DNA from: a virus
IMG/VR virus record: IMGVR_UViG_3300024261_000005
Length of the DNA: 64,000 bases
Strand: one strand, 5' to 3'
Positions 1-64,000 of the stretch are shown here, piece after piece. The position numbers were made by a program, and so were the translations under genes. The notes under the pieces were generated by a model. It searched no databases. It had not been told where the DNA came from and was given only the letters and a program-made list of their open reading frames with translations. How positions within the stretch are numbered: the stretch's first letter is position 1; every line of letters starts with the position of its first letter.

Positions 1-13
1 TAGGAGAGAGAAA

Positions 14-418
14 ATGGCCGTTGTATATCCAGGATTAGTAAATATAGACGCTTCTACAATTACGGTAACCACCGTGAATGTTTATGACGACAATCAAAGA
101 ACCCATACATACGATTTAAGTGATCAGTTTCCAGACTGGAATCCCGAACCAGATGGTAACAGCCTAACAGGCGACGCCCTCATCGCTGCGCAGCAACCTC
201 TGAGTACAATAACCCTGCCTGCATCAGCAAGAGTCAATACTATAATGATTATATTAGACGGAATGACTTTATCTCCCCAATTGAATCCAAATGGCGCTGG
301 CGACTATAAAATTGCTACTAGTAAAATAATCGATTTACTCTGGGACGACGCAGAGCTTCCGAGACGACATAGTAGTACGGACACTCCTGTACTTTTAGCT
401 CGCTATACACTAGCTTAA
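14..418 (+). CDS. Hypothetical protein, probably virion/tail associated
   Basis: 134-aa beta-rich ORF with an AGGAG SD at 2-6; lies directly upstream of the fibre genes. Confidence 0.6.
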
Positions 419-431
419 TAAGGATTCCATA

Positions 432-3140
432 ATGGCTACAAGAAGAACTGACTTACGCAAAGGGGCAATTGACAGCTCTGTCATAACCCAGATTACAAAT
501 ACCGTCATAGCACAAGTATCAGGATCAATTGGTGCAACTGGACCTGCTGGTGCAACTGGACCTCAGGGGACCCAAGGTCAAGCTGGGGCACAAGGCTCAC
601 AAGGACCAACAGGCAATGTAGGTCCTGTGGGCCCCACAGGTGACAGTGGAATTCAAGGCTCACAAGGATCGACGGGCAACGATGGCTCTGTTGGGCCTCA
701 AGGCCTCACTGGCGTTCAAGGACCTACAGGCGATGCCGGTGCACAAGGAATCCAAGGCCCCCTGGGGCCTCAAGGTGCCACTGGAGACGATGGCGCTACA
801 GGGCTTCAAGGTATTCAGGGAATAACAGGCAACGACGGTGCTACAGGTCCTCAGGGCGTTCAAGGCGATACAGGGCCTCAAGGTGCTGCTGGAAATGATG
901 GAGCTCAAGGTAATCCAGGTTCCACTGGAGCTACTGGCCCACAGGGCGCCACTGGCGCTGACGGAATCGACGGAGCAACAGGGCCTCAAGGCGACACTGG
1001 CGCAACTGGTCCTACTGGCGCTACGGGTCCACAAGGAGCAACAGGAACTAACGGTTCTAACGGAATCGACGGAGCTCAAGGCCCCACAGGGGCTCAAGGC
1101 GTTGACGGTCCACAAGGGATTCAAGGACCCGTTGGTGCCGATGGTGCAACTGGTGCTGACGGAGCAGTTGGACCCCAAGGGGCGACTGGCAACGATGGTG
1201 CTCAAGGCGTTGCTGGCCCAACAGGCGTTGCTGGCCCAACAGGCGCTGACGGAACCGACGGAGCAAATGGAGTGCAAGGCTCAACGGGTGATACTGGTGC
1301 AACAGGACCGGCAGGCGCAACTGGGTCAACTGGCCCCAGAGGCGACGCATTCGCTATAGACCAAACAGGAGTCTTAATCGAGAGTGCTATTAGTAGTATT
1401 CAGGCTACCTCTTCAATCACTGCACAAAATCCATACTTCTTTGTTATCACTACTGACAGCAGATCTGATAGTAGTACGCCGAGTCCTTTAGCTGGCGATA
1501 TGTCTGGACATCTTGTTGTCTATGATGGGAGTGTTTGGTCTGATTTCGGTCAGTTTACAGGTACAAAAGGTGATACTGGCGATACGGGGACTCAAGGTCC
1601 CCAGGGAGCTCAGGGAGTTGTCGGTGCCACTGGAGCAGCAGGGAGCACAGGCCCTCAAGGTGACGTGGGTTCTACTGGTCCTGCAGGAGCAACTGGACCT
1701 CAAGGAATTCAAGGCGATACAGGTCCTCAAGGTGTTCAAGGTACCGCTGGGATCACAGGCCCTCAAGGAGCTACAGGATCTGCTGGGGCTGCTGGTAGTA
1801 CCGGTCCTCAAGGGGACGCGGGTTCTACTGGACCAACAGGTGCAACAGGCCCACAAGGTGTGCAGGGTGATACAGGACCAACCGGACCGCAAGGCGACAC
1901 TGGAGCTGCTGGACCAACAGGCACTCAAGGCGTCCAGGGTCCCACTGGAGACACGGGCTCAACAGGATCTACTGGGGCCACAGGACTGCAAGGTGATACT
2001 GGGACGACCGGAAGTACCGGATCTCAAGGCCCCACCGGGGCAACAGGCCCTGTAGGAGCAACTGGATCTCAAGGAATTCAAGGGCCTCAAGGCGATGCTG
2101 GAGCTACAGGGTCCGTTGGGGCAACAGGCCCTATAGGAAACACTGGCGTCCAAGGTCCCGCTGGAGACACGGGAACCCAGGGAGTAACAGGGCCTCAAGG
2201 CGACACCGGCGCTACAGGAGCGGCTGGAGCTACAGGACCGACCGGCGCTACAGGAGCGGCTGGTGCCGGTGCAAACAATGCAACTATTGCGACCACTCTT
2301 TCTACCCACAGTGGCTTTATAGCAAGCGTTGGGGATGACCTAGCAGCAGACACCAGCTTCCAAGCGAGCGTCAAAGGTGATACAGGGGCAACTGGACTCC
2401 AAGGGAGTATTGGGGCTACAGGACCGCAAGGAGACCAGGGCCTCACTGGAGTAACAGGAGCTACTGGTCCTGTTGTGATTGCAACAGCAAGCATTCTTGG
2501 TGGTGTTAAGATTAATGGGAATAACCTTTCTATTAATGCTTCTGGAGTCCTATCTTCTGAAGACACAGCGTTACATTCACAAGTTGATCAAATAGAAACA
2601 ACTATAGGCTTAGCTACTGGAGGCACGTTAGGTTCTTGGGCCAATCATGCTAACTACAGTGTAGCAGCAACTGTTAAAGCAGCTATTGAAGGGGTTGATG
2701 AGCAAGTTAGGTTGCAAACAATTAACATAACTTCTCTTAACTCATTAGGAAATCTTCACGAAACTGCTATTGGGATTAGTTCTACAGGTAACTATGAAAG
2801 TAGAAGTGGCACAAACTATATAGATAGCGCAACAGATGTTGTTGGAGAAGCTACTCTACTTGATGCGCAGGTTAAAACCAATGCAGATAATATTGATCTT
2901 TTAGAAATTAGAGGCGGCGGATTGCTTATGGAAACGACGACCGCGGGAATATATCTTCCAGATACAATAATGCTATCAAGTCATGCAGGGCCATTTAGGA
3001 TTGATTTCGCACAAGCAATAGCGAATAGTGGTGCTGCCGATTTGACATTCTATGGAACCAAAGCAAAAACACACGAAGATCGACATTTTACAATAGACAC
3101 CACAACTGGCGACATTACCTTTACAGGTACTACACTTTAA
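432..3140 (+). CDS. Collagen-like tail fibre/whisker protein
   Basis: Two long uninterrupted Gly-X-Y blocks and a short third block, followed by a C-terminal coiled-coil/trimer-like region ([20 protein letters not shown]). Confidence 0.85.
522..1349 (+). repeat. Collagen Gly-X-Y block 1 (92 triplets)
   Basis: Gly at every third residue from GSI to GDA; includes an exact 18-bp tandem duplication at 1205-1240. Confidence 0.95.
1560..2270 (+). repeat. Collagen Gly-X-Y block 2 (79 triplets)
   Basis: Continuous Gly-X-Y from GTK to GAG; Thr and Gln dominate the Y position. Confidence 0.95.
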
Positions 3141-3172
3141 ATTAAAAACTTTATATTGCAGGAGAGATTACC

Positions 3173-6100
3173 ATGGCAAAAATAAAACCTGAAACATCCG
3201 GAGATCATGACCTCGGAGACAGCTCCTTTAAGTGGGGCGCCGTGCACACGGTGCACGTCGAAACAGAAACCTTGACTACCTCTGGGAATCTTGTTGTAGG
3301 CGGTACGCTAACCGTAACCGGATCAAACATTGTTGCTGAAGTGACAACTATAGCAGCAGAAGATCCGCTTATAAGTCTTGCAAAAGACAATACTGGCGAT
3401 GTATTCGATATCGGATTCTATGGAAAAGCTGTTAATGGTTCTTCTGAAACCGATTATCATGGTTTTGTTAGAGCTGCATCTGATGGTAAATTCAAAATCT
3501 TTAAAAATGCGTCTGCCGAACCTACTACAACTGTAGGCTCCCATGAAGTAGCCACGCTTGTGGCTGATCTTGAAGTTCCTAACGGAAGCTCTCTAAAAGT
3601 TCCTCAAGCCAATGGGACTCCAATAGATTACATTACTGCTGTAACTTTAGGTACTGCTCAGGCTAATAAAGTTCTTACTGTAGACAATAGTAAAAATCTC
3701 ACTGGAATTAATAATATCACTGCTTCTGGTACGATCCAAGCTGGTAATGTTTTGATTTCAGGAAGCGCAATTAGCACTTCTGGAGGTGCAGCTCCTTCTT
3801 TTGAAGAAGTTGCTATCACTGGTGGCTCTATTGATGGTACAACTATTGGTGGTACAACTGCAGCTGCTGTTACTGCGACTACTTTAAGTGCAAGTAGTGC
3901 TACTGTTAGCGGTACAACAACTTTGCAAGGAGCAGTTACGCTAGGCAATGCTGCTGCAGACGATATTACCGTAACAGGTAGTCTTGCATCTAGTGTAGTT
4001 CCAAAAGTAGATGGAACTCATGATCTGGGTACTAATGCACTAAGAATGCGCCATGTCTATTCAGACAACATTACAGCAACTACTATCAATGCATTTGCTG
4101 CTGGTGGGGCTGTAAATTTCAATAATCAAGATATGACTAATGTAAAAATTACTAGTGGTAGTATTTCTGGTTCCGACGTTACTGTTGGCGTAGGTAAGAC
4201 TCTCAACGTTTCAGCTGGCACTATTACTTTTGCTGCAGGCCAAGTCTCTAATACTGATTTAGCTACGATTAATACTGCTGGTAAAGTTTCACTTGGTGCT
4301 TTAGATATTGATGGTGCGGATGAAATGGACGCTGCTATCGCTGATGCCGACCTGCTCATTATTGATGATGGTGGCAACGGTATAGAAAAATCTATGTTAG
4401 CATCTCGCATCCCCACTTATGTTATTTCAAAACTAAGCGGTGGAACTGGCGTTGCCCATCTTAATGGTACGTTTAGTATCGGTCAAGCAGTTGCGACTAC
4501 TGATGATGTTACTTTTAGTACTGTCACTGCAACTACTTTTTCTGGTGTAGTAACTAGCATCTCTAATCATACAACTCAAAATCTCACAGAGCATTCTGAC
4601 AACAAGTATTACACTGATGAAAGAGTAGACGATAGAGTTAGTGAGTTACTAAGCGACGGCCAAGCAATTGGTCTTAGTTATGCTGACAATGGAGCTGGAG
4701 CTTTAACAATTGCAGTCGATACTGCTACTGCTTCAACTTTAGGTGTAGCTTCTTTTTCAGGTGACAACTTCCTTGTTTCAAGTGGTGCTGTAACTATCAA
4801 GGATGGCGGTATTGCAAATGCTGAGTTAGCTCAAAGCGCCATGAGTATTGCAGGTCAATCAGTTTCACTTGGCGCTAGTATTACTGCAGCATCTATAGCT
4901 GCTGCTATCGGTGGCGAAGCTATGGAATTAACAGCTGTTACCGATCTTGATAGTCCTCAAAGTAACTTGACAATCTTTAACACTAATAATGCTAGTCGTA
5001 CACTTACGATAGGTGCTGTAAATGGTACTATTGCGATTCCAGGTGATCTTGATCTTACAGGAGATATGAAAGACGATCTCAATCTTGTAGCAACAAAGAA
5101 GTATCAGATTGCTGGTACTGATGTTTTGTCTGCCACTACTCTCGGAAGCGGTGTTGTCGCTTCTAGCCTTACTTCAGTAGGTGCTCTTGCCTCAGGTAGT
5201 ATTGCTTCTGGTTTTGGAACCATCTCTACTGCAAGTAATATCTCTACTACTCAAGTTATTAATTTAGCTACAGACGCAGATATAGACGGCTATTCCGCAG
5301 ACAGTGCAACCGGCAGACTTACTTTAGGCACGAGTAACGATCTAAGCCTTTATCATGGTGGAACTAATTCTTATATTGTCAATAAAGTTGGCGAACTTCG
5401 GCTTGACGCTCCTTTTTCTAGTGAGATTTCACTCTCTATAGCTGGTGCTGAAGAGGCGCATATCGATGCTGACGGTATCGATCTTGCTAGTGGTAATGAC
5501 TACAGAATTAATAATGCGTCTGTACTTTCAGCTACTACTCTCGGTTCAGGTGTAGTTGCTTCAAGCTTGACTACTGTGGGTGCTTTGGATTCAGGTAGTA
5601 TTACTAATGGATTCACGTCCATTGATGTTGGTTCAGGTGCAATCACAACAACTGGAACTCTTACTGGGGGAATCCTGGCGGTTGATGATATTCAGATTAA
5701 CGGATCTAATATTGGGCACACCGATGATATTGACCTGCTTACTGTTGCAAGTGGAACCCTTACTGTTGCAGGGCGTGTAGATTTAACTACACTCGCTATT
5801 GGTAGTACTGATATTACTGCTGACGCAACTGAACTGAATTATGTTGATGGAGTTACAAGTAACATCCAAACACAGCTTGATGCTAAAGCTCCAGCGGCCA
5901 ATCCAATCTTCTCAGGCACCATTACTTTTGGTAACGCAGTGATTAGCGAAGCAGAGCTAGAAATTCTCGACGGTGCGTTAATTTCCACTACCGAACTAAA
6001 TCATCTTAACAATGCTTCTGGCTCTATCCAGACACAGCTTGATGCTAAACAAGGCCTAAACACTCAACTTACTACGCTTTCAACCAGCCTGACAGCAGCT

Positions 6101-6763
6101 GTTGCCACAGAGCTTGTTGCGTTAGCCGATGGGGAGATTGAAGTTCTTGATGGCGCAACTCCTGGTTCAGCAGTTGCAAGTAAAGCTCTTGTGGTCAATG
6201 GTTCTAAAAACATTGGCACTCTCGGTACTGTTACTCTTGGTACTCTTACTGATGGTACTGCTACTTTGACTGGCGGTGCACTAACCAGCTTAACAAAGCT
6301 TACTGTAGACAATTTGCAATTAAACGCCAATGATCTTAAATCTACCTCTGGTGATTTAAATCTAAACTCTGCAAGTGGTGACGTTAAAATAGCAGCTGGA
6401 GTTGATCTTACATTATTGTCTGGGGGTAATATTACTGCTGATGGCAATGTTAGCATTAACGGTCTTTTGGAAACTGATGGAGTTAGACGAAAAACTTTAA
6501 TCAAAACCGATTCTTATACTATTGTTGGTGACGACCATACTATTCTATTCAACGTAGAGTCGGATAGTACTTGCACTTTGGCTACTTCTAACGATTCCGA
6601 CATGGTTTCTAAAGAGTATGTAATCAAAAATGTGGGCTCAAATACTATAACTTTTGCTTCCACCAGTCAGATTGATGGAAGCCCTGCTTCCAACACTACG
6701 CTTACTGCAGGACAAAAAATAAAAGTTATAGGTACAGCAGCATTTGGTTGGCAGTCAATTTAA
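3173..6763 (+). CDS. Long tail fibre / beta-rich receptor-binding protein
   Basis: 1196-aa Gly/Ser/Thr/Ala-rich ORF with AGGAGA SD; internal repeats VLSATTLGSGVVASSLT (x2) and ELNxxxxxxxxIQTQLDAK (x2); DLG...W fibre-type motifs. Confidence 0.8.
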   Translation: MAKIKPETSGDHDLGDSSFKWGAVHTVHVETETLTTSGNLVVGGTLTVTGSNIVAEVTTIAAEDPLISLAKDNTGDVFDIGFYGKAVNGSSETDYHGFVRAASDGKFKIFKNASAEPTTTVGSHEVATLVADLEVPNGSSLKVPQANGTPIDYITAVTLGTAQANKVLTVDNSKNLTGINNITASGTIQAGNVLISGSAISTSGGAAPSFEEVAITGGSIDGTTIGGTTAAAVTATTLSASSATVSGTTTLQGAVTLGNAAADDITVTGSLASSVVPKVDGTHDLGTNALRMRHVYSDNITATTINAFAAGGAVNFNNQDMTNVKITSGSISGSDVTVGVGKTLNVSAGTITFAAGQVSNTDLATINTAGKVSLGALDIDGADEMDAAIADADLLIIDDGGNGIEKSMLASRIPTYVISKLSGGTGVAHLNGTFSIGQAVATTDDVTFSTVTATTFSGVVTSISNHTTQNLTEHSDNKYYTDERVDDRVSELLSDGQAIGLSYADNGAGALTIAVDTATASTLGVASFSGDNFLVSSGAVTIKDGGIANAELAQSAMSIAGQSVSLGASITAASIAAAIGGEAMELTAVTDLDSPQSNLTIFNTNNASRTLTIGAVNGTIAIPGDLDLTGDMKDDLNLVATKKYQIAGTDVLSATTLGSGVVASSLTSVGALASGSIASGFGTISTASNISTTQVINLATDADIDGYSADSATGRLTLGTSNDLSLYHGGTNSYIVNKVGELRLDAPFSSEISLSIAGAEEAHIDADGIDLASGNDYRINNASVLSATTLGSGVVASSLTTVGALDSGSITNGFTSIDVGSGAITTTGTLTGGILAVDDIQINGSNIGHTDDIDLLTVASGTLTVAGRVDLTTLAIGSTDITADATELNYVDGVTSNIQTQLDAKAPAANPIFSGTITFGNAVISEAELEILDGALISTTELNHLNNASGSIQTQLDAKQGLNTQLTTLSTSLTAAVATELVALADGEIEVLDGATPGSAVASKALVVNGSKNIGTLGTVTLGTLTDGTATLTGGALTSLTKLTVDNLQLNANDLKSTSGDLNLNSASGDVKIAAGVDLTLLSGGNITADGNVSINGLLETDGVRRKTLIKTDSYTIVGDDHTILFNVESDSTCTLATSNDSDMVSKEYVIKNVGSNTITFASTSQIDGSPASNTTLTAGQKIKVIGTAAFGWQSI

Positions 6764-6809
6764 TTAAAGTAATCAACACACAGTAATATAAAGTAATCTT
6801 TTAGTTTTG

Positions 6810-6845
6810 AGGGGTAGTTCGCATTGGCGGGCTACCCCTTTTTTT
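6810..6845 (+). terminator. Rho-independent terminator
   Basis: Stem AGGGGTAGTTCGC / GCGGGCTACCCCT with an ATTG loop, followed by a T-tract, just after the fibre gene. Confidence 0.9.
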
Positions 6846-6865
6846 ATATATAAAGGAAAAGAAAA

Positions 6866-7102
6866 ATGTTCGACTCGTTTCAAGAAGCACTAGAAGGTGC
6901 TCTACAGTGGACGAAATGGCACGGCCTAACCATCAAGTCTATAAAGACTTATAGAATAGAGCCACACGAATTCTACTCAACAGAATTCACTACAACAACT
7001 AACAAAAGTTATGTCTGTACTTGGGAGAGCTCTCAAGTAACATTCATTGAAATACCCAACGAAACCTCAAGGAACCTAAATGCGTATAGTCGCAACCTAT
7101 GA
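6866..7102 (+). CDS. Hypothetical protein
   Basis: 78-aa ORF with an AAGGA SD, located after the terminator. Confidence 0.6.
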   Translation: MFDSFQEALEGALQWTKWHGLTIKSIKTYRIEPHEFYSTEFTTTTNKSYVCTWESSQVTFIEIPNETSRNLNAYSRNL

Positions 7103-7307
7103 AAACCCAAAATTCTGTAATCTTGCAGATATTGACAACTATAAAAACAAATTCAATTTCGATGGATTTGAAACCACAACTATTTATGCTTCTAGCTTAG
7201 TAGACCTAAAGCGACAAGTGAACTTAACAAGACTTCAAAGAGCCTCTCAAAGAGGCTCTAGCAGGCCCTTAAAGTTAAGTGATTTAACCATTAGAATAAA
7301 GGATTAA
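7080..7307 (+). CDS. Hypothetical protein
   Basis: 75-aa ORF with an AAGGA SD, overlapping the previous gene. Confidence 0.6.
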   Translation: MRIVATYENPKFCNLADIDNYKNKFNFDGFETTTIYASSLVDLKRQVNLTRLQRASQRGSSRPLKLSDLTIRIKD

Positions 7308-7310
7308 CTT

Positions 7311-7424
7311 ATGAAAATAATTTCAAAGGAGTACCTTGGAGAAGAAGAAGTTTATGATATTGGTGTAGCTTCTTTGGAAGGCAATCATAACTTTGTTCTC
7401 GAGAATGGAATTATAGCTTCTAAT
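7311..7424 (+). mobile_element. Split intein C-fragment (DnaE-type IntC)
   Basis: MKIISKEYLGEEEVYDIGV..GNHNFVLENGIIASN|CFN shows block F (VYDI..HNF), block G with terminal Asn, and a +1 Cys; it closely resembles the Npu/Ssp DnaE IntC. Confidence 0.93.
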
Positions 7425-8573
7425 TGCTTTAATAAAGCACATAGCGTTAGCTACTCCATACTCACTTATGTAAGCGCGTATATGAAGACGCATTACCCTG
7501 TGGAGTTTTTTACTGCGTTGATGTCCACAAGAAGTAAAACTTTACAGCCTAAATCCTGGGCAATTAAAGCTCCTGAATACATTCAAGAAGCTAAAAAGTT
7601 TGGTGTGCATGTGTATCCGCCATTTGTTAATCAAAGCGGATACGAATTCACAATCAGTGATGGCGAGATATACTTTGGGCTCAATGCAATCAGAGACGTC
7701 GGCAAGACTGCTGCTCGTATGATTATTAAAGCTCGACAAAAAACACCCTTTAAATCTGTTAAAGATTTTATTTCAAGAATTAACCTTCAAAAAGTAAATA
7801 CAAAAACGTTCGATGCTCTTGTTAAGGCTGGTGCCTTCGATAAGCTAGGTTACGATAGAGCAGGACTTCTAGAGAAGTGCCCTTTAATTTACGCATACGT
7901 AAGAGATCTTGAAGACTACAAGCAGCGCCAGTTAGACGTTGTGGAGCGAGACAATTACAACAACCAAGTTGTTCCGCTTATAGAGCGTAGAAACTTTCTT
8001 AGAAAAGAACTTAAGAAAATACAGAACAGAATTGATAAAGATAAAGTAAAAGAGAATGACATAGACAATTTTCATCTCATGTCTGAGGAACTAGAACCAT
8101 TAGAAGCTGAGAACTTAAAGAAAAAAGTCTCTCTAAAGCCGAAAGAGAAGCCTGAGTTCCCCGAACTTCTTAAGTCAGATTCTATTGAGCTAGGTATGGA
8201 AGAGATATTAAATCAAGCAAATTACATTGGTTGTTACATTGGTGGACACCCACTAGATTTGATATCAATTAAAAAAGACGACCTGGATTCATTAGAGGAA
8301 GGTGACTACGCTAACGTCGCTGGTGTCATCCTTTCTATGAAAGAGATTACAACAAGAAAAAACAAACAGATGGCTTTCGTTGAAATTAATGATAAAACTA
8401 GTTCAGCTGAAATTGTTATTTTTCCACAGCTATGGAAAAAAGTTTCAAGTCTAGGCTTAAAAGAAACTACAATCGTTACCTGCAAGGTAAAGGTTGAGCA
8501 AGTTGAGCCAGATATAAAGCTTATTTTAAATTCAATTAATATTTATAAGGACTTTTATGAGATGGACTCCTGA
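7311..8573 (+). CDS. dnaE: DNA polymerase III alpha subunit, C-terminal half, with N-terminal split-intein C fragment
   Basis: Begins with a 38-aa IntC, then CFNKAHSVSY...YMKTHYPVEFFTALM, an HhH region (GLNAIRDVG...PFKSVKDFISR...LVKAGAFD), GCYIGGHPL, and an OB fold (VAGVI...MAFVEIND...IVIFP). Confidence 0.95.
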   Translation: MKIISKEYLGEEEVYDIGVASLEGNHNFVLENGIIASNCFNKAHSVSYSILTYVSAYMKTHYPVEFFTALMSTRSKTLQPKSWAIKAPEYIQEAKKFGVHVYPPFVNQSGYEFTISDGEIYFGLNAIRDVGKTAARMIIKARQKTPFKSVKDFISRINLQKVNTKTFDALVKAGAFDKLGYDRAGLLEKCPLIYAYVRDLEDYKQRQLDVVERDNYNNQVVPLIERRNFLRKELKKIQNRIDKDKVKENDIDNFHLMSEELEPLEAENLKKKVSLKPKEKPEFPELLKSDSIELGMEEILNQANYIGCYIGGHPLDLISIKKDDLDSLEEGDYANVAGVILSMKEITTRKNKQMAFVEINDKTSSAEIVIFPQLWKKVSSLGLKETTIVTCKVKVEQVEPDIKLILNSINIYKDFYEMDS

Positions 8574-9621
8574 AGAAGAATACCTATTGCAACTATTTAC
8601 TGGTGAAAAAACCTTTAAAGAAATTGCTGAATTAATCTGCCTAAAACATGAGCAAGGAACTCCTGGCTTTCCAGTGAAGCGAACCTTCGACGCAGTAAGA
8701 ACTAAAATTTCTCGAAAAGATAATTCAAAAGTATCTCAAACTTACGACAATGCATGGAAGAATATTATTGACACCGCTAAGGAGTTCAGGTCTAAAAGCT
8801 CTAAGTTAGAGCTAGGGCTTAGCACTTCAAAAGCCAGAAAAATAATATCTTTCAGTGATCTGCACATACCATTCTTCCTCTGGGAAGATATGAAAGCAGC
8901 ACTTGATAAGCATAAAGACGCTGATATTGTAGTTCTGAATGGGGACATCCTTGATGCCTACATGTTCAGCACCTTCAGTAAGACTAAAAGTATTGCTGCA
9001 ATAAAAGAATACATTGCTGCATTCGACTTAGTACACTATCTGTCGAATAACTTTCCCACGGTGGTTATGGTCTCTGGGAACCATGATTATAGAACTACTA
9101 GAGCGATAAAACAAAGTGGACTATCAAGCGATGTTATGAAAGTCTACCGTCCAGACCTTTTGTCACGCATTGCTGCAGGAGAAAAATTAAACACTTTTGG
9201 TGAATTAGAAACTATCGTAGATTTCAAGAACGTTCATTATCAAAAATACGACTCGTGGTACGTCCGAATTGGAAAAACTATCTTCTGTCATCCAAGTGGA
9301 TTCGGAAGCAAATACCCAGGCGCAACCGTAGTTAAACTTCACGATCACTTTTCACAACGTATGGATTCTAGCGATTTTGATTCTATCGTTGTGGGTCACA
9401 CACATAAGGTGTACAAGGGTGTTATCTCTGGAAAGCTCCTTATCGAACAAGGCGCAATGGCGCATAAACTCCCCTATCAATTCAGAGCAGATCTAAGATT
9501 TAAAAATGCAATGAATGGCTACGCCATCGTTTATCAAGATTCAGATGGCAACACAAACTTTAACGACTCCACTCCTATTTATTTAGGATCACATTTACCC
9601 ACAAAAAAAGGCGTAATCTAA
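8557..9621 (+). CDS. Calcineurin-like metallophosphoesterase with N-terminal HTH
   Basis: SDLH, NGD, GNHD and GHTH motifs; the N-terminus RWTPEEE...EIA...RTFDAVR is Myb/GcrA-like. Confidence 0.85.
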   Translation: MRWTPEEEYLLQLFTGEKTFKEIAELICLKHEQGTPGFPVKRTFDAVRTKISRKDNSKVSQTYDNAWKNIIDTAKEFRSKSSKLELGLSTSKARKIISFSDLHIPFFLWEDMKAALDKHKDADIVVLNGDILDAYMFSTFSKTKSIAAIKEYIAAFDLVHYLSNNFPTVVMVSGNHDYRTTRAIKQSGLSSDVMKVYRPDLLSRIAAGEKLNTFGELETIVDFKNVHYQKYDSWYVRIGKTIFCHPSGFGSKYPGATVVKLHDHFSQRMDSSDFDSIVVGHTHKVYKGVISGKLLIEQGAMAHKLPYQFRADLRFKNAMNGYAIVYQDSDGNTNFNDSTPIYLGSHLPTKKGVI

Positions 9622-9623
9622 AC

Positions 9624-9935
9624 ATGTCAAACGACGAACTAGACCCTAACGTTCAAGAACAACCAGTACCCTTCGGATTCTTAATCCCTCTCTCTCAAGC
9701 TCTTGAAGCTAGAATCGACTATAACTTCAATTCCATGATTCAATTATCTCTACTCGTGGAGTATCTCTATCAGGAACTTGAAGGCAAAGACATTGAAATT
9801 GAAATGGGAGATAAATTTCAAGCTTTCCAAGATGAACGAGTAAAGGAAATAAAAACTCAGTTCGAACTTCAAAAGACTGAAGCCGAGGCCGAAGCTGAGA
9901 TAGCTGAATCAAAAATAAACTTAAAGGATAATTAA
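9624..9935 (+). CDS. Hypothetical acidic coiled-coil protein
   Basis: 103-aa ORF tightly packed between its neighbours. Confidence 0.7.
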   Translation: MSNDELDPNVQEQPVPFGFLIPLSQALEARIDYNFNSMIQLSLLVEYLYQELEGKDIEIEMGDKFQAFQDERVKEIKTQFELQKTEAEAEAEIAESKINLKDN

Positions 9936-10985
9936 ATGACTTGGTCCTTTATCAAGCATGTCTCTCAGTACTTAGAACGCCCTAAGTTAGGGGAGCAAAA
10001 AGCTCCCACCTTGTGGCCTAGCTCCGCAACAGCAGTAGTAGACGGGGCTCCCGTAGGGAAATGCCGAAGGCAGGCTTTCTTTAGATTCGCTAAAGATAAT
10101 TATTATTTTGATAAGAAATACGATCACCTAAAGCCTCTCGTTGACCTTGTTAACGAATATAAGACGCCTACAGACAAATACATGCGTTGGATTTGGATCC
10201 AAGGTGAATTGTATGAAGAGTATTGTATCAATATGGCGAAAGAGTCAGGGATCTATATTGGCTCTCAAGTTAGTATATATGTCCCTGGCTATAATATTTC
10301 CGGCAAGATCGACCTAATTGTAGTTGATCCAGAAACAACCAATCTTCACATTGTTGAAGTTAAATCGGTTTACGGATTTAATGCTAATAGTGTTCTTGGC
10401 ACTGATTCTCAACATAAGAAGGGTCTTATTGGCACCCCCAGAGAATCACATTTAATGCAATTAGGAATCTATCAATGGTGGTACGGCAACAGTAATGAGG
10501 AATTTGGTGCTGCGTTACTTACATATGGTGCTCGTGACACTGGTCGTTTCGCTGAATACATGATTACTGTTGAAAAAGGCGACGACGACCTTGATTATAT
10601 TTTCTACCAAGGTCACACTCCAATCACTACCAAGAAGGTTAATTCTAACATCACAATTCAAAGCATCTTAGAAAACTACAAGCTGCTTTCTGATTGTCTT
10701 GAAAGTGAAAAGGGCGAAATACCCGCAGCTGATTATGAGCTGCTCTTCACTCAAGAGAAGATAGCTCAACTGCATGAACAAGGGCTGCTTAGCAAAACCG
10801 ATGCGACTCAATACGAGAAGCGAAAGAAGCAGCTGGAGGAAGGCAAAAACCGAGTCGTTAAGCCCGTTCAAAAAGGCGACTGGCAGTGCCGCTTCTGTGA
10901 TTATAAGTATATCTGCCACGAAGAAGACGGCACTCAAAAAGAGTTCTCGCTACAAGATTTACAAGGCGAGAACGGCGAATCGTAA
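9936..10985 (+). CDS. Cas4/AddB-like PD-(D/E)XK exonuclease with probable Fe-S cluster
   Basis: PSS..C near the N-terminus, SGKIDL...VEVKS catalytic motifs, QLGIY, and C-terminal CRFCDYKYIC (1+3 Cys). Confidence 0.85.
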   Translation: MTWSFIKHVSQYLERPKLGEQKAPTLWPSSATAVVDGAPVGKCRRQAFFRFAKDNYYFDKKYDHLKPLVDLVNEYKTPTDKYMRWIWIQGELYEEYCINMAKESGIYIGSQVSIYVPGYNISGKIDLIVVDPETTNLHIVEVKSVYGFNANSVLGTDSQHKKGLIGTPRESHLMQLGIYQWWYGNSNEEFGAALLTYGARDTGRFAEYMITVEKGDDDLDYIFYQGHTPITTKKVNSNITIQSILENYKLLSDCLESEKGEIPAADYELLFTQEKIAQLHEQGLLSKTDATQYEKRKKQLEEGKNRVVKPVQKGDWQCRFCDYKYICHEEDGTQKEFSLQDLQGENGES

Positions 10986-11145
10986 CGGGGGTCCGCAATC
11001 ATAACAAAGAGTTATGTGTTGTGAGCTTCCTTATTGAACAAATTAGTATTAGAAAAATGTAAATTTTACAGCTATACCTCAAAACGCTTTTAGAAAAGCT
11101 ATACCCAGCTACGCAATAAGTAGCCTCCTCTTGAAAAGGAAATAA
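10986..11145 (+). promoter_or_regulatory. Structured intergenic region upstream of the primase-helicase
   Basis: Several inverted repeats, a 9-bp direct repeat AGCTATACC (11070, 11097), and an AAGGA SD before the ATG at 11146. Confidence 0.45.
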
Positions 11146-13641
11146 ATGTATATTACTGACACAGATGAAGTTATCGCACTATTAAGGTCGAAGCTTCCTG
11201 AGTACTTATTAAAAAAAATGTCTGCAGATACTGATTTAAATAAAAAGTTCCATTGCTTTGCTCACAATGATACGGGCAGGCCCAATATGAGCCTGAACCC
11301 TAGGACTAACAATGAAACTGTAAAATGTTTTTCATGTGAATTCTCTGGTGATATATTCACCTGTGCAGAACACTTCGATCAGCTACCTTTAAGTGGCCCT
11401 GAATGGATCACCCTGACGATCCCCACACTTTGCGATACCCTAGACATACCTTATTCTCCTGGCGTCCTCTCAGAGGAAGATAGAGAACGTATTAAGTTAT
11501 TCAAGCTAGCTCAAGAAATCTCTGATGTATTAGCAGGGCTTAACCCAAAAAATAACGAGTACATGGTCGAGCGCAATTGGATTCAAAGTCTTATGCCTGC
11601 AGGAAGCATAGATAAAGATCATCTAGTATCGCTTCTTGTTGCAAAGGGGTGGGACTCCAGTTACATCTCGAGCACCAATCTAATTAGTACTCGATGGGTC
11701 GACTACTTCGCTGAAAGCAAAATAACCTTTGCGATAAAGGATCACTGCAAAAGAACTGTTGGGTTTATTTGCAGGAACCAGAACTTCGAAGAAGACAACA
11801 TCCCAAAATACACAAACAGTCCTGAGTCAGCCATTTACAAGAAGACTAAGGCTTTAATGGGCATCGACGTAGCTTATCGTGACGCCAAGAAGTATGGTCT
11901 TTACGTTGTCGAAGGTCCTGGAGAGCTCATGCAGCTCTACAGACTTGGAATTAAAAATGCTGTTTCAGTTTGCGGCACAGCGTTTACAGAGACACACTTG
12001 CTCTATTTAAAACAAATCGGAATAAGAAAACTTTTCTTAAATTTCGACTGGGATCAAGCTGGACATGCAGCTACACAAAGAGTGTTAGAGAATATATTAA
12101 AGACCACATCTGGTGTCAGTACATATATTGTTATGCCTCCTCAAAATTCTGAGGTTAACGATACGGATGAATTTTTAAAAGATTCCGATTCTCCAGAAGA
12201 CTATCTCAACTTAAAGAAGATGTCTGCATTTGAGTGGCAACTGAACTCCTTCTCTACAGATCATACTCCTGATGTGATTTGTCAGAAGATGGTACCCATT
12301 ATCGCTACGGAAGAAACTGAAGTAAAAAGGGAGCTACTTATTAAAGAATTAGCTTCCTTCACTACAGTTTCAACATCCGCTATTCTTGCAGATGTGAATG
12401 CAATACGTACAAATAAGTTCTCCCAGAAATTAGAGAAAAGTAAAACTGCAGCAGAAGCATATATGCGGGCAGTAGAACAGGACCCTAATAATATTAGGGC
12501 CCACATGGCTACGCATGAACAAATGCTTGAACTGATTGAAAAGGAGTTCAAAACAGACTCAATTGGAATCAATTATCAAATAAATCGATTTGACGCAATC
12601 CAGGAATTAAGAGCTAATGCTTCTACTGATGCTTCTACAGCTGGATTCAAAATGAATTATTTTGACATTTTTGCCGATAGTATGAATGGCGGTATGTCTT
12701 GGTCTTCAGGAGCGCTAATGTATGTTGGTGGCAGGGCTAACTCAGGCAAGACAGCTACATGCTTGATGATTGGTACTGATGTTGCACTTTCAGACGACAA
12801 CACTACTGTGATAATTCACAGCACTGACGATAGCTATGAGCAAATAGAGCCCCGGATCAAAACAAACATTTATAGAATGCTATATCCAGATGGACCCGCA
12901 CTTACTATTGGGATGGTTGTTCAACCAAAATTTACGTTAAAAGACTATCCTCCTGAATTTACGCATGCATTCAACAAAGCAAATGAATCTTTCAGAGCTT
13001 TAATTGAATCAGAGCGCCTAGTTATAATCGACAGCGAAGATGGAGCGACCTTAAGTACTCTGGAGAGGAACCTTCGCTACTATCGCAATCGTCACCCTGA
13101 TCGCAAGATACTCATGATTTGTGATAACACACACAACTATATGGACTTCATGAATTTGGAGCAGTCCAGTAGGATGACATCCATTTCTAATCAACAGAAG
13201 AATCTAACTATCAAATATCACGCTTGTATGATAGCTACAGCAGAATACAGAAAGAATATGCCGATGGATCATTCTAAGCTTAAGCTGCCTGTTGATGATG
13301 ATTTGGCAGACGCTAGAGCTTTGATGTACAGACCAAATGCTATCTTTCATGTATACAATGACATGCACGATAGAAAAGAGCATTGTGAGATCTTCTGGAA
13401 AGATGACGAAGGTAATATGTATCCAAGACTTTTACTTCATTTCACGAAGAATAAAATCTCTGGATTTAAAGACAAGTTGATCCTTGATTTGGATCCGAAA
13501 ACAGTCTCTCTTTCTGTATGCGACACTAAAGATTCACTCTTAGAAGCTGAAAACTTCCGGGACCTGAAAGGTTCAGGGTATGTAACTAGTAATGGTAAAA
13601 AAGTTCTAGTTGTAAATGCAGAGGAATATTCGGATGCATAA
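11146..13641 (+). CDS. DnaG-type primase fused to DnaB-type (SF4) helicase
   Basis: CHC2 zinc finger (CFAH...CFSC), KYTNSPES, Toprim (VVEG, FDWDQAG), Walker A GGRANSGKT, Walker B ICDNTH. Confidence 0.9.
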   Translation: MYITDTDEVIALLRSKLPEYLLKKMSADTDLNKKFHCFAHNDTGRPNMSLNPRTNNETVKCFSCEFSGDIFTCAEHFDQLPLSGPEWITLTIPTLCDTLDIPYSPGVLSEEDRERIKLFKLAQEISDVLAGLNPKNNEYMVERNWIQSLMPAGSIDKDHLVSLLVAKGWDSSYISSTNLISTRWVDYFAESKITFAIKDHCKRTVGFICRNQNFEEDNIPKYTNSPESAIYKKTKALMGIDVAYRDAKKYGLYVVEGPGELMQLYRLGIKNAVSVCGTAFTETHLLYLKQIGIRKLFLNFDWDQAGHAATQRVLENILKTTSGVSTYIVMPPQNSEVNDTDEFLKDSDSPEDYLNLKKMSAFEWQLNSFSTDHTPDVICQKMVPIIATEETEVKRELLIKELASFTTVSTSAILADVNAIRTNKFSQKLEKSKTAAEAYMRAVEQDPNNIRAHMATHEQMLELIEKEFKTDSIGINYQINRFDAIQELRANASTDASTAGFKMNYFDIFADSMNGGMSWSSGALMYVGGRANSGKTATCLMIGTDVALSDDNTTVIIHSTDDSYEQIEPRIKTNIYRMLYPDGPALTIGMVVQPKFTLKDYPPEFTHAFNKANESFRALIESERLVIIDSEDGATLSTLERNLRYYRNRHPDRKILMICDNTHNYMDFMNLEQSSRMTSISNQQKNLTIKYHACMIATAEYRKNMPMDHSKLKLPVDDDLADARALMYRPNAIFHVYNDMHDRKEHCEIFWKDDEGNMYPRLLLHFTKNKISGFKDKLILDLDPKTVSLSVCDTKDSLLEAENFRDLKGSGYVTSNGKKVLVVNAEEYSDA

Positions 13642-13951
13642 TTATCTCTCGAAATCACTGCTTGACGATAATGACCTCAAGATTGACGAGTGTGTAATCT
13701 TGGGTAGTAAATCGTTCCACATGAAGCTTCAGCCCGAAGAGGGGACCATCGGTCTCTATGTTGTTTCTGGTTGCGCAACCGTATATGAATTTGATATTAA
13801 TTTAGTTATAATAGATACTTCGATTGTAGCGCCTGGGCAACTTTTAAGGCTGAATGCAGCAAAAACAAAAACAATTCTCATCGAATCGCTTGGCTCTTTT
13901 GATGAAGATGTGAAATTCTTAAAAATTGAAAGGAAACTTCATGCCAGATAA
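13634..13951 (+). CDS. Hypothetical beta-rich (possibly cupin-like) protein
   Basis: Start moved to the ATG at 13634 because a GAGGA SD lies 8 nt upstream. Confidence 0.6.
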   Translation: MHNYLSKSLLDDNDLKIDECVILGSKSFHMKLQPEEGTIGLYVVSGCATVYEFDINLVIIDTSIVAPGQLLRLNAAKTKTILIESLGSFDEDVKFLKIERKLHAR

Positions 13952-14234
13952 TAAGACTATGGGAATCTACGTCCACTCAAATAAAACGTTCTATTACCTT
14001 GAAGGCGGAAGCAACTATATAGGAAACTCTTTAGACCGTGTTCGAAAAGCGCTTATACAAAGGGACTTGATCGTCCCCGAATTCAACACGAATTATGCTA
14101 GATCACCTTACGACATTGTGTCTTATAGTGACGCACACAAAAACGACTATTTGCTCCAGCCAATATTCTTATCTCAGCATATTAAACAGCTGTATGATAA
14201 AAACAAAGAAACCCTGAAAGGTAAATTCAAATGA
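13941..14234 (+). CDS. Hypothetical protein
   Basis: The ATG at 13941 follows an AAGGA SD; overlaps both neighbours. Confidence 0.65.
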   Translation: MPDNKTMGIYVHSNKTFYYLEGGSNYIGNSLDRVRKALIQRDLIVPEFNTNYARSPYDIVSYSDAHKNDYLLQPIFLSQHIKQLYDKNKETLKGKFK

Positions 14235-14557
14235 ACTTAACTGCAATTCAAGATAGTCTTAAGGACTTACGTATTGTTCTAGGTCTCGTCTCTGCACTGT
14301 TTGGGCTTGGTTCAATCTGCGGATACCAGCTTTCCCCAAAGCCAATAGCCAAGTCAATAATGTGCAAGAATGAAGACAATCAAATTAAGATCCTAAATAA
14401 ACAATTAGCTGATCTCCGGACCGAGAGGTTGGACGACGTTACTCGAGTACAAAGCGAATGTATGACAACTCAAGATAAAATCTGTGCGGATAAAATCATG
14501 AAGTACAGAACAGCTTGTCTCTCGCTAAAGTGTGAAGTCTGCAAGGCATCAAGATGA
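14231..14557 (+). CDS. Membrane-anchored Cys-rich coiled-coil protein (i-spanin-like)
   Basis: N-terminal TM segment IVLGLVSALFGLGSICGY, then a coiled coil with several Cys. Confidence 0.5.
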   Translation: MNLTAIQDSLKDLRIVLGLVSALFGLGSICGYQLSPKPIAKSIMCKNEDNQIKILNKQLADLRTERLDDVTRVQSECMTTQDKICADKIMKYRTACLSLKCEVCKASR

Positions 14558-15009
14558 AAAAAATATTTATAGCTTTTTTAATAAGTTCACTTGTGGTGCA
14601 GAGCGCTTCTGCGCAAGAGTTGAGTCCCCTCGACTTTAAGCTGAAACTAGGACAGCACGAATTTTTATTCCCTTATCTATTTGCTCAAGATAAATCCCCT
14701 ACTGAGGGGTATTTACTTTCTGTCGCAGACATAGCCTTGCTTAAGATTGAATTAGATTCTTTTGATGAGATTTTAAATGAGAACTTAAATCTCTTAAAAA
14801 AAGAATGCAAAGCCAGCGTAATTAGATGCCAGGAAGACTCAAACGAAAGATGGGACAAAGTTAATATTGAAAACGAAACCTTAAAGGAAAAGCTCAAGCT
14901 AAAGACTCAGCTTTACAAAGATCAAAAGAATAAAACACTTATTTATTCTTTCTCTTCGGCGCTAGTTGCTGGACTTGCTTCTTTCGTAATCATTAAGGCT
15001 TTTTATTAA
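14554..15009 (+). CDS. Exported coiled-coil protein with C-terminal membrane anchor (spanin-like partner)
   Basis: Sec signal MKKIFIAFLISSLVVQSASA, a coiled coil, and a C-terminal hydrophobic helix; ATGA overlap with the previous gene. Confidence 0.5.
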   Translation: MKKIFIAFLISSLVVQSASAQELSPLDFKLKLGQHEFLFPYLFAQDKSPTEGYLLSVADIALLKIELDSFDEILNENLNLLKKECKASVIRCQEDSNERWDKVNIENETLKEKLKLKTQLYKDQKNKTLIYSFSSALVAGLASFVIIKAFY

Positions 15010-15031
15010 GACTATCTATACAGAACCCCAG

Positions 15032-15760
15032 GTGAAGACTTATCTAAGTTGCTCTGCTCTTTTTCATCTTGGTGGATCCGTATATAGTTACGACCCTTCT
15101 CAAGAAGTTCTCTATAAAACTTTAAAAGATTTTTATTTAAAGATATTAAAGTTTGAAGTGAATGACTTTGATAAAGACTTAATAAAAATAATTAAAAAGA
15201 ATTTAAAAGAATTCTGTCCAGACATAACATCACTTGATGACTTACAATACCTTATGAATTGGACGTTATCAGCTGTTAATGAGTTCTTTCAAATCTTTCC
15301 TTTAAAGAAGTATACACCTCTTATAGTTAGTCACGAGCCAATAGTAGCGCATGGCTCCCTGTTAGTATCGTTAACTTTTGATCTGCTTTTAGTACAAAAC
15401 AATAAGTTATCCTTTATTCATGCAGTATGCTTTTATCCAAAGCTAGATTCTCATAATAAGAATTGCGATTTTTTTAATTCAGTTAAGATTGATTTTTTGA
15501 AAAGAGTTTATACTAAAAAGGGCTGCGCTAAACCTTCAGTCAGCTTACATAATCTTTCCATTAAATCTGCATCATTTCGCAATAAAAACACGAAGAACTA
15601 CCCTTATACAAAAGAAACAGTCACAAAGATTACAAAGACAAATAGCGCTCAAGCAAAGAGCTCTTTAACTTACTTTGACCAAAACAAAGAAATAAAAATA
15701 ATTAAACCTTTTTGCGACGCATACAGCTGTCCCAAACGGAAGGAGTGCCAAGATGCCTGA
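15032..15760 (+). CDS. Hypothetical protein, possibly a degenerate PD-(D/E)XK/Cas4-like fold
   Basis: GTG start; C-terminal C-x4-C-x5-C and a TFDLLL strand, but no ExK motif. Confidence 0.55.
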   Translation: MKTYLSCSALFHLGGSVYSYDPSQEVLYKTLKDFYLKILKFEVNDFDKDLIKIIKKNLKEFCPDITSLDDLQYLMNWTLSAVNEFFQIFPLKKYTPLIVSHEPIVAHGSLLVSLTFDLLLVQNNKLSFIHAVCFYPKLDSHNKNCDFFNSVKIDFLKRVYTKKGCAKPSVSLHNLSIKSASFRNKNTKNYPYTKETVTKITKTNSAQAKSSLTYFDQNKEIKIIKPFCDAYSCPKRKECQDA

Positions 15761-16055
15761 ATACGGTGATTTTAAAATAGCCTCAAGGGCAAGAATAAAC
15801 TTGCCAGTAAATTTATTTGGCGGAGGCCCCTGGGTTCACATGGCAACAGCTACACGTTCATTGTCTGAATACGTTGCTGTTTTACATGAGCCCACAGGAA
15901 AGATATACCTAGAGCAAATAACTGCTACAGGAAGGTTTATTCATATTGAAGATAATGCTCTCTGGATAGACTTATTAAACTTTCTTGTAAGCGAAGGCGT
16001 TTTGGGGTTTGATAAGGACCAGGAGATAATCATAGGAAACGAATTTGACAGCTAG
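15753..16055 (+). CDS. Hypothetical protein
   Basis: 100-aa ORF with an AAGGAG SD. Confidence 0.75.
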   Translation: MPEYGDFKIASRARINLPVNLFGGGPWVHMATATRSLSEYVAVLHEPTGKIYLEQITATGRFIHIEDNALWIDLLNFLVSEGVLGFDKDQEIIIGNEFDS

Positions 16056-16470
16056 AACCTCCTGGAAGAATCAATTCTATCATTATGAATCTGCATCAAA
16101 ATTTCATAATTCAATTAGACAAATATTTATTACGGATATGTTTTTTAAACAGCTACAATGCTTTCAGGAAGTCCCTGTTAAAGATCTTGTGCCAGACTAC
16201 ACCTCACCTTATGATGCTGTAGACTGGTACATTGATGAGTATAATATCATAATAGAATTACACGGGATACAGCACTACAAGATCCAATCCTTCGGATCAA
16301 AAGACTCTTACTGGAACCAAAAGAAAAACTTTCACAATATAAAATATCGTGATAACAGGAAGAAGACAGCGCTTCTAAACGCAGGATATTCTTTTCTAGA
16401 ACTATCTTATAAGGAATGTGCTAAAGTTACTCCTGAGTATTTGAAACATAAAATTTTTTATGAAAGTTAG
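16045..16470 (+). CDS. Vsr/DUF559-like PD-(D/E)XK endonuclease
   Basis: QEVP...VDWYI...IIELHGIQHY...RDNRKK...GYSFLEL pattern. Confidence 0.75.
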   Translation: MTARTSWKNQFYHYESASKFHNSIRQIFITDMFFKQLQCFQEVPVKDLVPDYTSPYDAVDWYIDEYNIIIELHGIQHYKIQSFGSKDSYWNQKKNFHNIKYRDNRKKTALLNAGYSFLELSYKECAKVTPEYLKHKIFYES

Positions 16471-16473
16471 TTT

Positions 16474-17106
16474 ATGAACGAATTACAACAGAAACTTCTT
16501 GCTGAGTTATTGGTTGATGACAATTTTGAATCCTGGAATTGTTTCGAGCCCAAGTATTTTGGTGCAGACAGTAGGACGTTGCCTTTCTTTAGTAATGTAG
16601 ATAAGCATACAGCGCTGCTGCTTATAAGCCAGCTAAGGCATCTCGAAGAGATGGAGCCCGAAAAGCCAATAACGATTATGCTTAATACACAAGGAGGTTC
16701 TCTTACAGACGGGCTAGCTATACATGACACAATTGTGCAGCTAGCTTGCCCTGTAATAGTTCATGCTTTAGGACTGTGTGCATCCGCCGGACTTCTGATC
16801 TTAAGCGCAGCAGACTATAGGGTTGCGTCGCCGAATACCACTTTTTATTATCATCAACCCGTAGTAGAAGACTTTATGATTAACAGCATGCAAAACATGA
16901 ACGAGTTAAACGACTATTACAGTAACTGCAAAGAAGTTACAGATGATATAATGAAGGCTAGAGCCAAGATAAAAAAGTCAACTTGGACAAAAAACTTTGA
17001 AGGAAAAACAAATTATTATTTTGATTCAGAGACGGCTTTATCATTCAACTTGATTGATAGCGTCACTGAAAGCAACAAACTCGATTACGAGATAGAAAAG
17101 AGTTAA
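16474..17106 (+). CDS. clpP: ClpP-family protease subunit
   Basis: LNTQGGS, GLCASAG (catalytic Ser), HQP (catalytic His), ALSFNLID. Confidence 0.88.
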   Translation: MNELQQKLLAELLVDDNFESWNCFEPKYFGADSRTLPFFSNVDKHTALLLISQLRHLEEMEPEKPITIMLNTQGGSLTDGLAIHDTIVQLACPVIVHALGLCASAGLLILSAADYRVASPNTTFYYHQPVVEDFMINSMQNMNELNDYYSNCKEVTDDIMKARAKIKKSTWTKNFEGKTNYYFDSETALSFNLIDSVTESNKLDYEIEKS

Positions 17107-17110
17107 GCCT

Positions 17111-17458
17111 ATGGCTTCTAGAGGAAGAGGTGCCAGAATTAAAGGTGCTACATTTGAGCGACAGCTAGCTAAATATTTTACTGACAATACAAGATTTGAA
17201 GCAAAGCGTGGCATCGGCCAAAGCCGGATGGGAGGCTCTGAGGTCAGCGATGTTGACATGCCAATCATCCACGTCGAAGCAAAGAGGCACAAGCGCTGCC
17301 ATATAAAATCAGCTCTGAAGCAGGCTATCGCAGATGCAAATATTAATGGAAAGATCCCTGTCGCCATAACGAAAGACGACAGAGAAGAGATATTGTGCAC
17401 TATGCTTATTGATGATTGGATACGGTTCTTCAATGCTTTTGTAGAGACTACTGAGTGA
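17111..17458 (+). CDS. Holliday junction resolvase (Hjc-like PD-(D/E)XK)
   Basis: KGATFERQLAK...SDV...HVEAKR, typical of phage/archaeal Hjc-type resolvases. Confidence 0.8.
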   Translation: MASRGRGARIKGATFERQLAKYFTDNTRFEAKRGIGQSRMGGSEVSDVDMPIIHVEAKRHKRCHIKSALKQAIADANINGKIPVAITKDDREEILCTMLIDDWIRFFNAFVETTE

Positions 17459-18132
17459 AAAACTCACTGTACATAACTGGCAACTTTTCATCTTTTGTTG
17501 AGAGTTATATTGATGCTAAAAACAACAAAGCATCAAATGCCATAATGTACTGTCTAAGCTCCCTAGGAGACTGCTTCTCAACCTGGGAGCAAGAGTTCAA
17601 CTCAAACGATTATCATAAAAACATAAATCTAGTTACGTTATATAAATTAATTGCCGCAGACAACAAGCCTGTAGCAACACTAGACTGGAAGATCAACACA
17701 TATAAAAGCTATTTAAACTTTTATAGTTTATCATTTAAAGATCATTTAATTGAATGCTTCTTAAAGCATATAGAAAAAGAAACGGTTGTATACTCAAATT
17801 ATAATAAAGAATATAAATTATTATACTTTCTCGCTAGAGAGATTAAATACAGCCTTTTTAAAATCATCAGACAGGCCTGTCAATTAAGTAAGCGCGACTA
17901 CACAACAAACAAAACATACACACTAACTAAACCTTCCTTCTACAAAGAGTCCTCTATAAATCTAGATTTATACTTTCTTTTTTTAAAAAATAGATTATTA
18001 TATTCAATAATTCTATCCATTATTTATGAGAACATTTCCTGGAAGGAAATCAAACAAAAATACGAGCTTTCAAACGCTCAGTTCAAAAAAATTAAAAACG
18101 AGGCACATCAATGGATAAGCAAAACGCTATAA
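17455..18132 (+). CDS. Hypothetical protein with C-terminal HTH (sigma-factor-like?)
   Basis: Helical, AT-rich ORF ending in SWKEIKQKYELSNAQFKKIKNEA, which resembles sigma region 4. Confidence 0.45.
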   Translation: MKNSLYITGNFSSFVESYIDAKNNKASNAIMYCLSSLGDCFSTWEQEFNSNDYHKNINLVTLYKLIAADNKPVATLDWKINTYKSYLNFYSLSFKDHLIECFLKHIEKETVVYSNYNKEYKLLYFLAREIKYSLFKIIRQACQLSKRDYTTNKTYTLTKPSFYKESSINLDLYFLFLKNRLLYSIILSIIYENISWKEIKQKYELSNAQFKKIKNEAHQWISKTL

Positions 18133-18605
18133 AACAACTAGGTAACAATCCTTCTGTTGCTCACCAGCAAGCGTTGGTTCAAAAATTAACTGGTTCAAAA
18201 ATTACCAAGCAACTCAAAATGATAATCCCAGGCGGAGCAAACCTAACTGAAGATATATCAAAAGATCAATTGTCCTCTGCTGTTTTCACTTGGTTGAGAA
18301 GATGTAGACATTTCAAGGATGTGACAATCTCTTTTCCTTCAGACTTAAACGAACTCTCTACTGAAGTGGCAGTCGTCGTTGATTTCAACCAGAACAGCAA
18401 GCTGCCCGAATGGGAGGTTCAAGGCAAGAAGTGGCTTTCTGAAAGAATTTCAGATGTACTTGCAATGGACAATGTCGTAGGTGTTAAAGTAGATAAGGCA
18501 GGGGTTCATGCGATACTTGACGCAGATCAATCCTTTTCTGCATCATCGTCCAACTGGGAACCACACTTAATCTTTACACCGAACAAACCTTCTGGAGGGT
18601 TTTAA
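18111..18605 (+). CDS. Hypothetical protein
   Basis: 164-aa ORF with a GAGG SD. Confidence 0.7.
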   Translation: MDKQNAIKQLGNNPSVAHQQALVQKLTGSKITKQLKMIIPGGANLTEDISKDQLSSAVFTWLRRCRHFKDVTISFPSDLNELSTEVAVVVDFNQNSKLPEWEVQGKKWLSERISDVLAMDNVVGVKVDKAGVHAILDADQSFSASSSNWEPHLIFTPNKPSGGF

Positions 18606-18606
18606 T

Positions 18607-18900
18607 ATGAGTCTATTTAAAGAGCGCGCGAACAACAATAAATTAGTGATTGCTTTGCGTAATGAAATTATTAATTATAAAAATCAAATAAAAGAACTGT
18701 CCGCTTCAGCTTCTTCAAATCTTAGTGAAAATCTAAGTTCTGAGCTGAACGCCTTGAAGAGCGAGCACTCCCAATGCATGGATATGCTTACCGAGCTTGA
18801 AGATCAACTTGTTAAGAATAAAGCTGAAATGAAAAAACTCAAATCAGAGAATACCCGGCTAAAGAAAAAAGCAGGATCTTCTGAGAATCAGGAGCAATAA
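18607..18900 (+). CDS. Hypothetical coiled-coil protein
   Basis: 97-aa heptad-rich ORF with a GGAGG SD. Confidence 0.7.
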   Translation: MSLFKERANNNKLVIALRNEIINYKNQIKELSASASSNLSENLSSELNALKSEHSQCMDMLTELEDQLVKNKAEMKKLKSENTRLKKKAGSSENQEQ

Positions 18901-18902
18901 CG

Positions 18903-18977
18903 ATGGCGTGTCAAAAATGCAAAGAAAAAGCCAAAAAGGCCTTAGAGAAACCACTTAAAGAAGCTAATCGACACTAG
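18903..18977 (+). CDS. Putative 24-aa CxxC microprotein (MACQKCKEKAKKALEKPLKEANRH)
   Basis: AGGAG SD at 18890-18894 with an 8-nt spacer; below the ORF-track size cutoff. Confidence 0.45.
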   Translation: MACQKCKEKAKKALEKPLKEANRH

Positions 18978-19191
18978 GTAAATCCTCTAGTATCGAAACT
19001 CTTTTTTCCAATGAACTTACAGTCTCATTGAGCACTGCAATTTCAGTAGTAAGCACAGTGATGATTTGTTGAACCTGATTAGTTGACGCCAAATTATTTT
19101 GAGCGGTGAATATATCTCTGATTCGCTCTTCAAGATTGGTTATTCTTCTTAATGTTCGCTGATCAAACTCAACATTAATATCAATAGCCAT
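18964..19191 (-). CDS. Small coiled-coil protein
   Basis: The likely start MAIDINV at 19191 has a GGAGG SD and a TAATG overlap with the upstream gene. Confidence 0.7.
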   Translation of the reverse strand: MAIDINVEFDQRTLRRITNLEERIRDIFTAQNNLASTNQVQQIITVLTTEIAVLNETVSSLEKRVSILEDLPSVD

Positions 19192-19532
19192 TACTGTCCT
19201 CCGTTCTGGAAGAAGGCGGCTATTAAACTTACAACTCCCCCACCCGCCGCTCCCCAAGTCAATTTTTCAGCTACACTAACCTTCACTTGAGTTAACTCGT
19301 CTTTATGCTTCGCTTCGCTTTTCTTTAAGTCGCGAACTTCAGACTCAAGCTTCTCAAGCTTTGTCTTCATCGACACCTGCTCTAACTCACTACGATTAAT
19401 CTTTTCTATTAATGTGTCAAGTCGATCTATCACTTTGGATATTTCCCGTTCGAAGTTCTTCTCAAGCTCGTTTAACCTAAACGCTATTATCTCAACATTA
19501 GGGAGATTCTCTTGTTCTTTTAAAATAGCCAT
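19191..19532 (-). CDS. Coiled-coil protein with C-terminal TM helix (XhlA/holin-like)
   Basis: Heptad region followed by LTWGAAGGGVVSLIAAFF; near the end of the late operon. Confidence 0.55.
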   Translation of the reverse strand: MAILKEQENLPNVEIIAFRLNELEKNFEREISKVIDRLDTLIEKINRSELEQVSMKTKLEKLESEVRDLKKSEAKHKDELTQVKVSVAEKLTWGAAGGGVVSLIAAFFQNGGQ

Positions 19533-19585
19533 GTGATAAAGTCCTCTGTGAGTGTTTGTTTTATTGTATCAGTTACCAACATCAC

Positions 19586-22483
19586 TTATCCATAGTATGG
19601 CGCTACAATAACAGTAAAGCTTCTAAACGCCCCAAAGGAATCATAGCTACTTGGCGTGTCGGTCTCTATGAGCAATTCAGTTTTTACCGCCCACGTCCCT
19701 GTATGGTCGTTGCTCTGTAAAGAAAAGGAAGAATTACTTACTACAGGGACGTTAATGGACTGAAAAACAACGCTAGATGATTTAGTGTATTTGTACTCAG
19801 TTCCGCCTGGCGCTACTATGGTAATTTTATAATCATAACCCATTGCAATATTTGATTCTTTGAAAAAATTAAACTCCAGAAGAAAATCGTCGGGGTAATC
19901 TAGATAGATTCCTGAACTTGGGTTTATGGAAAAATACCCTATTGTTTCCGTTGAGCTCGTAATTGCATCTCCAGATGGCTTGTCGGAGTAGTAATTATCT
20001 TTTGTGTTGAAAATTATCGTCCCCCCTACTTTTCCAATGCCATCAGAGCCTGGAGTCCCTGCAGTCCCAGCGATCCCTGTGGGCCCTGGTGGGCCAGCCA
20101 CGCTCGATCCCTGCGGCCCTGGTGGGCCAGCCACGCTCGATCCCTGCGGCCCTTCAGGGCCCTGTGAACCTGTCGGACCAATATCACCTTGAGGTCCTGC
20201 GGGACCAATATCACCTTGTAAACCATAAATTGCTGACCAACCAGTAATGTTTTCATTAAAGCTTTCTGCTTGCAGAGCTTCTTGAGCTTCATACTTGAAG
20301 GAAGGTAGTTGGATTTTTATAGTAGGCAAATGCAAGTGAGTTGATTCTAGCATTCCTCTTTTCTCGTTAAGGTGCAATCCTGCAGCTGTGAGCAAAGCCT
20401 CAGTAAGTATTGCTTGCGCAAGTGCTCCTACTCCCATGTGAATAGGTAGGTAGGTGTTTGCAACCGCTAAGTTGGAGCCCAAAAGTGCTCTGCAAATTTC
20501 GTTCGCAACATTCCCTAAGCTAGCGCTTCTTGGTGAGTCATCTTTTGTGATAAATCCGACAGGGTTATTTAAAATCTTGTTCTTCAAGCCTACTAAAAGC
20601 TCTGAAGAGCTAGATAGACTTGTCACAATGGCTTCACTCATATCATAAAGTGTAACGTCTTGAAGAGCTGCCATCGCAATAGGAGCACTAATCGCAAATC
20701 TTCCATTTGGGTCTATGATTTCAGACATAGACTTCTTCATATAAGTATCACTCACGCATATGCCATAAGGATATTTTATACCGTTTGCTCGAAGAATTGG
20801 CTCTGGACAAATGTATATATTATCACCCACATTATATGGTCCCAGAATCATACATCTAGTATAACCACTATGTTGGACCTCATTGCCTATGCCGCTACTC
20901 ACACGAAACATTATTGCAGAGATGTGTTCTTGGTTGATGTTTCCAGTTAAATCATTGTTAACATCACTCTCAAAAATACTGCTCTCAGCATTGGTTGTCT
21001 CAGGAAGATATGATACATCACTTCTAGAGACTCCAAGCAAGTAATTCGGCTTGTATTCTAACTTCTTTATAGGTGTTCCGTTTACATTTTCTTCGTATAT
21101 TGAAGAGCATGCAGTTATTGCAAGCGGGTGATTCTCTTCTGGCGAAAGCATTTCGTTTTCAAGCACAGTCTTAGACGCACTTGGGTTTGTATTAAAAATA
21201 GTATCTACTATTGAAGTATCAAAGTTACTGTACACAGCATTTAGTGTGGGGTCTGTTATTAGATTAGGTGTGTTTTGCAAATTCCCGCTATATATAATAG
21301 TGGGAAATGTAGGATCTGTCTTTTCCTTTAGAGAAAGTCGGAAACTATCTACAAATACGAAGGGAATCGGTTTCAATCCACCTTCTACTTTTTCAGTTAA
21401 TTCGGGACTCGTTAAAGTATTGTTTACAATCGCTGGAGATGCTTTAGACCATAGCTCAGGCACGAATGATACAGCATTTAAATTAGATATGTTTCCTGCC
21501 AAACCACTATACCAGACATCATTTCCACCAAACTGCAACATAGCTCCAGGCCTATATCTGTTGGCTCCACTTTTGAAAAGATCAAAAATATCTTCAGATG
21601 TTGCACCACTGAACCCTCCAGTAACCCCAGTAGCGCTCCTCCAGGCATTGATAACACCATCCATGTCGTGGACATCAACCAAAGTTGATGTACCCCCTAA
21701 AAGCCCACCCAGCCTTTGCTGACTATCGCTTACAGGACCAGGAGACCACCTATTTTCTTCTTCATTCCATAGCAACGCATCGCCACTTACTGGAGGTGAG
21801 CTTTCCGTGTCTACGTCCGAGAGGTCGTTTAGCTCTATGTTCCATTCTAGATCAGGATAAGACTCTGTAGTATTATCCAGCCCAACTAAATCTTGATCAT
21901 CATGACCTACAGTCAGCTGCGTCAGAACCTCATAGACATGCTTAGAGACGGGCCACTTTTGTTTTACATATCCCTCTGCGCAGTCTAAAGGAAACGCATC
22001 ACCGAAACTATCTATCTTTAACCTATCAAGCATTTCATTTAAGCAAGTCAACTCGCTGTATATTGGTGCTAGATCTGCCGGATTCTCCCTTGACTCAATG
22101 ATACGGTCATTGAGACTTTCCCATAAGTATTGTAGTGATTCTTTAACCGTGCAAGGTCTTCCATCGACATCTGGATTCTCAGATGCAAACCAAAATACAG
22201 GCGAATTAAACTTATTGTTACCTAGTGCTTCTGGCCAGGTTTTGATTGTCATCCCAGACAGCCCATCTACAACAGCATCATAAGGGAATGTGGGTCGTGA
22301 ACAAAGCTCAAAGTAGCTTTGTACAATCACGTTATTCAAGTAAGCACCTACACTAGACAGGTCAGCTGCAACTCTTCGACTGTTTAAAGCAAAACTTTCT
22401 TTCAACTCAATGTTACTTATTTCAGTTGAGCTGATTTCTATTCTTTTATTTAAGTTATTTAAATAATTTGTTATGCCTGGCAT
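19586..22483 (-). CDS. Tail fibre-like virion protein with short collagen segment
   Basis: LNDLSDVD...GDALLWN...W fibre motif; Gly-X-Y stretch near the C-terminus followed by a beta-rich tip. Confidence 0.7.
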   Translation of the reverse strand: MPGITNYLNNLNKRIEISSTEISNIELKESFALNSRRVAADLSSVGAYLNNVIVQSYFELCSRPTFPYDAVVDGLSGMTIKTWPEALGNNKFNSPVFWFASENPDVDGRPCTVKESLQYLWESLNDRIIESRENPADLAPIYSELTCLNEMLDRLKIDSFGDAFPLDCAEGYVKQKWPVSKHVYEVLTQLTVGHDDQDLVGLDNTTESYPDLEWNIELNDLSDVDTESSPPVSGDALLWNEEENRWSPGPVSDSQQRLGGLLGGTSTLVDVHDMDGVINAWRSATGVTGGFSGATSEDIFDLFKSGANRYRPGAMLQFGGNDVWYSGLAGNISNLNAVSFVPELWSKASPAIVNNTLTSPELTEKVEGGLKPIPFVFVDSFRLSLKEKTDPTFPTIIYSGNLQNTPNLITDPTLNAVYSNFDTSIVDTIFNTNPSASKTVLENEMLSPEENHPLAITACSSIYEENVNGTPIKKLEYKPNYLLGVSRSDVSYLPETTNAESSIFESDVNNDLTGNINQEHISAIMFRVSSGIGNEVQHSGYTRCMILGPYNVGDNIYICPEPILRANGIKYPYGICVSDTYMKKSMSEIIDPNGRFAISAPIAMAALQDVTLYDMSEAIVTSLSSSSELLVGLKNKILNNPVGFITKDDSPRSASLGNVANEICRALLGSNLAVANTYLPIHMGVGALAQAILTEALLTAAGLHLNEKRGMLESTHLHLPTIKIQLPSFKYEAQEALQAESFNENITGWSAIYGLQGDIGPAGPQGDIGPTGSQGPEGPQGSSVAGPPGPQGSSVAGPPGPTGIAGTAGTPGSDGIGKVGGTIIFNTKDNYYSDKPSGDAITSSTETIGYFSINPSSGIYLDYPDDFLLEFNFFKESNIAMGYDYKITIVAPGGTEYKYTKSSSVVFQSINVPVVSNSSFSLQSNDHTGTWAVKTELLIETDTPSSYDSFGAFRSFTVIVAPYYG
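20082..20147 (-). repeat. Exact 33-bp tandem duplication (GPQGSSVAGPP x2)
   Basis: GGCCCTGGTGGGCCAGCCACGCTCGATCCCTGC occurs at 20082-20114 and 20115-20147. Confidence 0.95.
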
Positions 22484-24543
22484 TAGATTACCCTCACTTG
22501 TATTTGATCTATTTTCGGAGTCACAGTTGCATCCAGAGATTTAAGTACAGCTTTTACATAAAGCTCGTTGTTGCCCGATTGGACGCTAGTTCTTTTTTTA
22601 CATTTTATATCATACTTTTCATTTTTTGCTTCACCTGTTTCAGTCTTTACATTCAACATTATGAAAATTGCACTTACTTCATCCCCCTGAGCATTTTCGA
22701 ATATACTTTTTATAAAAGTAAAAGTCTCCAAAGAACTATCAAGCAGGAACTTCTGATTTGACACTTCTCCCAAGTTAAAGCTGAAGATTTTATCTGCACC
22801 CTTATAGTGCTTACTCCCCCTATAAGAAGTGTTGTACTCGAAGCCTTCAATAATATATTTGTGATTGTAGGGGTAGAGCACATCGATTTCTCTCAACTGA
22901 CTCTCATGCGCAATGCTTTGCTCGGTGATTAGGTTCAGATCAAACCAGTTCTCTTCACTTGTCCTGAACTTGTGGATCCCATAAGGAACAAAATGTTTCC
23001 CACTCAATAGCTTGCCGTTGATGAAACAAGAACGCTCTCCAAAATCAAAGTACCGTCCTTCTGGTTCTGCCACTTCGAATTGGGTGTAGAAGTAGTTGTT
23101 ACTACTCTTCCACCAACCTTCTTTAGCATCATAAGTTATTTGATTTCCCTTTAGACATACATTCCTTTTAATCTTTAAAGACTTCTTTACAATGTTTTTA
23201 AAGTCTTCTTCAAGTATGTAGAAGTTTAATAACTTTTGATGCGGAGCCAAATCAATTTTAATATTGTCATAGTTTTCAATCAAGGCGTTGAAGCTTGTAG
23301 TTACTCGATTGGTTTCGTAAGGAGTGAAATATCCCGTGCCATCAAATGGCTCATCACTCTCTTCAAATTGAATTACTTGCTTTCCACTACCGATATAATC
23401 TGTTTTGAACCAGTTGATTTTATCTTTCGATAGGTAAAAGTCTACTGATGTTTTGCCTGGAACGATACAGCAAGTGCCACCCTTAATGGTGGCCATTGAG
23501 AAGTTCACTTCTTCGTTGTTTTCGTCTAACACCTTGTAGGGTCCCAATGACAGCACCGACTCTTCGTTTATCTTGAACCGCTTGGTGGTTCCTCCAATAA
23601 AATCTAAGGCGTATATGTATACAAAATGATTGCCATCTTTATAATCATAGCCGTCTTTAGAAAATGTCAGTCGTATACTTTTAACGCCATCTTTGTTTAC
23701 TTCAACAAAGTTCTCGTTATTAGCTACGGTAAGCGCACTTTCAAAGCACTCTTGGTAACTGGCTTCATCTAGGCTATAGTAGCACCTGTATACTATCTTT
23801 GAATTGCTTTCTACCGCCTGGGTGGTGAACTTTAGAGTGTCTATGTGCTTCGCTTGACTGAAGTCCAAATCAACGTGAAAGTCTACAGTCTCATTAGGTC
23901 TGTCACAAAAAACCAGAACTTTAAAAAAGTCGCCATCTTCTTTCAATGCAGAACTTATATTGTTCAAGTTCCGCTGAGTTAAACTTCTACCACTCCTTGA
24001 GGCAACTCTATATGATAGCTCTCTTGAATCGAACCCCTCTCCTGCAACCTTAGAGAAGCCTAAAGTTACCTTTCCATTAAACATATAGATGTTACTTTCA
24101 TCGAAGTTTATCATGCTATAGTCTTGGAAGGATTCAACGATTCCGTGCGTATAGATGTCATCTTTAGAATGTAAGAGTAGATTTTTATTTATCGCTCTTT
24201 CGATACCTTTTATTTCGTTGAGTGATTCTGTAAACTTGTTGTTGTAAATTCGAAATGTTGATTCACTTGTTTCGTCTAGAGTTTTCAGCGTTTTAATTAG
24301 TGACTTTTGCTCACCTAAACATCTCGACAAGCTTTCATTGAAGTTCTCAGCGGATGCTTCTTTATTTACTTGTTGATCAAAATGAAATTTCGTTCCAGCA
24401 GCCAAACCTAAGGTTTTGTATTTTGGATTTACCAGTAAGAACTCATTATACGAATGATGCATCTCACTAACGGTAGGAGCTCTTTTTTTTGTTTTAATGA
24501 ATTCTTTTATTAGAATTTCTTTTATTAAAGATTCTTTACTCAT
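22483..24543 (-). CDS. Virion structural protein (baseplate-associated)
   Basis: 686 aa; N-terminal coiled coil then beta-sandwich-like sequence; lies in the baseplate operon. Confidence 0.6.
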   Translation of the reverse strand: MSKESLIKEILIKEFIKTKKRAPTVSEMHHSYNEFLLVNPKYKTLGLAAGTKFHFDQQVNKEASAENFNESLSRCLGEQKSLIKTLKTLDETSESTFRIYNNKFTESLNEIKGIERAINKNLLLHSKDDIYTHGIVESFQDYSMINFDESNIYMFNGKVTLGFSKVAGEGFDSRELSYRVASRSGRSLTQRNLNNISSALKEDGDFFKVLVFCDRPNETVDFHVDLDFSQAKHIDTLKFTTQAVESNSKIVYRCYYSLDEASYQECFESALTVANNENFVEVNKDGVKSIRLTFSKDGYDYKDGNHFVYIYALDFIGGTTKRFKINEESVLSLGPYKVLDENNEEVNFSMATIKGGTCCIVPGKTSVDFYLSKDKINWFKTDYIGSGKQVIQFEESDEPFDGTGYFTPYETNRVTTSFNALIENYDNIKIDLAPHQKLLNFYILEEDFKNIVKKSLKIKRNVCLKGNQITYDAKEGWWKSSNNYFYTQFEVAEPEGRYFDFGERSCFINGKLLSGKHFVPYGIHKFRTSEENWFDLNLITEQSIAHESQLREIDVLYPYNHKYIIEGFEYNTSYRGSKHYKGADKIFSFNLGEVSNQKFLLDSSLETFTFIKSIFENAQGDEVSAIFIMLNVKTETGEAKNEKYDIKCKKRTSVQSGNNELYVKAVLKSLDATVTPKIDQIQVRVI

Positions 24544-24544
24544 A

Positions 24545-27391
24545 TTAGTTCATCCCTACTTTTAGCCTATAGACTATTGGACTATAATAACTCTCAAGGC
24601 CTTCTAGGTTGAATTCCTTTTCGTTCTCATTCCAAAGAAACCTAATGTCATTGTTCTGTTCAATAAATTCCTCCGTATACACTTTCACTATTCCCGAATC
24701 CTTATCAAACGAGTAATTCTTTATGTCGTTGTATATGTTGTAAGATATTTCTATATCACCATATTTAAAGCTTAACATGCTAGGTACAGTAGTAACTTCA
24801 CTGAAGTAAATGATTCCACTTTTATAATCTACAGAATACTTTTTAAATGTATCCGGCTCTTCTTTTAGATAAAAGTACTCCAAGTAGTACCCCTCGGCAT
24901 GACCGTTAGTATCGTCACCTTTCGACAATGTATATATTATAGATGAGTCTCCATCAGCAGTAAGTCGACTAGCATCTTCTTTTTTTCCATCCTGATACAC
25001 AATCATACTATCAGCATAAGAGTCCTCAAGGTAGGGTATCTGGCTCAAAGTAAACTTAACATTGTTACCAGTAACAGACCATTCCATTCGAGGAATATAG
25101 TCTTTTTTCATCTTCCCGATTTGTAAAAACTCACTGTAACCATCTATGAAATCAACTTCCTTATATGGAGCGTCTCCCCATGGGTTTGTATTGAATATTA
25201 TACTGCCCTCTACTATGTCCGTTGCGGACAGTTCTTGTCTGTTGTCATGCGTAAAGATTTCTTTCTGAGCGTCATTAAAAGATACAGCTTCTGGATATAA
25301 ATAAACTCCTTTTATTCCCCTGTCTTTACCCCAGATTTCAAATTCATCTTCAGTTAACTGCTTCTTCTTCTCAATCTTATAGTTAACTCTCAGTTGTTTT
25401 GTTTTTGTTTCCTCCTTAAAGCTTATTATACCCGCCTCACTAGACTTTAAAGTATGAATTTCGTAGCAGTCGGGGTCTTGGTTTGATGAATTCAATTCAC
25501 AAGCATCAGCCCATCTGTCTGCTTGTTCATACTCCACATCAACGATCTCAACGTTCTCATGCGGTAAGAAAAACAATTCCGTTCCTCTTGGAACTAATTG
25601 TGTAAAGATTTCAGAAGAGCTTACAGTCGTTTTGACTTTAATTAGTCGCTTGTCGTATTCGAACGGTTCCGGTATCTCCACATAGTAACCCTCTTGCTTG
25701 AGAATGACTTTTCCATCAAAAGGAATTAATAACATTTTAACTTTAACAGTTTTAGTTTGGTCTAAAAATACTTCAATATAATTTTCATCATAATTCAAAT
25801 ATACATTTGATTCAGAATCAGTTGCTAATTCTATAATGTCTGCTTGCTTGTTGTTTAAATATATCTTAATTTGATCAGCGCCAATCCTTAAACTTTTCAA
25901 GGATATTGGCACATACAACCGGTTGACTCCCAAGTTGCTCACTCTACCGATAGTCAGGGCTTTCTCCTTGAGATCGTCCCTTGCTAGAACCCTGCTCTGA
26001 ACAACCCTTAATTCACTCTCTGAAGCATCATAATTCAAAGGGTAACTAATGGGGCTTACCTTCTTATTAACGGTCTGTAGAGATGAATTCGTTCTTACAA
26101 AATATTCCTCCCCAGAATAATTCTCAAGTTTAGATACTACAGTTTCGTTTCGTTTTAAATTATAAATATAATTAAGAAAGTTTTGCCTACCGTCCAGGAT
26201 GAAATCCTTTGTCTTGTTCTCATTGAATACCAAGCTATTCCTTTTGGCTCCATTATCGACAGAGATGCTTAACTCTTCATTGTAAGAGCTATTCCTTCTA
26301 GGGAACGTTTTGGTTTCACCACTTAATAGAAACAAGTTCTCTGGAGTGACAATTTGACTTGAACCAAATTGCCCCTCAGCTTCATATTGAATGCTGTAAA
26401 ACTCTACGCTCTTCAAACCCAATACAAAGATCTTCCGACCGTTTTTAACGGTGGTGTATTCGTTTGACTCTAGGTAAAGCGTTACCGAATCAGCTTCTAC
26501 AGGTAAGTGGTTTATTACTAATTCGCCATTCTTAGACGTAGCATTTATCTCTAAGCTTTGCTCTTGAATATCGCATAGCTTCTTTATGGAGCGATGTTTA
26601 TTCTTGTTGAAGACGACGTCGTTTATTTTGAAGGAGGAAGAAGCGGAAGCAAAGGCCTTCTTAATCCTTATCTGATTCACTATGGTCGAAGCGCTAAGCC
26701 TAAGATTTAATATCAATTTTACAGGGCCTGCATCTAGCTTGAAGAATTCGAAGAAAGTATTATCATTCCCGTCTATAGTGGAATAAATTAGTTTATTCGA
26801 ACCGCTCAAGTAATTCCCTGGGATTCCTCTGCTCTCATTCGAGATGACAATCTTATTTACTTTGATCTTATTGCTGCTTCTGATTGGCAGTGTTACACAG
26901 TTGGATTCCAAATCAACATTCAATTCCGTTTTAGTAAGCAGCTCATTGCTAATGCTATACAGGTTATAAAAGTCTTCCTTTATTACAAACTTATACCCTT
27001 CACTAAATCCGCTTAGACTATTAAGCTTTTGTCTTAGCTCGCTAACCTTGCCAGCAATCTCTATCTTTTTAGACTCGATATTATTAATTCTATTTTTAAT
27101 ATTTCCTTTTATCTGGCTTTCAAAAAGCATACATTTTTTATGTAAAAAAGATAAAGACTCTTGTATCGATGAGAATTGCTTTTCATTAACTTGACTGAAC
27201 ACTCCAGGGAGCTTTATTTGACTTAACAAGTTCTCTTCCAACAATGCAGGAGAGATCAGTTCTGATTCAATTAAGCTCTGCTCCCTTAATGTGCGTGCGC
27301 TTAAGTACTCGGCTTTCTTGTCGCTCAGAAGTTCTTTGAACAGAAGTATATCTAAATTATTTGAGTTCTTGATTAACTGATTAAACGACAT
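24545..27391 (-). CDS. Virion structural protein (baseplate-associated)
   Basis: 948 aa; coiled coil, discoidin/F5-8-like segment (IDGNDNTFFE), YSVDYKSGIIYF motif. Confidence 0.6.
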   Translation of the reverse strand: MSFNQLIKNSNNLDILLFKELLSDKKAEYLSARTLREQSLIESELISPALLEENLLSQIKLPGVFSQVNEKQFSSIQESLSFLHKKCMLFESQIKGNIKNRINNIESKKIEIAGKVSELRQKLNSLSGFSEGYKFVIKEDFYNLYSISNELLTKTELNVDLESNCVTLPIRSSNKIKVNKIVISNESRGIPGNYLSGSNKLIYSTIDGNDNTFFEFFKLDAGPVKLILNLRLSASTIVNQIRIKKAFASASSSFKINDVVFNKNKHRSIKKLCDIQEQSLEINATSKNGELVINHLPVEADSVTLYLESNEYTTVKNGRKIFVLGLKSVEFYSIQYEAEGQFGSSQIVTPENLFLLSGETKTFPRRNSSYNEELSISVDNGAKRNSLVFNENKTKDFILDGRQNFLNYIYNLKRNETVVSKLENYSGEEYFVRTNSSLQTVNKKVSPISYPLNYDASESELRVVQSRVLARDDLKEKALTIGRVSNLGVNRLYVPISLKSLRIGADQIKIYLNNKQADIIELATDSESNVYLNYDENYIEVFLDQTKTVKVKMLLIPFDGKVILKQEGYYVEIPEPFEYDKRLIKVKTTVSSSEIFTQLVPRGTELFFLPHENVEIVDVEYEQADRWADACELNSSNQDPDCYEIHTLKSSEAGIISFKEETKTKQLRVNYKIEKKKQLTEDEFEIWGKDRGIKGVYLYPEAVSFNDAQKEIFTHDNRQELSATDIVEGSIIFNTNPWGDAPYKEVDFIDGYSEFLQIGKMKKDYIPRMEWSVTGNNVKFTLSQIPYLEDSYADSMIVYQDGKKEDASRLTADGDSSIIYTLSKGDDTNGHAEGYYLEYFYLKEEPDTFKKYSVDYKSGIIYFSEVTTVPSMLSFKYGDIEISYNIYNDIKNYSFDKDSGIVKVYTEEFIEQNNDIRFLWNENEKEFNLEGLESYYSPIVYRLKVGMN

Positions 27392-29309
27392 CAGAAGTAC
27401 CTCGCTTTTCCATCTCTAAGAAAGTTTCGTACTCAATGTATGAATCCTCGTCACTATCGATTTCCTCTATTAAAACTTTATAAGTTTTAATTTTACTGCT
27501 TTGATTAACTTTTGACTGGTTTCTCAAAACAAAACTAGGCCTAACGAACCCCACGCTGCCTTGGAATTTTCTACCAAAAACCAACTCTCCACTTTGTATC
27601 ACTAAGCTATCTCCATAACCACAATATATTTTATCATTCAGTATATACTCTACTGTATATACACAGTTCGATAATTCTGGAACTAACAATTTAATTAAGA
27701 AATTATATATTTTTGGTTTACCAATCTTTCTTGTGTCGATCCGCCGGGGAGCATTCTCTTCGTTAAAGTAAGATCCACCGTCTAACGACACGCAAAAATC
27801 ACGAGTACTACTTAGGGTTGTTTTTGTGCCGTCAACAAGGTTTATCTTATTCACTTTAATTATATCGTCAGTTTCAAAATAAAAGCCAGATGCTGGATTT
27901 AAAATCTTTGGAAAAAGATTTACTTTGCTTATTCCATTTTGAAACCGAAGCAATTCAACCTCCTCATGGGAGGAATTCGGTAACGGAATCTTTACGTTTA
28001 CTCTCTTCGTATTATTAAAGTTCTTTGACTTCTTTTTATGCGCAGCAAAAGACTCCTCTCCGTAGAGAACGATATGCGCATACTTTTCAATAAAACAATT
28101 TTCGCTTTCGAAGAATATCTCTTGTTCTATATTCAAACTCAACGGCTTATTAAGCGTTACAGGCTCTGCCTCTCTATAAAATCCAAGATGTGAGTTGCAT
28201 TCCCTGCTGCATTCCAAATGTAGTATCGATAGATCGTACACCCTTTTTATTTCGCTAAAGGCTTCTTTGTTTGAAGCCGAGAGATACGATCGGCTAACTA
28301 AGTCTTTTAGTATTCTACTTCCAATGTCTTCATCAAAGACCTGGTTCGTATCATGGTATTTGTTCTGTACTAAATTGATTTTAATTTTATTAGTTCTAAC
28401 AGTATTGAAAAAGATCTTACTTCTGTTTTGATCTTTTAAAATAGAGATCGTATCTTCGTCAATCAGCTCCCATGCTTTCGTATCCTTATCATAATAAGAC
28501 AGCTGATTCTTATTAAAGATAACAGGCAGCGAACTTCCAAACTCTATGTAAATTGAGTTAAGATCTTCATACCCGTCAAAGTTCACTACAAACTCTATTC
28601 CCACTTTTTTATGTGGAAGCTTCTGTAAATCTTCTAGCGATTGCACTGCGCCTACAATGTAGTGCCAAAACTTATCTTTTCTATAAATTAAGCTTGAGTC
28701 CTTTGTGATCTCTATGGCCTTTAAGCTGTCTGAGAAAAAAGAATTTTCTTGAAGCAACTCTATTGAAACTATATCTAGGCTTGATCTATTGATCTTCTTG
28801 GTTTCAATATAACCTTCTTTGAATTGGCATTGCTCTTCTTTTCGAAACCTTAAGTCTCTCTTAACGTCAACTAGGTCGTAAATTTCCTCAAAGTCTTTCT
28901 CTTGAAAAATGTCGTAGACTTTCACTTTAGTGTATTTACTGTTAAGTCTCAGGTCAGTCTCTGTAATTAAGGATTTTATTTTAGATAGATCTTTATTTAA
29001 AACCTTAAAGTACTCTCGACTTTTCAAGTAAAAAGCATCTTCAATCCGTTTGATGGAGTTGATGTTTTTATTTATGTAATACATATAAAAGTTTAGATTA
29101 CGTAGATTAGTATCGATTAGCTGCGCATCTAGAAGGTTTCCTCGCTTTCTAAAAGAAAAGTTTAGCTTCTTAAAATTGAATCTCCTAGAAAGTAAAAAAG
29201 ACTCCGCCTCTTTTGAGCCGGAATCTTTTCCTGTGCCTTTTAGGGCTACTCGATATCTTGAAGCTTCTAGCTTGTTGGAATCAAAATTAAATATTTGGCC
29301 CTGAATCAT
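27381..29309 (-). CDS. Virion structural protein (baseplate-associated)
   Basis: 642 aa with the same coiled-coil plus jelly-roll-like layout as the two downstream genes. Confidence 0.6.
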   Translation of the reverse strand: MIQGQIFNFDSNKLEASRYRVALKGTGKDSGSKEAESFLLSRRFNFKKLNFSFRKRGNLLDAQLIDTNLRNLNFYMYYINKNINSIKRIEDAFYLKSREYFKVLNKDLSKIKSLITETDLRLNSKYTKVKVYDIFQEKDFEEIYDLVDVKRDLRFRKEEQCQFKEGYIETKKINRSSLDIVSIELLQENSFFSDSLKAIEITKDSSLIYRKDKFWHYIVGAVQSLEDLQKLPHKKVGIEFVVNFDGYEDLNSIYIEFGSSLPVIFNKNQLSYYDKDTKAWELIDEDTISILKDQNRSKIFFNTVRTNKIKINLVQNKYHDTNQVFDEDIGSRILKDLVSRSYLSASNKEAFSEIKRVYDLSILHLECSRECNSHLGFYREAEPVTLNKPLSLNIEQEIFFESENCFIEKYAHIVLYGEESFAAHKKKSKNFNNTKRVNVKIPLPNSSHEEVELLRFQNGISKVNLFPKILNPASGFYFETDDIIKVNKINLVDGTKTTLSSTRDFCVSLDGGSYFNEENAPRRIDTRKIGKPKIYNFLIKLLVPELSNCVYTVEYILNDKIYCGYGDSLVIQSGELVFGRKFQGSVGFVRPSFVLRNQSKVNQSSKIKTYKVLIEEIDSDEDSYIEYETFLEMEKRGTSDVV

Positions 29310-29754
29310 AAACTTCTATCCCTACGTATAGTCGGCGCACATCATCGTCAACTTTTGGGGTGAATCCTAAAACTACAGTAATGCTTGCGTCGGTCTCAAT
29401 AGGGTCTAATGGTATCCCATTGCGATAATTCGATCCACTGTTAAAGGAGAAATATTTCTTTGTACCTGCTTGATTTAAATACAATCCTGCAGTTGGGTCA
29501 TCATTCTCATCCAATGTAGACCCCCATAATAGCAAGTCGCCATAGTCTGTATGTGGAGGTCTTTTTGAAGGATAATCCAGGCTACCCAAAGAGCTGCTGG
29601 GCTGTAAGAATATTTTAGGTGCATTAGCATCTTCAGAAGCATTATTGAAAACTTTAATTTCTATTTCTGATCCTACACCCAAAGCTGAATTTAAAGAGGC
29701 GAAATCGCTACCACTCAAAGTGTTCCCCTGGTTATTTAAAAAGATAAAACTCAT
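29287..29754 (-). CDS. Small virion structural protein
   Basis: 155-aa beta-rich ORF overlapping both neighbours. Confidence 0.6.
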   Translation of the reverse strand: MSFIFLNNQGNTLSGSDFASLNSALGVGSEIEIKVFNNASEDANAPKIFLQPSSSLGSLDYPSKRPPHTDYGDLLLWGSTLDENDDPTAGLYLNQAGTKKYFSFNSGSNYRNGIPLDPIETDASITVVLGFTPKVDDDVRRLYVGIEVYDSGPNI

Positions 29755-31793
29755 CGTGCAATCACTCCATAGGAATTACTTTTTGGATATGTGTCTATTC
29801 TAACTGAGTACCAATACTTCTTTCCACTTTCAGTAGTATTGTCGATAAAAATTAGGTCTTCTTTTTGCGTACTTACTTTTGTATATATAACAGCAGGCTC
29901 ATTATTTTCATCTAAAACTTCTCCGGACTCATTGAGTCCTCGATAGAGATTGTAGGTTCCAGGACCTTCCCAGCTTATATTCAACTCAACGCTTCCCGCA
30001 CTTAGCTTTATGGCTAGCTCGCTTTTTGGATAGTAGTAGTCTACAACCAGATCCATCCCTGGACGCATCTTTCTTTTCGTTTTCCGAATCAACTCTGCCT
30101 CTTTGTAGACGCCCCCGTAAGATTCTAGTAATTCAATTGGATATTTTACATAAATTAAATTGTTTCTCTGAACTACCTGACCGTTCTCACCATACCCAAA
30201 CTGAGATTGAAGCCCTTTATGCTGTGCATCAAAATAGCTTTCCATCAGATCTTCATTTAAGTATCCAGAAGTCTTCACTTCGAATGTTGTTGTCTCGTCC
30301 AGATAGTAGTCTTCCTTAAATGTAACTTCGCCTAGTTCTAAGTAGCCTTTATCATCAGTGAAATTACAACAATAGTCATTCTTGAATTCAATCAAATCCT
30401 TGCCTAGCATATTCTTGTCGTTGTAAGTACCATCAGCTTTTAAGCTTTTGAACTCTTTATTTGACGAGAAAATGATTCTGTCATTTTCATCTAGCATGAA
30501 GTAATAAACAGATCTGATCCGCTGATCGGGAATTAGATAAAAGAATATTTTATTATAAATTAACAATTCATTTGTATACAGGTTTACGTCTATCGTATTT
30601 AGTATTAACGAATCAGCTCGGTAATAGAAGTCGCACTTAATTATATTAGAAGAATTGATGCTTCTATCGAGTTCGACAAACCCATACTCCTCATCCCAAG
30701 AGGAGATATGCTCGGCATATACTATAGTTGAATCGCTATATTTAGTTCCAAGTAATGTTGGACTGCTAGTATACGCTGCCAGTATGTTTTCTTCTTCATC
30801 AAAAATGTGTACACTTATATGCGAGAGTTCCTTTGGGTCGATCAATATCTTGTCTACAGGAAGTTTAATTGTATTTTCACTTACAAACCTGCACTCTTTA
30901 TTGATTAACCTTATTGTACCATACTGACCATCAAACGGCTGAGTCCGGAACTCTGGTACCCAATAACGCTTACCCTCACGGATGAAGCTTCCGTTGGAAA
31001 CTCTCAGATGCCAAGGGTTCGCTAAGCTATAGGCTTCCGGTTTAATTAATTTTATAAGATTGTCTTCTGTCGCTTTATAATGGAATTTGCTTGAAGTGTT
31101 GATGTCTTCGCAAGGACTGCTTTGTCTGTTTATTATATAAGTGTAACCAGTTCCATTCGGCTGCACTGTATATGAATCATTAGTAATTTCTCCTGTTTCC
31201 AGGTCTATGTCGGTATATAGCGTTGGTCCAATTGCAGGAATTACATTTAGTAATTCATTAAAGGCCACGCCGCTAATAGTAACTCCAGAGACAAAATATA
31301 TTCTGTAATTTGAGGTTTTGTAATCAAAGGAATTTTTATAATTTGTGTAGACACAACCGCCCTTTAGGACAAACCCCTCATTGACGTCTATGGATTCTCC
31401 GTTAGAAACGTAGTGCACGTCCACTTCTTTTATGTCACGTCTTCGATGCCGATGCCATAATGGTTTTTCAAACCCATCCTTATCAGATCTTAAGACTGTA
31501 TTAGTTATTAATAGTTCCTTATAGATGGAGTTGATAATGGAGGTCTCTGTTTCGCCTTCTTTATTTTCACGAAAAAAATTAGGATTATTTTGTATCACTT
31601 TCCAAGAGTGATCATTTAATTCTAAATGGTCTTCTGAGTTGATTTCTGCCGATTCAAAGTAATCTAAAGCAATAGATCTATCATCAATATATTTAGAATA
31701 TTGAAGCTTCTCGATTGGCTTACTGATGACTTGATGTAAATCTAAGTCGGTAGAAGTCTGGTAGCCTTCATTTATTATTTCTAGGTTAAACAT
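29751..31793 (-). CDS. Virion structural protein with C-terminal FN3-like domain
   Basis: C-terminus VELNISW...YNLYR...FIDNTTESGKKYWYSV. Confidence 0.65.
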   Translation of the reverse strand: MFNLEIINEGYQTSTDLDLHQVISKPIEKLQYSKYIDDRSIALDYFESAEINSEDHLELNDHSWKVIQNNPNFFRENKEGETETSIINSIYKELLITNTVLRSDKDGFEKPLWHRHRRRDIKEVDVHYVSNGESIDVNEGFVLKGGCVYTNYKNSFDYKTSNYRIYFVSGVTISGVAFNELLNVIPAIGPTLYTDIDLETGEITNDSYTVQPNGTGYTYIINRQSSPCEDINTSSKFHYKATEDNLIKLIKPEAYSLANPWHLRVSNGSFIREGKRYWVPEFRTQPFDGQYGTIRLINKECRFVSENTIKLPVDKILIDPKELSHISVHIFDEEENILAAYTSSPTLLGTKYSDSTIVYAEHISSWDEEYGFVELDRSINSSNIIKCDFYYRADSLILNTIDVNLYTNELLIYNKIFFYLIPDQRIRSVYYFMLDENDRIIFSSNKEFKSLKADGTYNDKNMLGKDLIEFKNDYCCNFTDDKGYLELGEVTFKEDYYLDETTTFEVKTSGYLNEDLMESYFDAQHKGLQSQFGYGENGQVVQRNNLIYVKYPIELLESYGGVYKEAELIRKTKRKMRPGMDLVVDYYYPKSELAIKLSAGSVELNISWEGPGTYNLYRGLNESGEVLDENNEPAVIYTKVSTQKEDLIFIDNTTESGKKYWYSVRIDTYPKSNSYGVIAR

Positions 31794-31800
31794 ATTATTA

Positions 31801-34611
31801 TTATCCTGTAATCTCTAGCCAAACTTTTCCTCTAAAGATACGTTCTTCTACTTTGTACCATGTATTTGCTTTGAACTGGTTGGTTGAAAATGCCCCTACA
31901 GTATATTCGTTTATTATATGTTCGCTATAAGCGTATGGACCCCCTGGGGAGGTAGCGTCCCAACCCTTGATACCCTCATTAAATCCGAGCTTGCTCCGAC
32001 CGCCATCTCTTATCCAAGAGCTAACCAACGTTTCATCAATAATAGAACTATTCACAATTTCGTAATCCGTTCGATCATAGGAGTCGCTTTCGCCGCTTAT
32101 ATTGAGAAGCATCGGCGCAGTTTCTGTTTCATCTAACGTTCTACCATTCAAGGTTACTACATTCACTTCAGTTATACTATTAAGGAGTAATGCTGTAAGT
32201 GGTTTAGCTATACATGTGTTGTTGGAGTAGTAAGTGTTGTCATCAATCCGACCAGAATATTCAAACCTTATAATGAATCTTGGGAAGTATCCTTTATTCA
32301 AGCTGGGGTCATCGAAAACAGTAGGTAGATTTACTTTAAAATAAAAAGTGTTCTCTAACTCTTCATTGGAGTCTTGGTGTAGTCTTTCGTAACTTAGAGC
32401 TCTATTGAGCTCTATTAAGGTATAGTGTGGCTCGTATTCATTTATAAAGCCAGCACCTGTAAGCTGGTTCGGCTCCCCCGTGGGAGGCAAGTGCAAGACA
32501 TGAACAGATTCATCTATCTCATAACTTCCTGATCCATCATCCTTTAAACTGTTCAATACTGTACTTAACCCTATCTCATAGGAGTTATTCATGCTTCTTG
32601 GGTCTGATAAGATTAAAAAGCTGTCAATGTTGTCAGGTACGACGGTCTGGCTAGAGTATAAGTTGTACTGGGCGGTTCTATAACCTTGAGTCATAAAAGG
32701 GTTGCCACCAAGATTTAAACTGTACTGAACGCTAGCATTATCTGATGTATAGACGGCCTCCCACCCCCATCGATGTTGAGACAGATTTGCCTCAGTTTCA
32801 TCAAGTAAATAAACTTTTTCCACCCAATTGGTCACGCTGTCTTGCATTAAGGTAAACGGAGAGTTTGCTTCTAGGTTGCCAAGCTCATCCAGTTTCAATG
32901 CATCTCGATAATTAGAGTTAATCGTAAATACCGCATGAACACTGCTCATTTTCTTTGCTGCTATACCCTCCTTGTGAAAATGCTTCTTGTTTAACAGATC
33001 TGATGGATGATAATTTCCATCTAGCTCTGTAGGCTCAAACTCTTCAAAAACAAAACCTTCATTAACGGTTACGTCTTTAGTGGCTGTGTCTACTTTTAAA
33101 AACTCTTTACGTGTAAGATCTTCTATGGTTGTAAGATCCCCACGAAGGCTTAATTGGTCTCTTCCAATTATATTTATGATCGGAGCAGCATCAGCTATCT
33201 CAGTCCCAGCATTTCTAATAAACTTGCGCCTTGAGATCATTTCGATATCCCCTTCACCGGAGATATTGCTTTCTATCACTAGGTTTCCAAGCCAGTTTTG
33301 TATTCGACACTGGTTATTACCAAAAAGAATATTATGACTACTTGAGTTTGAGTCTCCATTTGCGATCAAATCGGTCCCTAACGGATCAAAACTTATCAAA
33401 CCCATCATCAAGTCGCCACGCATAGCATTGTCACCATTATTGCCATTCGAGTCAGTTACATATCCGTCACGATGCAAGTACATCGGCAACTGATTCCATG
33501 GCAATCCGGATGGACCATAGATGCCGCTTGGAGGCTTAAACTCATACTTGTCTGCAAGATGCTTAATGCTTACTAACGGCTCTCCAAACATTCCGCTATG
33601 ATCATGCTTAAAGAGCTTGAGGCGAATGTCGTCAATGTAATTTGTTATATTAGCACCCACTGTTATTATGCAGTAATCATCTCCAGGTATCGATCCGTTC
33701 TCTTCGCAAATATCAACATTTGATACAAGCAACTTAGAAGCGCTCTCCCAAGTGTATTCCGCATCTTTGAATATTTCTCTCGTTATTCTGTTTTTTAAGT
33801 AAATGTAGTTGTGCGGTATCTTTTTGTTTTCCGCATTAGCCATAATGTCATTTAGCCACTTTGGAAATGCATACTGTTTTGCATTGTTGAATTCATCTGC
33901 AGTACCAAGTGTTGAGTCGTTTAGATCGACCAATCCAGACTGTTGAGCCTGGATTGTAGGAAATTCTATAAGATACTCTCTAGAGTTCTGCGTTTCCGCG
34001 ATTGTGAGTCCAGTGCTCTGATTTGGGTCAGGTATCACGTTGAAGCCTGCAAACTGATAGTCTACCCCTCCATGATAGTTGGAAGGTCTGGTATCGTAAG
34101 TGGCAATCATGCCTCCAGTTGTAGCAGAACTGAATCGAATCTTTTTATTTCCGCTCATAGTGAACTGAGCTGTATCAGTGAACTCAGAACCGACAGCAGT
34201 CAATCCCGTAAAAGAGGGAAATCCACGCATAGGATAACTTGTTTCGAATTCGAAGACTCCATCAGGAATTTGTTCTTGAATCACTTTCATCTCGAGCTCT
34301 ACATTTGTAAACATTCGAGCATTAAGATTACTTGCGGGCCCAATGAGCCTCGCCAAGTTAACAATGTCCAGATCTCTGGCCTTGTTCCCTGCGCCTGTAA
34401 GATTCCAAGGCGCCCCTATCCCTTTGCCTACTCCATCCAATGTGTGGTAAGGCCACCCTTTATCATGAATGTCTCCAATCGCACCAGCTAATTCAATCAT
34501 TCCACGAGAGAAGTACTTGTTAACAGCATTAAATTTATCAGCAGACGGCCTCTCACCCATGTAGAATGTTACTAGGTTCGAAAGGTTACTATAGAAAATG
34601 TCACTACTCAT
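31801..34611 (-). CDS. Tail fibre/baseplate-attached protein
   Basis: 936 aa; HDHSG and YLHRDG...MRGDL fibre-type motifs. Confidence 0.55.
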   Translation of the reverse strand: MSSDIFYSNLSNLVTFYMGERPSADKFNAVNKYFSRGMIELAGAIGDIHDKGWPYHTLDGVGKGIGAPWNLTGAGNKARDLDIVNLARLIGPASNLNARMFTNVELEMKVIQEQIPDGVFEFETSYPMRGFPSFTGLTAVGSEFTDTAQFTMSGNKKIRFSSATTGGMIATYDTRPSNYHGGVDYQFAGFNVIPDPNQSTGLTIAETQNSREYLIEFPTIQAQQSGLVDLNDSTLGTADEFNNAKQYAFPKWLNDIMANAENKKIPHNYIYLKNRITREIFKDAEYTWESASKLLVSNVDICEENGSIPGDDYCIITVGANITNYIDDIRLKLFKHDHSGMFGEPLVSIKHLADKYEFKPPSGIYGPSGLPWNQLPMYLHRDGYVTDSNGNNGDNAMRGDLMMGLISFDPLGTDLIANGDSNSSSHNILFGNNQCRIQNWLGNLVIESNISGEGDIEMISRRKFIRNAGTEIADAAPIINIIGRDQLSLRGDLTTIEDLTRKEFLKVDTATKDVTVNEGFVFEEFEPTELDGNYHPSDLLNKKHFHKEGIAAKKMSSVHAVFTINSNYRDALKLDELGNLEANSPFTLMQDSVTNWVEKVYLLDETEANLSQHRWGWEAVYTSDNASVQYSLNLGGNPFMTQGYRTAQYNLYSSQTVVPDNIDSFLILSDPRSMNNSYEIGLSTVLNSLKDDGSGSYEIDESVHVLHLPPTGEPNQLTGAGFINEYEPHYTLIELNRALSYERLHQDSNEELENTFYFKVNLPTVFDDPSLNKGYFPRFIIRFEYSGRIDDNTYYSNNTCIAKPLTALLLNSITEVNVVTLNGRTLDETETAPMLLNISGESDSYDRTDYEIVNSSIIDETLVSSWIRDGGRSKLGFNEGIKGWDATSPGGPYAYSEHIINEYTVGAFSTNQFKANTWYKVEERIFRGKVWLEITG

Positions 34612-34621
34612 ATTTCTCTCA

Positions 34622-37135
34622 CTAATCTAAAAAGTGTAAATTTATTTGGCTTGTATGATCTGTAGGATTTATAGCAATAAAGTTTGCACCTCCCAAACCA
34701 CCACTGTCTTCTGAATCTAATGTTTTAAATCTGAATCCATTTTCAGATTTAAGGTAATTCGGGAAATCAATTTTTAACTTGATTTGATTTGATCTTATTT
34801 CAAAGCCTGTCGCCGGATCAATACATCGCGCATGAAGCGTTACGTTTTTGCTTGCCATGATTTTGTACATGGCGATAATATTATTTCTATCTGACATACT
34901 GTTCGCTGGTAAGTGAATCCCATCAAAATATATTCTGTTGTTCACGATTCGACTTGGAGTCACCTTTTCATACAGACCAGTCGCACCATCAATTTTATAT
35001 AGAACTTTATTTAAACTTCTATTTAGTCTTTCTTCAGGCGAAATTTCAGCAGGCTGCCCCAGCCCACTCCAGTCTAGCTCTGCGCGCTTATACATGTGAA
35101 CTTTTTTAATTGGCAAATGGCGAATCTTTCTAAATTGAGATTGGCTACTGGCTCTTATTTGAATGCTGGTTTCATCAATTACTTTTTCAATTAATACTGG
35201 ACCAACAGTGCCCATATTGTAATCCAGCTCAATCAAGCACATGCCTGTGTTCCACTCTTTCCCATCACAAAGATTCAGTTGCCTTGGGACATAGTCTTCA
35301 ATATCCTTGCTGCGATCTAGCTGGTTTAATTCATACTCCTTATAATCGAGTCCAATCTTGTCTTCTAGGTTTAGAAGCACCTTATCGTCTAAGTCGATTA
35401 TCTTTTTGCCGACTACGTTTAATTCTCGACCCAAAGAGCCACTAAATGCATCGGTTTTGAATACCTGAAATACTGTTATGTCCCCTATCTGAGTGCCTAT
35501 ACCTAGATTATTATAGATTAGATAACTATCGTTGCCATCCAGATAAACCTCAGAGTAACCACTTAACGCATTGTTTGAATATGGATAAAAATATGCAGCT
35601 TTAGCCATTCCCTCTTTGTTGCTTACTTTGGTAATTCCATCAAATGCAGGAACGTCTCCTTCGAAAGAACCTTCTTTACCAAAAAAAGTAATGTCAATTT
35701 CACTTACTGGCTTTTTATTATTATTTAAAGCCGTTGCTTTTAATATTGTTGTATCCCCTTGAAGGAACATCGGGCCGTAAATATCACGGCCAATTTTACT
35801 TTTATCACAAGTTAAAGTTAATTCGCTGACATGCTTCTCTTGAGGGCTTAATTCAATTATCCCATTAGAATTTATTTTAGTATAGGGCTTAATATTTAAG
35901 TCGCTGGAGAAGAGCCCTCCATTAATACATTCAAAGTCAATCCTTGGCTTGGCAGTATAAGATACATAAATTTGCTCCAAGTTCTTTAAGCGCCTGCCGC
36001 CATACTTCAGAGTCCCCAGATCTCCTTCATTTAAAGATGGCATCCCTCGTTCAGAGAAGTCCAAATTGCAAACATACAATCCATACTTCTTCTTTCCATA
36101 GAAATAAAGCAATTCACTTTGTGCACCTATAGTTATGTACCCCCGCTCCGGGAAACTCTCTGTGCTTCCGTGCAGCTCAAGAACCCCTCCAGAATCATCC
36201 TTTATACTAAAGTTAACTACAGGATAGTTATTGCTAAATAAAATTCTTCCAGTCTCTTTATCTAGAATATAATGTCTATCAGTATCTGAAGAATCAATGA
36301 AATTTGAAACTGGGATCCAGTCATAAATCACATCATTTTGAATTGTTTTTAATTCTAAGTTTTCTGCAGGGAAGTATTCTGTGTAGCAAATTCCGCGATG
36401 CTTGTTACCCAAACCCAAATGCTCATACTTGCATTGAACTTCGTCAACAGTTGGCCCAGCACTAGAGCCTATTTGAACCTGTTTTAAAGATTTAAATTCG
36501 ATCTTATTTGTATCGGATTCAAACCTAAACGATAACTCATCGTTTAGAGCGGTATCATAGCTGTATGTATATGCAGGTATGTTGTTAAAATTTGAATCCC
36601 TTTTAAACAGAGTTATACTTACGCTTGAATCAATAAACTTATTTTTAATTTCATAAGTATGATTGCCTTCAAGATTCGTTCCTTCCGCATTAAGGACTTC
36701 ACAGGAACTCTTATTCGAGTACAATTTTTTACTCAGGTGAAATATAGAATAGACCCCAGGGGTATACTTAGGTATCCATCTTTTTCTTTTTGTTTTATAT
36801 TGGGATTCATCAATTGAATCCAGCACAATCCCAGAGAGAACCGAACCGAACCAGTGATCTCTGACTGAACCTTCTTCAAGGTTCGAAGAATGCCCACCTA
36901 GAAAGCTTTCTATTGTCTTCTTCTTGTCGCTTAAATCCTGTGGCTTGGTTTTGTTCCAGGTCCAACCCTTAACACCTTTGAAGGTTCCAGTTAAAGGGTA
37001 GCTCTGCTTATTTACAATTACTTCATTGCTAATCCCAAAAGAAATAACTTCGCATTGCTCTATCAGATCTACATCTGATGTTCCCAAGCCTCTTGAAATA
37101 AAATTTATTCCAAGTCGATTCAAAATTAAAGACAT
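34622..37135 (-). CDS. Virion structural protein with Ig-like (Big_1/invasin-type) domain
   Basis: YILDKETGRILF motif and TILKATALNNNKKPV..IDITF...SNKEGMA. Confidence 0.6.
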   Translation of the reverse strand: MSLILNRLGINFISRGLGTSDVDLIEQCEVISFGISNEVIVNKQSYPLTGTFKGVKGWTWNKTKPQDLSDKKKTIESFLGGHSSNLEEGSVRDHWFGSVLSGIVLDSIDESQYKTKRKRWIPKYTPGVYSIFHLSKKLYSNKSSCEVLNAEGTNLEGNHTYEIKNKFIDSSVSITLFKRDSNFNNIPAYTYSYDTALNDELSFRFESDTNKIEFKSLKQVQIGSSAGPTVDEVQCKYEHLGLGNKHRGICYTEYFPAENLELKTIQNDVIYDWIPVSNFIDSSDTDRHYILDKETGRILFSNNYPVVNFSIKDDSGGVLELHGSTESFPERGYITIGAQSELLYFYGKKKYGLYVCNLDFSERGMPSLNEGDLGTLKYGGRRLKNLEQIYVSYTAKPRIDFECINGGLFSSDLNIKPYTKINSNGIIELSPQEKHVSELTLTCDKSKIGRDIYGPMFLQGDTTILKATALNNNKKPVSEIDITFFGKEGSFEGDVPAFDGITKVSNKEGMAKAAYFYPYSNNALSGYSEVYLDGNDSYLIYNNLGIGTQIGDITVFQVFKTDAFSGSLGRELNVVGKKIIDLDDKVLLNLEDKIGLDYKEYELNQLDRSKDIEDYVPRQLNLCDGKEWNTGMCLIELDYNMGTVGPVLIEKVIDETSIQIRASSQSQFRKIRHLPIKKVHMYKRAELDWSGLGQPAEISPEERLNRSLNKVLYKIDGATGLYEKVTPSRIVNNRIYFDGIHLPANSMSDRNNIIAMYKIMASKNVTLHARCIDPATGFEIRSNQIKLKIDFPNYLKSENGFRFKTLDSEDSGGLGGANFIAINPTDHTSQINLHFLD

Positions 37136-37147
37136 AGTTCAGGCCCT

Positions 37148-37651
37148 CTAATATGGTTGTACATTCACTGCAACCCTATAGAAAGGATTCCTAGAAGTAC
37201 CGGTTATTCCGCCAGAATCAAGTAGATCCCAGCGGCCTATTTCTACACCTGTTTCAGCGTGCTTTATAACCAGCTGGTTGCTAGCGGAATCAATCTCCCA
37301 AGTCCCCTGCTCTATATCAACAATCCTTTGAACTGCAGACGACATATAGTCAGTCTTTTCAATCCTCATTGTGATGTATTTTTCTACTAGGTCGTCCAAA
37401 CCTGTATCTATTTTCAATAAATATGCTATTGGGTCTTCATCTTTTGTCCACTCGTATGCGAACTTATAGAACCCTCCGCCGACTTCCTCTATTACGGGCA
37501 ACACAACGTCTGTTGTAACCAGGTCGGTGTTGTCGCTAATGTCAAAGAAGTTAACGAACGCAGGGGTCTTGCCCGTGGCGGCTATGTTCATCGATTCTAA
37601 GTAGAACGAATACGTTACAGATTCTTTTATTGTTTTATCAATATGGCTCAT
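37148..37651 (-). CDS. Hypothetical virion protein
   Basis: 167 aa; EVGGGFYKF-type beta motif. Confidence 0.6.
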   Translation of the reverse strand: MSHIDKTIKESVTYSFYLESMNIAATGKTPAFVNFFDISDNTDLVTTDVVLPVIEEVGGGFYKFAYEWTKDEDPIAYLLKIDTGLDDLVEKYITMRIEKTDYMSSAVQRIVDIEQGTWEIDSASNQLVIKHAETGVEIGRWDLLDSGGITGTSRNPFYRVAVNVQPY

Positions 37652-37655
37652 AATC

Positions 37656-40502
37656 TTAAGCCCCCCAATATGTATTTTGTTTTTTTAGAATTTTGTTTAT
37701 GATAACAGATCCGTTTTGAGATAGTAACTTTTCTGTGGGTGTATTTTCCACAACATTAGTTTGATCTCCGTAGGTCTCGTTATCGCTATAAGCGACTTTA
37801 ATAAGGTCGTCGAAATCTTCATCGTTAACGGCGCAACCCTTAATGGGCAGCCATTTTAACTTCAGTGGGAAATCTTGGTACTCGAAGGTTACAGATTCTT
37901 GAGCTAACTTAAACTTATGTAAGATGTTGTCCTCTAGGCTGTAATTATAAGGAGACACAATTTGACTCTCATCTACGTTATTTATGAAGTCGCCCGAACC
38001 ATCATGTATCTCTCCTAAGCCGCCTTTCGGTAAATCCTTTACTTGTGTTTCAACATTTAAGTTTAGGTATTGCCGCCTAGAAGACAAAGGCATTAGGTTT
38101 TCACATCGTTTATAGTGCCAGGAATCATTATTAACTAGGACTTCAACGGATATGAAATCTAATAAATCTAACTCCGCTTTCAAATCTATTAAGAACTTTA
38201 GCTTATCAAATCTATGTTCATAATTTAGCACCTCATCAACAAAAATCTTAATCCTGTTTGATGTAATATCTATTTTGATATTATCAGCGCTATTAACTTT
38301 AGAGATTTCAAAGATATCTTCGTCAGTAAGCTTTGTTATATAGCCTAGCGATTTATAAAAAGAGCCCTTTTCTTGAGTTAAAGTTCCATGCATAGCTTTT
38401 GAAACTCTATGTCTGTATGAATTTAACGATTCATGTAGCTCTCTACTTAAGCCCAACTTAAATCCAGCCTCATCGATCCACGTACTATTTCTTACTTTCT
38501 TCAGGGCGCTCATATGTGAAGTGTAGGTTTCGTTAATGATTATACTTAAGTTATCATATGGCTCCAAGACAACACCCTCCCCACTGTTGTAATCGTAGAA
38601 GATGTAGTCATAATATCTTTTAATAGAAAAGATATAGTTCTTATTTAAAATATTCACTGATAGTTTTAAATCATTCTCACAGTTTTCAAACCACAAAGAA
38701 ACGTTACGATCTATTGAAACTTCAGTTTCAATCAGCAAGTGTTCTGTTAGCTCCTCTATACTTTCGGCACTAATTTCCTCTCCATAGTTACCCAACGCAG
38801 TTTCAACTAGAACTTTATCTAAATCAACTTCAAATTCAGGTAGCATCTCTTCACACAATATTGAGTATGAATTGATTGCAATCTTTTGTTGATAAGGGTC
38901 GTTACTGAATTCGACTAGCTTTGCTTTAAAATCACTTTCAGGGATATTTCCGGCTCGTACTTCATCTAAGTAGTCTTCAGTAAAAGAAAGCTCCCTCAAT
39001 GTTATAACATAAAAGTCGTACTGACCTGCTTCATCATAAGTGTTTTCAAAATGCATTGAGCTGAAGTTTTCATATTTGTCAGCACGGTTTCTTCCGCCAA
39101 AATAATTTAAGCTATCTCCCCAAGTTAAATCTGCTTGAAGAAATTCAAAATTAAAGTCCGAATCATCAGCATAAGAAAGTCTTCTCTCAGGCGTATGTCG
39201 TCCTATTATTACATTTAGTATAGTCCTCTTTGCGCGCTCTAAAAGTAAGTTTATCTTGCCTACCTCACCTAAATAAACTCTTTGGTTTTCTGCTTCAAAA
39301 CCCAGATCAATAAGTCGAGTTCGTTTTATGAGCTTCTTTTCAAAAGAATCTCTATGTAGCTTATAACTTCTTAAAGTAAAGTTATTGTCTACTGTTAAAA
39401 ATCTATCTCGCACCCTATCTATAGCAAAGCTTTTTACAACTATGGGCTCCAAAGTGTTATTGAAGAGACATCTTTTACTTAGCGTTTCTTTGAAGAATGT
39501 CGGGTCTAATTCCGCGCCTTCTATCTTATAACTAGATCCGTCTTCATAAGAACGGAATATGTATTCCATAAACGACCTTGTAATGCCGTCTGAGTCAGTT
39601 TCTGTAGTTAGCTTATACTCCACATCATTTTCTATAAGAGTGTCATAACCAAGCTCATTTGAAACTTTGATTATCGTTGAGTTTTTATCAATCGTATTGT
39701 TTATCTTAACGGGCAAATTGCGGACTTTTAAAGATCCATCAAAGCCATACTTTTCAATTGAGCCGCCACCAACGATGCTGTTTTCCTTCTTTAAAGGACA
39801 TAGCTTTTTAAACCAATTCTGGCTTTCGTAGATACCATCGTCTTTTATTCTTATCGTTTCTTCGATCTTCCTGTCTGCTTCATCATAGCCTCTTAGAACA
39901 ACCGAGTAATGATCATTAAAATTCTCATTGATGATTTTGCTATCAAACACTTTTGTGTCCGATACCTCTATGTATATTTTCTTGTATTCATTCTTAAAAT
40001 CGAAGATCTCTTCGCAAGTGTAAGAGTTCTCGACAATATCTACTTGCTTAGTAAAATTAAAATGATCAGCGTCCACTTCAAGCTCTGATTCATTTTCAAC
40101 GATTGACAACAAGCTGCAATTAGCTTGTTTTTCAAATTCGACTTCATATCTTGTTGGAATGCTAGTGCTTATTTCGTCGTAAGTGTGTTTTGGTGTGAGA
40201 CTTATAGTCTCGTTACCTAAAACTCCTGAAGCCTCTAAGGAATCAAACAAAGCGGTTTCTCTTACGTAGTTAAGGTACTCGTGTATGTTTGGATGTATGA
40301 AGCTGTAAAAATGACCAAACTCCTTGGCAGGATTCCCCTTTAACGCTTTCGTTGCAGCGATTGAGCTCAAGAATGAAGACCTCTCTTCGTTCAAGCTCTC
40401 ACCTATGGCGTTCAGTAGCATGCTGCCATTTGATGATTCATTCCTCCTTATCTCTGACCACAAGGGGAACCTGTTTCTCAGTGAACGCCCTAAGTAGCTC
40501 AT
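37656..40502 (-). CDS. Baseplate wedge protein (P2 gpI/Mu gp48-like motifs) with large extra region
   Basis: Directly follows baseplate J; N-terminal RFPLW and internal IDEAGFKLGLSRELHESLNSYRHRV. Confidence 0.55.
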   Translation of the reverse strand: MSYLGRSLRNRFPLWSEIRRNESSNGSMLLNAIGESLNEERSSFLSSIAATKALKGNPAKEFGHFYSFIHPNIHEYLNYVRETALFDSLEASGVLGNETISLTPKHTYDEISTSIPTRYEVEFEKQANCSLLSIVENESELEVDADHFNFTKQVDIVENSYTCEEIFDFKNEYKKIYIEVSDTKVFDSKIINENFNDHYSVVLRGYDEADRKIEETIRIKDDGIYESQNWFKKLCPLKKENSIVGGGSIEKYGFDGSLKVRNLPVKINNTIDKNSTIIKVSNELGYDTLIENDVEYKLTTETDSDGITRSFMEYIFRSYEDGSSYKIEGAELDPTFFKETLSKRCLFNNTLEPIVVKSFAIDRVRDRFLTVDNNFTLRSYKLHRDSFEKKLIKRTRLIDLGFEAENQRVYLGEVGKINLLLERAKRTILNVIIGRHTPERRLSYADDSDFNFEFLQADLTWGDSLNYFGGRNRADKYENFSSMHFENTYDEAGQYDFYVITLRELSFTEDYLDEVRAGNIPESDFKAKLVEFSNDPYQQKIAINSYSILCEEMLPEFEVDLDKVLVETALGNYGEEISAESIEELTEHLLIETEVSIDRNVSLWFENCENDLKLSVNILNKNYIFSIKRYYDYIFYDYNSGEGVVLEPYDNLSIIINETYTSHMSALKKVRNSTWIDEAGFKLGLSRELHESLNSYRHRVSKAMHGTLTQEKGSFYKSLGYITKLTDEDIFEISKVNSADNIKIDITSNRIKIFVDEVLNYEHRFDKLKFLIDLKAELDLLDFISVEVLVNNDSWHYKRCENLMPLSSRRQYLNLNVETQVKDLPKGGLGEIHDGSGDFINNVDESQIVSPYNYSLEDNILHKFKLAQESVTFEYQDFPLKLKWLPIKGCAVNDEDFDDLIKVAYSDNETYGDQTNVVENTPTEKLLSQNGSVIINKILKKQNTYWGA

Positions 40503-41743
40503 AGATCCCCCTCTTCTAGCACTATATTCACAACACCGAAGCCAAACTTTTCATCCTCTTCGATGTTTAAGGTATTGCTTACAATCTCTTCACGGTACTC
40601 TGGAAGGGAATTGTACCTGTCAGATTTTCTTTCATAAACTTTTTCAAAGATAGATCCGTTAGAAGATGTCCCGAAACCTAAAATAATATCACTGCTTATA
40701 ATACTTTTTATGTAGTTGCTTATGTTCCTGAAGTCTATTGACCCAACTCTTTCGCCACGCTCTATCTCCCCATATACGAACTGCTTTACACTTGATGTTA
40801 TCCCCGCCTTCTCTTCTACGTTCAGCCCTTGTTTGATATAAACTCTAATATCAAAATCCAAGTAAACAGTAACTCCCTGAACCACTTCGATGGATAGTCC
40901 TGGGCTTGCAACTTCCATGACACGACTTTTAACCATGTTTATTATGGATTCTGTATTTTGCTTTCCAGCACCATAAACTACCAGCCCTAGTGTTCCAATA
41001 CCAAAATAGTTTGGTATCATCTTTATGTCAACGATTCCAGGAACCATGATTGATCTTAATACAATCCAATCTTCATTCAGATTGCTTCTGGCCGTCAGGT
41101 AGTTGCTTACCCTGGACCGAAACATTTGATCGGACTCTATATCGCTTCCGTTGATTATGGGAAATCTATTCGTAACTTTCAGCAGGTTCTTACCGCTGGA
41201 TTCATAGTTAGTAAAATTATGAAAATTTAAACTAGCTTTTTCTACATTCTGATCATATCCAGTGTCAGTACTAACTGCACTACAGTACGCACGATTTAAG
41301 TCACTATCAAGTAAGTAATCTTCTGTTAATTCGTAAGTTATGTTCTCACCATACGAGCTTGATTTTACAAAAACTTGAGTTCCCGCAGGGATAGTAATAT
41401 CTGCACCTGCGTTTATATCTCCAAAAGTACCTTCTTCAATATAGAAATAAAGATTTGACTCGCCGCTCTTTGTAGAGCTTTTCGATGCGGGCCTCCTTGA
41501 GAGGCCATAAGTGTTCATGGCGATATCATCTAAAATCTCTGCGGAAGCGTTACTCATTTGCAGTTGCTGAAACTTTAAATTAGTTTCTCTTCGAACCGCA
41601 GTCAACTCATCTGCTATGCTTTCGGAAAAGGCCATAACAGTAGAATCTCTATTCTCACTTACGTTCCCAAAACGATTTTTGATATTATCGATTAAACGAT
41701 TTTTGATATTAGATTCATCTATTGTAAAAGTAGGCCTAGCCAT
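40499..41743 (-). CDS. Baseplate J-like protein
   Basis: LDDIA..YGLSR, ITIPAGTQV, VTN..PI.NGSDIESD..FRSR, VPGI. Confidence 0.88.
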   Translation of the reverse strand: MARPTFTIDESNIKNRLIDNIKNRFGNVSENRDSTVMAFSESIADELTAVRRETNLKFQQLQMSNASAEILDDIAMNTYGLSRRPASKSSTKSGESNLYFYIEEGTFGDINAGADITIPAGTQVFVKSSSYGENITYELTEDYLLDSDLNRAYCSAVSTDTGYDQNVEKASLNFHNFTNYESSGKNLLKVTNRFPIINGSDIESDQMFRSRVSNYLTARSNLNEDWIVLRSIMVPGIVDIKMIPNYFGIGTLGLVVYGAGKQNTESIINMVKSRVMEVASPGLSIEVVQGVTVYLDFDIRVYIKQGLNVEEKAGITSSVKQFVYGEIERGERVGSIDFRNISNYIKSIISSDIILGFGTSSNGSIFEKVYERKSDRYNSLPEYREEIVSNTLNIEEDEKFGFGVVNIVLEEGDL

Positions 41744-42200
41744 TGTTCACTCCCATTCCGTCAATAAACCTAGGGATACATCTATTATCTCTAAGGTCGT
41801 ATGAAAATCCAAGATTGTATACATTCAAAACGTTGTTTCCAAGTCCTGGACGATTGAATACGCTTACCGAAACCATAAGTATGTTACTGTCAAATCCTTC
41901 AACTTGAACTCTAATCAAATCAGGATCAACAAGTCCATCGCTAGTTAACGCGTTGAAGACCATATCTTCAGCTTCTGTTTGGACTTCGGGCGTTCTTGGA
42001 CTACCCATCAGATAGTTTAAGTTTGTAGAGATTGCGCTTCCGATTTGCCAATCCTCATCAGAGGATTGAAGCCTTTTCAGGATAGTTTGATTTAGTACTT
42101 CTAGTTCAGTTTCGTATGCACGTTCAATATCCATTCGATTTTCATCGAACAATATCTCTCCGTCCTCCGTAAAGAACATATCAAAAGATTCTTTTAACAT
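41736..42200 (-). CDS. gp25/gp46-like baseplate wedge / sheath-initiator protein
   Basis: QTILKRLQS...W...L..LMG pattern, size, and position directly upstream of baseplate J. Confidence 0.65.
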   Translation of the reverse strand: MLKESFDMFFTEDGEILFDENRMDIERAYETELEVLNQTILKRLQSSDEDWQIGSAISTNLNYLMGSPRTPEVQTEAEDMVFNALTSDGLVDPDLIRVQVEGFDSNILMVSVSVFNRPGLGNNVLNVYNLGFSYDLRDNRCIPRFIDGMGVNNG

Positions 42201-42210
42201 GATTAGACTC

Positions 42211-42570
42211 CTAACGTAACGCTAATACACTGCTGAATGCTGCTGCACAAATGCCAACCCTTACGGCACTTGTTATCACAGGTAGGTCGAATCGCTTCCT
42301 AGAAGTTTGATTTAAAAATGGTACGTTTGGTAACCAATCCATAGGAATACTACTTTGTTTATGCAGCGGACCTTTTATGTCTGTTGTATTTAGGTATAGC
42401 ACGCCACCAGGACCAGGCTGGACGTTGATGCCCTCCCTACCGACCTCCACACAAACTAATTTATTCCGATTTGCAAAAATCGCTGTACTCTCTAATGAGA
42501 GGTGTAAACCGGATATACAAGAGTCGTTGAATTGGGCTTTAATTATTTTACAACTCATACTCGGTTCCAC
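42211..42570 (-). CDS. Hypothetical protein (possible spike component)
   Basis: 119 aa between the hub and gp25-like genes; call is positional only. Confidence 0.45.
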   Translation of the reverse strand: MEPSMSCKIIKAQFNDSCISGLHLSLESTAIFANRNKLVCVEVGREGINVQPGPGGVLYLNTTDIKGPLHKQSSIPMDWLPNVPFLNQTSRKRFDLPVITSAVRVGICAAAFSSVLALR

Positions 42571-43079
42571 CTTCTTCCTTTTCCAACTGATGGTTTTGAA
42601 AAGGATTTCATTTGAGATTCATAATCGTTTACCGTTATACTAGCGCTTCCCGCAAGAGAAATATATCCCTCACAAGATTCATTTTGAAAAAGCGTATAAT
42701 CTTCTCGCTCCCACTTAATGATACCTGCCTGGATGGCAGCTTCACTAACTGAAGTACAGTGTAAGTTTACACCTCTACCAACAATGTTTTCATCAGTGCC
42801 GTAAATAGTTCTCAACTCGTCATAAGAGCCTTTCCAGGGAACGCTTCTGACTTCTTTATTAGTCAGATCAAATAAGATGAAATATATTCCGCTTGTGTAG
42901 AATCCCTGGCTTGGAGTTAACTCGTCATCCAGCTTTATTGATATATGCGGCGTCGTTGGTTTGTGCGCTCCACATATATCAATAATCACACAATTCAAAA
43001 CCAAACCACCGCTTGAGTTTTGTACCGATTCGAATACGGTATTAATTCTTTCTGAAGATATTACTGAACGTCTAGACAT
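42555..43079 (-). CDS. Hypothetical protein (possible spike OB-fold)
   Basis: 174 aa immediately after the hub gene; call is positional only. Confidence 0.45.
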   Translation of the reverse strand: MSRRSVISSERINTVFESVQNSSGGLVLNCVIIDICGAHKPTTPHISIKLDDELTPSQGFYTSGIYFILFDLTNKEVRSVPWKGSYDELRTIYGTDENIVGRGVNLHCTSVSEAAIQAGIIKWEREDYTLFQNESCEGYISLAGSASITVNDYESQMKSFSKPSVGKGRRWNRV

Positions 43080-43081
43080 AA

Positions 43082-46000
43082 TTAATCATCCAAATACATG
43101 TAGCCAAGAAGTGAATCTGCATTCTTTATTCCTATGGCGTCAGCTACCTTCGCAGCGTTTACCACTATGCTTGATTTCATTGAGTTTAGCTCATTCTTAT
43201 CATAAGCTGTTATCACGTCCTTACCGTAAGCTTTTAACTCTTGCTGCCTATCTAGATAGCCTTTGACTGCTGTTGAAGTGGCGTTGAAAATGTAGCCTAG
43301 CATATTGTTCCACTTTTCGCTTTCATCTACCTCTTCAAAACCCCCAGTTACGAGCGGCATTCCATCCCTAACTAAGGGGTACAATTGGATAAGATTTCCG
43401 TTTTCCATTCTGGACATTATATGTTGCCGAAATAGATTTTTCCCAAGTCGACCGCTACTGTAAGAAGTACTTATTGTGCTGTTCAAAAGGTTGCTGCTTT
43501 TAGCAAGCGCTACACTTCCAGCGAAGAATAGTCCCATTTTCCATAAGCCTCCACCAAATATACTTACACCCATATTGGTTGCAAATCGGTTCCTTAATGC
43601 TTCTCCACCCAGATAAGTCAAGCTTAACCCCCCTGCTAGAGTGCCAACGTCCGCTACCATATCTGTAAGCTCTTTTGGAACTGCTGCATCTCCAGGAACA
43701 AAATCTCTCAAAAAGCTTGGGCCATCCTCTTCATAACTGTCCATTGTCTTTTCAACTATTTGGTCGACTAACTTTTTTCTTTTTTCATCAGACAGCCCAC
43801 CAAAATCTATGGTAAGCCCAGCGCCACCATGTTTTCTAAAGAAACCAGCATTAGTTGTCATCTCTTCCTCTATGAACTCTTCGACTTCATCTTCTACGAT
43901 TTTCTTAACGCTAGCTTTTCTTTCCTCGGCTGTGCCACCCAACTCATAAAGGCTATTGTATTCATCAAATACTTTAGCTCTTGTTTCATATACGAGGCTT
44001 TGAGTTATCACTGGGTGTGATAACTCTTCATTTGCTGTTACCAGTGCGTTGGTTTCAATATCTGTGATAAAGCCTGTCTCAAATGAGAACATGTGCGTAA
44101 CAGAACAAACTTCTACTGGACCGTACATATTGGTTATATCATCATGCAAGATTACCACATCCCAAGGGTTTATCTTGGTGTCGCCTAGGATAGTTAAAGA
44201 CCCTTCGTACATCTTTCTAGTTCCATACAATAACTCGCCCAAACCGTATCTGATAGCATTGCTAGCACCAACTATGTTTCGATAAGTTACAGTCTTTTCT
44301 TTTAGCTGGCTCATCCCTACATTATTGTTGGCTCTAAACTTTAATGTTTCCATTGTTTGGTTGTATTTAGAAAGCGATGGATCTACATCACTATTAACAT
44401 CAGCCGAACCTTTCTCTTCACCTTTCAATCTTTCAGTGAAAGTATTTATAAAGTTTACGCTAACTGCATTGATCATATTATGAGAGGAAACAATTATATT
44501 GTTGCCAATCAAATTCCTCTTAGACGAGACTAAATGAAATTGCCTGAATGGTACAAATCTATCTTTAGTTTTGCTTATGTAGTAGTCGTATGCCTTTTGT
44601 GTAAAGAATCTTTGTAATACTTGCTCGTTCTCATTATTGGTCACAGACTCCTTATACTGAGCGTATGCACTTGGGAAAATAATCTTTATGTCATTTTCCT
44701 TCAGCAAGCCTGCCTCCCCCATAGTGTCTAAAGCCATAAAGATTTTATTGAGCTTTCTTATCTCAGTATTAGTTATTCGCTTACACCAATACCTTTGGTT
44801 AGGCACTCCAAAGAAAACTCTATACTCCAAACTATTTCCATAAGGCCTCACGCCATAAATATATCCGGGATGCCTTAATGTACATTCATGTAATATTTGC
44901 CATATTGTTTGACCAGTTAGTACGAATGGATTCTCATGCTTCTTTACATCCATTCTTTTGTCTATAAGCTTGAATGGATTTAACTTGAGGGTTTCTAACT
45001 TTTTGCTGCTAGAAATATTTATCAATCCAAAGGTGCTGGTATTGATTATATCTTTTCCCGACAGCCAAGCTTCCTTGCTAAAGAGTTCAATTCCACTCCA
45101 CAAACTTTCCAAATAACTGTAGCTGGTTCCTAAGTTGCTCATGTATTGCGCTGGATGTGGTGCAAAGATATTATCATCTTGAGGAGATAGTAATTTCTTC
45201 TTCTTAAGCTTATTCTTGTCTGCAGCGAAGCTACCCATCATAGCGTTCCATGCATACTTCGCACTATCTATTATAATGTCAAGCCCAGACAGTAGCGCTG
45301 CCGTAGCAAAACCACTAACGCCAATAGCCAATGGTAATGTTATTGATGTACCCGCTCCTATTATAATGTTGCCACCCATCTTCGTTCCTAACCAGGTTTT
45401 ACCTAATCTTGATGGCGCCACACCACTCAAACCAAGAGCACCAAATCCCTTATTCTTCAGTACTATGCTTTTTAAGAACTCCTCACCCAGCTCAGGCGCA
45501 ATATTTACTTTGCCACCACTCAGAACGTTGGCAATATACTTAAAGACAGTTACTACTGTACCGTTAATCCTGCCGTGTGCTGCTTGGTTGGCTGCGAACT
45601 TACCTGTATTTAAAAGACTACTCATTCCGCCCAGCACTCTGAGTTGAGTCCTGGCCACACGGGGCAACATACTGGTCCCTAGGTTGCCCTGAGCTCGAAT
45701 CAAAAATTCAAGTGCGTCATCAAAATTAGCAATAAAGATTTTTGCCGCCCCCGCTTGTGGGGTCATACTTGTTGCAAGAAATTGCGCACGTTTAATAATA
45801 AGTTGCTGAGCAATCTTATTTACTCCAAATGGATTTGCCCATGATAGCTTTGTTGGAACCCATGCAAATATTTTTGCAGTAACAGCACCAAAAGTTGCTA
45901 ACTTTCCTCCAGCGGTGGGTTTAAAATAACTTCCAACGGTTGTTACTAACTTTGTGCTTCCTGCCATCTTTAATGCAGGGAGGCCCAGTGTCAGTACGCC

Positions 46001-49000
46001 GACACCAATGCCGATGCCAAAGGTATTGTCTCTCACCCAATCAAAAAAGCCTCGACTTAATGAAAAGTTAAATGACGATTCTTTTTTATAAAGATCTAAA
46101 TCTAAAGAGAAATCTTTAAATTCGCCTATTTGAAAAACAGCACCTACCTTAGATCTACCAAAATGCTTTAATTCGTCACTCATCATCATGCTTCCTAGAA
46201 GCTGGTGAGTACTATAGAATACGCCAGGCTCATCAGAGTTGGTTCCTGCCTCACCACCTTTTCTTAAAGCTTCAAGCTCCACACCAAAACTTTGTACCGT
46301 TAAATTACATATAGTATTGTTTTGAGCATAATTAATATCAGCAATCTTACCAGAAATCAGTATATCTAGTTCGTTGCTGTTGCTTTCATAACCCGCTCTA
46401 AGCTGGACTGTAACTCCAGGTCGCAATACGATACTATCAATGAAGTTGCCCTCATCTTCCAGTGCTCTTTCTTCTACATCCTCGCCAAGATCCACATCTC
46501 TAAGCACGTTCTTTTTTGTACCGTCTAAAAGCCCAGAAATATTCTGAACTTGGATCGTAGCTACACTTGAGGCGAGCTCTCTTGAGTTATGAACATTAAA
46601 ACTTATTACTGAATTATAATAAAAGAAATCATCAAAAGCAGTAAGTCGATCAGTATAGATAGCGTCTTCTTCTACTATGTATAATCTGAATGTAGGGAAC
46701 GCTTCTTTTATAGTTCTTAACTTATTTATATTCCCACTACTATCCTCACAGATGTCTAGTATGTCCTGCTTGTTATATTTTTGTTGTGTACCGAGCCCAA
46801 GTGTTCTTCCTATCTTTGGGTTTACTTTATCAACTTGCGCTTTAAGATCCATCTTACCAGAAGTCTTGAATCCCAACTGGCTTCCGAACATACTGTTAAC
46901 TTCGCCGAATTGCTTTTTCTTTTCGTCAAATTTGCCGCCAGTAATTCCTTTATTCGTGGCATCTATTTGAGCCACTGCTTTATTTACAGAATATTTTTGA
47001 GCACCTACAGTCGTGACTGATTGCGCACTTGTCGTCACTGCAATTGGTGTGCTTCCACCTAGCACTTTATCATTATTATTCAATGCAATTGCTATTGGAG
47101 CTATATAAGCGGGTGTCTGCACATTTTCTTCATCGCCGATTAAGAAGTCCGATACGGTTCTTAGTATTTCAGTGCTATCAACAAGCTCATTAACTATCTC
47201 TTTTTTCTCTTTATCTCCTCGCAACTTCTCTTCAGATCCTGTAAAGATGCCTGCTCTTAAACCTTTTTGAAACTGTATCGAACTGTCAATTATCTTATTG
47301 GCAGCAGCCATTTCTTTCTTTTGCCTATCCTTAAGCAATATCTCTTTAGTATCATTTTGATCATGATAATAAAAGCATGGAGAAAGATTTGAATTATTAT
47401 AAGGCGTCCTCGGATCTTGTGGAAGATCTATGTCTGGATAAGAATTTGTCTCTAGCAACTCAAAGACCGTTGCCCCATCAAGCACTCTCAAGAGAGTAGC
47501 ATCACCAGTTTTCTCTACAATATCTGCATTTAAATGTAAGTTCTCATCTAGTATTGCTTTTAATAGACTTCTTAAATAGGCAAGCTTGGTTCTTTGTTGG
47601 CTTTTTAATGCTGCCTTCTTACTATCAAAGAAGTGCTTAACGCCATTTGACCGTGGGCCGGGGGTACCATCCGACTTTGTGAGTTGATGAGTCAATAAGA
47701 ACGGATACTTCTTAATATTATCTCGATCCGTCCACTTACCATTCTTGACTCTTATCGGGGCACTTGCAAGACCATCTACACCTATGAACTGCATGACATC
47801 CCCACCGTAAAGATACGCATTGGGGTCGAATTTATCATTGTCTAAGCTGGGGTTATACCTGTAATGGGTGAAAGGAGAGAGCTCCTCTATTATATGACGC
47901 GCATTCTGTTCATTAGTAGCCAAGTCTCCATCATCTCTATGCTCAGGAAACATATATAAGAATTGTAAGTACTCTTTCATATTCGCAATAGTTATTCTAT
48001 CTGCTAATGCAAAATTAGAAAGCTTTTTATCTACAATCCCATCATCATCAATGAGGTTTGAATTCCCTTTTAATGACGCTTGAATTAGGTTCATTGCTCT
48101 TGAAGTAGGGTCTAAATTACCTGCTACTTTATTGAAGGTGTTGAATATGCTTAAGTCAGCGTAAATTGGTTTTATATGTTGCGATATTGAATAAGCAACC
48201 TGATCAGCATCACTAACGCCTTCTAAAAACTCCCCAGCATTCTTCACTCCATCATCCTCAAGCTTAAAGCTGTCTCCTAGAATTGAACTTTTATTATCTA
48301 CAAAGTATTTTAGATACTCTTGAAAAGACGCCCTGCCTTGTAGAGCTTCAGTATGGTCAATTATTCCACCACGAACTCGATTCAATTGTAACTGTGCATC
48401 GTCAGACAGTCCCGTGGAGAAAGCGTAACCTATAACAACAAGTTCTATAACAGCTTGACCAGCTAGACTCCATCCCCCAGAGAGGATAGCAGTCTCAGCG
48501 GCAATAGCTCTTGTTGCCGTTAGAACAAGTCCTGCGCCCCCAAGCGCAACACTTGACTTGTCTACCCTTGTGCTTAAGGCTGCTTGACCGGTTTCAATAG
48601 TACACTTACCAGTAAATAATTTTTCTATTACATTATAATATGCAGGCAGTACAGAGAATCCATACAGTTGACTCTGTATGAATTGCATCTCTTTTATAAA
48701 TTCTTCTTTTGTATCGGTATAAAGATATGGCTCTGTTAATATCACCGATGCTAATTCTGTAAAACTCTTTAGCATTGTATTACTAGCTAAGAGTTGTACT
48801 TTCATAGCATCTCTTTGAGCTGTTTTAGAAGTTAACTCAGATTTATCTACCTTGAAAGTTGAGGATTGATGTAATTTTTTAACAGTTTTAACAAGGCTTT
48901 CCCCTGCTTTGTGGGAGTTCGGGTTGATAATCCACGCGTTTGCTTTTGTGTTGGTTTTTGTCGAAGCACTCCTAACCAACATTTCCTGCCCATAGTATCT

Positions 49001-52000
49001 TTTCAACCCTGCAAGTATTTTTCTTTCAGAGGCAGTTTGACTAGTCTCACCAGCTCTAGGTAGGAACTTTATTTCATAGTTATTATTCTCATCTGTGATT
49101 TCAAAGTTGTATGATCTGTCTGTACGATAGATATCAGTTTTTAGATGATATTTTGTGTCGTTGGAGTAAACTTTCGTATCTCTATACAAAGTAGCTATAT
49201 CAGCATCATTTATGCCTAGCTTCTTTTGATTCTCTCTTAAGAACTTAATAAAGTCATCAGGCTTGGTACTAGTAATTTTATAGTTCTCTTCGCGCTCTTT
49301 CTCTCTAGTCTCAGAAACTACACCACTAGTTGTATTAGCAACCTCTCCCTCCTCTGTCTCATCTTGTTCTTCAACTTCAGGTTCGTTATCACCCTCTGCA
49401 GACTCCTCAATATTTCCAGCAGCTTTCTTTGTATAGGAACCTATAGCCTTCTCAACATCATTATTAATATGATCTTTTATTTGCTTTACATAAGTATCGC
49501 CCTGACCGGTACTACCCCAAAAGGCTTTCTTATTTCTCTTGTTGTTCTCCTTGTCGAAGATCTGTTGAACAGTTTTCGTATAGGGGTTTCCTTCGCTAAA
49601 CATAAATTGAATTGTTTTTACAAAATTGATTCCGTTCCCATCATCATGCAAGTATTCTGGATGATCATTTTGCCAGTCTAAAAAAATATCATTAATGAAA
49701 TCATATACCCGAAATGCATCGGCACCACCTTCACCAACCCAACGCCGTCTACCGCGTTTCAAGCCATGCTGTCCGCTTTTAATGCTTGCTGTAGTGACAT
49801 TAAAGTTGGCATCTAAGTGAATGAAGCCGTTAGCTCTGTATGGCTTCCTGCCCATAAATTTCGTGTCGTTAGCAATCGTAACGATATTTACACTAGTCAC
49901 CTCCCCGTTGGTATTAAGGGTCAATAAATCGTCTCCCGACTTGCTACCATAGATCCCTACGCCCAGACAATAACGTCTTTTTGGTCCGAATACGTCATTG
50001 AAGAATCTACGCTCTTCCAACAATTCTATTAAAGCACTCGCCTCCATGGCGTTCATATTGCTTATTCTAATATCTGCAGCAACACCAGTAAAATGATTCG
50101 ATTTGGTCTTTCTACTTTTCCCCGGATTCCATGCATCTAAAGTTGAAAACACATTAATTTTATATGATTTCTCTTTTAGTTTTCCATATTCATTTAATAA
50201 ATCCTGCAATGGATCCATAAAGTTTAAATAGAACTTATAGGCGTTCTCATCTATTGTTGGGCCTGATTTCCCCAAAGCGTTTTTAGCTCCTTCTTTAACT
50301 AACCTCCCTCTTAGATGCCGCTTTGCTTTTCCATAAAACTTGCTGGCACTAAAATATCTTGTATTCCAGTGGAAGGGCACATACTTCGCTTTTGAGTAGC
50401 TGTGCTTTATGGGTTCACCTTTGAGGGCACTACTACCACGAGACCCTGCTGATGACGGCGCATTTACATTGATATCAGACTCTCTTATTATAGATGCATA
50501 GCGGTCTAAATATTTTTCATCTACATCAGAAGTAACAGCTTCTCTAAGCTCTTCCTCATCATAAGGCTTACTCTCACTGAATCTAAAGTTTAAACCAACG
50601 GCTCCTGGAGAGCCTTCTATAGTAAACGTGTCAGTAGAAGAAATTATAAATCTTGGCTTAGAGTCTCTTATGTAGAGCGGCTGAGTTCCCTTATCGTAAT
50701 CAATGATTTTCTCATCCATGTCGGCATATTTAAATGAGCCAACAAGTTTAGTTATTAATGACTCTACTATTATATTTCCTGCATCAGGTATTTGAGGAAA
50801 GTTCTTTGCCATATAGGCTACATGTGCGCGAATACTTTCAAGCTCTTTTATCTTTGGTGGCAGCCCATCGGTGTGGCTTTTACCAATAAAGTTAAATTGA
50901 AATACTGGCTCTATGCTACCTAAGAATTGGTGCGTAGGATACTCATGTCCAAGTATGGGTATCGAACTTATTATGTTTCTTAATGAACAAGAAACATTTG
51001 TGATGTCTTGCTCAAACTTAGGGACTGAATCATAGTTATCATTATTTGTTTTTATGCCTGTAATGTTCTCAACATCTTTTTCAAAGAAATTGGAATCATA
51101 GCTTAGTAATCGAGCTCTTTGAAAAACGTTTTCCAACCCAGCACGATACATATACTGATGATAGTTTTCTTCATCTATCGCCTTCTTTATTCTATCCATA
51201 TAGATTGCATCATTAGAGTTTAAATAATTATCCCCCTGATCAAATTTATGATTTATGGATTTAATCTTTTTATTATATTCTTTAGAAGATTTAACTAGCT
51301 CTTCATTCAAGCCCTTACCTGTCAAACTCAACAGCATGTCATTAATTATTTGAGAGTCTGCAGTAACCGTAACCTCCTGGCTCGTTGGAAAATAACCAAG
51401 TATTGTGCCCGCAGGATTTATATCGTCGTTGTACGTATCGAAGAACTCAGTGAAATCAGCTATAAGTTCAATCCCCTCATATACGATTTTTTTCTCATCG
51501 TCTTTTCCTGTGTTCTGCACGACCGTTATAGTAGTTCCGTTATGAGTTATTTCCCCCGATATCACACTTAATACTGGTGACGCTGGACCTCCCGAGTGAC
51601 TTCGACTTATGTCTGTGATGGTGAATTTTTTATCAGCTTTTTCAGTTATAACAACATTATTTCCAGGTGGGTAATATTTTTCTATACTCCTATCTTCCAA
51701 AGGTCTTAAGTAAGTATAGTCTCTGCCCCACGCACTTGGAACCTCCACAGATATACCTCCAGAATGAACAGGGGTCATATCTGTCAAAGCTTTTGCTTTT
51801 TCTGACTTTAAACTATTAAAGAGATTATGTATCTCGGCTCTGTTTCCTTTTATCTTCTCTTGCTTTTTGGCTTCGTTTAAATTCTTTTTAACCGTGCCTT
51901 TATTCAGGGTTTTTCTATATCTAAATAGAAAGTTTCCTCCCAGTTCCAACGAAATGTATTCTTTGACAACTATCTTTGTATTGAGCCCACTCATAAGTAT

Positions 52001-52945
52001 CGCATGAGTTAGATTTCGCCTGAGTTCAATTAAGCCGTCATCTAATGTTTTTATATGATTATTTCCAGCCTGCACGCTTTTTAGTTCATGCAAACCGACC
52101 ATAGGTTCGTCGCCTACACCTTGCAGTAAGTTGAAGATCCTTTCATTAACTACAATTCTATTAACTGAGCCTTCTGCTGAAGCCGTCATCCCAATGGTTA
52201 TTCCAAAGTTTTCTTTTAAATATTTTAACTGTAAGAAATTGCAATACCTCTTGTATGCATTCGAATCCTTCGGGCTGGATGTTATTCCTACTCCAGCCTG
52301 AGGTACTATTTTAAGTTTCTCCCAATGGGGGGCCGCAAGATTGTTTGTCCTGTTCGAACCATTAATACTAAATTCTTGTTCACTCTTCTTAACAGGGGAT
52401 ACTTTTTGAGAACCTTCAGGAGGAAATACTGAATGCACGTATTCAGAGACTTTTTTTTCTGTAATCGTTTTATGAACGAAATCTTTTTTATAATTCAAGA
52501 CATTCCCGTAAGGCTTGTAGTTGAAGTATCTCAAATCCAACTCAACCAAGAACGCTCCTGGGGAGCTAGGATGGTTGCTGATGTTAAAGCCAAACAGCGT
52601 AAAGTAGTTCTTTTGTTTTGCAGACTTGTGCGTGTCCGATATGCTTTGTGAGAGAAAGTTATTTTCTACCATCACGAATGGATTATTTCTCACCTGAGAA
52701 ATAAGTCTATGTAAAAGCACAATTGAATCAGCTGGAAACGTAATACTTATCTGTGCGTGAAACACTCCGTTGCCAGAAAGCACCTTTGTTGACACTTTGG
52801 ATCTCAGAGTCTTCCACGAATATTCTAATCCTTCTTTATGCACCGATATCGCTGTTGGTGGTACATGCAACTCAATATCATTTATAATAAATCTTGATGT
52901 GAAATCATCTTTCAAAAGATCAGGAATATTATTTAATTGCCGCAT
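43082..52945 (-). CDS. Giant baseplate hub protein with M15-type peptidoglycan peptidase domain
   Basis: 3287 aa; SNHFTGVAADI...GVGIYG...GFIHLD (Zn ligands H951, D958, H1043); hub-like motifs VQLRAGY...SGKI, TIWQIL and GSLTILGD..INPWD...VTHMF. Confidence 0.75.
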   Translation of the reverse strand: MRQLNNIPDLLKDDFTSRFIINDIELHVPPTAISVHKEGLEYSWKTLRSKVSTKVLSGNGVFHAQISITFPADSIVLLHRLISQVRNNPFVMVENNFLSQSISDTHKSAKQKNYFTLFGFNISNHPSSPGAFLVELDLRYFNYKPYGNVLNYKKDFVHKTITEKKVSEYVHSVFPPEGSQKVSPVKKSEQEFSINGSNRTNNLAAPHWEKLKIVPQAGVGITSSPKDSNAYKRYCNFLQLKYLKENFGITIGMTASAEGSVNRIVVNERIFNLLQGVGDEPMVGLHELKSVQAGNNHIKTLDDGLIELRRNLTHAILMSGLNTKIVVKEYISLELGGNFLFRYRKTLNKGTVKKNLNEAKKQEKIKGNRAEIHNLFNSLKSEKAKALTDMTPVHSGGISVEVPSAWGRDYTYLRPLEDRSIEKYYPPGNNVVITEKADKKFTITDISRSHSGGPASPVLSVISGEITHNGTTITVVQNTGKDDEKKIVYEGIELIADFTEFFDTYNDDINPAGTILGYFPTSQEVTVTADSQIINDMLLSLTGKGLNEELVKSSKEYNKKIKSINHKFDQGDNYLNSNDAIYMDRIKKAIDEENYHQYMYRAGLENVFQRARLLSYDSNFFEKDVENITGIKTNNDNYDSVPKFEQDITNVSCSLRNIISSIPILGHEYPTHQFLGSIEPVFQFNFIGKSHTDGLPPKIKELESIRAHVAYMAKNFPQIPDAGNIIVESLITKLVGSFKYADMDEKIIDYDKGTQPLYIRDSKPRFIISSTDTFTIEGSPGAVGLNFRFSESKPYDEEELREAVTSDVDEKYLDRYASIIRESDINVNAPSSAGSRGSSALKGEPIKHSYSKAKYVPFHWNTRYFSASKFYGKAKRHLRGRLVKEGAKNALGKSGPTIDENAYKFYLNFMDPLQDLLNEYGKLKEKSYKINVFSTLDAWNPGKSRKTKSNHFTGVAADIRISNMNAMEASALIELLEERRFFNDVFGPKRRYCLGVGIYGSKSGDDLLTLNTNGEVTSVNIVTIANDTKFMGRKPYRANGFIHLDANFNVTTASIKSGQHGLKRGRRRWVGEGGADAFRVYDFINDIFLDWQNDHPEYLHDDGNGINFVKTIQFMFSEGNPYTKTVQQIFDKENNKRNKKAFWGSTGQGDTYVKQIKDHINNDVEKAIGSYTKKAAGNIEESAEGDNEPEVEEQDETEEGEVANTTSGVVSETREKEREENYKITSTKPDDFIKFLRENQKKLGINDADIATLYRDTKVYSNDTKYHLKTDIYRTDRSYNFEITDENNNYEIKFLPRAGETSQTASERKILAGLKRYYGQEMLVRSASTKTNTKANAWIINPNSHKAGESLVKTVKKLHQSSTFKVDKSELTSKTAQRDAMKVQLLASNTMLKSFTELASVILTEPYLYTDTKEEFIKEMQFIQSQLYGFSVLPAYYNVIEKLFTGKCTIETGQAALSTRVDKSSVALGGAGLVLTATRAIAAETAILSGGWSLAGQAVIELVVIGYAFSTGLSDDAQLQLNRVRGGIIDHTEALQGRASFQEYLKYFVDNKSSILGDSFKLEDDGVKNAGEFLEGVSDADQVAYSISQHIKPIYADLSIFNTFNKVAGNLDPTSRAMNLIQASLKGNSNLIDDDGIVDKKLSNFALADRITIANMKEYLQFLYMFPEHRDDGDLATNEQNARHIIEELSPFTHYRYNPSLDNDKFDPNAYLYGGDVMQFIGVDGLASAPIRVKNGKWTDRDNIKKYPFLLTHQLTKSDGTPGPRSNGVKHFFDSKKAALKSQQRTKLAYLRSLLKAILDENLHLNADIVEKTGDATLLRVLDGATVFELLETNSYPDIDLPQDPRTPYNNSNLSPCFYYHDQNDTKEILLKDRQKKEMAAANKIIDSSIQFQKGLRAGIFTGSEEKLRGDKEKKEIVNELVDSTEILRTVSDFLIGDEENVQTPAYIAPIAIALNNNDKVLGGSTPIAVTTSAQSVTTVGAQKYSVNKAVAQIDATNKGITGGKFDEKKKQFGEVNSMFGSQLGFKTSGKMDLKAQVDKVNPKIGRTLGLGTQQKYNKQDILDICEDSSGNINKLRTIKEAFPTFRLYIVEEDAIYTDRLTAFDDFFYYNSVISFNVHNSRELASSVATIQVQNISGLLDGTKKNVLRDVDLGEDVEERALEDEGNFIDSIVLRPGVTVQLRAGYESNSNELDILISGKIADINYAQNNTICNLTVQSFGVELEALRKGGEAGTNSDEPGVFYSTHQLLGSMMMSDELKHFGRSKVGAVFQIGEFKDFSLDLDLYKKESSFNFSLSRGFFDWVRDNTFGIGIGVGVLTLGLPALKMAGSTKLVTTVGSYFKPTAGGKLATFGAVTAKIFAWVPTKLSWANPFGVNKIAQQLIIKRAQFLATSMTPQAGAAKIFIANFDDALEFLIRAQGNLGTSMLPRVARTQLRVLGGMSSLLNTGKFAANQAAHGRINGTVVTVFKYIANVLSGGKVNIAPELGEEFLKSIVLKNKGFGALGLSGVAPSRLGKTWLGTKMGGNIIIGAGTSITLPLAIGVSGFATAALLSGLDIIIDSAKYAWNAMMGSFAADKNKLKKKKLLSPQDDNIFAPHPAQYMSNLGTSYSYLESLWSGIELFSKEAWLSGKDIINTSTFGLINISSSKKLETLKLNPFKLIDKRMDVKKHENPFVLTGQTIWQILHECTLRHPGYIYGVRPYGNSLEYRVFFGVPNQRYWCKRITNTEIRKLNKIFMALDTMGEAGLLKENDIKIIFPSAYAQYKESVTNNENEQVLQRFFTQKAYDYYISKTKDRFVPFRQFHLVSSKRNLIGNNIIVSSHNMINAVSVNFINTFTERLKGEEKGSADVNSDVDPSLSKYNQTMETLKFRANNNVGMSQLKEKTVTYRNIVGASNAIRYGLGELLYGTRKMYEGSLTILGDTKINPWDVVILHDDITNMYGPVEVCSVTHMFSFETGFITDIETNALVTANEELSHPVITQSLVYETRAKVFDEYNSLYELGGTAEERKASVKKIVEDEVEEFIEEEMTTNAGFFRKHGGAGLTIDFGGLSDEKRKKLVDQIVEKTMDSYEEDGPSFLRDFVPGDAAVPKELTDMVADVGTLAGGLSLTYLGGEALRNRFATNMGVSIFGGGLWKMGLFFAGSVALAKSSNLLNSTISTSYSSGRLGKNLFRQHIMSRMENGNLIQLYPLVRDGMPLVTGGFEEVDESEKWNNMLGYIFNATSTAVKGYLDRQQELKAYGKDVITAYDKNELNSMKSSIVVNAAKVADAIGIKNADSLLGYMYLDD

Positions 52946-52946
52946 A

Positions 52947-55900
52947 TTAATCTCTCATCATTTTATTCATATAAGCGTTTCCTATTGGTCTTCTATTATC
53001 ATTAATGGTTAATGACGCTTGACCTCCAGAAGATACAAAATGCTTGCCCATGCTTTGGGCTGCTGATAGGTTGGGGGCTTCACCGAACATTCTAATTGAA
53101 CGATTCAATGATACAGTAGAGACTCCGCTATTAATAGGCCTTTCATAGAAATTGTCTGCGCCTGCAATCCTAGAGGGGCTTGGCTGCTTATGCTCTCTAG
53201 AGAAATTCTGCTGAACTGCTCTTTGGCTCAAGCTCTCTCCAGCTTTCAAAGCTTCTCTTGAAGTTCTGTCTGAAAACTTTGCACCTGGCTCTAAACTTCC
53301 TATCTCTTGATTGGCTCCAATAGCATAGGAGGCTAATAAGCCTCCAGCAATAACTCCAGCAAGACCCTTCCCTCTACTAATTGAAGCAGCAAGTGTTTGC
53401 TTTGCACTTTCAGCCCTGGTGAATATATCTTGCAATGCTTCTATATCACCAGTTATGAGACCACCTTCCATAGAATGCCCTCGATTCAATAACTGAAACA
53501 ATTGCTCATGACTGAACCGACTTGATGATTCCAGCATATTGCCAATTCCGCTGGATGAAGTAAACTTGTTCAAATTGTGTTTTTTAACATTTGCAGACAT
53601 CGCATCCCAAGAATCAAACATTTCTTGTACACTCAAGTTCACATTTTCAAGCCCTCTCTTGAAACTTGCAGTCGCATCCCCCTCAGCGATGTTATTAAAT
53701 TTAACACTACTCATCTTAATGCTTAGGTCTGCGTCTGGGCCTTCCAAAATAGTTCCTTTAAAGATCTTCTCTTGGAAGAAGCTTTTAATCGCACTGCCTT
53801 CTCCCGATTCAAAAGAAGTCTTTAATGCTGTCATATATTCTCTAGAAATATCAGCAGCAATTGGAAGCTTTTTACCTTTTATTCCAAGCACCTCTTGGGC
53901 AACTGATATCAATGCAGCTCCAGCTTTTATTCTTTTGAATTGATCTCCAAAATCTCCACCAGTATCGTCTGCAGCCGCCTGAGCTAACCCCAGCATACCG
54001 GCCTTAACCTGAACGTCGAGTCCACCGATACCCTTAACTATTTGCTCTTTTTGAAATTCATCAACTAGACTTTGTGCAAGTGTAAGTTTCGAAGCGCCCA
54101 TGCGCTCACCTAACTTCTCTACACCTTCGCCAAGTACGTGCATGCTGCTTAGAAACTCAGCGCCATAGGTTATCATCTTCTCGGGATTTACATGGCCTGC
54201 TGAAATCTTATTCCTAAGCGTCTTATCAGTGTCAAAGAAGACTTGATAAGGATCTGCGTCATAGTCACCAATACCGAATCTAGTAAAATCCATTCTTCCT
54301 GAATACTTCGATACAACTCCTGTAGCCTTGTTTTCAATATCCATGTCAAGTTCAATTTGTGGAAAGCGGATTGTACCACCACCATGCTCCCCGAACTCCT
54401 GATGTGCACCATACATCTTATGGAAGATCCTTCCAAAGGCGTCTTCAACGTCGGCGTTAGCCTCACCCCGGTTTATTTTTTGCTCAATCTCGGCTAAGTG
54501 AGAGCCCTTAGTCACGCTCCCTCCGTGGAATTCATCCAGAATTCTCAAATCCTTGTCAACGTATTCAGCACCTTGAAGTTTTTCTCCAGTGAATTCAGCA
54601 GCATCTTTAACGCTTGGGTGCTTTTCCATTTGAAGTCGTTCAACCTCACTAAGCTTCATATCTAAAGAATCTTCTCCCTTCAAATCTTTGATAGGAGCTA
54701 GAGTCTCCTTTATTTCAGCTTGCTCTGCTTGAAGTGCTTTTATTTTTTCGTCTCTTTTATGCAACTGACCATATGTTTTATCCTGGGGGTCGTGCATCCG
54801 ATTTAATTCAGCCTCAATCTCTCTATGCCTAATCCTATTTAAAAAGAAATCATCCTCAGGACTGACCTGTTCTCTTCCGAATCGAGGATTAACTACGCCT
54901 GTTAATTGCTCAAAAGCATTTATACGAGATACCTTCGGAGCAAATGCAATCCTGTCCTGGTTTGCCTCAATTGCTTTCGGACCTATTCCTTTCACTCTGG
55001 ATTGCAAATCATCAAATGATTTAAACTTCTCCTTTTTTCTTGCCGCTATTATATTATCTGCAACCTCAGAGCTTATAGCTTTTCCACGAGATGGTTTAAG
55101 AGTTTCTAAAAGCTGCTTTTTGCTAGCTTTGTTAATGTCGATTCTAGCATGTCTTGTAGAGGCAGCGCCTTTCACATCCTCAACATAGGTTCCATATTGA
55201 ATTCGTTCAATTTTTCTATTGAACTTTTCTTTCCCCTCCCCCCCCATTCTAGTGTTTAATCTCTCCACTTCGTTAGCTCGGTAAGTCTTGCCATTTGCGG
55301 AGCCTTCTTTTTCAAATGTCTCACCAAGCGCATCATTTATTTTATCAAACTGCGTAACTTGGTAAGTACTCCTCTGAGAGGTAAATCCCTCAGCATTCAA
55401 TCCGAAGAAGCTACCCATGCGATTTAAGAAGTGACTAGCTTCGTCCCTGTTCTCGAAGTATCTATAACGATAGTCTTTTTCATACTGAATAACGCCATCT
55501 ACCTTTAGGGGCACCTTTATCTTTCTACCCGTTGGGCCTGGCGCCATGGTCGTCTTCTCTTTTCTTTCACCAGCGAAATCCTTACCTAAATCATGCAAAG
55601 TCTCTTCATAGATCTCCTCTACTGATTTCTGTACATTTCCTAAAGATACGTCATCTCCACCGAGAATCTTCCTTCCATAATAGTCAACATTAAATTCATC
55701 TTTAGCCAATTGGCCCCTAACATCGTTTAATTGCTTCTCTTGCTTTTTCATCAGCTTGTTAAGCACCTCTAATTCTTCCTCTACTGCTTCCAATTTTCCT
55801 GGAGACTGTTTTAAGAGTGGGTCTCCACTTGTCATTGCGTTGTAAAGTCTACGCTGTTCTGACAATTCCCGCATCTCATCGCTGGCAAGTTTAGTCTCAA

Positions 55901-58900
55901 CTCCTCGTTTAGTGAGCCTCGTCTCGTCGATCTCGTCTATGAGCTTCCCTTCTCTGTGCAATCTTCGATTATGGGCATTGTCTAGTTCTCTGTCTAAGAC
56001 TCCCATCTTCCTTTGATCTCGCTCAATTGAATAGGAATCTCCCGCTTCCCCTTTATAGAGTGCTCTTTTTCTCTCCATGTATTGCTCATAACCACCCTGC
56101 TTGATTTCTCCTTTCTCTTGGTTCAAGAGTCGTCTATGCTCTCGATAGTTATCAAGCTCGTCACCCTGAAGCTTTTCGTACTCAGTTGAAATCTGATCTC
56201 TTCTATCATATATGTTGCTTCGTTTTTCTACAGTGTTGATTTTCTCATGATTTTCTAAGAGAGCATCTACTCTTGGCTGTTTAGCTAATTTTCGAACCTC
56301 TTTCAAATGAGCTTTATAGTCATCAGTACGCTCTTGCCCTGGCTTATTCCTTAAGAGTTCAAGTGGTTTTAATTTATCAGTAAAATCATACTGATACAAA
56401 CCCATACTAGCCCAAACGTGAGCGAAACCCATTAGCGGGTTTCTTATTGTAGTTCCAGAGGTGCCCGTCTTCTTCGCTCGATGCATCCCTAGGAAGAAGT
56501 CTTTTAAAGTTTGATTCATCAATTTTCTTGACTCTTCCTTGACGGAGGTGCTTCCTTGCTGAGTTAGGTGTTTACTCAGAGCGGACTCATATTTTGTCAT
56601 TCCGTCAAGGAACGCCTGCTGATCTAGAAAGGCGACGTAGCCTTTCTCTTGATTTACTACCTCAGTTAAACTTCGGTTTATCTTGGCATTAATAAAAAGA
56701 TTGTCGCTGAAAACAGTACCTTCCATATGCTTACCAGGGGTTTTCCCTAAGGTGAACCCACCACCCATGTAAGACCCAGAGCCAGTCACTCGACCTGACA
56801 AGCTGTGTTTCACTGCAGCGCCTGCAACTTTACTTAAAGACTTCCGAACAGTGGCAAAGCCTTTCATTGCGCTGTCAATTTGATCCGCATCTTCTCCTGC
56901 GTCTTTGAGACCAGATAAAGACGACAATAAGTCGGTTACATTACGACCGTACTCCGCCTCTATCTTTATAGTCTCTTGTGATGATTTTATTTCATGTCCA
57001 ATAAACCCTTTAAAAGTGTCTTCTCCAGGTAGGAAAATCTCCTTCTTGCCTCCAGTTTGTTCATATAACTTACTCAAGGCATCTTTGGAAAGTCCCATAT
57101 CCTCTAGATTTATTATGTTGCCGCTTTTAACTTCAGAGAGTTTGCTTACTACCTGCCTTTCTTCTCCTTGTCCTAGTTCAAGTAAGTTAGTCACTTCTTC
57201 ACGAGACATCGTTCTTACGTCTTTCAATCCTGATATCTGCTCTTGAATGTTTTCAGCACTCGCTTGGCCTAAAGATTCTTGAGCCACTTTCATACCAATA
57301 AGACCAGAAGCCCTATCTTCGAATCCCTCCATCCTCATCATATATGAGGAAAGGTAACCTGTTGCTTCTTTGCTATCCATCCCCCAAAAACCCCTAAGTG
57401 AGGTGTAAAGATAGTTTGCGAATCTGGGCTCAGCTTTAGCTGTATTCCTTGCAAGATTCGTATGGGGTGTGCCAGCGGTAGCGGAGGCTGCGCCAATCAC
57501 AACTCCTTGTTTAGCCATCTCGCCAGTCTTTTTTAAGTAATTGTCGGCCTCTGCTCCAGTAATTCCAGCAGTTTCCAAACCTGCTTTAATTTTATTCTGA
57601 AAATATTCCAAATCCATTCCATGTTTGCTGTTAACTGCTCTATCGTGAGCGAGAGATAATACTAAGCCAAAGTTATCTGCAGATATCCCCTCCTTACCTG
57701 CTCTCTCTGCAATAGTTTCAAAGAACTTACCTAACGTGCCTGCTTCTCTCTGCTTAACTGTTGCTTGATCTAAGCTTGTAATTGTAGCACCCTTCAGACG
57801 ACTGTTTACTTCAGCTAGTAGCTTGTCACCATCATTAGTAGCCTCTAGTTGTTTCATTAAGATGTCTTCATCCATACCTAGCATTCTCATACCACCGTGA
57901 ATTTGCGTCCTAAGATAAGTTCCAGATTTTTCAACTTGGGCTGTCGTTGTTAATAGCGTATTCGCTATTTTACCACCGAATCTACTTGGATCAAAAAATG
58001 CCTCCCCTACGTCTTCTAAGCCTAGGCTACTTAATTTATTAATCATACTTCTTTGGCTTATCGTCAACGTAGTGTCTTTTGCTAAAGCTGAAAACAATTT
58101 ACTATGAGACACGTCTTGTTCAATCTTACCAATAATGTGATAGCGATCTCTGTTTGTCTCCATGCTCTTTTCACTTAAGCCCAAGGTGAAGCGACGTAGG
58201 CCTTGGTGCTTTTTAATATGTACCACCCTGTCATCTTGTCTACCCAGAACAGCACGTCCCTCTGAATCTCCAAATTGCTTAAAGAAATCGTCAATGTCAA
58301 AGTCATCTCCATCAATCGTACTACCAATAGTTAAAAACTTCTGCGTATCGTCTCTTCTTGCTTCTAAAAGCTTAGTCATTAATTTGCTTTGACCAAGACC
58401 CTCTCTATTCACAGTCTTGCTTATATCCTGCTTCACTTGAATAGTACCGCCCATGTAGCTCATACCTTCGGCAAGGCCAAGCTTTGCTGTATTCTCGCGA
58501 CCTTTGAAAAGCATTATTGCCCCCATATTAACTCCACGGGCATGCTTTCCAAGCTTAGCGTCGCTGGTTACCCCAATTAATTCTGATCCCGTGCCACTAA
58601 CTTTAATGCCACCCCCAGCAGGAATACCCGCTTTATAAGCGGCTATCTCTTTTTGTTTCTTCTTTAATTTACTTCTTTCCCAGAACGGATTGGGCGCGGA
58701 CGCCACTCTACTTTCCAACAGTTCCTCTTCCTTAACAAGCTTTGCTAAGTGCGCTTTTTCCTGCATCACTTTAACACGACTTCTTTGTCCAAAAGTAGAG
58801 TCAGGGGTGCTACCATCAAAGCCAGTTGCCACTTCGGGACGTCCATGAAGCTGAGACCCACGCGCAGTTTGTGGAAGCAAACTCCTATCAAGATGCCCAT

Positions 58901-60389
58901 AGCGTTGCATCAAATTGAATGCTGTGGGAGTCAAATCGCCACTCTTTGTTCGCAATGATTCAACATGACCAACGACACGGGTTCTATTAAGATCAAATGG
59001 ATCTACAAATCTAGAGGTTAAAGTTTGCGCACCTGAAGTACCCCCGTAACCTTCCTGTGTGTACTGCAGTATAGCTTTAGTTACTTGTTCTCTATCTTTG
59101 GCTGCAAAATGTTCTAGTCCTGCAATCTTATGTATATTGGACTGCAAGGTTCTGGAAGATGCAATTGCAGATTGCAAATCTTGATCGATTAGCGAGACTA
59201 CCTTACCGTTCACAGTTCTAGTTTCATTCAAACCTTCCATCATTGCTCTGGGTGCTTCAATGGACATTGATCTAATATAATCGTTGTATTGATTTATATT
59301 TCTAGTACTAAAATTCTGTAGTGATGTTCTGTTTTCTCTTAGTAATTGGAACAAGTGGTCTTCTAATGAAACGGTGGCTTTCTTAATTGCGTCGTCTGCA
59401 CTTATTCCTCCTGGTCTAGATAATCTCTTCAAATCCAGTTCAGGGAATAACTTGGTGGCGTCAATAACACCACCAGCTGTTTGGTATCTTGTTGATAAAT
59501 TTTCAGTTCCCCTGATAATTTTAGCACCAGTTTCTCCGTGTTCTTGCAAGTCCAATGCTACATTCTGATATCTGCCTCCAGCATGCTGTATTCGAGCATA
59601 TACTGAAAGCTGCCCGCTCGTTTTTGCTTTGCCACCAAACTCATCAATTGAAACAAGGCTAATATTCTTAGCACCAGGAACCATATTTTTAAGTTCAGCA
59701 AACTTCTTCTTCCCAACAACAGACAGGCTGTCTTCCCTAGCAGACTTCCAGCTTACTGTACTTGTTCCTTCAGCTGTAAAGTCTTTCATGACGGAGTCGA
59801 ATTGACCTCTAGTCTTTAATGCGGAACTATGCTGCCTTTTAAAGGCTTCAAGCCTTGGGCCACTTGTCTCTATGTTTTGCTTATAGAACTGTATCGCCGT
59901 ATTCTTATCGTTCTCCTCAATAGTGCCCCCTTTGCCTACACCCTCATAAAGGTTTTCAATTGATGCTTTTAAGCTACTAGAGTCATCTACTAGCTCATCA
60001 CTAGCACTATCAAATAGCGCTGATAAGAACGCTCGCGCACCTTCTGCATCACCCCCCTGCTTAAATAACTCCTCTAACTTATCGTCACTTAGTATAGTAG
60101 TTTTAAACTTCTCTAGACTGGTTCTCTTGCTGGCGTCGAGTATAGCTTTTAATTCATCTGCGTCGCTTCTGAGGGCACGTCCAGCAGCACCAAGCTCATT
60201 GCCTGATGCGGAGGAGTTTTTTAAAACTCCATATGTTTTTTTAACTCCACCAGTTAAGTTTATGTTCTTGTTCAGGTAATACGCCGTTCCAGCAACAGCA
60301 ACACCGCTAAGTAGCGTTCGCCCACTATTCCTTATTTCCTGTTTTTCATTCTCTCTAGTTTGCTCATTTAACAGATTTATTAGTGACAT
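52947..60389 (-). CDS. Giant virion protein, candidate single-chain two-barrel RNA polymerase with ComEA-like HhH domain
   Basis: 2480 aa; RFP 34 aa before DYDAD; upstream K-x6-K pair; IDINKAS...KGIGPK HhH domain. Confidence 0.6.
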   Translation of the reverse strand: MSLINLLNEQTRENEKQEIRNSGRTLLSGVAVAGTAYYLNKNINLTGGVKKTYGVLKNSSASGNELGAAGRALRSDADELKAILDASKRTSLEKFKTTILSDDKLEELFKQGGDAEGARAFLSALFDSASDELVDDSSSLKASIENLYEGVGKGGTIEENDKNTAIQFYKQNIETSGPRLEAFKRQHSSALKTRGQFDSVMKDFTAEGTSTVSWKSAREDSLSVVGKKKFAELKNMVPGAKNISLVSIDEFGGKAKTSGQLSVYARIQHAGGRYQNVALDLQEHGETGAKIIRGTENLSTRYQTAGGVIDATKLFPELDLKRLSRPGGISADDAIKKATVSLEDHLFQLLRENRTSLQNFSTRNINQYNDYIRSMSIEAPRAMMEGLNETRTVNGKVVSLIDQDLQSAIASSRTLQSNIHKIAGLEHFAAKDREQVTKAILQYTQEGYGGTSGAQTLTSRFVDPFDLNRTRVVGHVESLRTKSGDLTPTAFNLMQRYGHLDRSLLPQTARGSQLHGRPEVATGFDGSTPDSTFGQRSRVKVMQEKAHLAKLVKEEELLESRVASAPNPFWERSKLKKKQKEIAAYKAGIPAGGGIKVSGTGSELIGVTSDAKLGKHARGVNMGAIMLFKGRENTAKLGLAEGMSYMGGTIQVKQDISKTVNREGLGQSKLMTKLLEARRDDTQKFLTIGSTIDGDDFDIDDFFKQFGDSEGRAVLGRQDDRVVHIKKHQGLRRFTLGLSEKSMETNRDRYHIIGKIEQDVSHSKLFSALAKDTTLTISQRSMINKLSSLGLEDVGEAFFDPSRFGGKIANTLLTTTAQVEKSGTYLRTQIHGGMRMLGMDEDILMKQLEATNDGDKLLAEVNSRLKGATITSLDQATVKQREAGTLGKFFETIAERAGKEGISADNFGLVLSLAHDRAVNSKHGMDLEYFQNKIKAGLETAGITGAEADNYLKKTGEMAKQGVVIGAASATAGTPHTNLARNTAKAEPRFANYLYTSLRGFWGMDSKEATGYLSSYMMRMEGFEDRASGLIGMKVAQESLGQASAENIQEQISGLKDVRTMSREEVTNLLELGQGEERQVVSKLSEVKSGNIINLEDMGLSKDALSKLYEQTGGKKEIFLPGEDTFKGFIGHEIKSSQETIKIEAEYGRNVTDLLSSLSGLKDAGEDADQIDSAMKGFATVRKSLSKVAGAAVKHSLSGRVTGSGSYMGGGFTLGKTPGKHMEGTVFSDNLFINAKINRSLTEVVNQEKGYVAFLDQQAFLDGMTKYESALSKHLTQQGSTSVKEESRKLMNQTLKDFFLGMHRAKKTGTSGTTIRNPLMGFAHVWASMGLYQYDFTDKLKPLELLRNKPGQERTDDYKAHLKEVRKLAKQPRVDALLENHEKINTVEKRSNIYDRRDQISTEYEKLQGDELDNYREHRRLLNQEKGEIKQGGYEQYMERKRALYKGEAGDSYSIERDQRKMGVLDRELDNAHNRRLHREGKLIDEIDETRLTKRGVETKLASDEMRELSEQRRLYNAMTSGDPLLKQSPGKLEAVEEELEVLNKLMKKQEKQLNDVRGQLAKDEFNVDYYGRKILGGDDVSLGNVQKSVEEIYEETLHDLGKDFAGERKEKTTMAPGPTGRKIKVPLKVDGVIQYEKDYRYRYFENRDEASHFLNRMGSFFGLNAEGFTSQRSTYQVTQFDKINDALGETFEKEGSANGKTYRANEVERLNTRMGGEGKEKFNRKIERIQYGTYVEDVKGAASTRHARIDINKASKKQLLETLKPSRGKAISSEVADNIIAARKKEKFKSFDDLQSRVKGIGPKAIEANQDRIAFAPKVSRINAFEQLTGVVNPRFGREQVSPEDDFFLNRIRHREIEAELNRMHDPQDKTYGQLHKRDEKIKALQAEQAEIKETLAPIKDLKGEDSLDMKLSEVERLQMEKHPSVKDAAEFTGEKLQGAEYVDKDLRILDEFHGGSVTKGSHLAEIEQKINRGEANADVEDAFGRIFHKMYGAHQEFGEHGGGTIRFPQIELDMDIENKATGVVSKYSGRMDFTRFGIGDYDADPYQVFFDTDKTLRNKISAGHVNPEKMITYGAEFLSSMHVLGEGVEKLGERMGASKLTLAQSLVDEFQKEQIVKGIGGLDVQVKAGMLGLAQAAADDTGGDFGDQFKRIKAGAALISVAQEVLGIKGKKLPIAADISREYMTALKTSFESGEGSAIKSFFQEKIFKGTILEGPDADLSIKMSSVKFNNIAEGDATASFKRGLENVNLSVQEMFDSWDAMSANVKKHNLNKFTSSSGIGNMLESSSRFSHEQLFQLLNRGHSMEGGLITGDIEALQDIFTRAESAKQTLAASISRGKGLAGVIAGGLLASYAIGANQEIGSLEPGAKFSDRTSREALKAGESLSQRAVQQNFSREHKQPSPSRIAGADNFYERPINSGVSTVSLNRSIRMFGEAPNLSAAQSMGKHFVSSGGQASLTINDNRRPIGNAYMNKMMRD

Positions 60390-60394
60390 ATTAT

Positions 60395-63300
60395 CTAACC
60401 TCTTATAGCTAAGCTTAACATTGAAAGAATTTCAGAACTTCTATCATCATTATAATATATTTCTGCTCTACTATTCTCATATGGAGCATGAGAAGTATTA
60501 ACAAGCATTCTACTAAAATCCAGTCCAGTGGAATTTTTCATTCCTCGCACCAGTCTATTTCTAGCGGAGTTTCTGGACGGACCTGGGTTTTCGTACATAA
60601 ACATGTCAGAACCTTCTAAGAATGGACGCCTGGACGCTCTACGCACCTGTGAGTTCCATACGTCATAGTCATGCGTTTCGGCACCACTGTTATCTATGTA
60701 CTTGACTTTCACATCTTCCATGTCAACGTCTTTGTGCCATCCGATCCAGTCAGGTGGCGGCAAGGGCTGGTTTATAAAATGGTCTTCGACCTCAGAAAGT
60801 TTATCGAACATGTAGTTCTGATCTATTGAGCCTTTTGGATCTGCACCTATTAGAGACATCTTCTCGCCAGAATCCATCCGATTCCACACAGAGGTATATA
60901 AATGCTTCTGATCTTCAGGCACTAACTCTAATATTCTTTCTCGATCTTTTCCAGATGCATTCGCAAACGAATCAAAGAAGCGCTTCTCCGCATTAGGTAG
61001 CGACAAATAAAGCCCTAGAGCGTCTCCATTTGGGTTGACGCCAGTCCTGGTTTGACCAGCCATACGCATATAACGTGTTTTGTCATTTGCGTTTTCTGCA
61101 TTCTGAGCTAGCTTCATGTATTTTAAAAATTGTAATTTATCGAAATGCTCGTCCAGTTCTTCTCTTTTTTGAACGTGCATTGGTTTTCCATCCCAGCCCA
61201 TTAAATTCGCAGCGCTATAAAATGCTGGTCGGAACCAATCCCTTACATGCTTGTCCCAAAATGCATTAGTAGTCCCATATATTCTCTCTTGTTCATAAGT
61301 CTCAATTGCAGAGCGAGTTCTACCCAGTAGCTTCTGAGTAGGCCTGAAGCCGCCTGGCATTAAGTATTCAACTGGAGCAGTAACTTTTCGAATTATAGAT
61401 TCTGCACCTTGATACATTGATTTCGTTATGTCAGAAACCACGGGTATCTTGATCGCATTCTTGGCGTAATCAAAATCTCTCGTTGAAGCTAGTCGTTTTT
61501 GATGTGCCTCTGATGCATTGTCCAGTATCCTGTTTTCAAGCTCCGTCGTTAAGCCTGCAGCTCTTCGCTCCATAAGTTGATTTCGAAGCCGCATAGTCTC
61601 TCTGGACTTAGATGATAAATCAGATAGTATTTTATACTTGTGTACGTCTGGGTAGTCTTCAGGATCCATTCCCTTTAACTCAGGATTTAAAGCCTCGTAT
61701 GCCTTTCCTGGCATTCTTGCGAACCCGTTTGGTATCGACCTGTAAGGGTCGCCCCTCTTGTAGCGTGCTGGCATCCAAGATGGCATTGTATTAGCGATTG
61801 GATTGTACTTTTCGATATCTGATCTTGGTCTAGGAAGCATTCGCCTTATAGGCTCTGAGGTGAATGCCATGCCACCAAGATCCATATCCCAATAATCTAA
61901 AATTGCAGAGTCCATATCGGACGAACTAGCCATCATGAATTCTCTAGTACCAACAGTCTCTCTTCCTGTTACTAATTTTTGTAAATAGTTTTTAGTGTAC
62001 CCAGTGAGGCCTTCAATCTCTCTAAATTGATATTGCATACCCCCAATCATTGAAGTCATTGAATATGGACTTTTAGGGGTGCCTGGACCTATTTGACCAA
62101 GATCTGAACTTGAACCAAACTCTTGTAAAAATGCTGTCTCTCTCACTCCTCCTGAATTTATTTGCGACAGTTCTTCTTCATGCATTAACTTCGGTGGCTT
62201 TATTATCCTGCCAATAGTATTTGAAAGTATCCCTCCTAGGACGGGGACGTCTTCAAATGCAGCACCTGAAATTGGATAAGGCCTATCGTAATAGTTCTTC
62301 TCTTCAAGATGGTAAGTGAAGTTCTTCAAGAAAAATCTAGTTAATGGTGAATGCTCATCGGTTTCATCCCCCCAGACAGCTCTTTCTTTTGCTTGGGTCA
62401 TTAAGGATACGTATGCGTGCGGTCTAAAATAACTTGTTTCGTTTCCCTCTAACGGGGTTCCACCACCTTCCCACCAGCGACCCTTTTTAATTTCAACTAA
62501 TTTCTTTCCTGAATAAATCTCTTTTAATTCATCAGGATTCTCCATCGTACCTAACAACCCTCCTGTTAGGAGTTGGTGTGCTCCAGCGACGCCTAAGAAT
62601 AACGCGCCAAATCTCCTAAAGATTGGCGAGGCATTTAACCCCTTGGCAAACTCATCATAAGTCTTAGTAACCTCGTCTCCACCTATGTTTCTAGTTACTT
62701 CCCCTTTCATGGATGCGCCGAAAAACGAATGATATATCTCTGCGCCAAAGATCTCAGTTCGCCTTAACATATTATCAAGTAGAGATCCGCCTTGATATTT
62801 ATTATTTATAATTTCAATTCTATCAAGTAGAGATCTATTTAGATCATTCTTATTATGGTATTCATCGAAAAAGGCTGATCCGACTTTAGCATCCATGGAG
62901 TAATTGAAGTCTAGTATCCTTTTTTCAATTTCAGAAGTATCGGTTATACCTGCACCTTTAAAAAGATCTTTATTTTTGTTAAAGAAATTCATTAAATCTT
63001 TTGTTTGCGTTTTACTGAGATCGGCCTTCCCTTTTCCATCCAAGATGTCATTCACTCGACGAGTGTAGTCCATATACTGTGGGGAAGTTTCGGAAATACC
63101 ACCTAGTTCTTTGGCCAGTGGATTGTATTTTTGAAATGTTTCGTTAAACTCCCCGCCAATCTTAACTGGCGTTAAGGCATCGTATACCTCGCTAGCATTT
63201 ATTTGAGCTTTTGTTAATGGAATCTTTATATCCCCTGAAGCACCACTAACAAAGCCAACCCGATCTTTAACTAGCTGTGGAAGCAATTTACTTGCGAACT

Positions 63301-64000
63301 CATCAACTTGAGTCAAGTTGCTTGCAGCACTTCTCTTCAGGAAGTTCTGTCCATACCCCTTGTACGAAAGCGCAGCAACACCTAATCCTAAAAACAGACT
63401 AGTAGAGGTATCTGTGAATCCCGGAAGCACACCCTCTATACCTCGCTTGAGATAGGACATCCCTGTGATTTGCCCAAGGTAAGATCTGCCAACATCTACA
63501 TTTACTGCTGTAGTGGCAAGCCCTTCGATAACACCTTTGTCAAATCCTGGCATTAGCATTTGTGCTAAGAATGCAGCACCACCAACTTTCATTGGAGCGA
63601 TCTTTGGACTGCCTTTCGCCATCTTACTGTACAGATAGCCAACTCCAGCAGCAACTCCAGCAGAAGCAACTGCATTCCCACCAAGACCATAATTCCTTCT
63701 ATAGTGGTCTATAGTTTGCAACCCTATAGCTGCTGCACCAATTTTACTTGCCTTGTAGCCTATTTCAAAGAACTGCTTATAAAACGGTCCAGGCTTCGTG
63801 GAGAGACCCAGACCTGTAGCTTCCCCAAAGTCTCCTAGTACTTTTCCAAAAACTGGTATCTGTTCTTTCGTTGCTGATATCAGCCTATTAAATCTGTTGA
63901 GTCCTGTTGAAAGGTAAGCTGTTGCAAGCGAGGTGCGTCTTCTCAAATCGCCAAGCGTTGAGAAGGCTCCTCTTGTTGAAGCTACCAGACCTAAGCGCTC
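60395..64000 (-). CDS. Large virion protein (tape-measure/ejection-like), 5' end outside the window
   Basis: The frame stays open from 63946 to 64000 (ERLGLVASTRGAFSTLGD...), so the true start is beyond the window; Gly/Ala-rich hydrophobic helices. Confidence 0.65.
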   Translation of the reverse strand, partial: ERLGLVASTRGAFSTLGDLRRRTSLATAYLSTGLNRFNRLISATKEQIPVFGKVLGDFGEATGLGLSTKPGPFYKQFFEIGYKASKIGAAAIGLQTIDHYRRNYGLGGNAVASAGVAAGVGYLYSKMAKGSPKIAPMKVGGAAFLAQMLMPGFDKGVIEGLATTAVNVDVGRSYLGQITGMSYLKRGIEGVLPGFTDTSTSLFLGLGVAALSYKGYGQNFLKRSAASNLTQVDEFASKLLPQLVKDRVGFVSGASGDIKIPLTKAQINASEVYDALTPVKIGGEFNETFQKYNPLAKELGGISETSPQYMDYTRRVNDILDGKGKADLSKTQTKDLMNFFNKNKDLFKGAGITDTSEIEKRILDFNYSMDAKVGSAFFDEYHNKNDLNRSLLDRIEIINNKYQGGSLLDNMLRRTEIFGAEIYHSFFGASMKGEVTRNIGGDEVTKTYDEFAKGLNASPIFRRFGALFLGVAGAHQLLTGGLLGTMENPDELKEIYSGKKLVEIKKGRWWEGGGTPLEGNETSYFRPHAYVSLMTQAKERAVWGDETDEHSPLTRFFLKNFTYHLEEKNYYDRPYPISGAAFEDVPVLGGILSNTIGRIIKPPKLMHEEELSQINSGGVRETAFLQEFGSSSDLGQIGPGTPKSPYSMTSMIGGMQYQFREIEGLTGYTKNYLQKLVTGRETVGTREFMMASSSDMDSAILDYWDMDLGGMAFTSEPIRRMLPRPRSDIEKYNPIANTMPSWMPARYKRGDPYRSIPNGFARMPGKAYEALNPELKGMDPEDYPDVHKYKILSDLSSKSRETMRLRNQLMERRAAGLTTELENRILDNASEAHQKRLASTRDFDYAKNAIKIPVVSDITKSMYQGAESIIRKVTAPVEYLMPGGFRPTQKLLGRTRSAIETYEQERIYGTTNAFWDKHVRDWFRPAFYSAANLMGWDGKPMHVQKREELDEHFDKLQFLKYMKLAQNAENANDKTRYMRMAGQTRTGVNPNGDALGLYLSLPNAEKRFFDSFANASGKDRERILELVPEDQKHLYTSVWNRMDSGEKMSLIGADPKGSIDQNYMFDKLSEVEDHFINQPLPPPDWIGWHKDVDMEDVKVKYIDNSGAETHDYDVWNSQVRRASRRPFLEGSDMFMYENPGPSRNSARNRLVRGMKNSTGLDFSRMLVNTSHAPYENSRAEIYYNDDRSSEILSMLSLAIRG

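Follow-up and report, generated by a model that had tools for sequence, protein, structure and literature searches.

The open reading frame (ORF) at positions 7311 to 8573 of the window (the whole stretch of DNA analysed, 64,000 nucleotides of IMG/VR virus record IMGVR_UViG_3300024261_000005) is the last piece of a marine phage DNA polymerase, the C-terminal part of the DNA polymerase III alpha subunit (DnaE). Its gene, dnaE-c, opens with the C-terminal half of a split intein (IntC). The features in this part of the window, numbered from its first base, are as follows.

14 to 418, forward strand: ORF of 134 aa, the second gene after dnaE-n (the gene for the preceding part of DnaE)
432 to 3140, forward strand: collagen-repeat tail-fibre protein of 902 aa (Pfam Collagen, E 8.5e-82; PHROG tail-fibre, about E 1e-122)
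3173 to 6763, forward strand: fibre-like protein of 1196 aa, with no family match in Pfam or PHROG
6809 to 6840, forward strand: terminator-like hairpin after the fibre genes, 14 pairs followed by a T run
6866 to 7307, forward strand: two small ORFs of 78 aa (6866-7102) and 75 aa (7080-7307), with no Pfam or PHROG match
7311 to 8573, forward strand: dnaE-c ORF, 420 aa
7311 to 7424, forward strand: IntC of 38 aa (MKIISKEY...GIIASN), from a split intein of DnaE type, placed by alignment to the Npu DnaE IntC
7425 to 8573, forward strand: DnaE C-extein from the +1 Cys (CFNKAHS...), with helix-hairpin-helix (HhH) and OB-fold domains, assigned by Pfam and by identity to the protein P0160
8557 to 9621, forward strand: metallophosphoesterase overlapping the end of dnaE-c, a neighbour kept in every relative

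The protein begins MKIISKEYLGEEEVYDIGVASLEGNHNFVLENGIIASN/CFNKAHS (slashes mark splice junctions), and its ATG at 7311 is preceded by a Shine-Dalgarno-like AAGGA motif at a distance of 7 nt. Residues 2 to 38 of the IntC align with the Npu DnaE IntC chains 4lx3_B (E 1.2e-7) and 4qfq_B (E about 1e-7), and the extein matches the Pfam families HHH_6 (E 1.8e-28) and tRNA_anti-codon OB (E 8.9e-7). Over 421 aa the whole protein is 32% identical to P0160, a cyanobacterial protein to which its source gives the name "trans-splicing DnaE-C", and the ASN/CFNK splice junction is identical in the two. An initial annotation, made from the letters of the window, had described a gene with its own start and Shine-Dalgarno motif, a terminator and two small ORFs upstream of it, and a 38-aa IntC ending in ASN joined to the CFNKAH of DnaE, with the split site and Ser-Asn ending of the Npu DnaE intein. 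All of these were recovered, the last two by ORF reading, Pfam and PDB-chain alignment, which place a homologous IntC at Y/CFNK. An "ASLEG loop insertion" relative to the Npu IntC had also been described; an insertion does follow DIGV, but its real size is 3 residues, and in the IntC alignment it is restricted to the sub-clade of the window. Downstream, the metallophosphoesterase marks the point at which the replication module resumes, since this neighbour is kept in every relative.

Among the larger ORFs scanned within the 64-kb window, giant ones included, none contained the PHP or PF07733 part of DnaE, and for these ORFs the initial statement that the window has no N-terminal half was literally true. 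An 831-aa ORF (11146-13641) was considered as dnaE-n and rejected, as it is a primase-helicase. Two giant ORFs (3287 and 2480 aa) occupy 43082-60389 on the reverse strand, and in the 2480-aa ORF residues 1749-1814 match a ComEA-like HhH domain (PF12836, E 2e-9).

Two window proteins were looked up exactly among metagenomic contigs, and 24 and 20 contigs were read (contigs without a separate listing were grouped as similar places). A 160,424-bp ENA metagenomic contig proved 100% identical to window positions 1-10418 at locus L016 and, at locus L021 of the same contig, to positions 1-18573 (18.6 kb). Window base 1 falls on L016 base 9988, and the contig continues leftwards with, in order and on one strand, RecA, DnaE piece 1, three small ORFs, DnaE piece 2, and an ORF of 122 aa. 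The DnaE features upstream of the window are as follows.

L016 5865 to 7193, strand of dnaE-c: DnaE piece 1, 442 aa
L016 7954 to 9576 (window -2033 to -411), strand of dnaE-c: DnaE piece 2 (dnaE-n with the N-terminal intein half, IntN), 540 aa
L016 9283 to 9573 (window -704 to -414), strand of dnaE-c: IntN, 97 aa, at the C terminus of piece 2

Piece 2 ends ...LVGFADY/CLHGSTKIK...NLILKTQ-stop. Its residues 443-537 match the Npu DnaE IntN (4lx3_A, E 6.8e-16; 4qfq_A, E 2.9e-15), and its IntN is 36% identical to that of a Phormidium DnaE-N. Piece 2 has its stop codon at window -411, 7,721 bp before the dnaE-c ATG on the same strand; the window lacks the N-half because it starts 412 bp past that codon. 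A dnaE-n ending in Y/C-IntN, which the initial annotation proposed to seek beyond the window, is thus present in L016. The "orphan" status of the C-half, with a distant partner, is an artefact of the window edge, and what stands is a phage-encoded, naturally split dnaE with both halves in one phage genome. An attractive reading, that of an orphan half that hijacks a host protein, is thereby corrected; it arose solely from where the window starts. Gene order was equal in further contigs from several samples (ENA, JGI, and Logan assemblies), and no near match to the window was found in the deposited phage collection.

The polymerase upstream of dnaE-c is itself divided. Piece 1, which comprises the PHP domain and the N-terminal portion of the palm, corresponds in alignment to residues 5-463 of Taq DnaE; it ends ...FERFLNEGRG, after which comes a 21-aa tail that is conserved. 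The alignment of piece 2 begins at Taq DnaE 459 (SPPDIDIDHD), after a conserved 94-aa N-terminal extension, and the break between the two falls just before the catalytic PDIDID motif. PF07733 was divided between two ORFs upstream of dnaE-c in four IMG/VR relatives (DnaE-C 61-84% identical), and the three-piece layout was kept in G001 to G004, the more distant L027 and L029, and the window's own genome. Pieces 1 and 2 are separated by three small ORFs in L016 and by a single reverse-strand ORF in L027 and L029; in L031 the two pieces abut, stop and start sharing a base position.

In the alignments, this first break showed no conserved nucleophile, no conserved His, and no Asn-Cys/Ser/Thr junction. 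The N-terminal extension of piece 2 gave no profile match to inteins, and neither gap had an Rfam match to a group I or group II intron. A dead intein acting as a clasp at the first break was considered and rejected, as the extension is helical, with neither HINT-like all-beta remnants nor intein motifs; AlphaFold2 predicted it as helical over residues 3-53 (pLDDT 75-88), within a model of piece 2 that was poor overall (mean pLDDT 58, 6-row alignment). Searches found no sequence homology that accounts for the extension: its profile matched DnaE from SPPDIDID onward only, and in the ESM Atlas it matched only short DnaE-fragment clusters. Residues ~67-95 of piece 2, NSILLYITRLTDEFDFLKARSNTIDG before SPPDIDID, resemble the canonical GSLIAYALGITEVDP...FERFLN segment of piece 1. 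When hhalign was used to test for palm duplication, it aligned only 12 columns (E 0.12, not significant), and some phmmer and tblastn alignments start at residue 70; a partial duplication at the first break (L016:7954-8235) is possible on this likeness.

A modelled complex of piece 1 with piece 2 reached an ipSAE of 0.91 (best of 3 controls, 0.00), a mark that 58 of 80 solved complexes attained, as did 2 of 110 mismatched pairs. Runs agreed in at least 93% of contacts, with partner pLDDT of at least 85, and the modelled interface included the piece 1 tail (420-440) and the piece 2 N-terminal extension (27-74 and 90-105). Solved DnaE structures are single chains with the same fold, so the score may reflect model memory, and the model is better read as showing likeness than binding. 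The complete relative G001 (161,781 bp, with direct terminal repeats) has the same three DnaE pieces and gave no match to PolA or PolB, so the three-piece DnaE is the only replicase recognisable there.

In the window genome, six genes (ORFs of 122, 134, 902, 1196, 78, and 75 aa) and the hairpin lie between the intein halves. The collagen-repeat and fibre-like genes (432-6763) sit within the replication module. The 902-aa fibre protein is 35-44% identical to those of its relatives, against 70-94% for the flanking replication genes (G001 and G002); the 1196-aa protein has partial matches to relatives only, at 42-70% identity, and the 75-aa ORF is kept in G002 at 67% identity. By sequence, the fibre genes look like a hypervariable host-range cassette. 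The genes of the gap are the fastest diverging of the region, which suggests that insertions can be tolerated at a split-intein junction. Across the relatives, the distance from dnaE-n to dnaE-c was as follows.

L030: gap of 812 bp with a single intervening gene (endonuclease, 3317 to 4135)
L027: gap of about 2.5 kb
Window genome, G001, and G002: gap of 7.7-8.2 kb (G004 similar by position)
G003: gap of about 13.5 kb
L031: gap exceeding 10 kb, no dnaE-c found in the flank

What follows downstream in L031, instead of dnaE-c, is a block of structural genes on the reverse strand. None of the six gap genes of the window genome had a family match to a homing endonuclease in Pfam or PHROGs. In L030, the gene between dnaE-n and dnaE-c is a free-standing helix-turn-helix (HTH) and LAGLIDADG endonuclease (PF14528 LAGLIDADG_3, E 1.9e-10), and the IntC is without the 3-aa insertion. 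The initial annotation had set this locus apart from split inteins of phages in which the halves flank a homing endonuclease; the distinction holds for the window gap, which has none, and fails for L030, which has exactly that layout. The fractured-gene layout of L030 suggests that the fibre cassette may have replaced or joined an ancestral homing endonuclease.

Separate genes carry the two intein halves, and the split falls between blocks B and F, the canonical point. IntN closes with a stop after NLILKTQ, IntC opens at its own ATG with MKIISKEY, and these termini match the cyanobacterial ones. The insertion site reads GFADY/C...N/CFNKAHS in the phage and FAEY/C...N/CFNKSHS in cyanobacteria; the Npu/Ssp-type allele site of DnaE, between FA(D/E)Y and CFNK(A/S)HS, is occupied here. 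In an IntN alignment of 8 phage and 4 cyanobacterial sequences, Cys1, the block A Leu and Thr, and the block B Thr and His (T-x-x-H) were invariant. In an IntC alignment of 6 sequences and 1 cyanobacterial sequence, the block F VYDIG (Asp), HNF (His), the terminal Ala-Ser-Asn, and the +1 Cys-Phe-Asn were invariant. The phage IntN sequences are merely 40-50% identical to that of the window genome, and invariance of the splicing residues despite this divergence is what would be expected of a splicing intein rather than a docking tag.

We consider it very probable that dnaE-c is the third piece of a three-gene DnaE, the only replicative DNA polymerase recognisable in the phage, that its product trans-splices with the phage's own piece 2, and that the gap between them comes from a fractured gene. 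DnaE would then be made from three genes on one strand of a phage genome of ~160 kb. After translation, IntN on piece 2 and IntC on piece 3 most likely associate, as their sequences predict, and by analogy with the Ssp and Npu DnaE inteins they would excise themselves, leaving pieces 2 and 3 linked through a peptide bond. Piece 1 most likely joins non-covalently, and its 21-aa tail and the 94-aa helical extension of piece 2 may help. The 7.7-kb arrangement probably goes back to a fractured gene whose halves had a free-standing homing endonuclease between them. Counting against this reading, a strong terminator-like hairpin and fibre genes, which are usually late genes, separate dnaE-n from dnaE-c. 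That the intein halves splice no longer and instead hold piece 2 to piece 3 non-covalently is improbable: docking alone needs none of the splicing residues, and every one of them is invariant across relatives whose inteins are 40-50% identical.

The initial annotation had also offered, as its more speculative option, that an orphan IntC-DnaE-C trans-splices onto the DnaE-N of a (cyanobacterial) host to give a chimeric polymerase. The insertion site and intein family are indeed shared with cyanobacterial dnaE, but the same genome encodes the cognate IntN 7.7 kb upstream, which makes such a hijack unnecessary, and the complete relative G001 carries exactly one IntN and one IntC. Net charges are also opposite to those of the cyanobacterial pair (phage IntN +3 and IntC -5; cyanobacterial IntN -9 to -13 and IntC 0). 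Electrostatic steering operates in DnaE split inteins, and the reversed pattern should disfavour pairing with a cyanobacterial partner. The phage extein is no nearer to cyanobacterial DnaE than to that of other phyla; at about 30% identity to DnaE from many phyla, it is not specifically cyanobacterial. A scan of prokaryote species genomes returned no close bacterial match to the extein, and hence nothing that would point to a prophage or a host. Of the 80 best matches kept, those checked that had an IntC-bearing dnaE-c were cyanobacterial; full-length-looking hits in Saccharibacteria and others were rejected, being without the IntC motif. Taken with the cognate IntN, these points leave splicing onto a host protein very improbable.

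Misassembly of a contiguous intein-containing dnaE, broken or rearranged in the process, has the metagenomic origin of the sequence in its favour and nothing further, and is as good as excluded, since independently assembled contigs (ENA, JGI, and Logan) from several samples share the gene order, diverged relatives (50-84% protein identity) keep it, and the start or stop codon that each half has for itself falls precisely at the canonical split point.

The proposed trans-splicing of phage pieces 2 and 3 has its closest parallel in the cyanobacterial split DnaE intein (Ssp PCC6803 and Npu; PDB 4lx3, 4qfq, 4kl5, and 1zde), which interrupts the same protein at the same insertion point and is split at the same position, into an IntN of about 100 aa and an IntC of about 36 aa. 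The phage IntN is 33-38% identical to these, IntC blocks F and G are identical, and all catalytic residues are present. Unlike the cyanobacterial systems, the intein described here is encoded by a phage and not on a cyanobacterial chromosome; its halves are 7.7 kb apart on one strand with fibre genes between them; its IntC is 3 aa longer, its IntN is 97 aa, and its net charge pattern is reversed; and its extein, about 30% identical only, belongs to a polymerase with an additional upstream break that has no intein. Given its reversed charges and 3-aa IntC insertion, the phage pair may reasonably be regarded as a candidate for protein ligation orthogonal to Npu DnaE; tools of this kind already exist in large number.

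Three fractured DnaE loci were described in ocean metagenomes and environmental phage-like DNA, with split-intein integration points that differ from the cyanobacterial point (Dassa et al. 2009, PMC2677866). As in those fractured genes, a replication gene is broken here at a split intein and its halves lie nearby in the same orientation (PMC2677866): the two halves, each with an intein half, are 7,721 bp apart on the same strand of phage-like DNA, in a window that also encodes baseplate J, tail fibres, a primase-helicase, and ClpP. L030 has the full fractured-gene layout (PMC2677866), with a free-standing endonuclease between the halves, at the cyanobacterial insertion site. The window phage differs from the fractured DnaE loci in its use of the cyanobacterial insertion point, and from fractured genes in its 7.7-kb gap of fibre-like and small genes with no recognisable endonuclease (PMC2677866). 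Genes split by inserted DNA without an intein include nrdA of phage Aeh1 and gp43 of Aeromonas phage (cited in PMC2677866). The break between piece 1 and piece 2 is like these in having no intein motifs, small inserted ORFs, and presumably non-covalent reassembly; unlike them, it has no recognisable endonuclease between the pieces, a conserved 94-aa helical extension on piece 2, and a 21-aa tail on piece 1. The locus is thus a phage fractured DnaE whose last junction is a cyanobacterial-type split intein with fibre cargo, and which has an extra, intein-free break. A limited literature search found no paper describing this allele in phages, which does not prove absence.

An exhaustive HMMER search with the IntN placed nearest to it phage-type sequences (GFADY/CL...) and DnaE-N proteins with FAEY/CLSY... 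(33-35% identity), the latter named by their sources as from Phormidium, Laspinema, Oscillatoria, Stigonema, and Okeania. In a quick IntN tree, the cyanobacteria formed one group (support 41) inside unresolved, longer-branched phage sequences, and the direction of intein transfer cannot be claimed from so poorly resolved a tree. In Laspinema olomoucense, the DnaE-N and DnaE-C accessions are two apart (MCT7975320/MCT7975322 and MCT7980841/MCT7980843), and the longest contig listed for MCT7980841 and for MCT7980843 measures 49,982 bp in both cases; the dnaE halves may thus be near neighbours, not distant, in some cyanobacteria.

This split intein has long been regarded as a cyanobacterial hallmark. 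In phages, the cyanobacterial-type DnaE split intein showed greater sequence diversity than in the cyanobacterial proteins sampled. A broader proposal, which we put forward tentatively and think rather unlikely, is that the intein is native to a diverse clade of aquatic phages, in which it occurs both in a fractured gene that bears a free-standing LAGLIDADG endonuclease and at a wide gap where host-range (fibre) genes are swapped, and that a phage locus of this kind, not a break in the cyanobacteria's own gene, could be the source of split dnaE in cyanobacteria. With inteins at the same site in phages, and the endonuclease layout in at least one relative, the origin of the split in cyanobacterial dnaE becomes a question that phylogeny can test.
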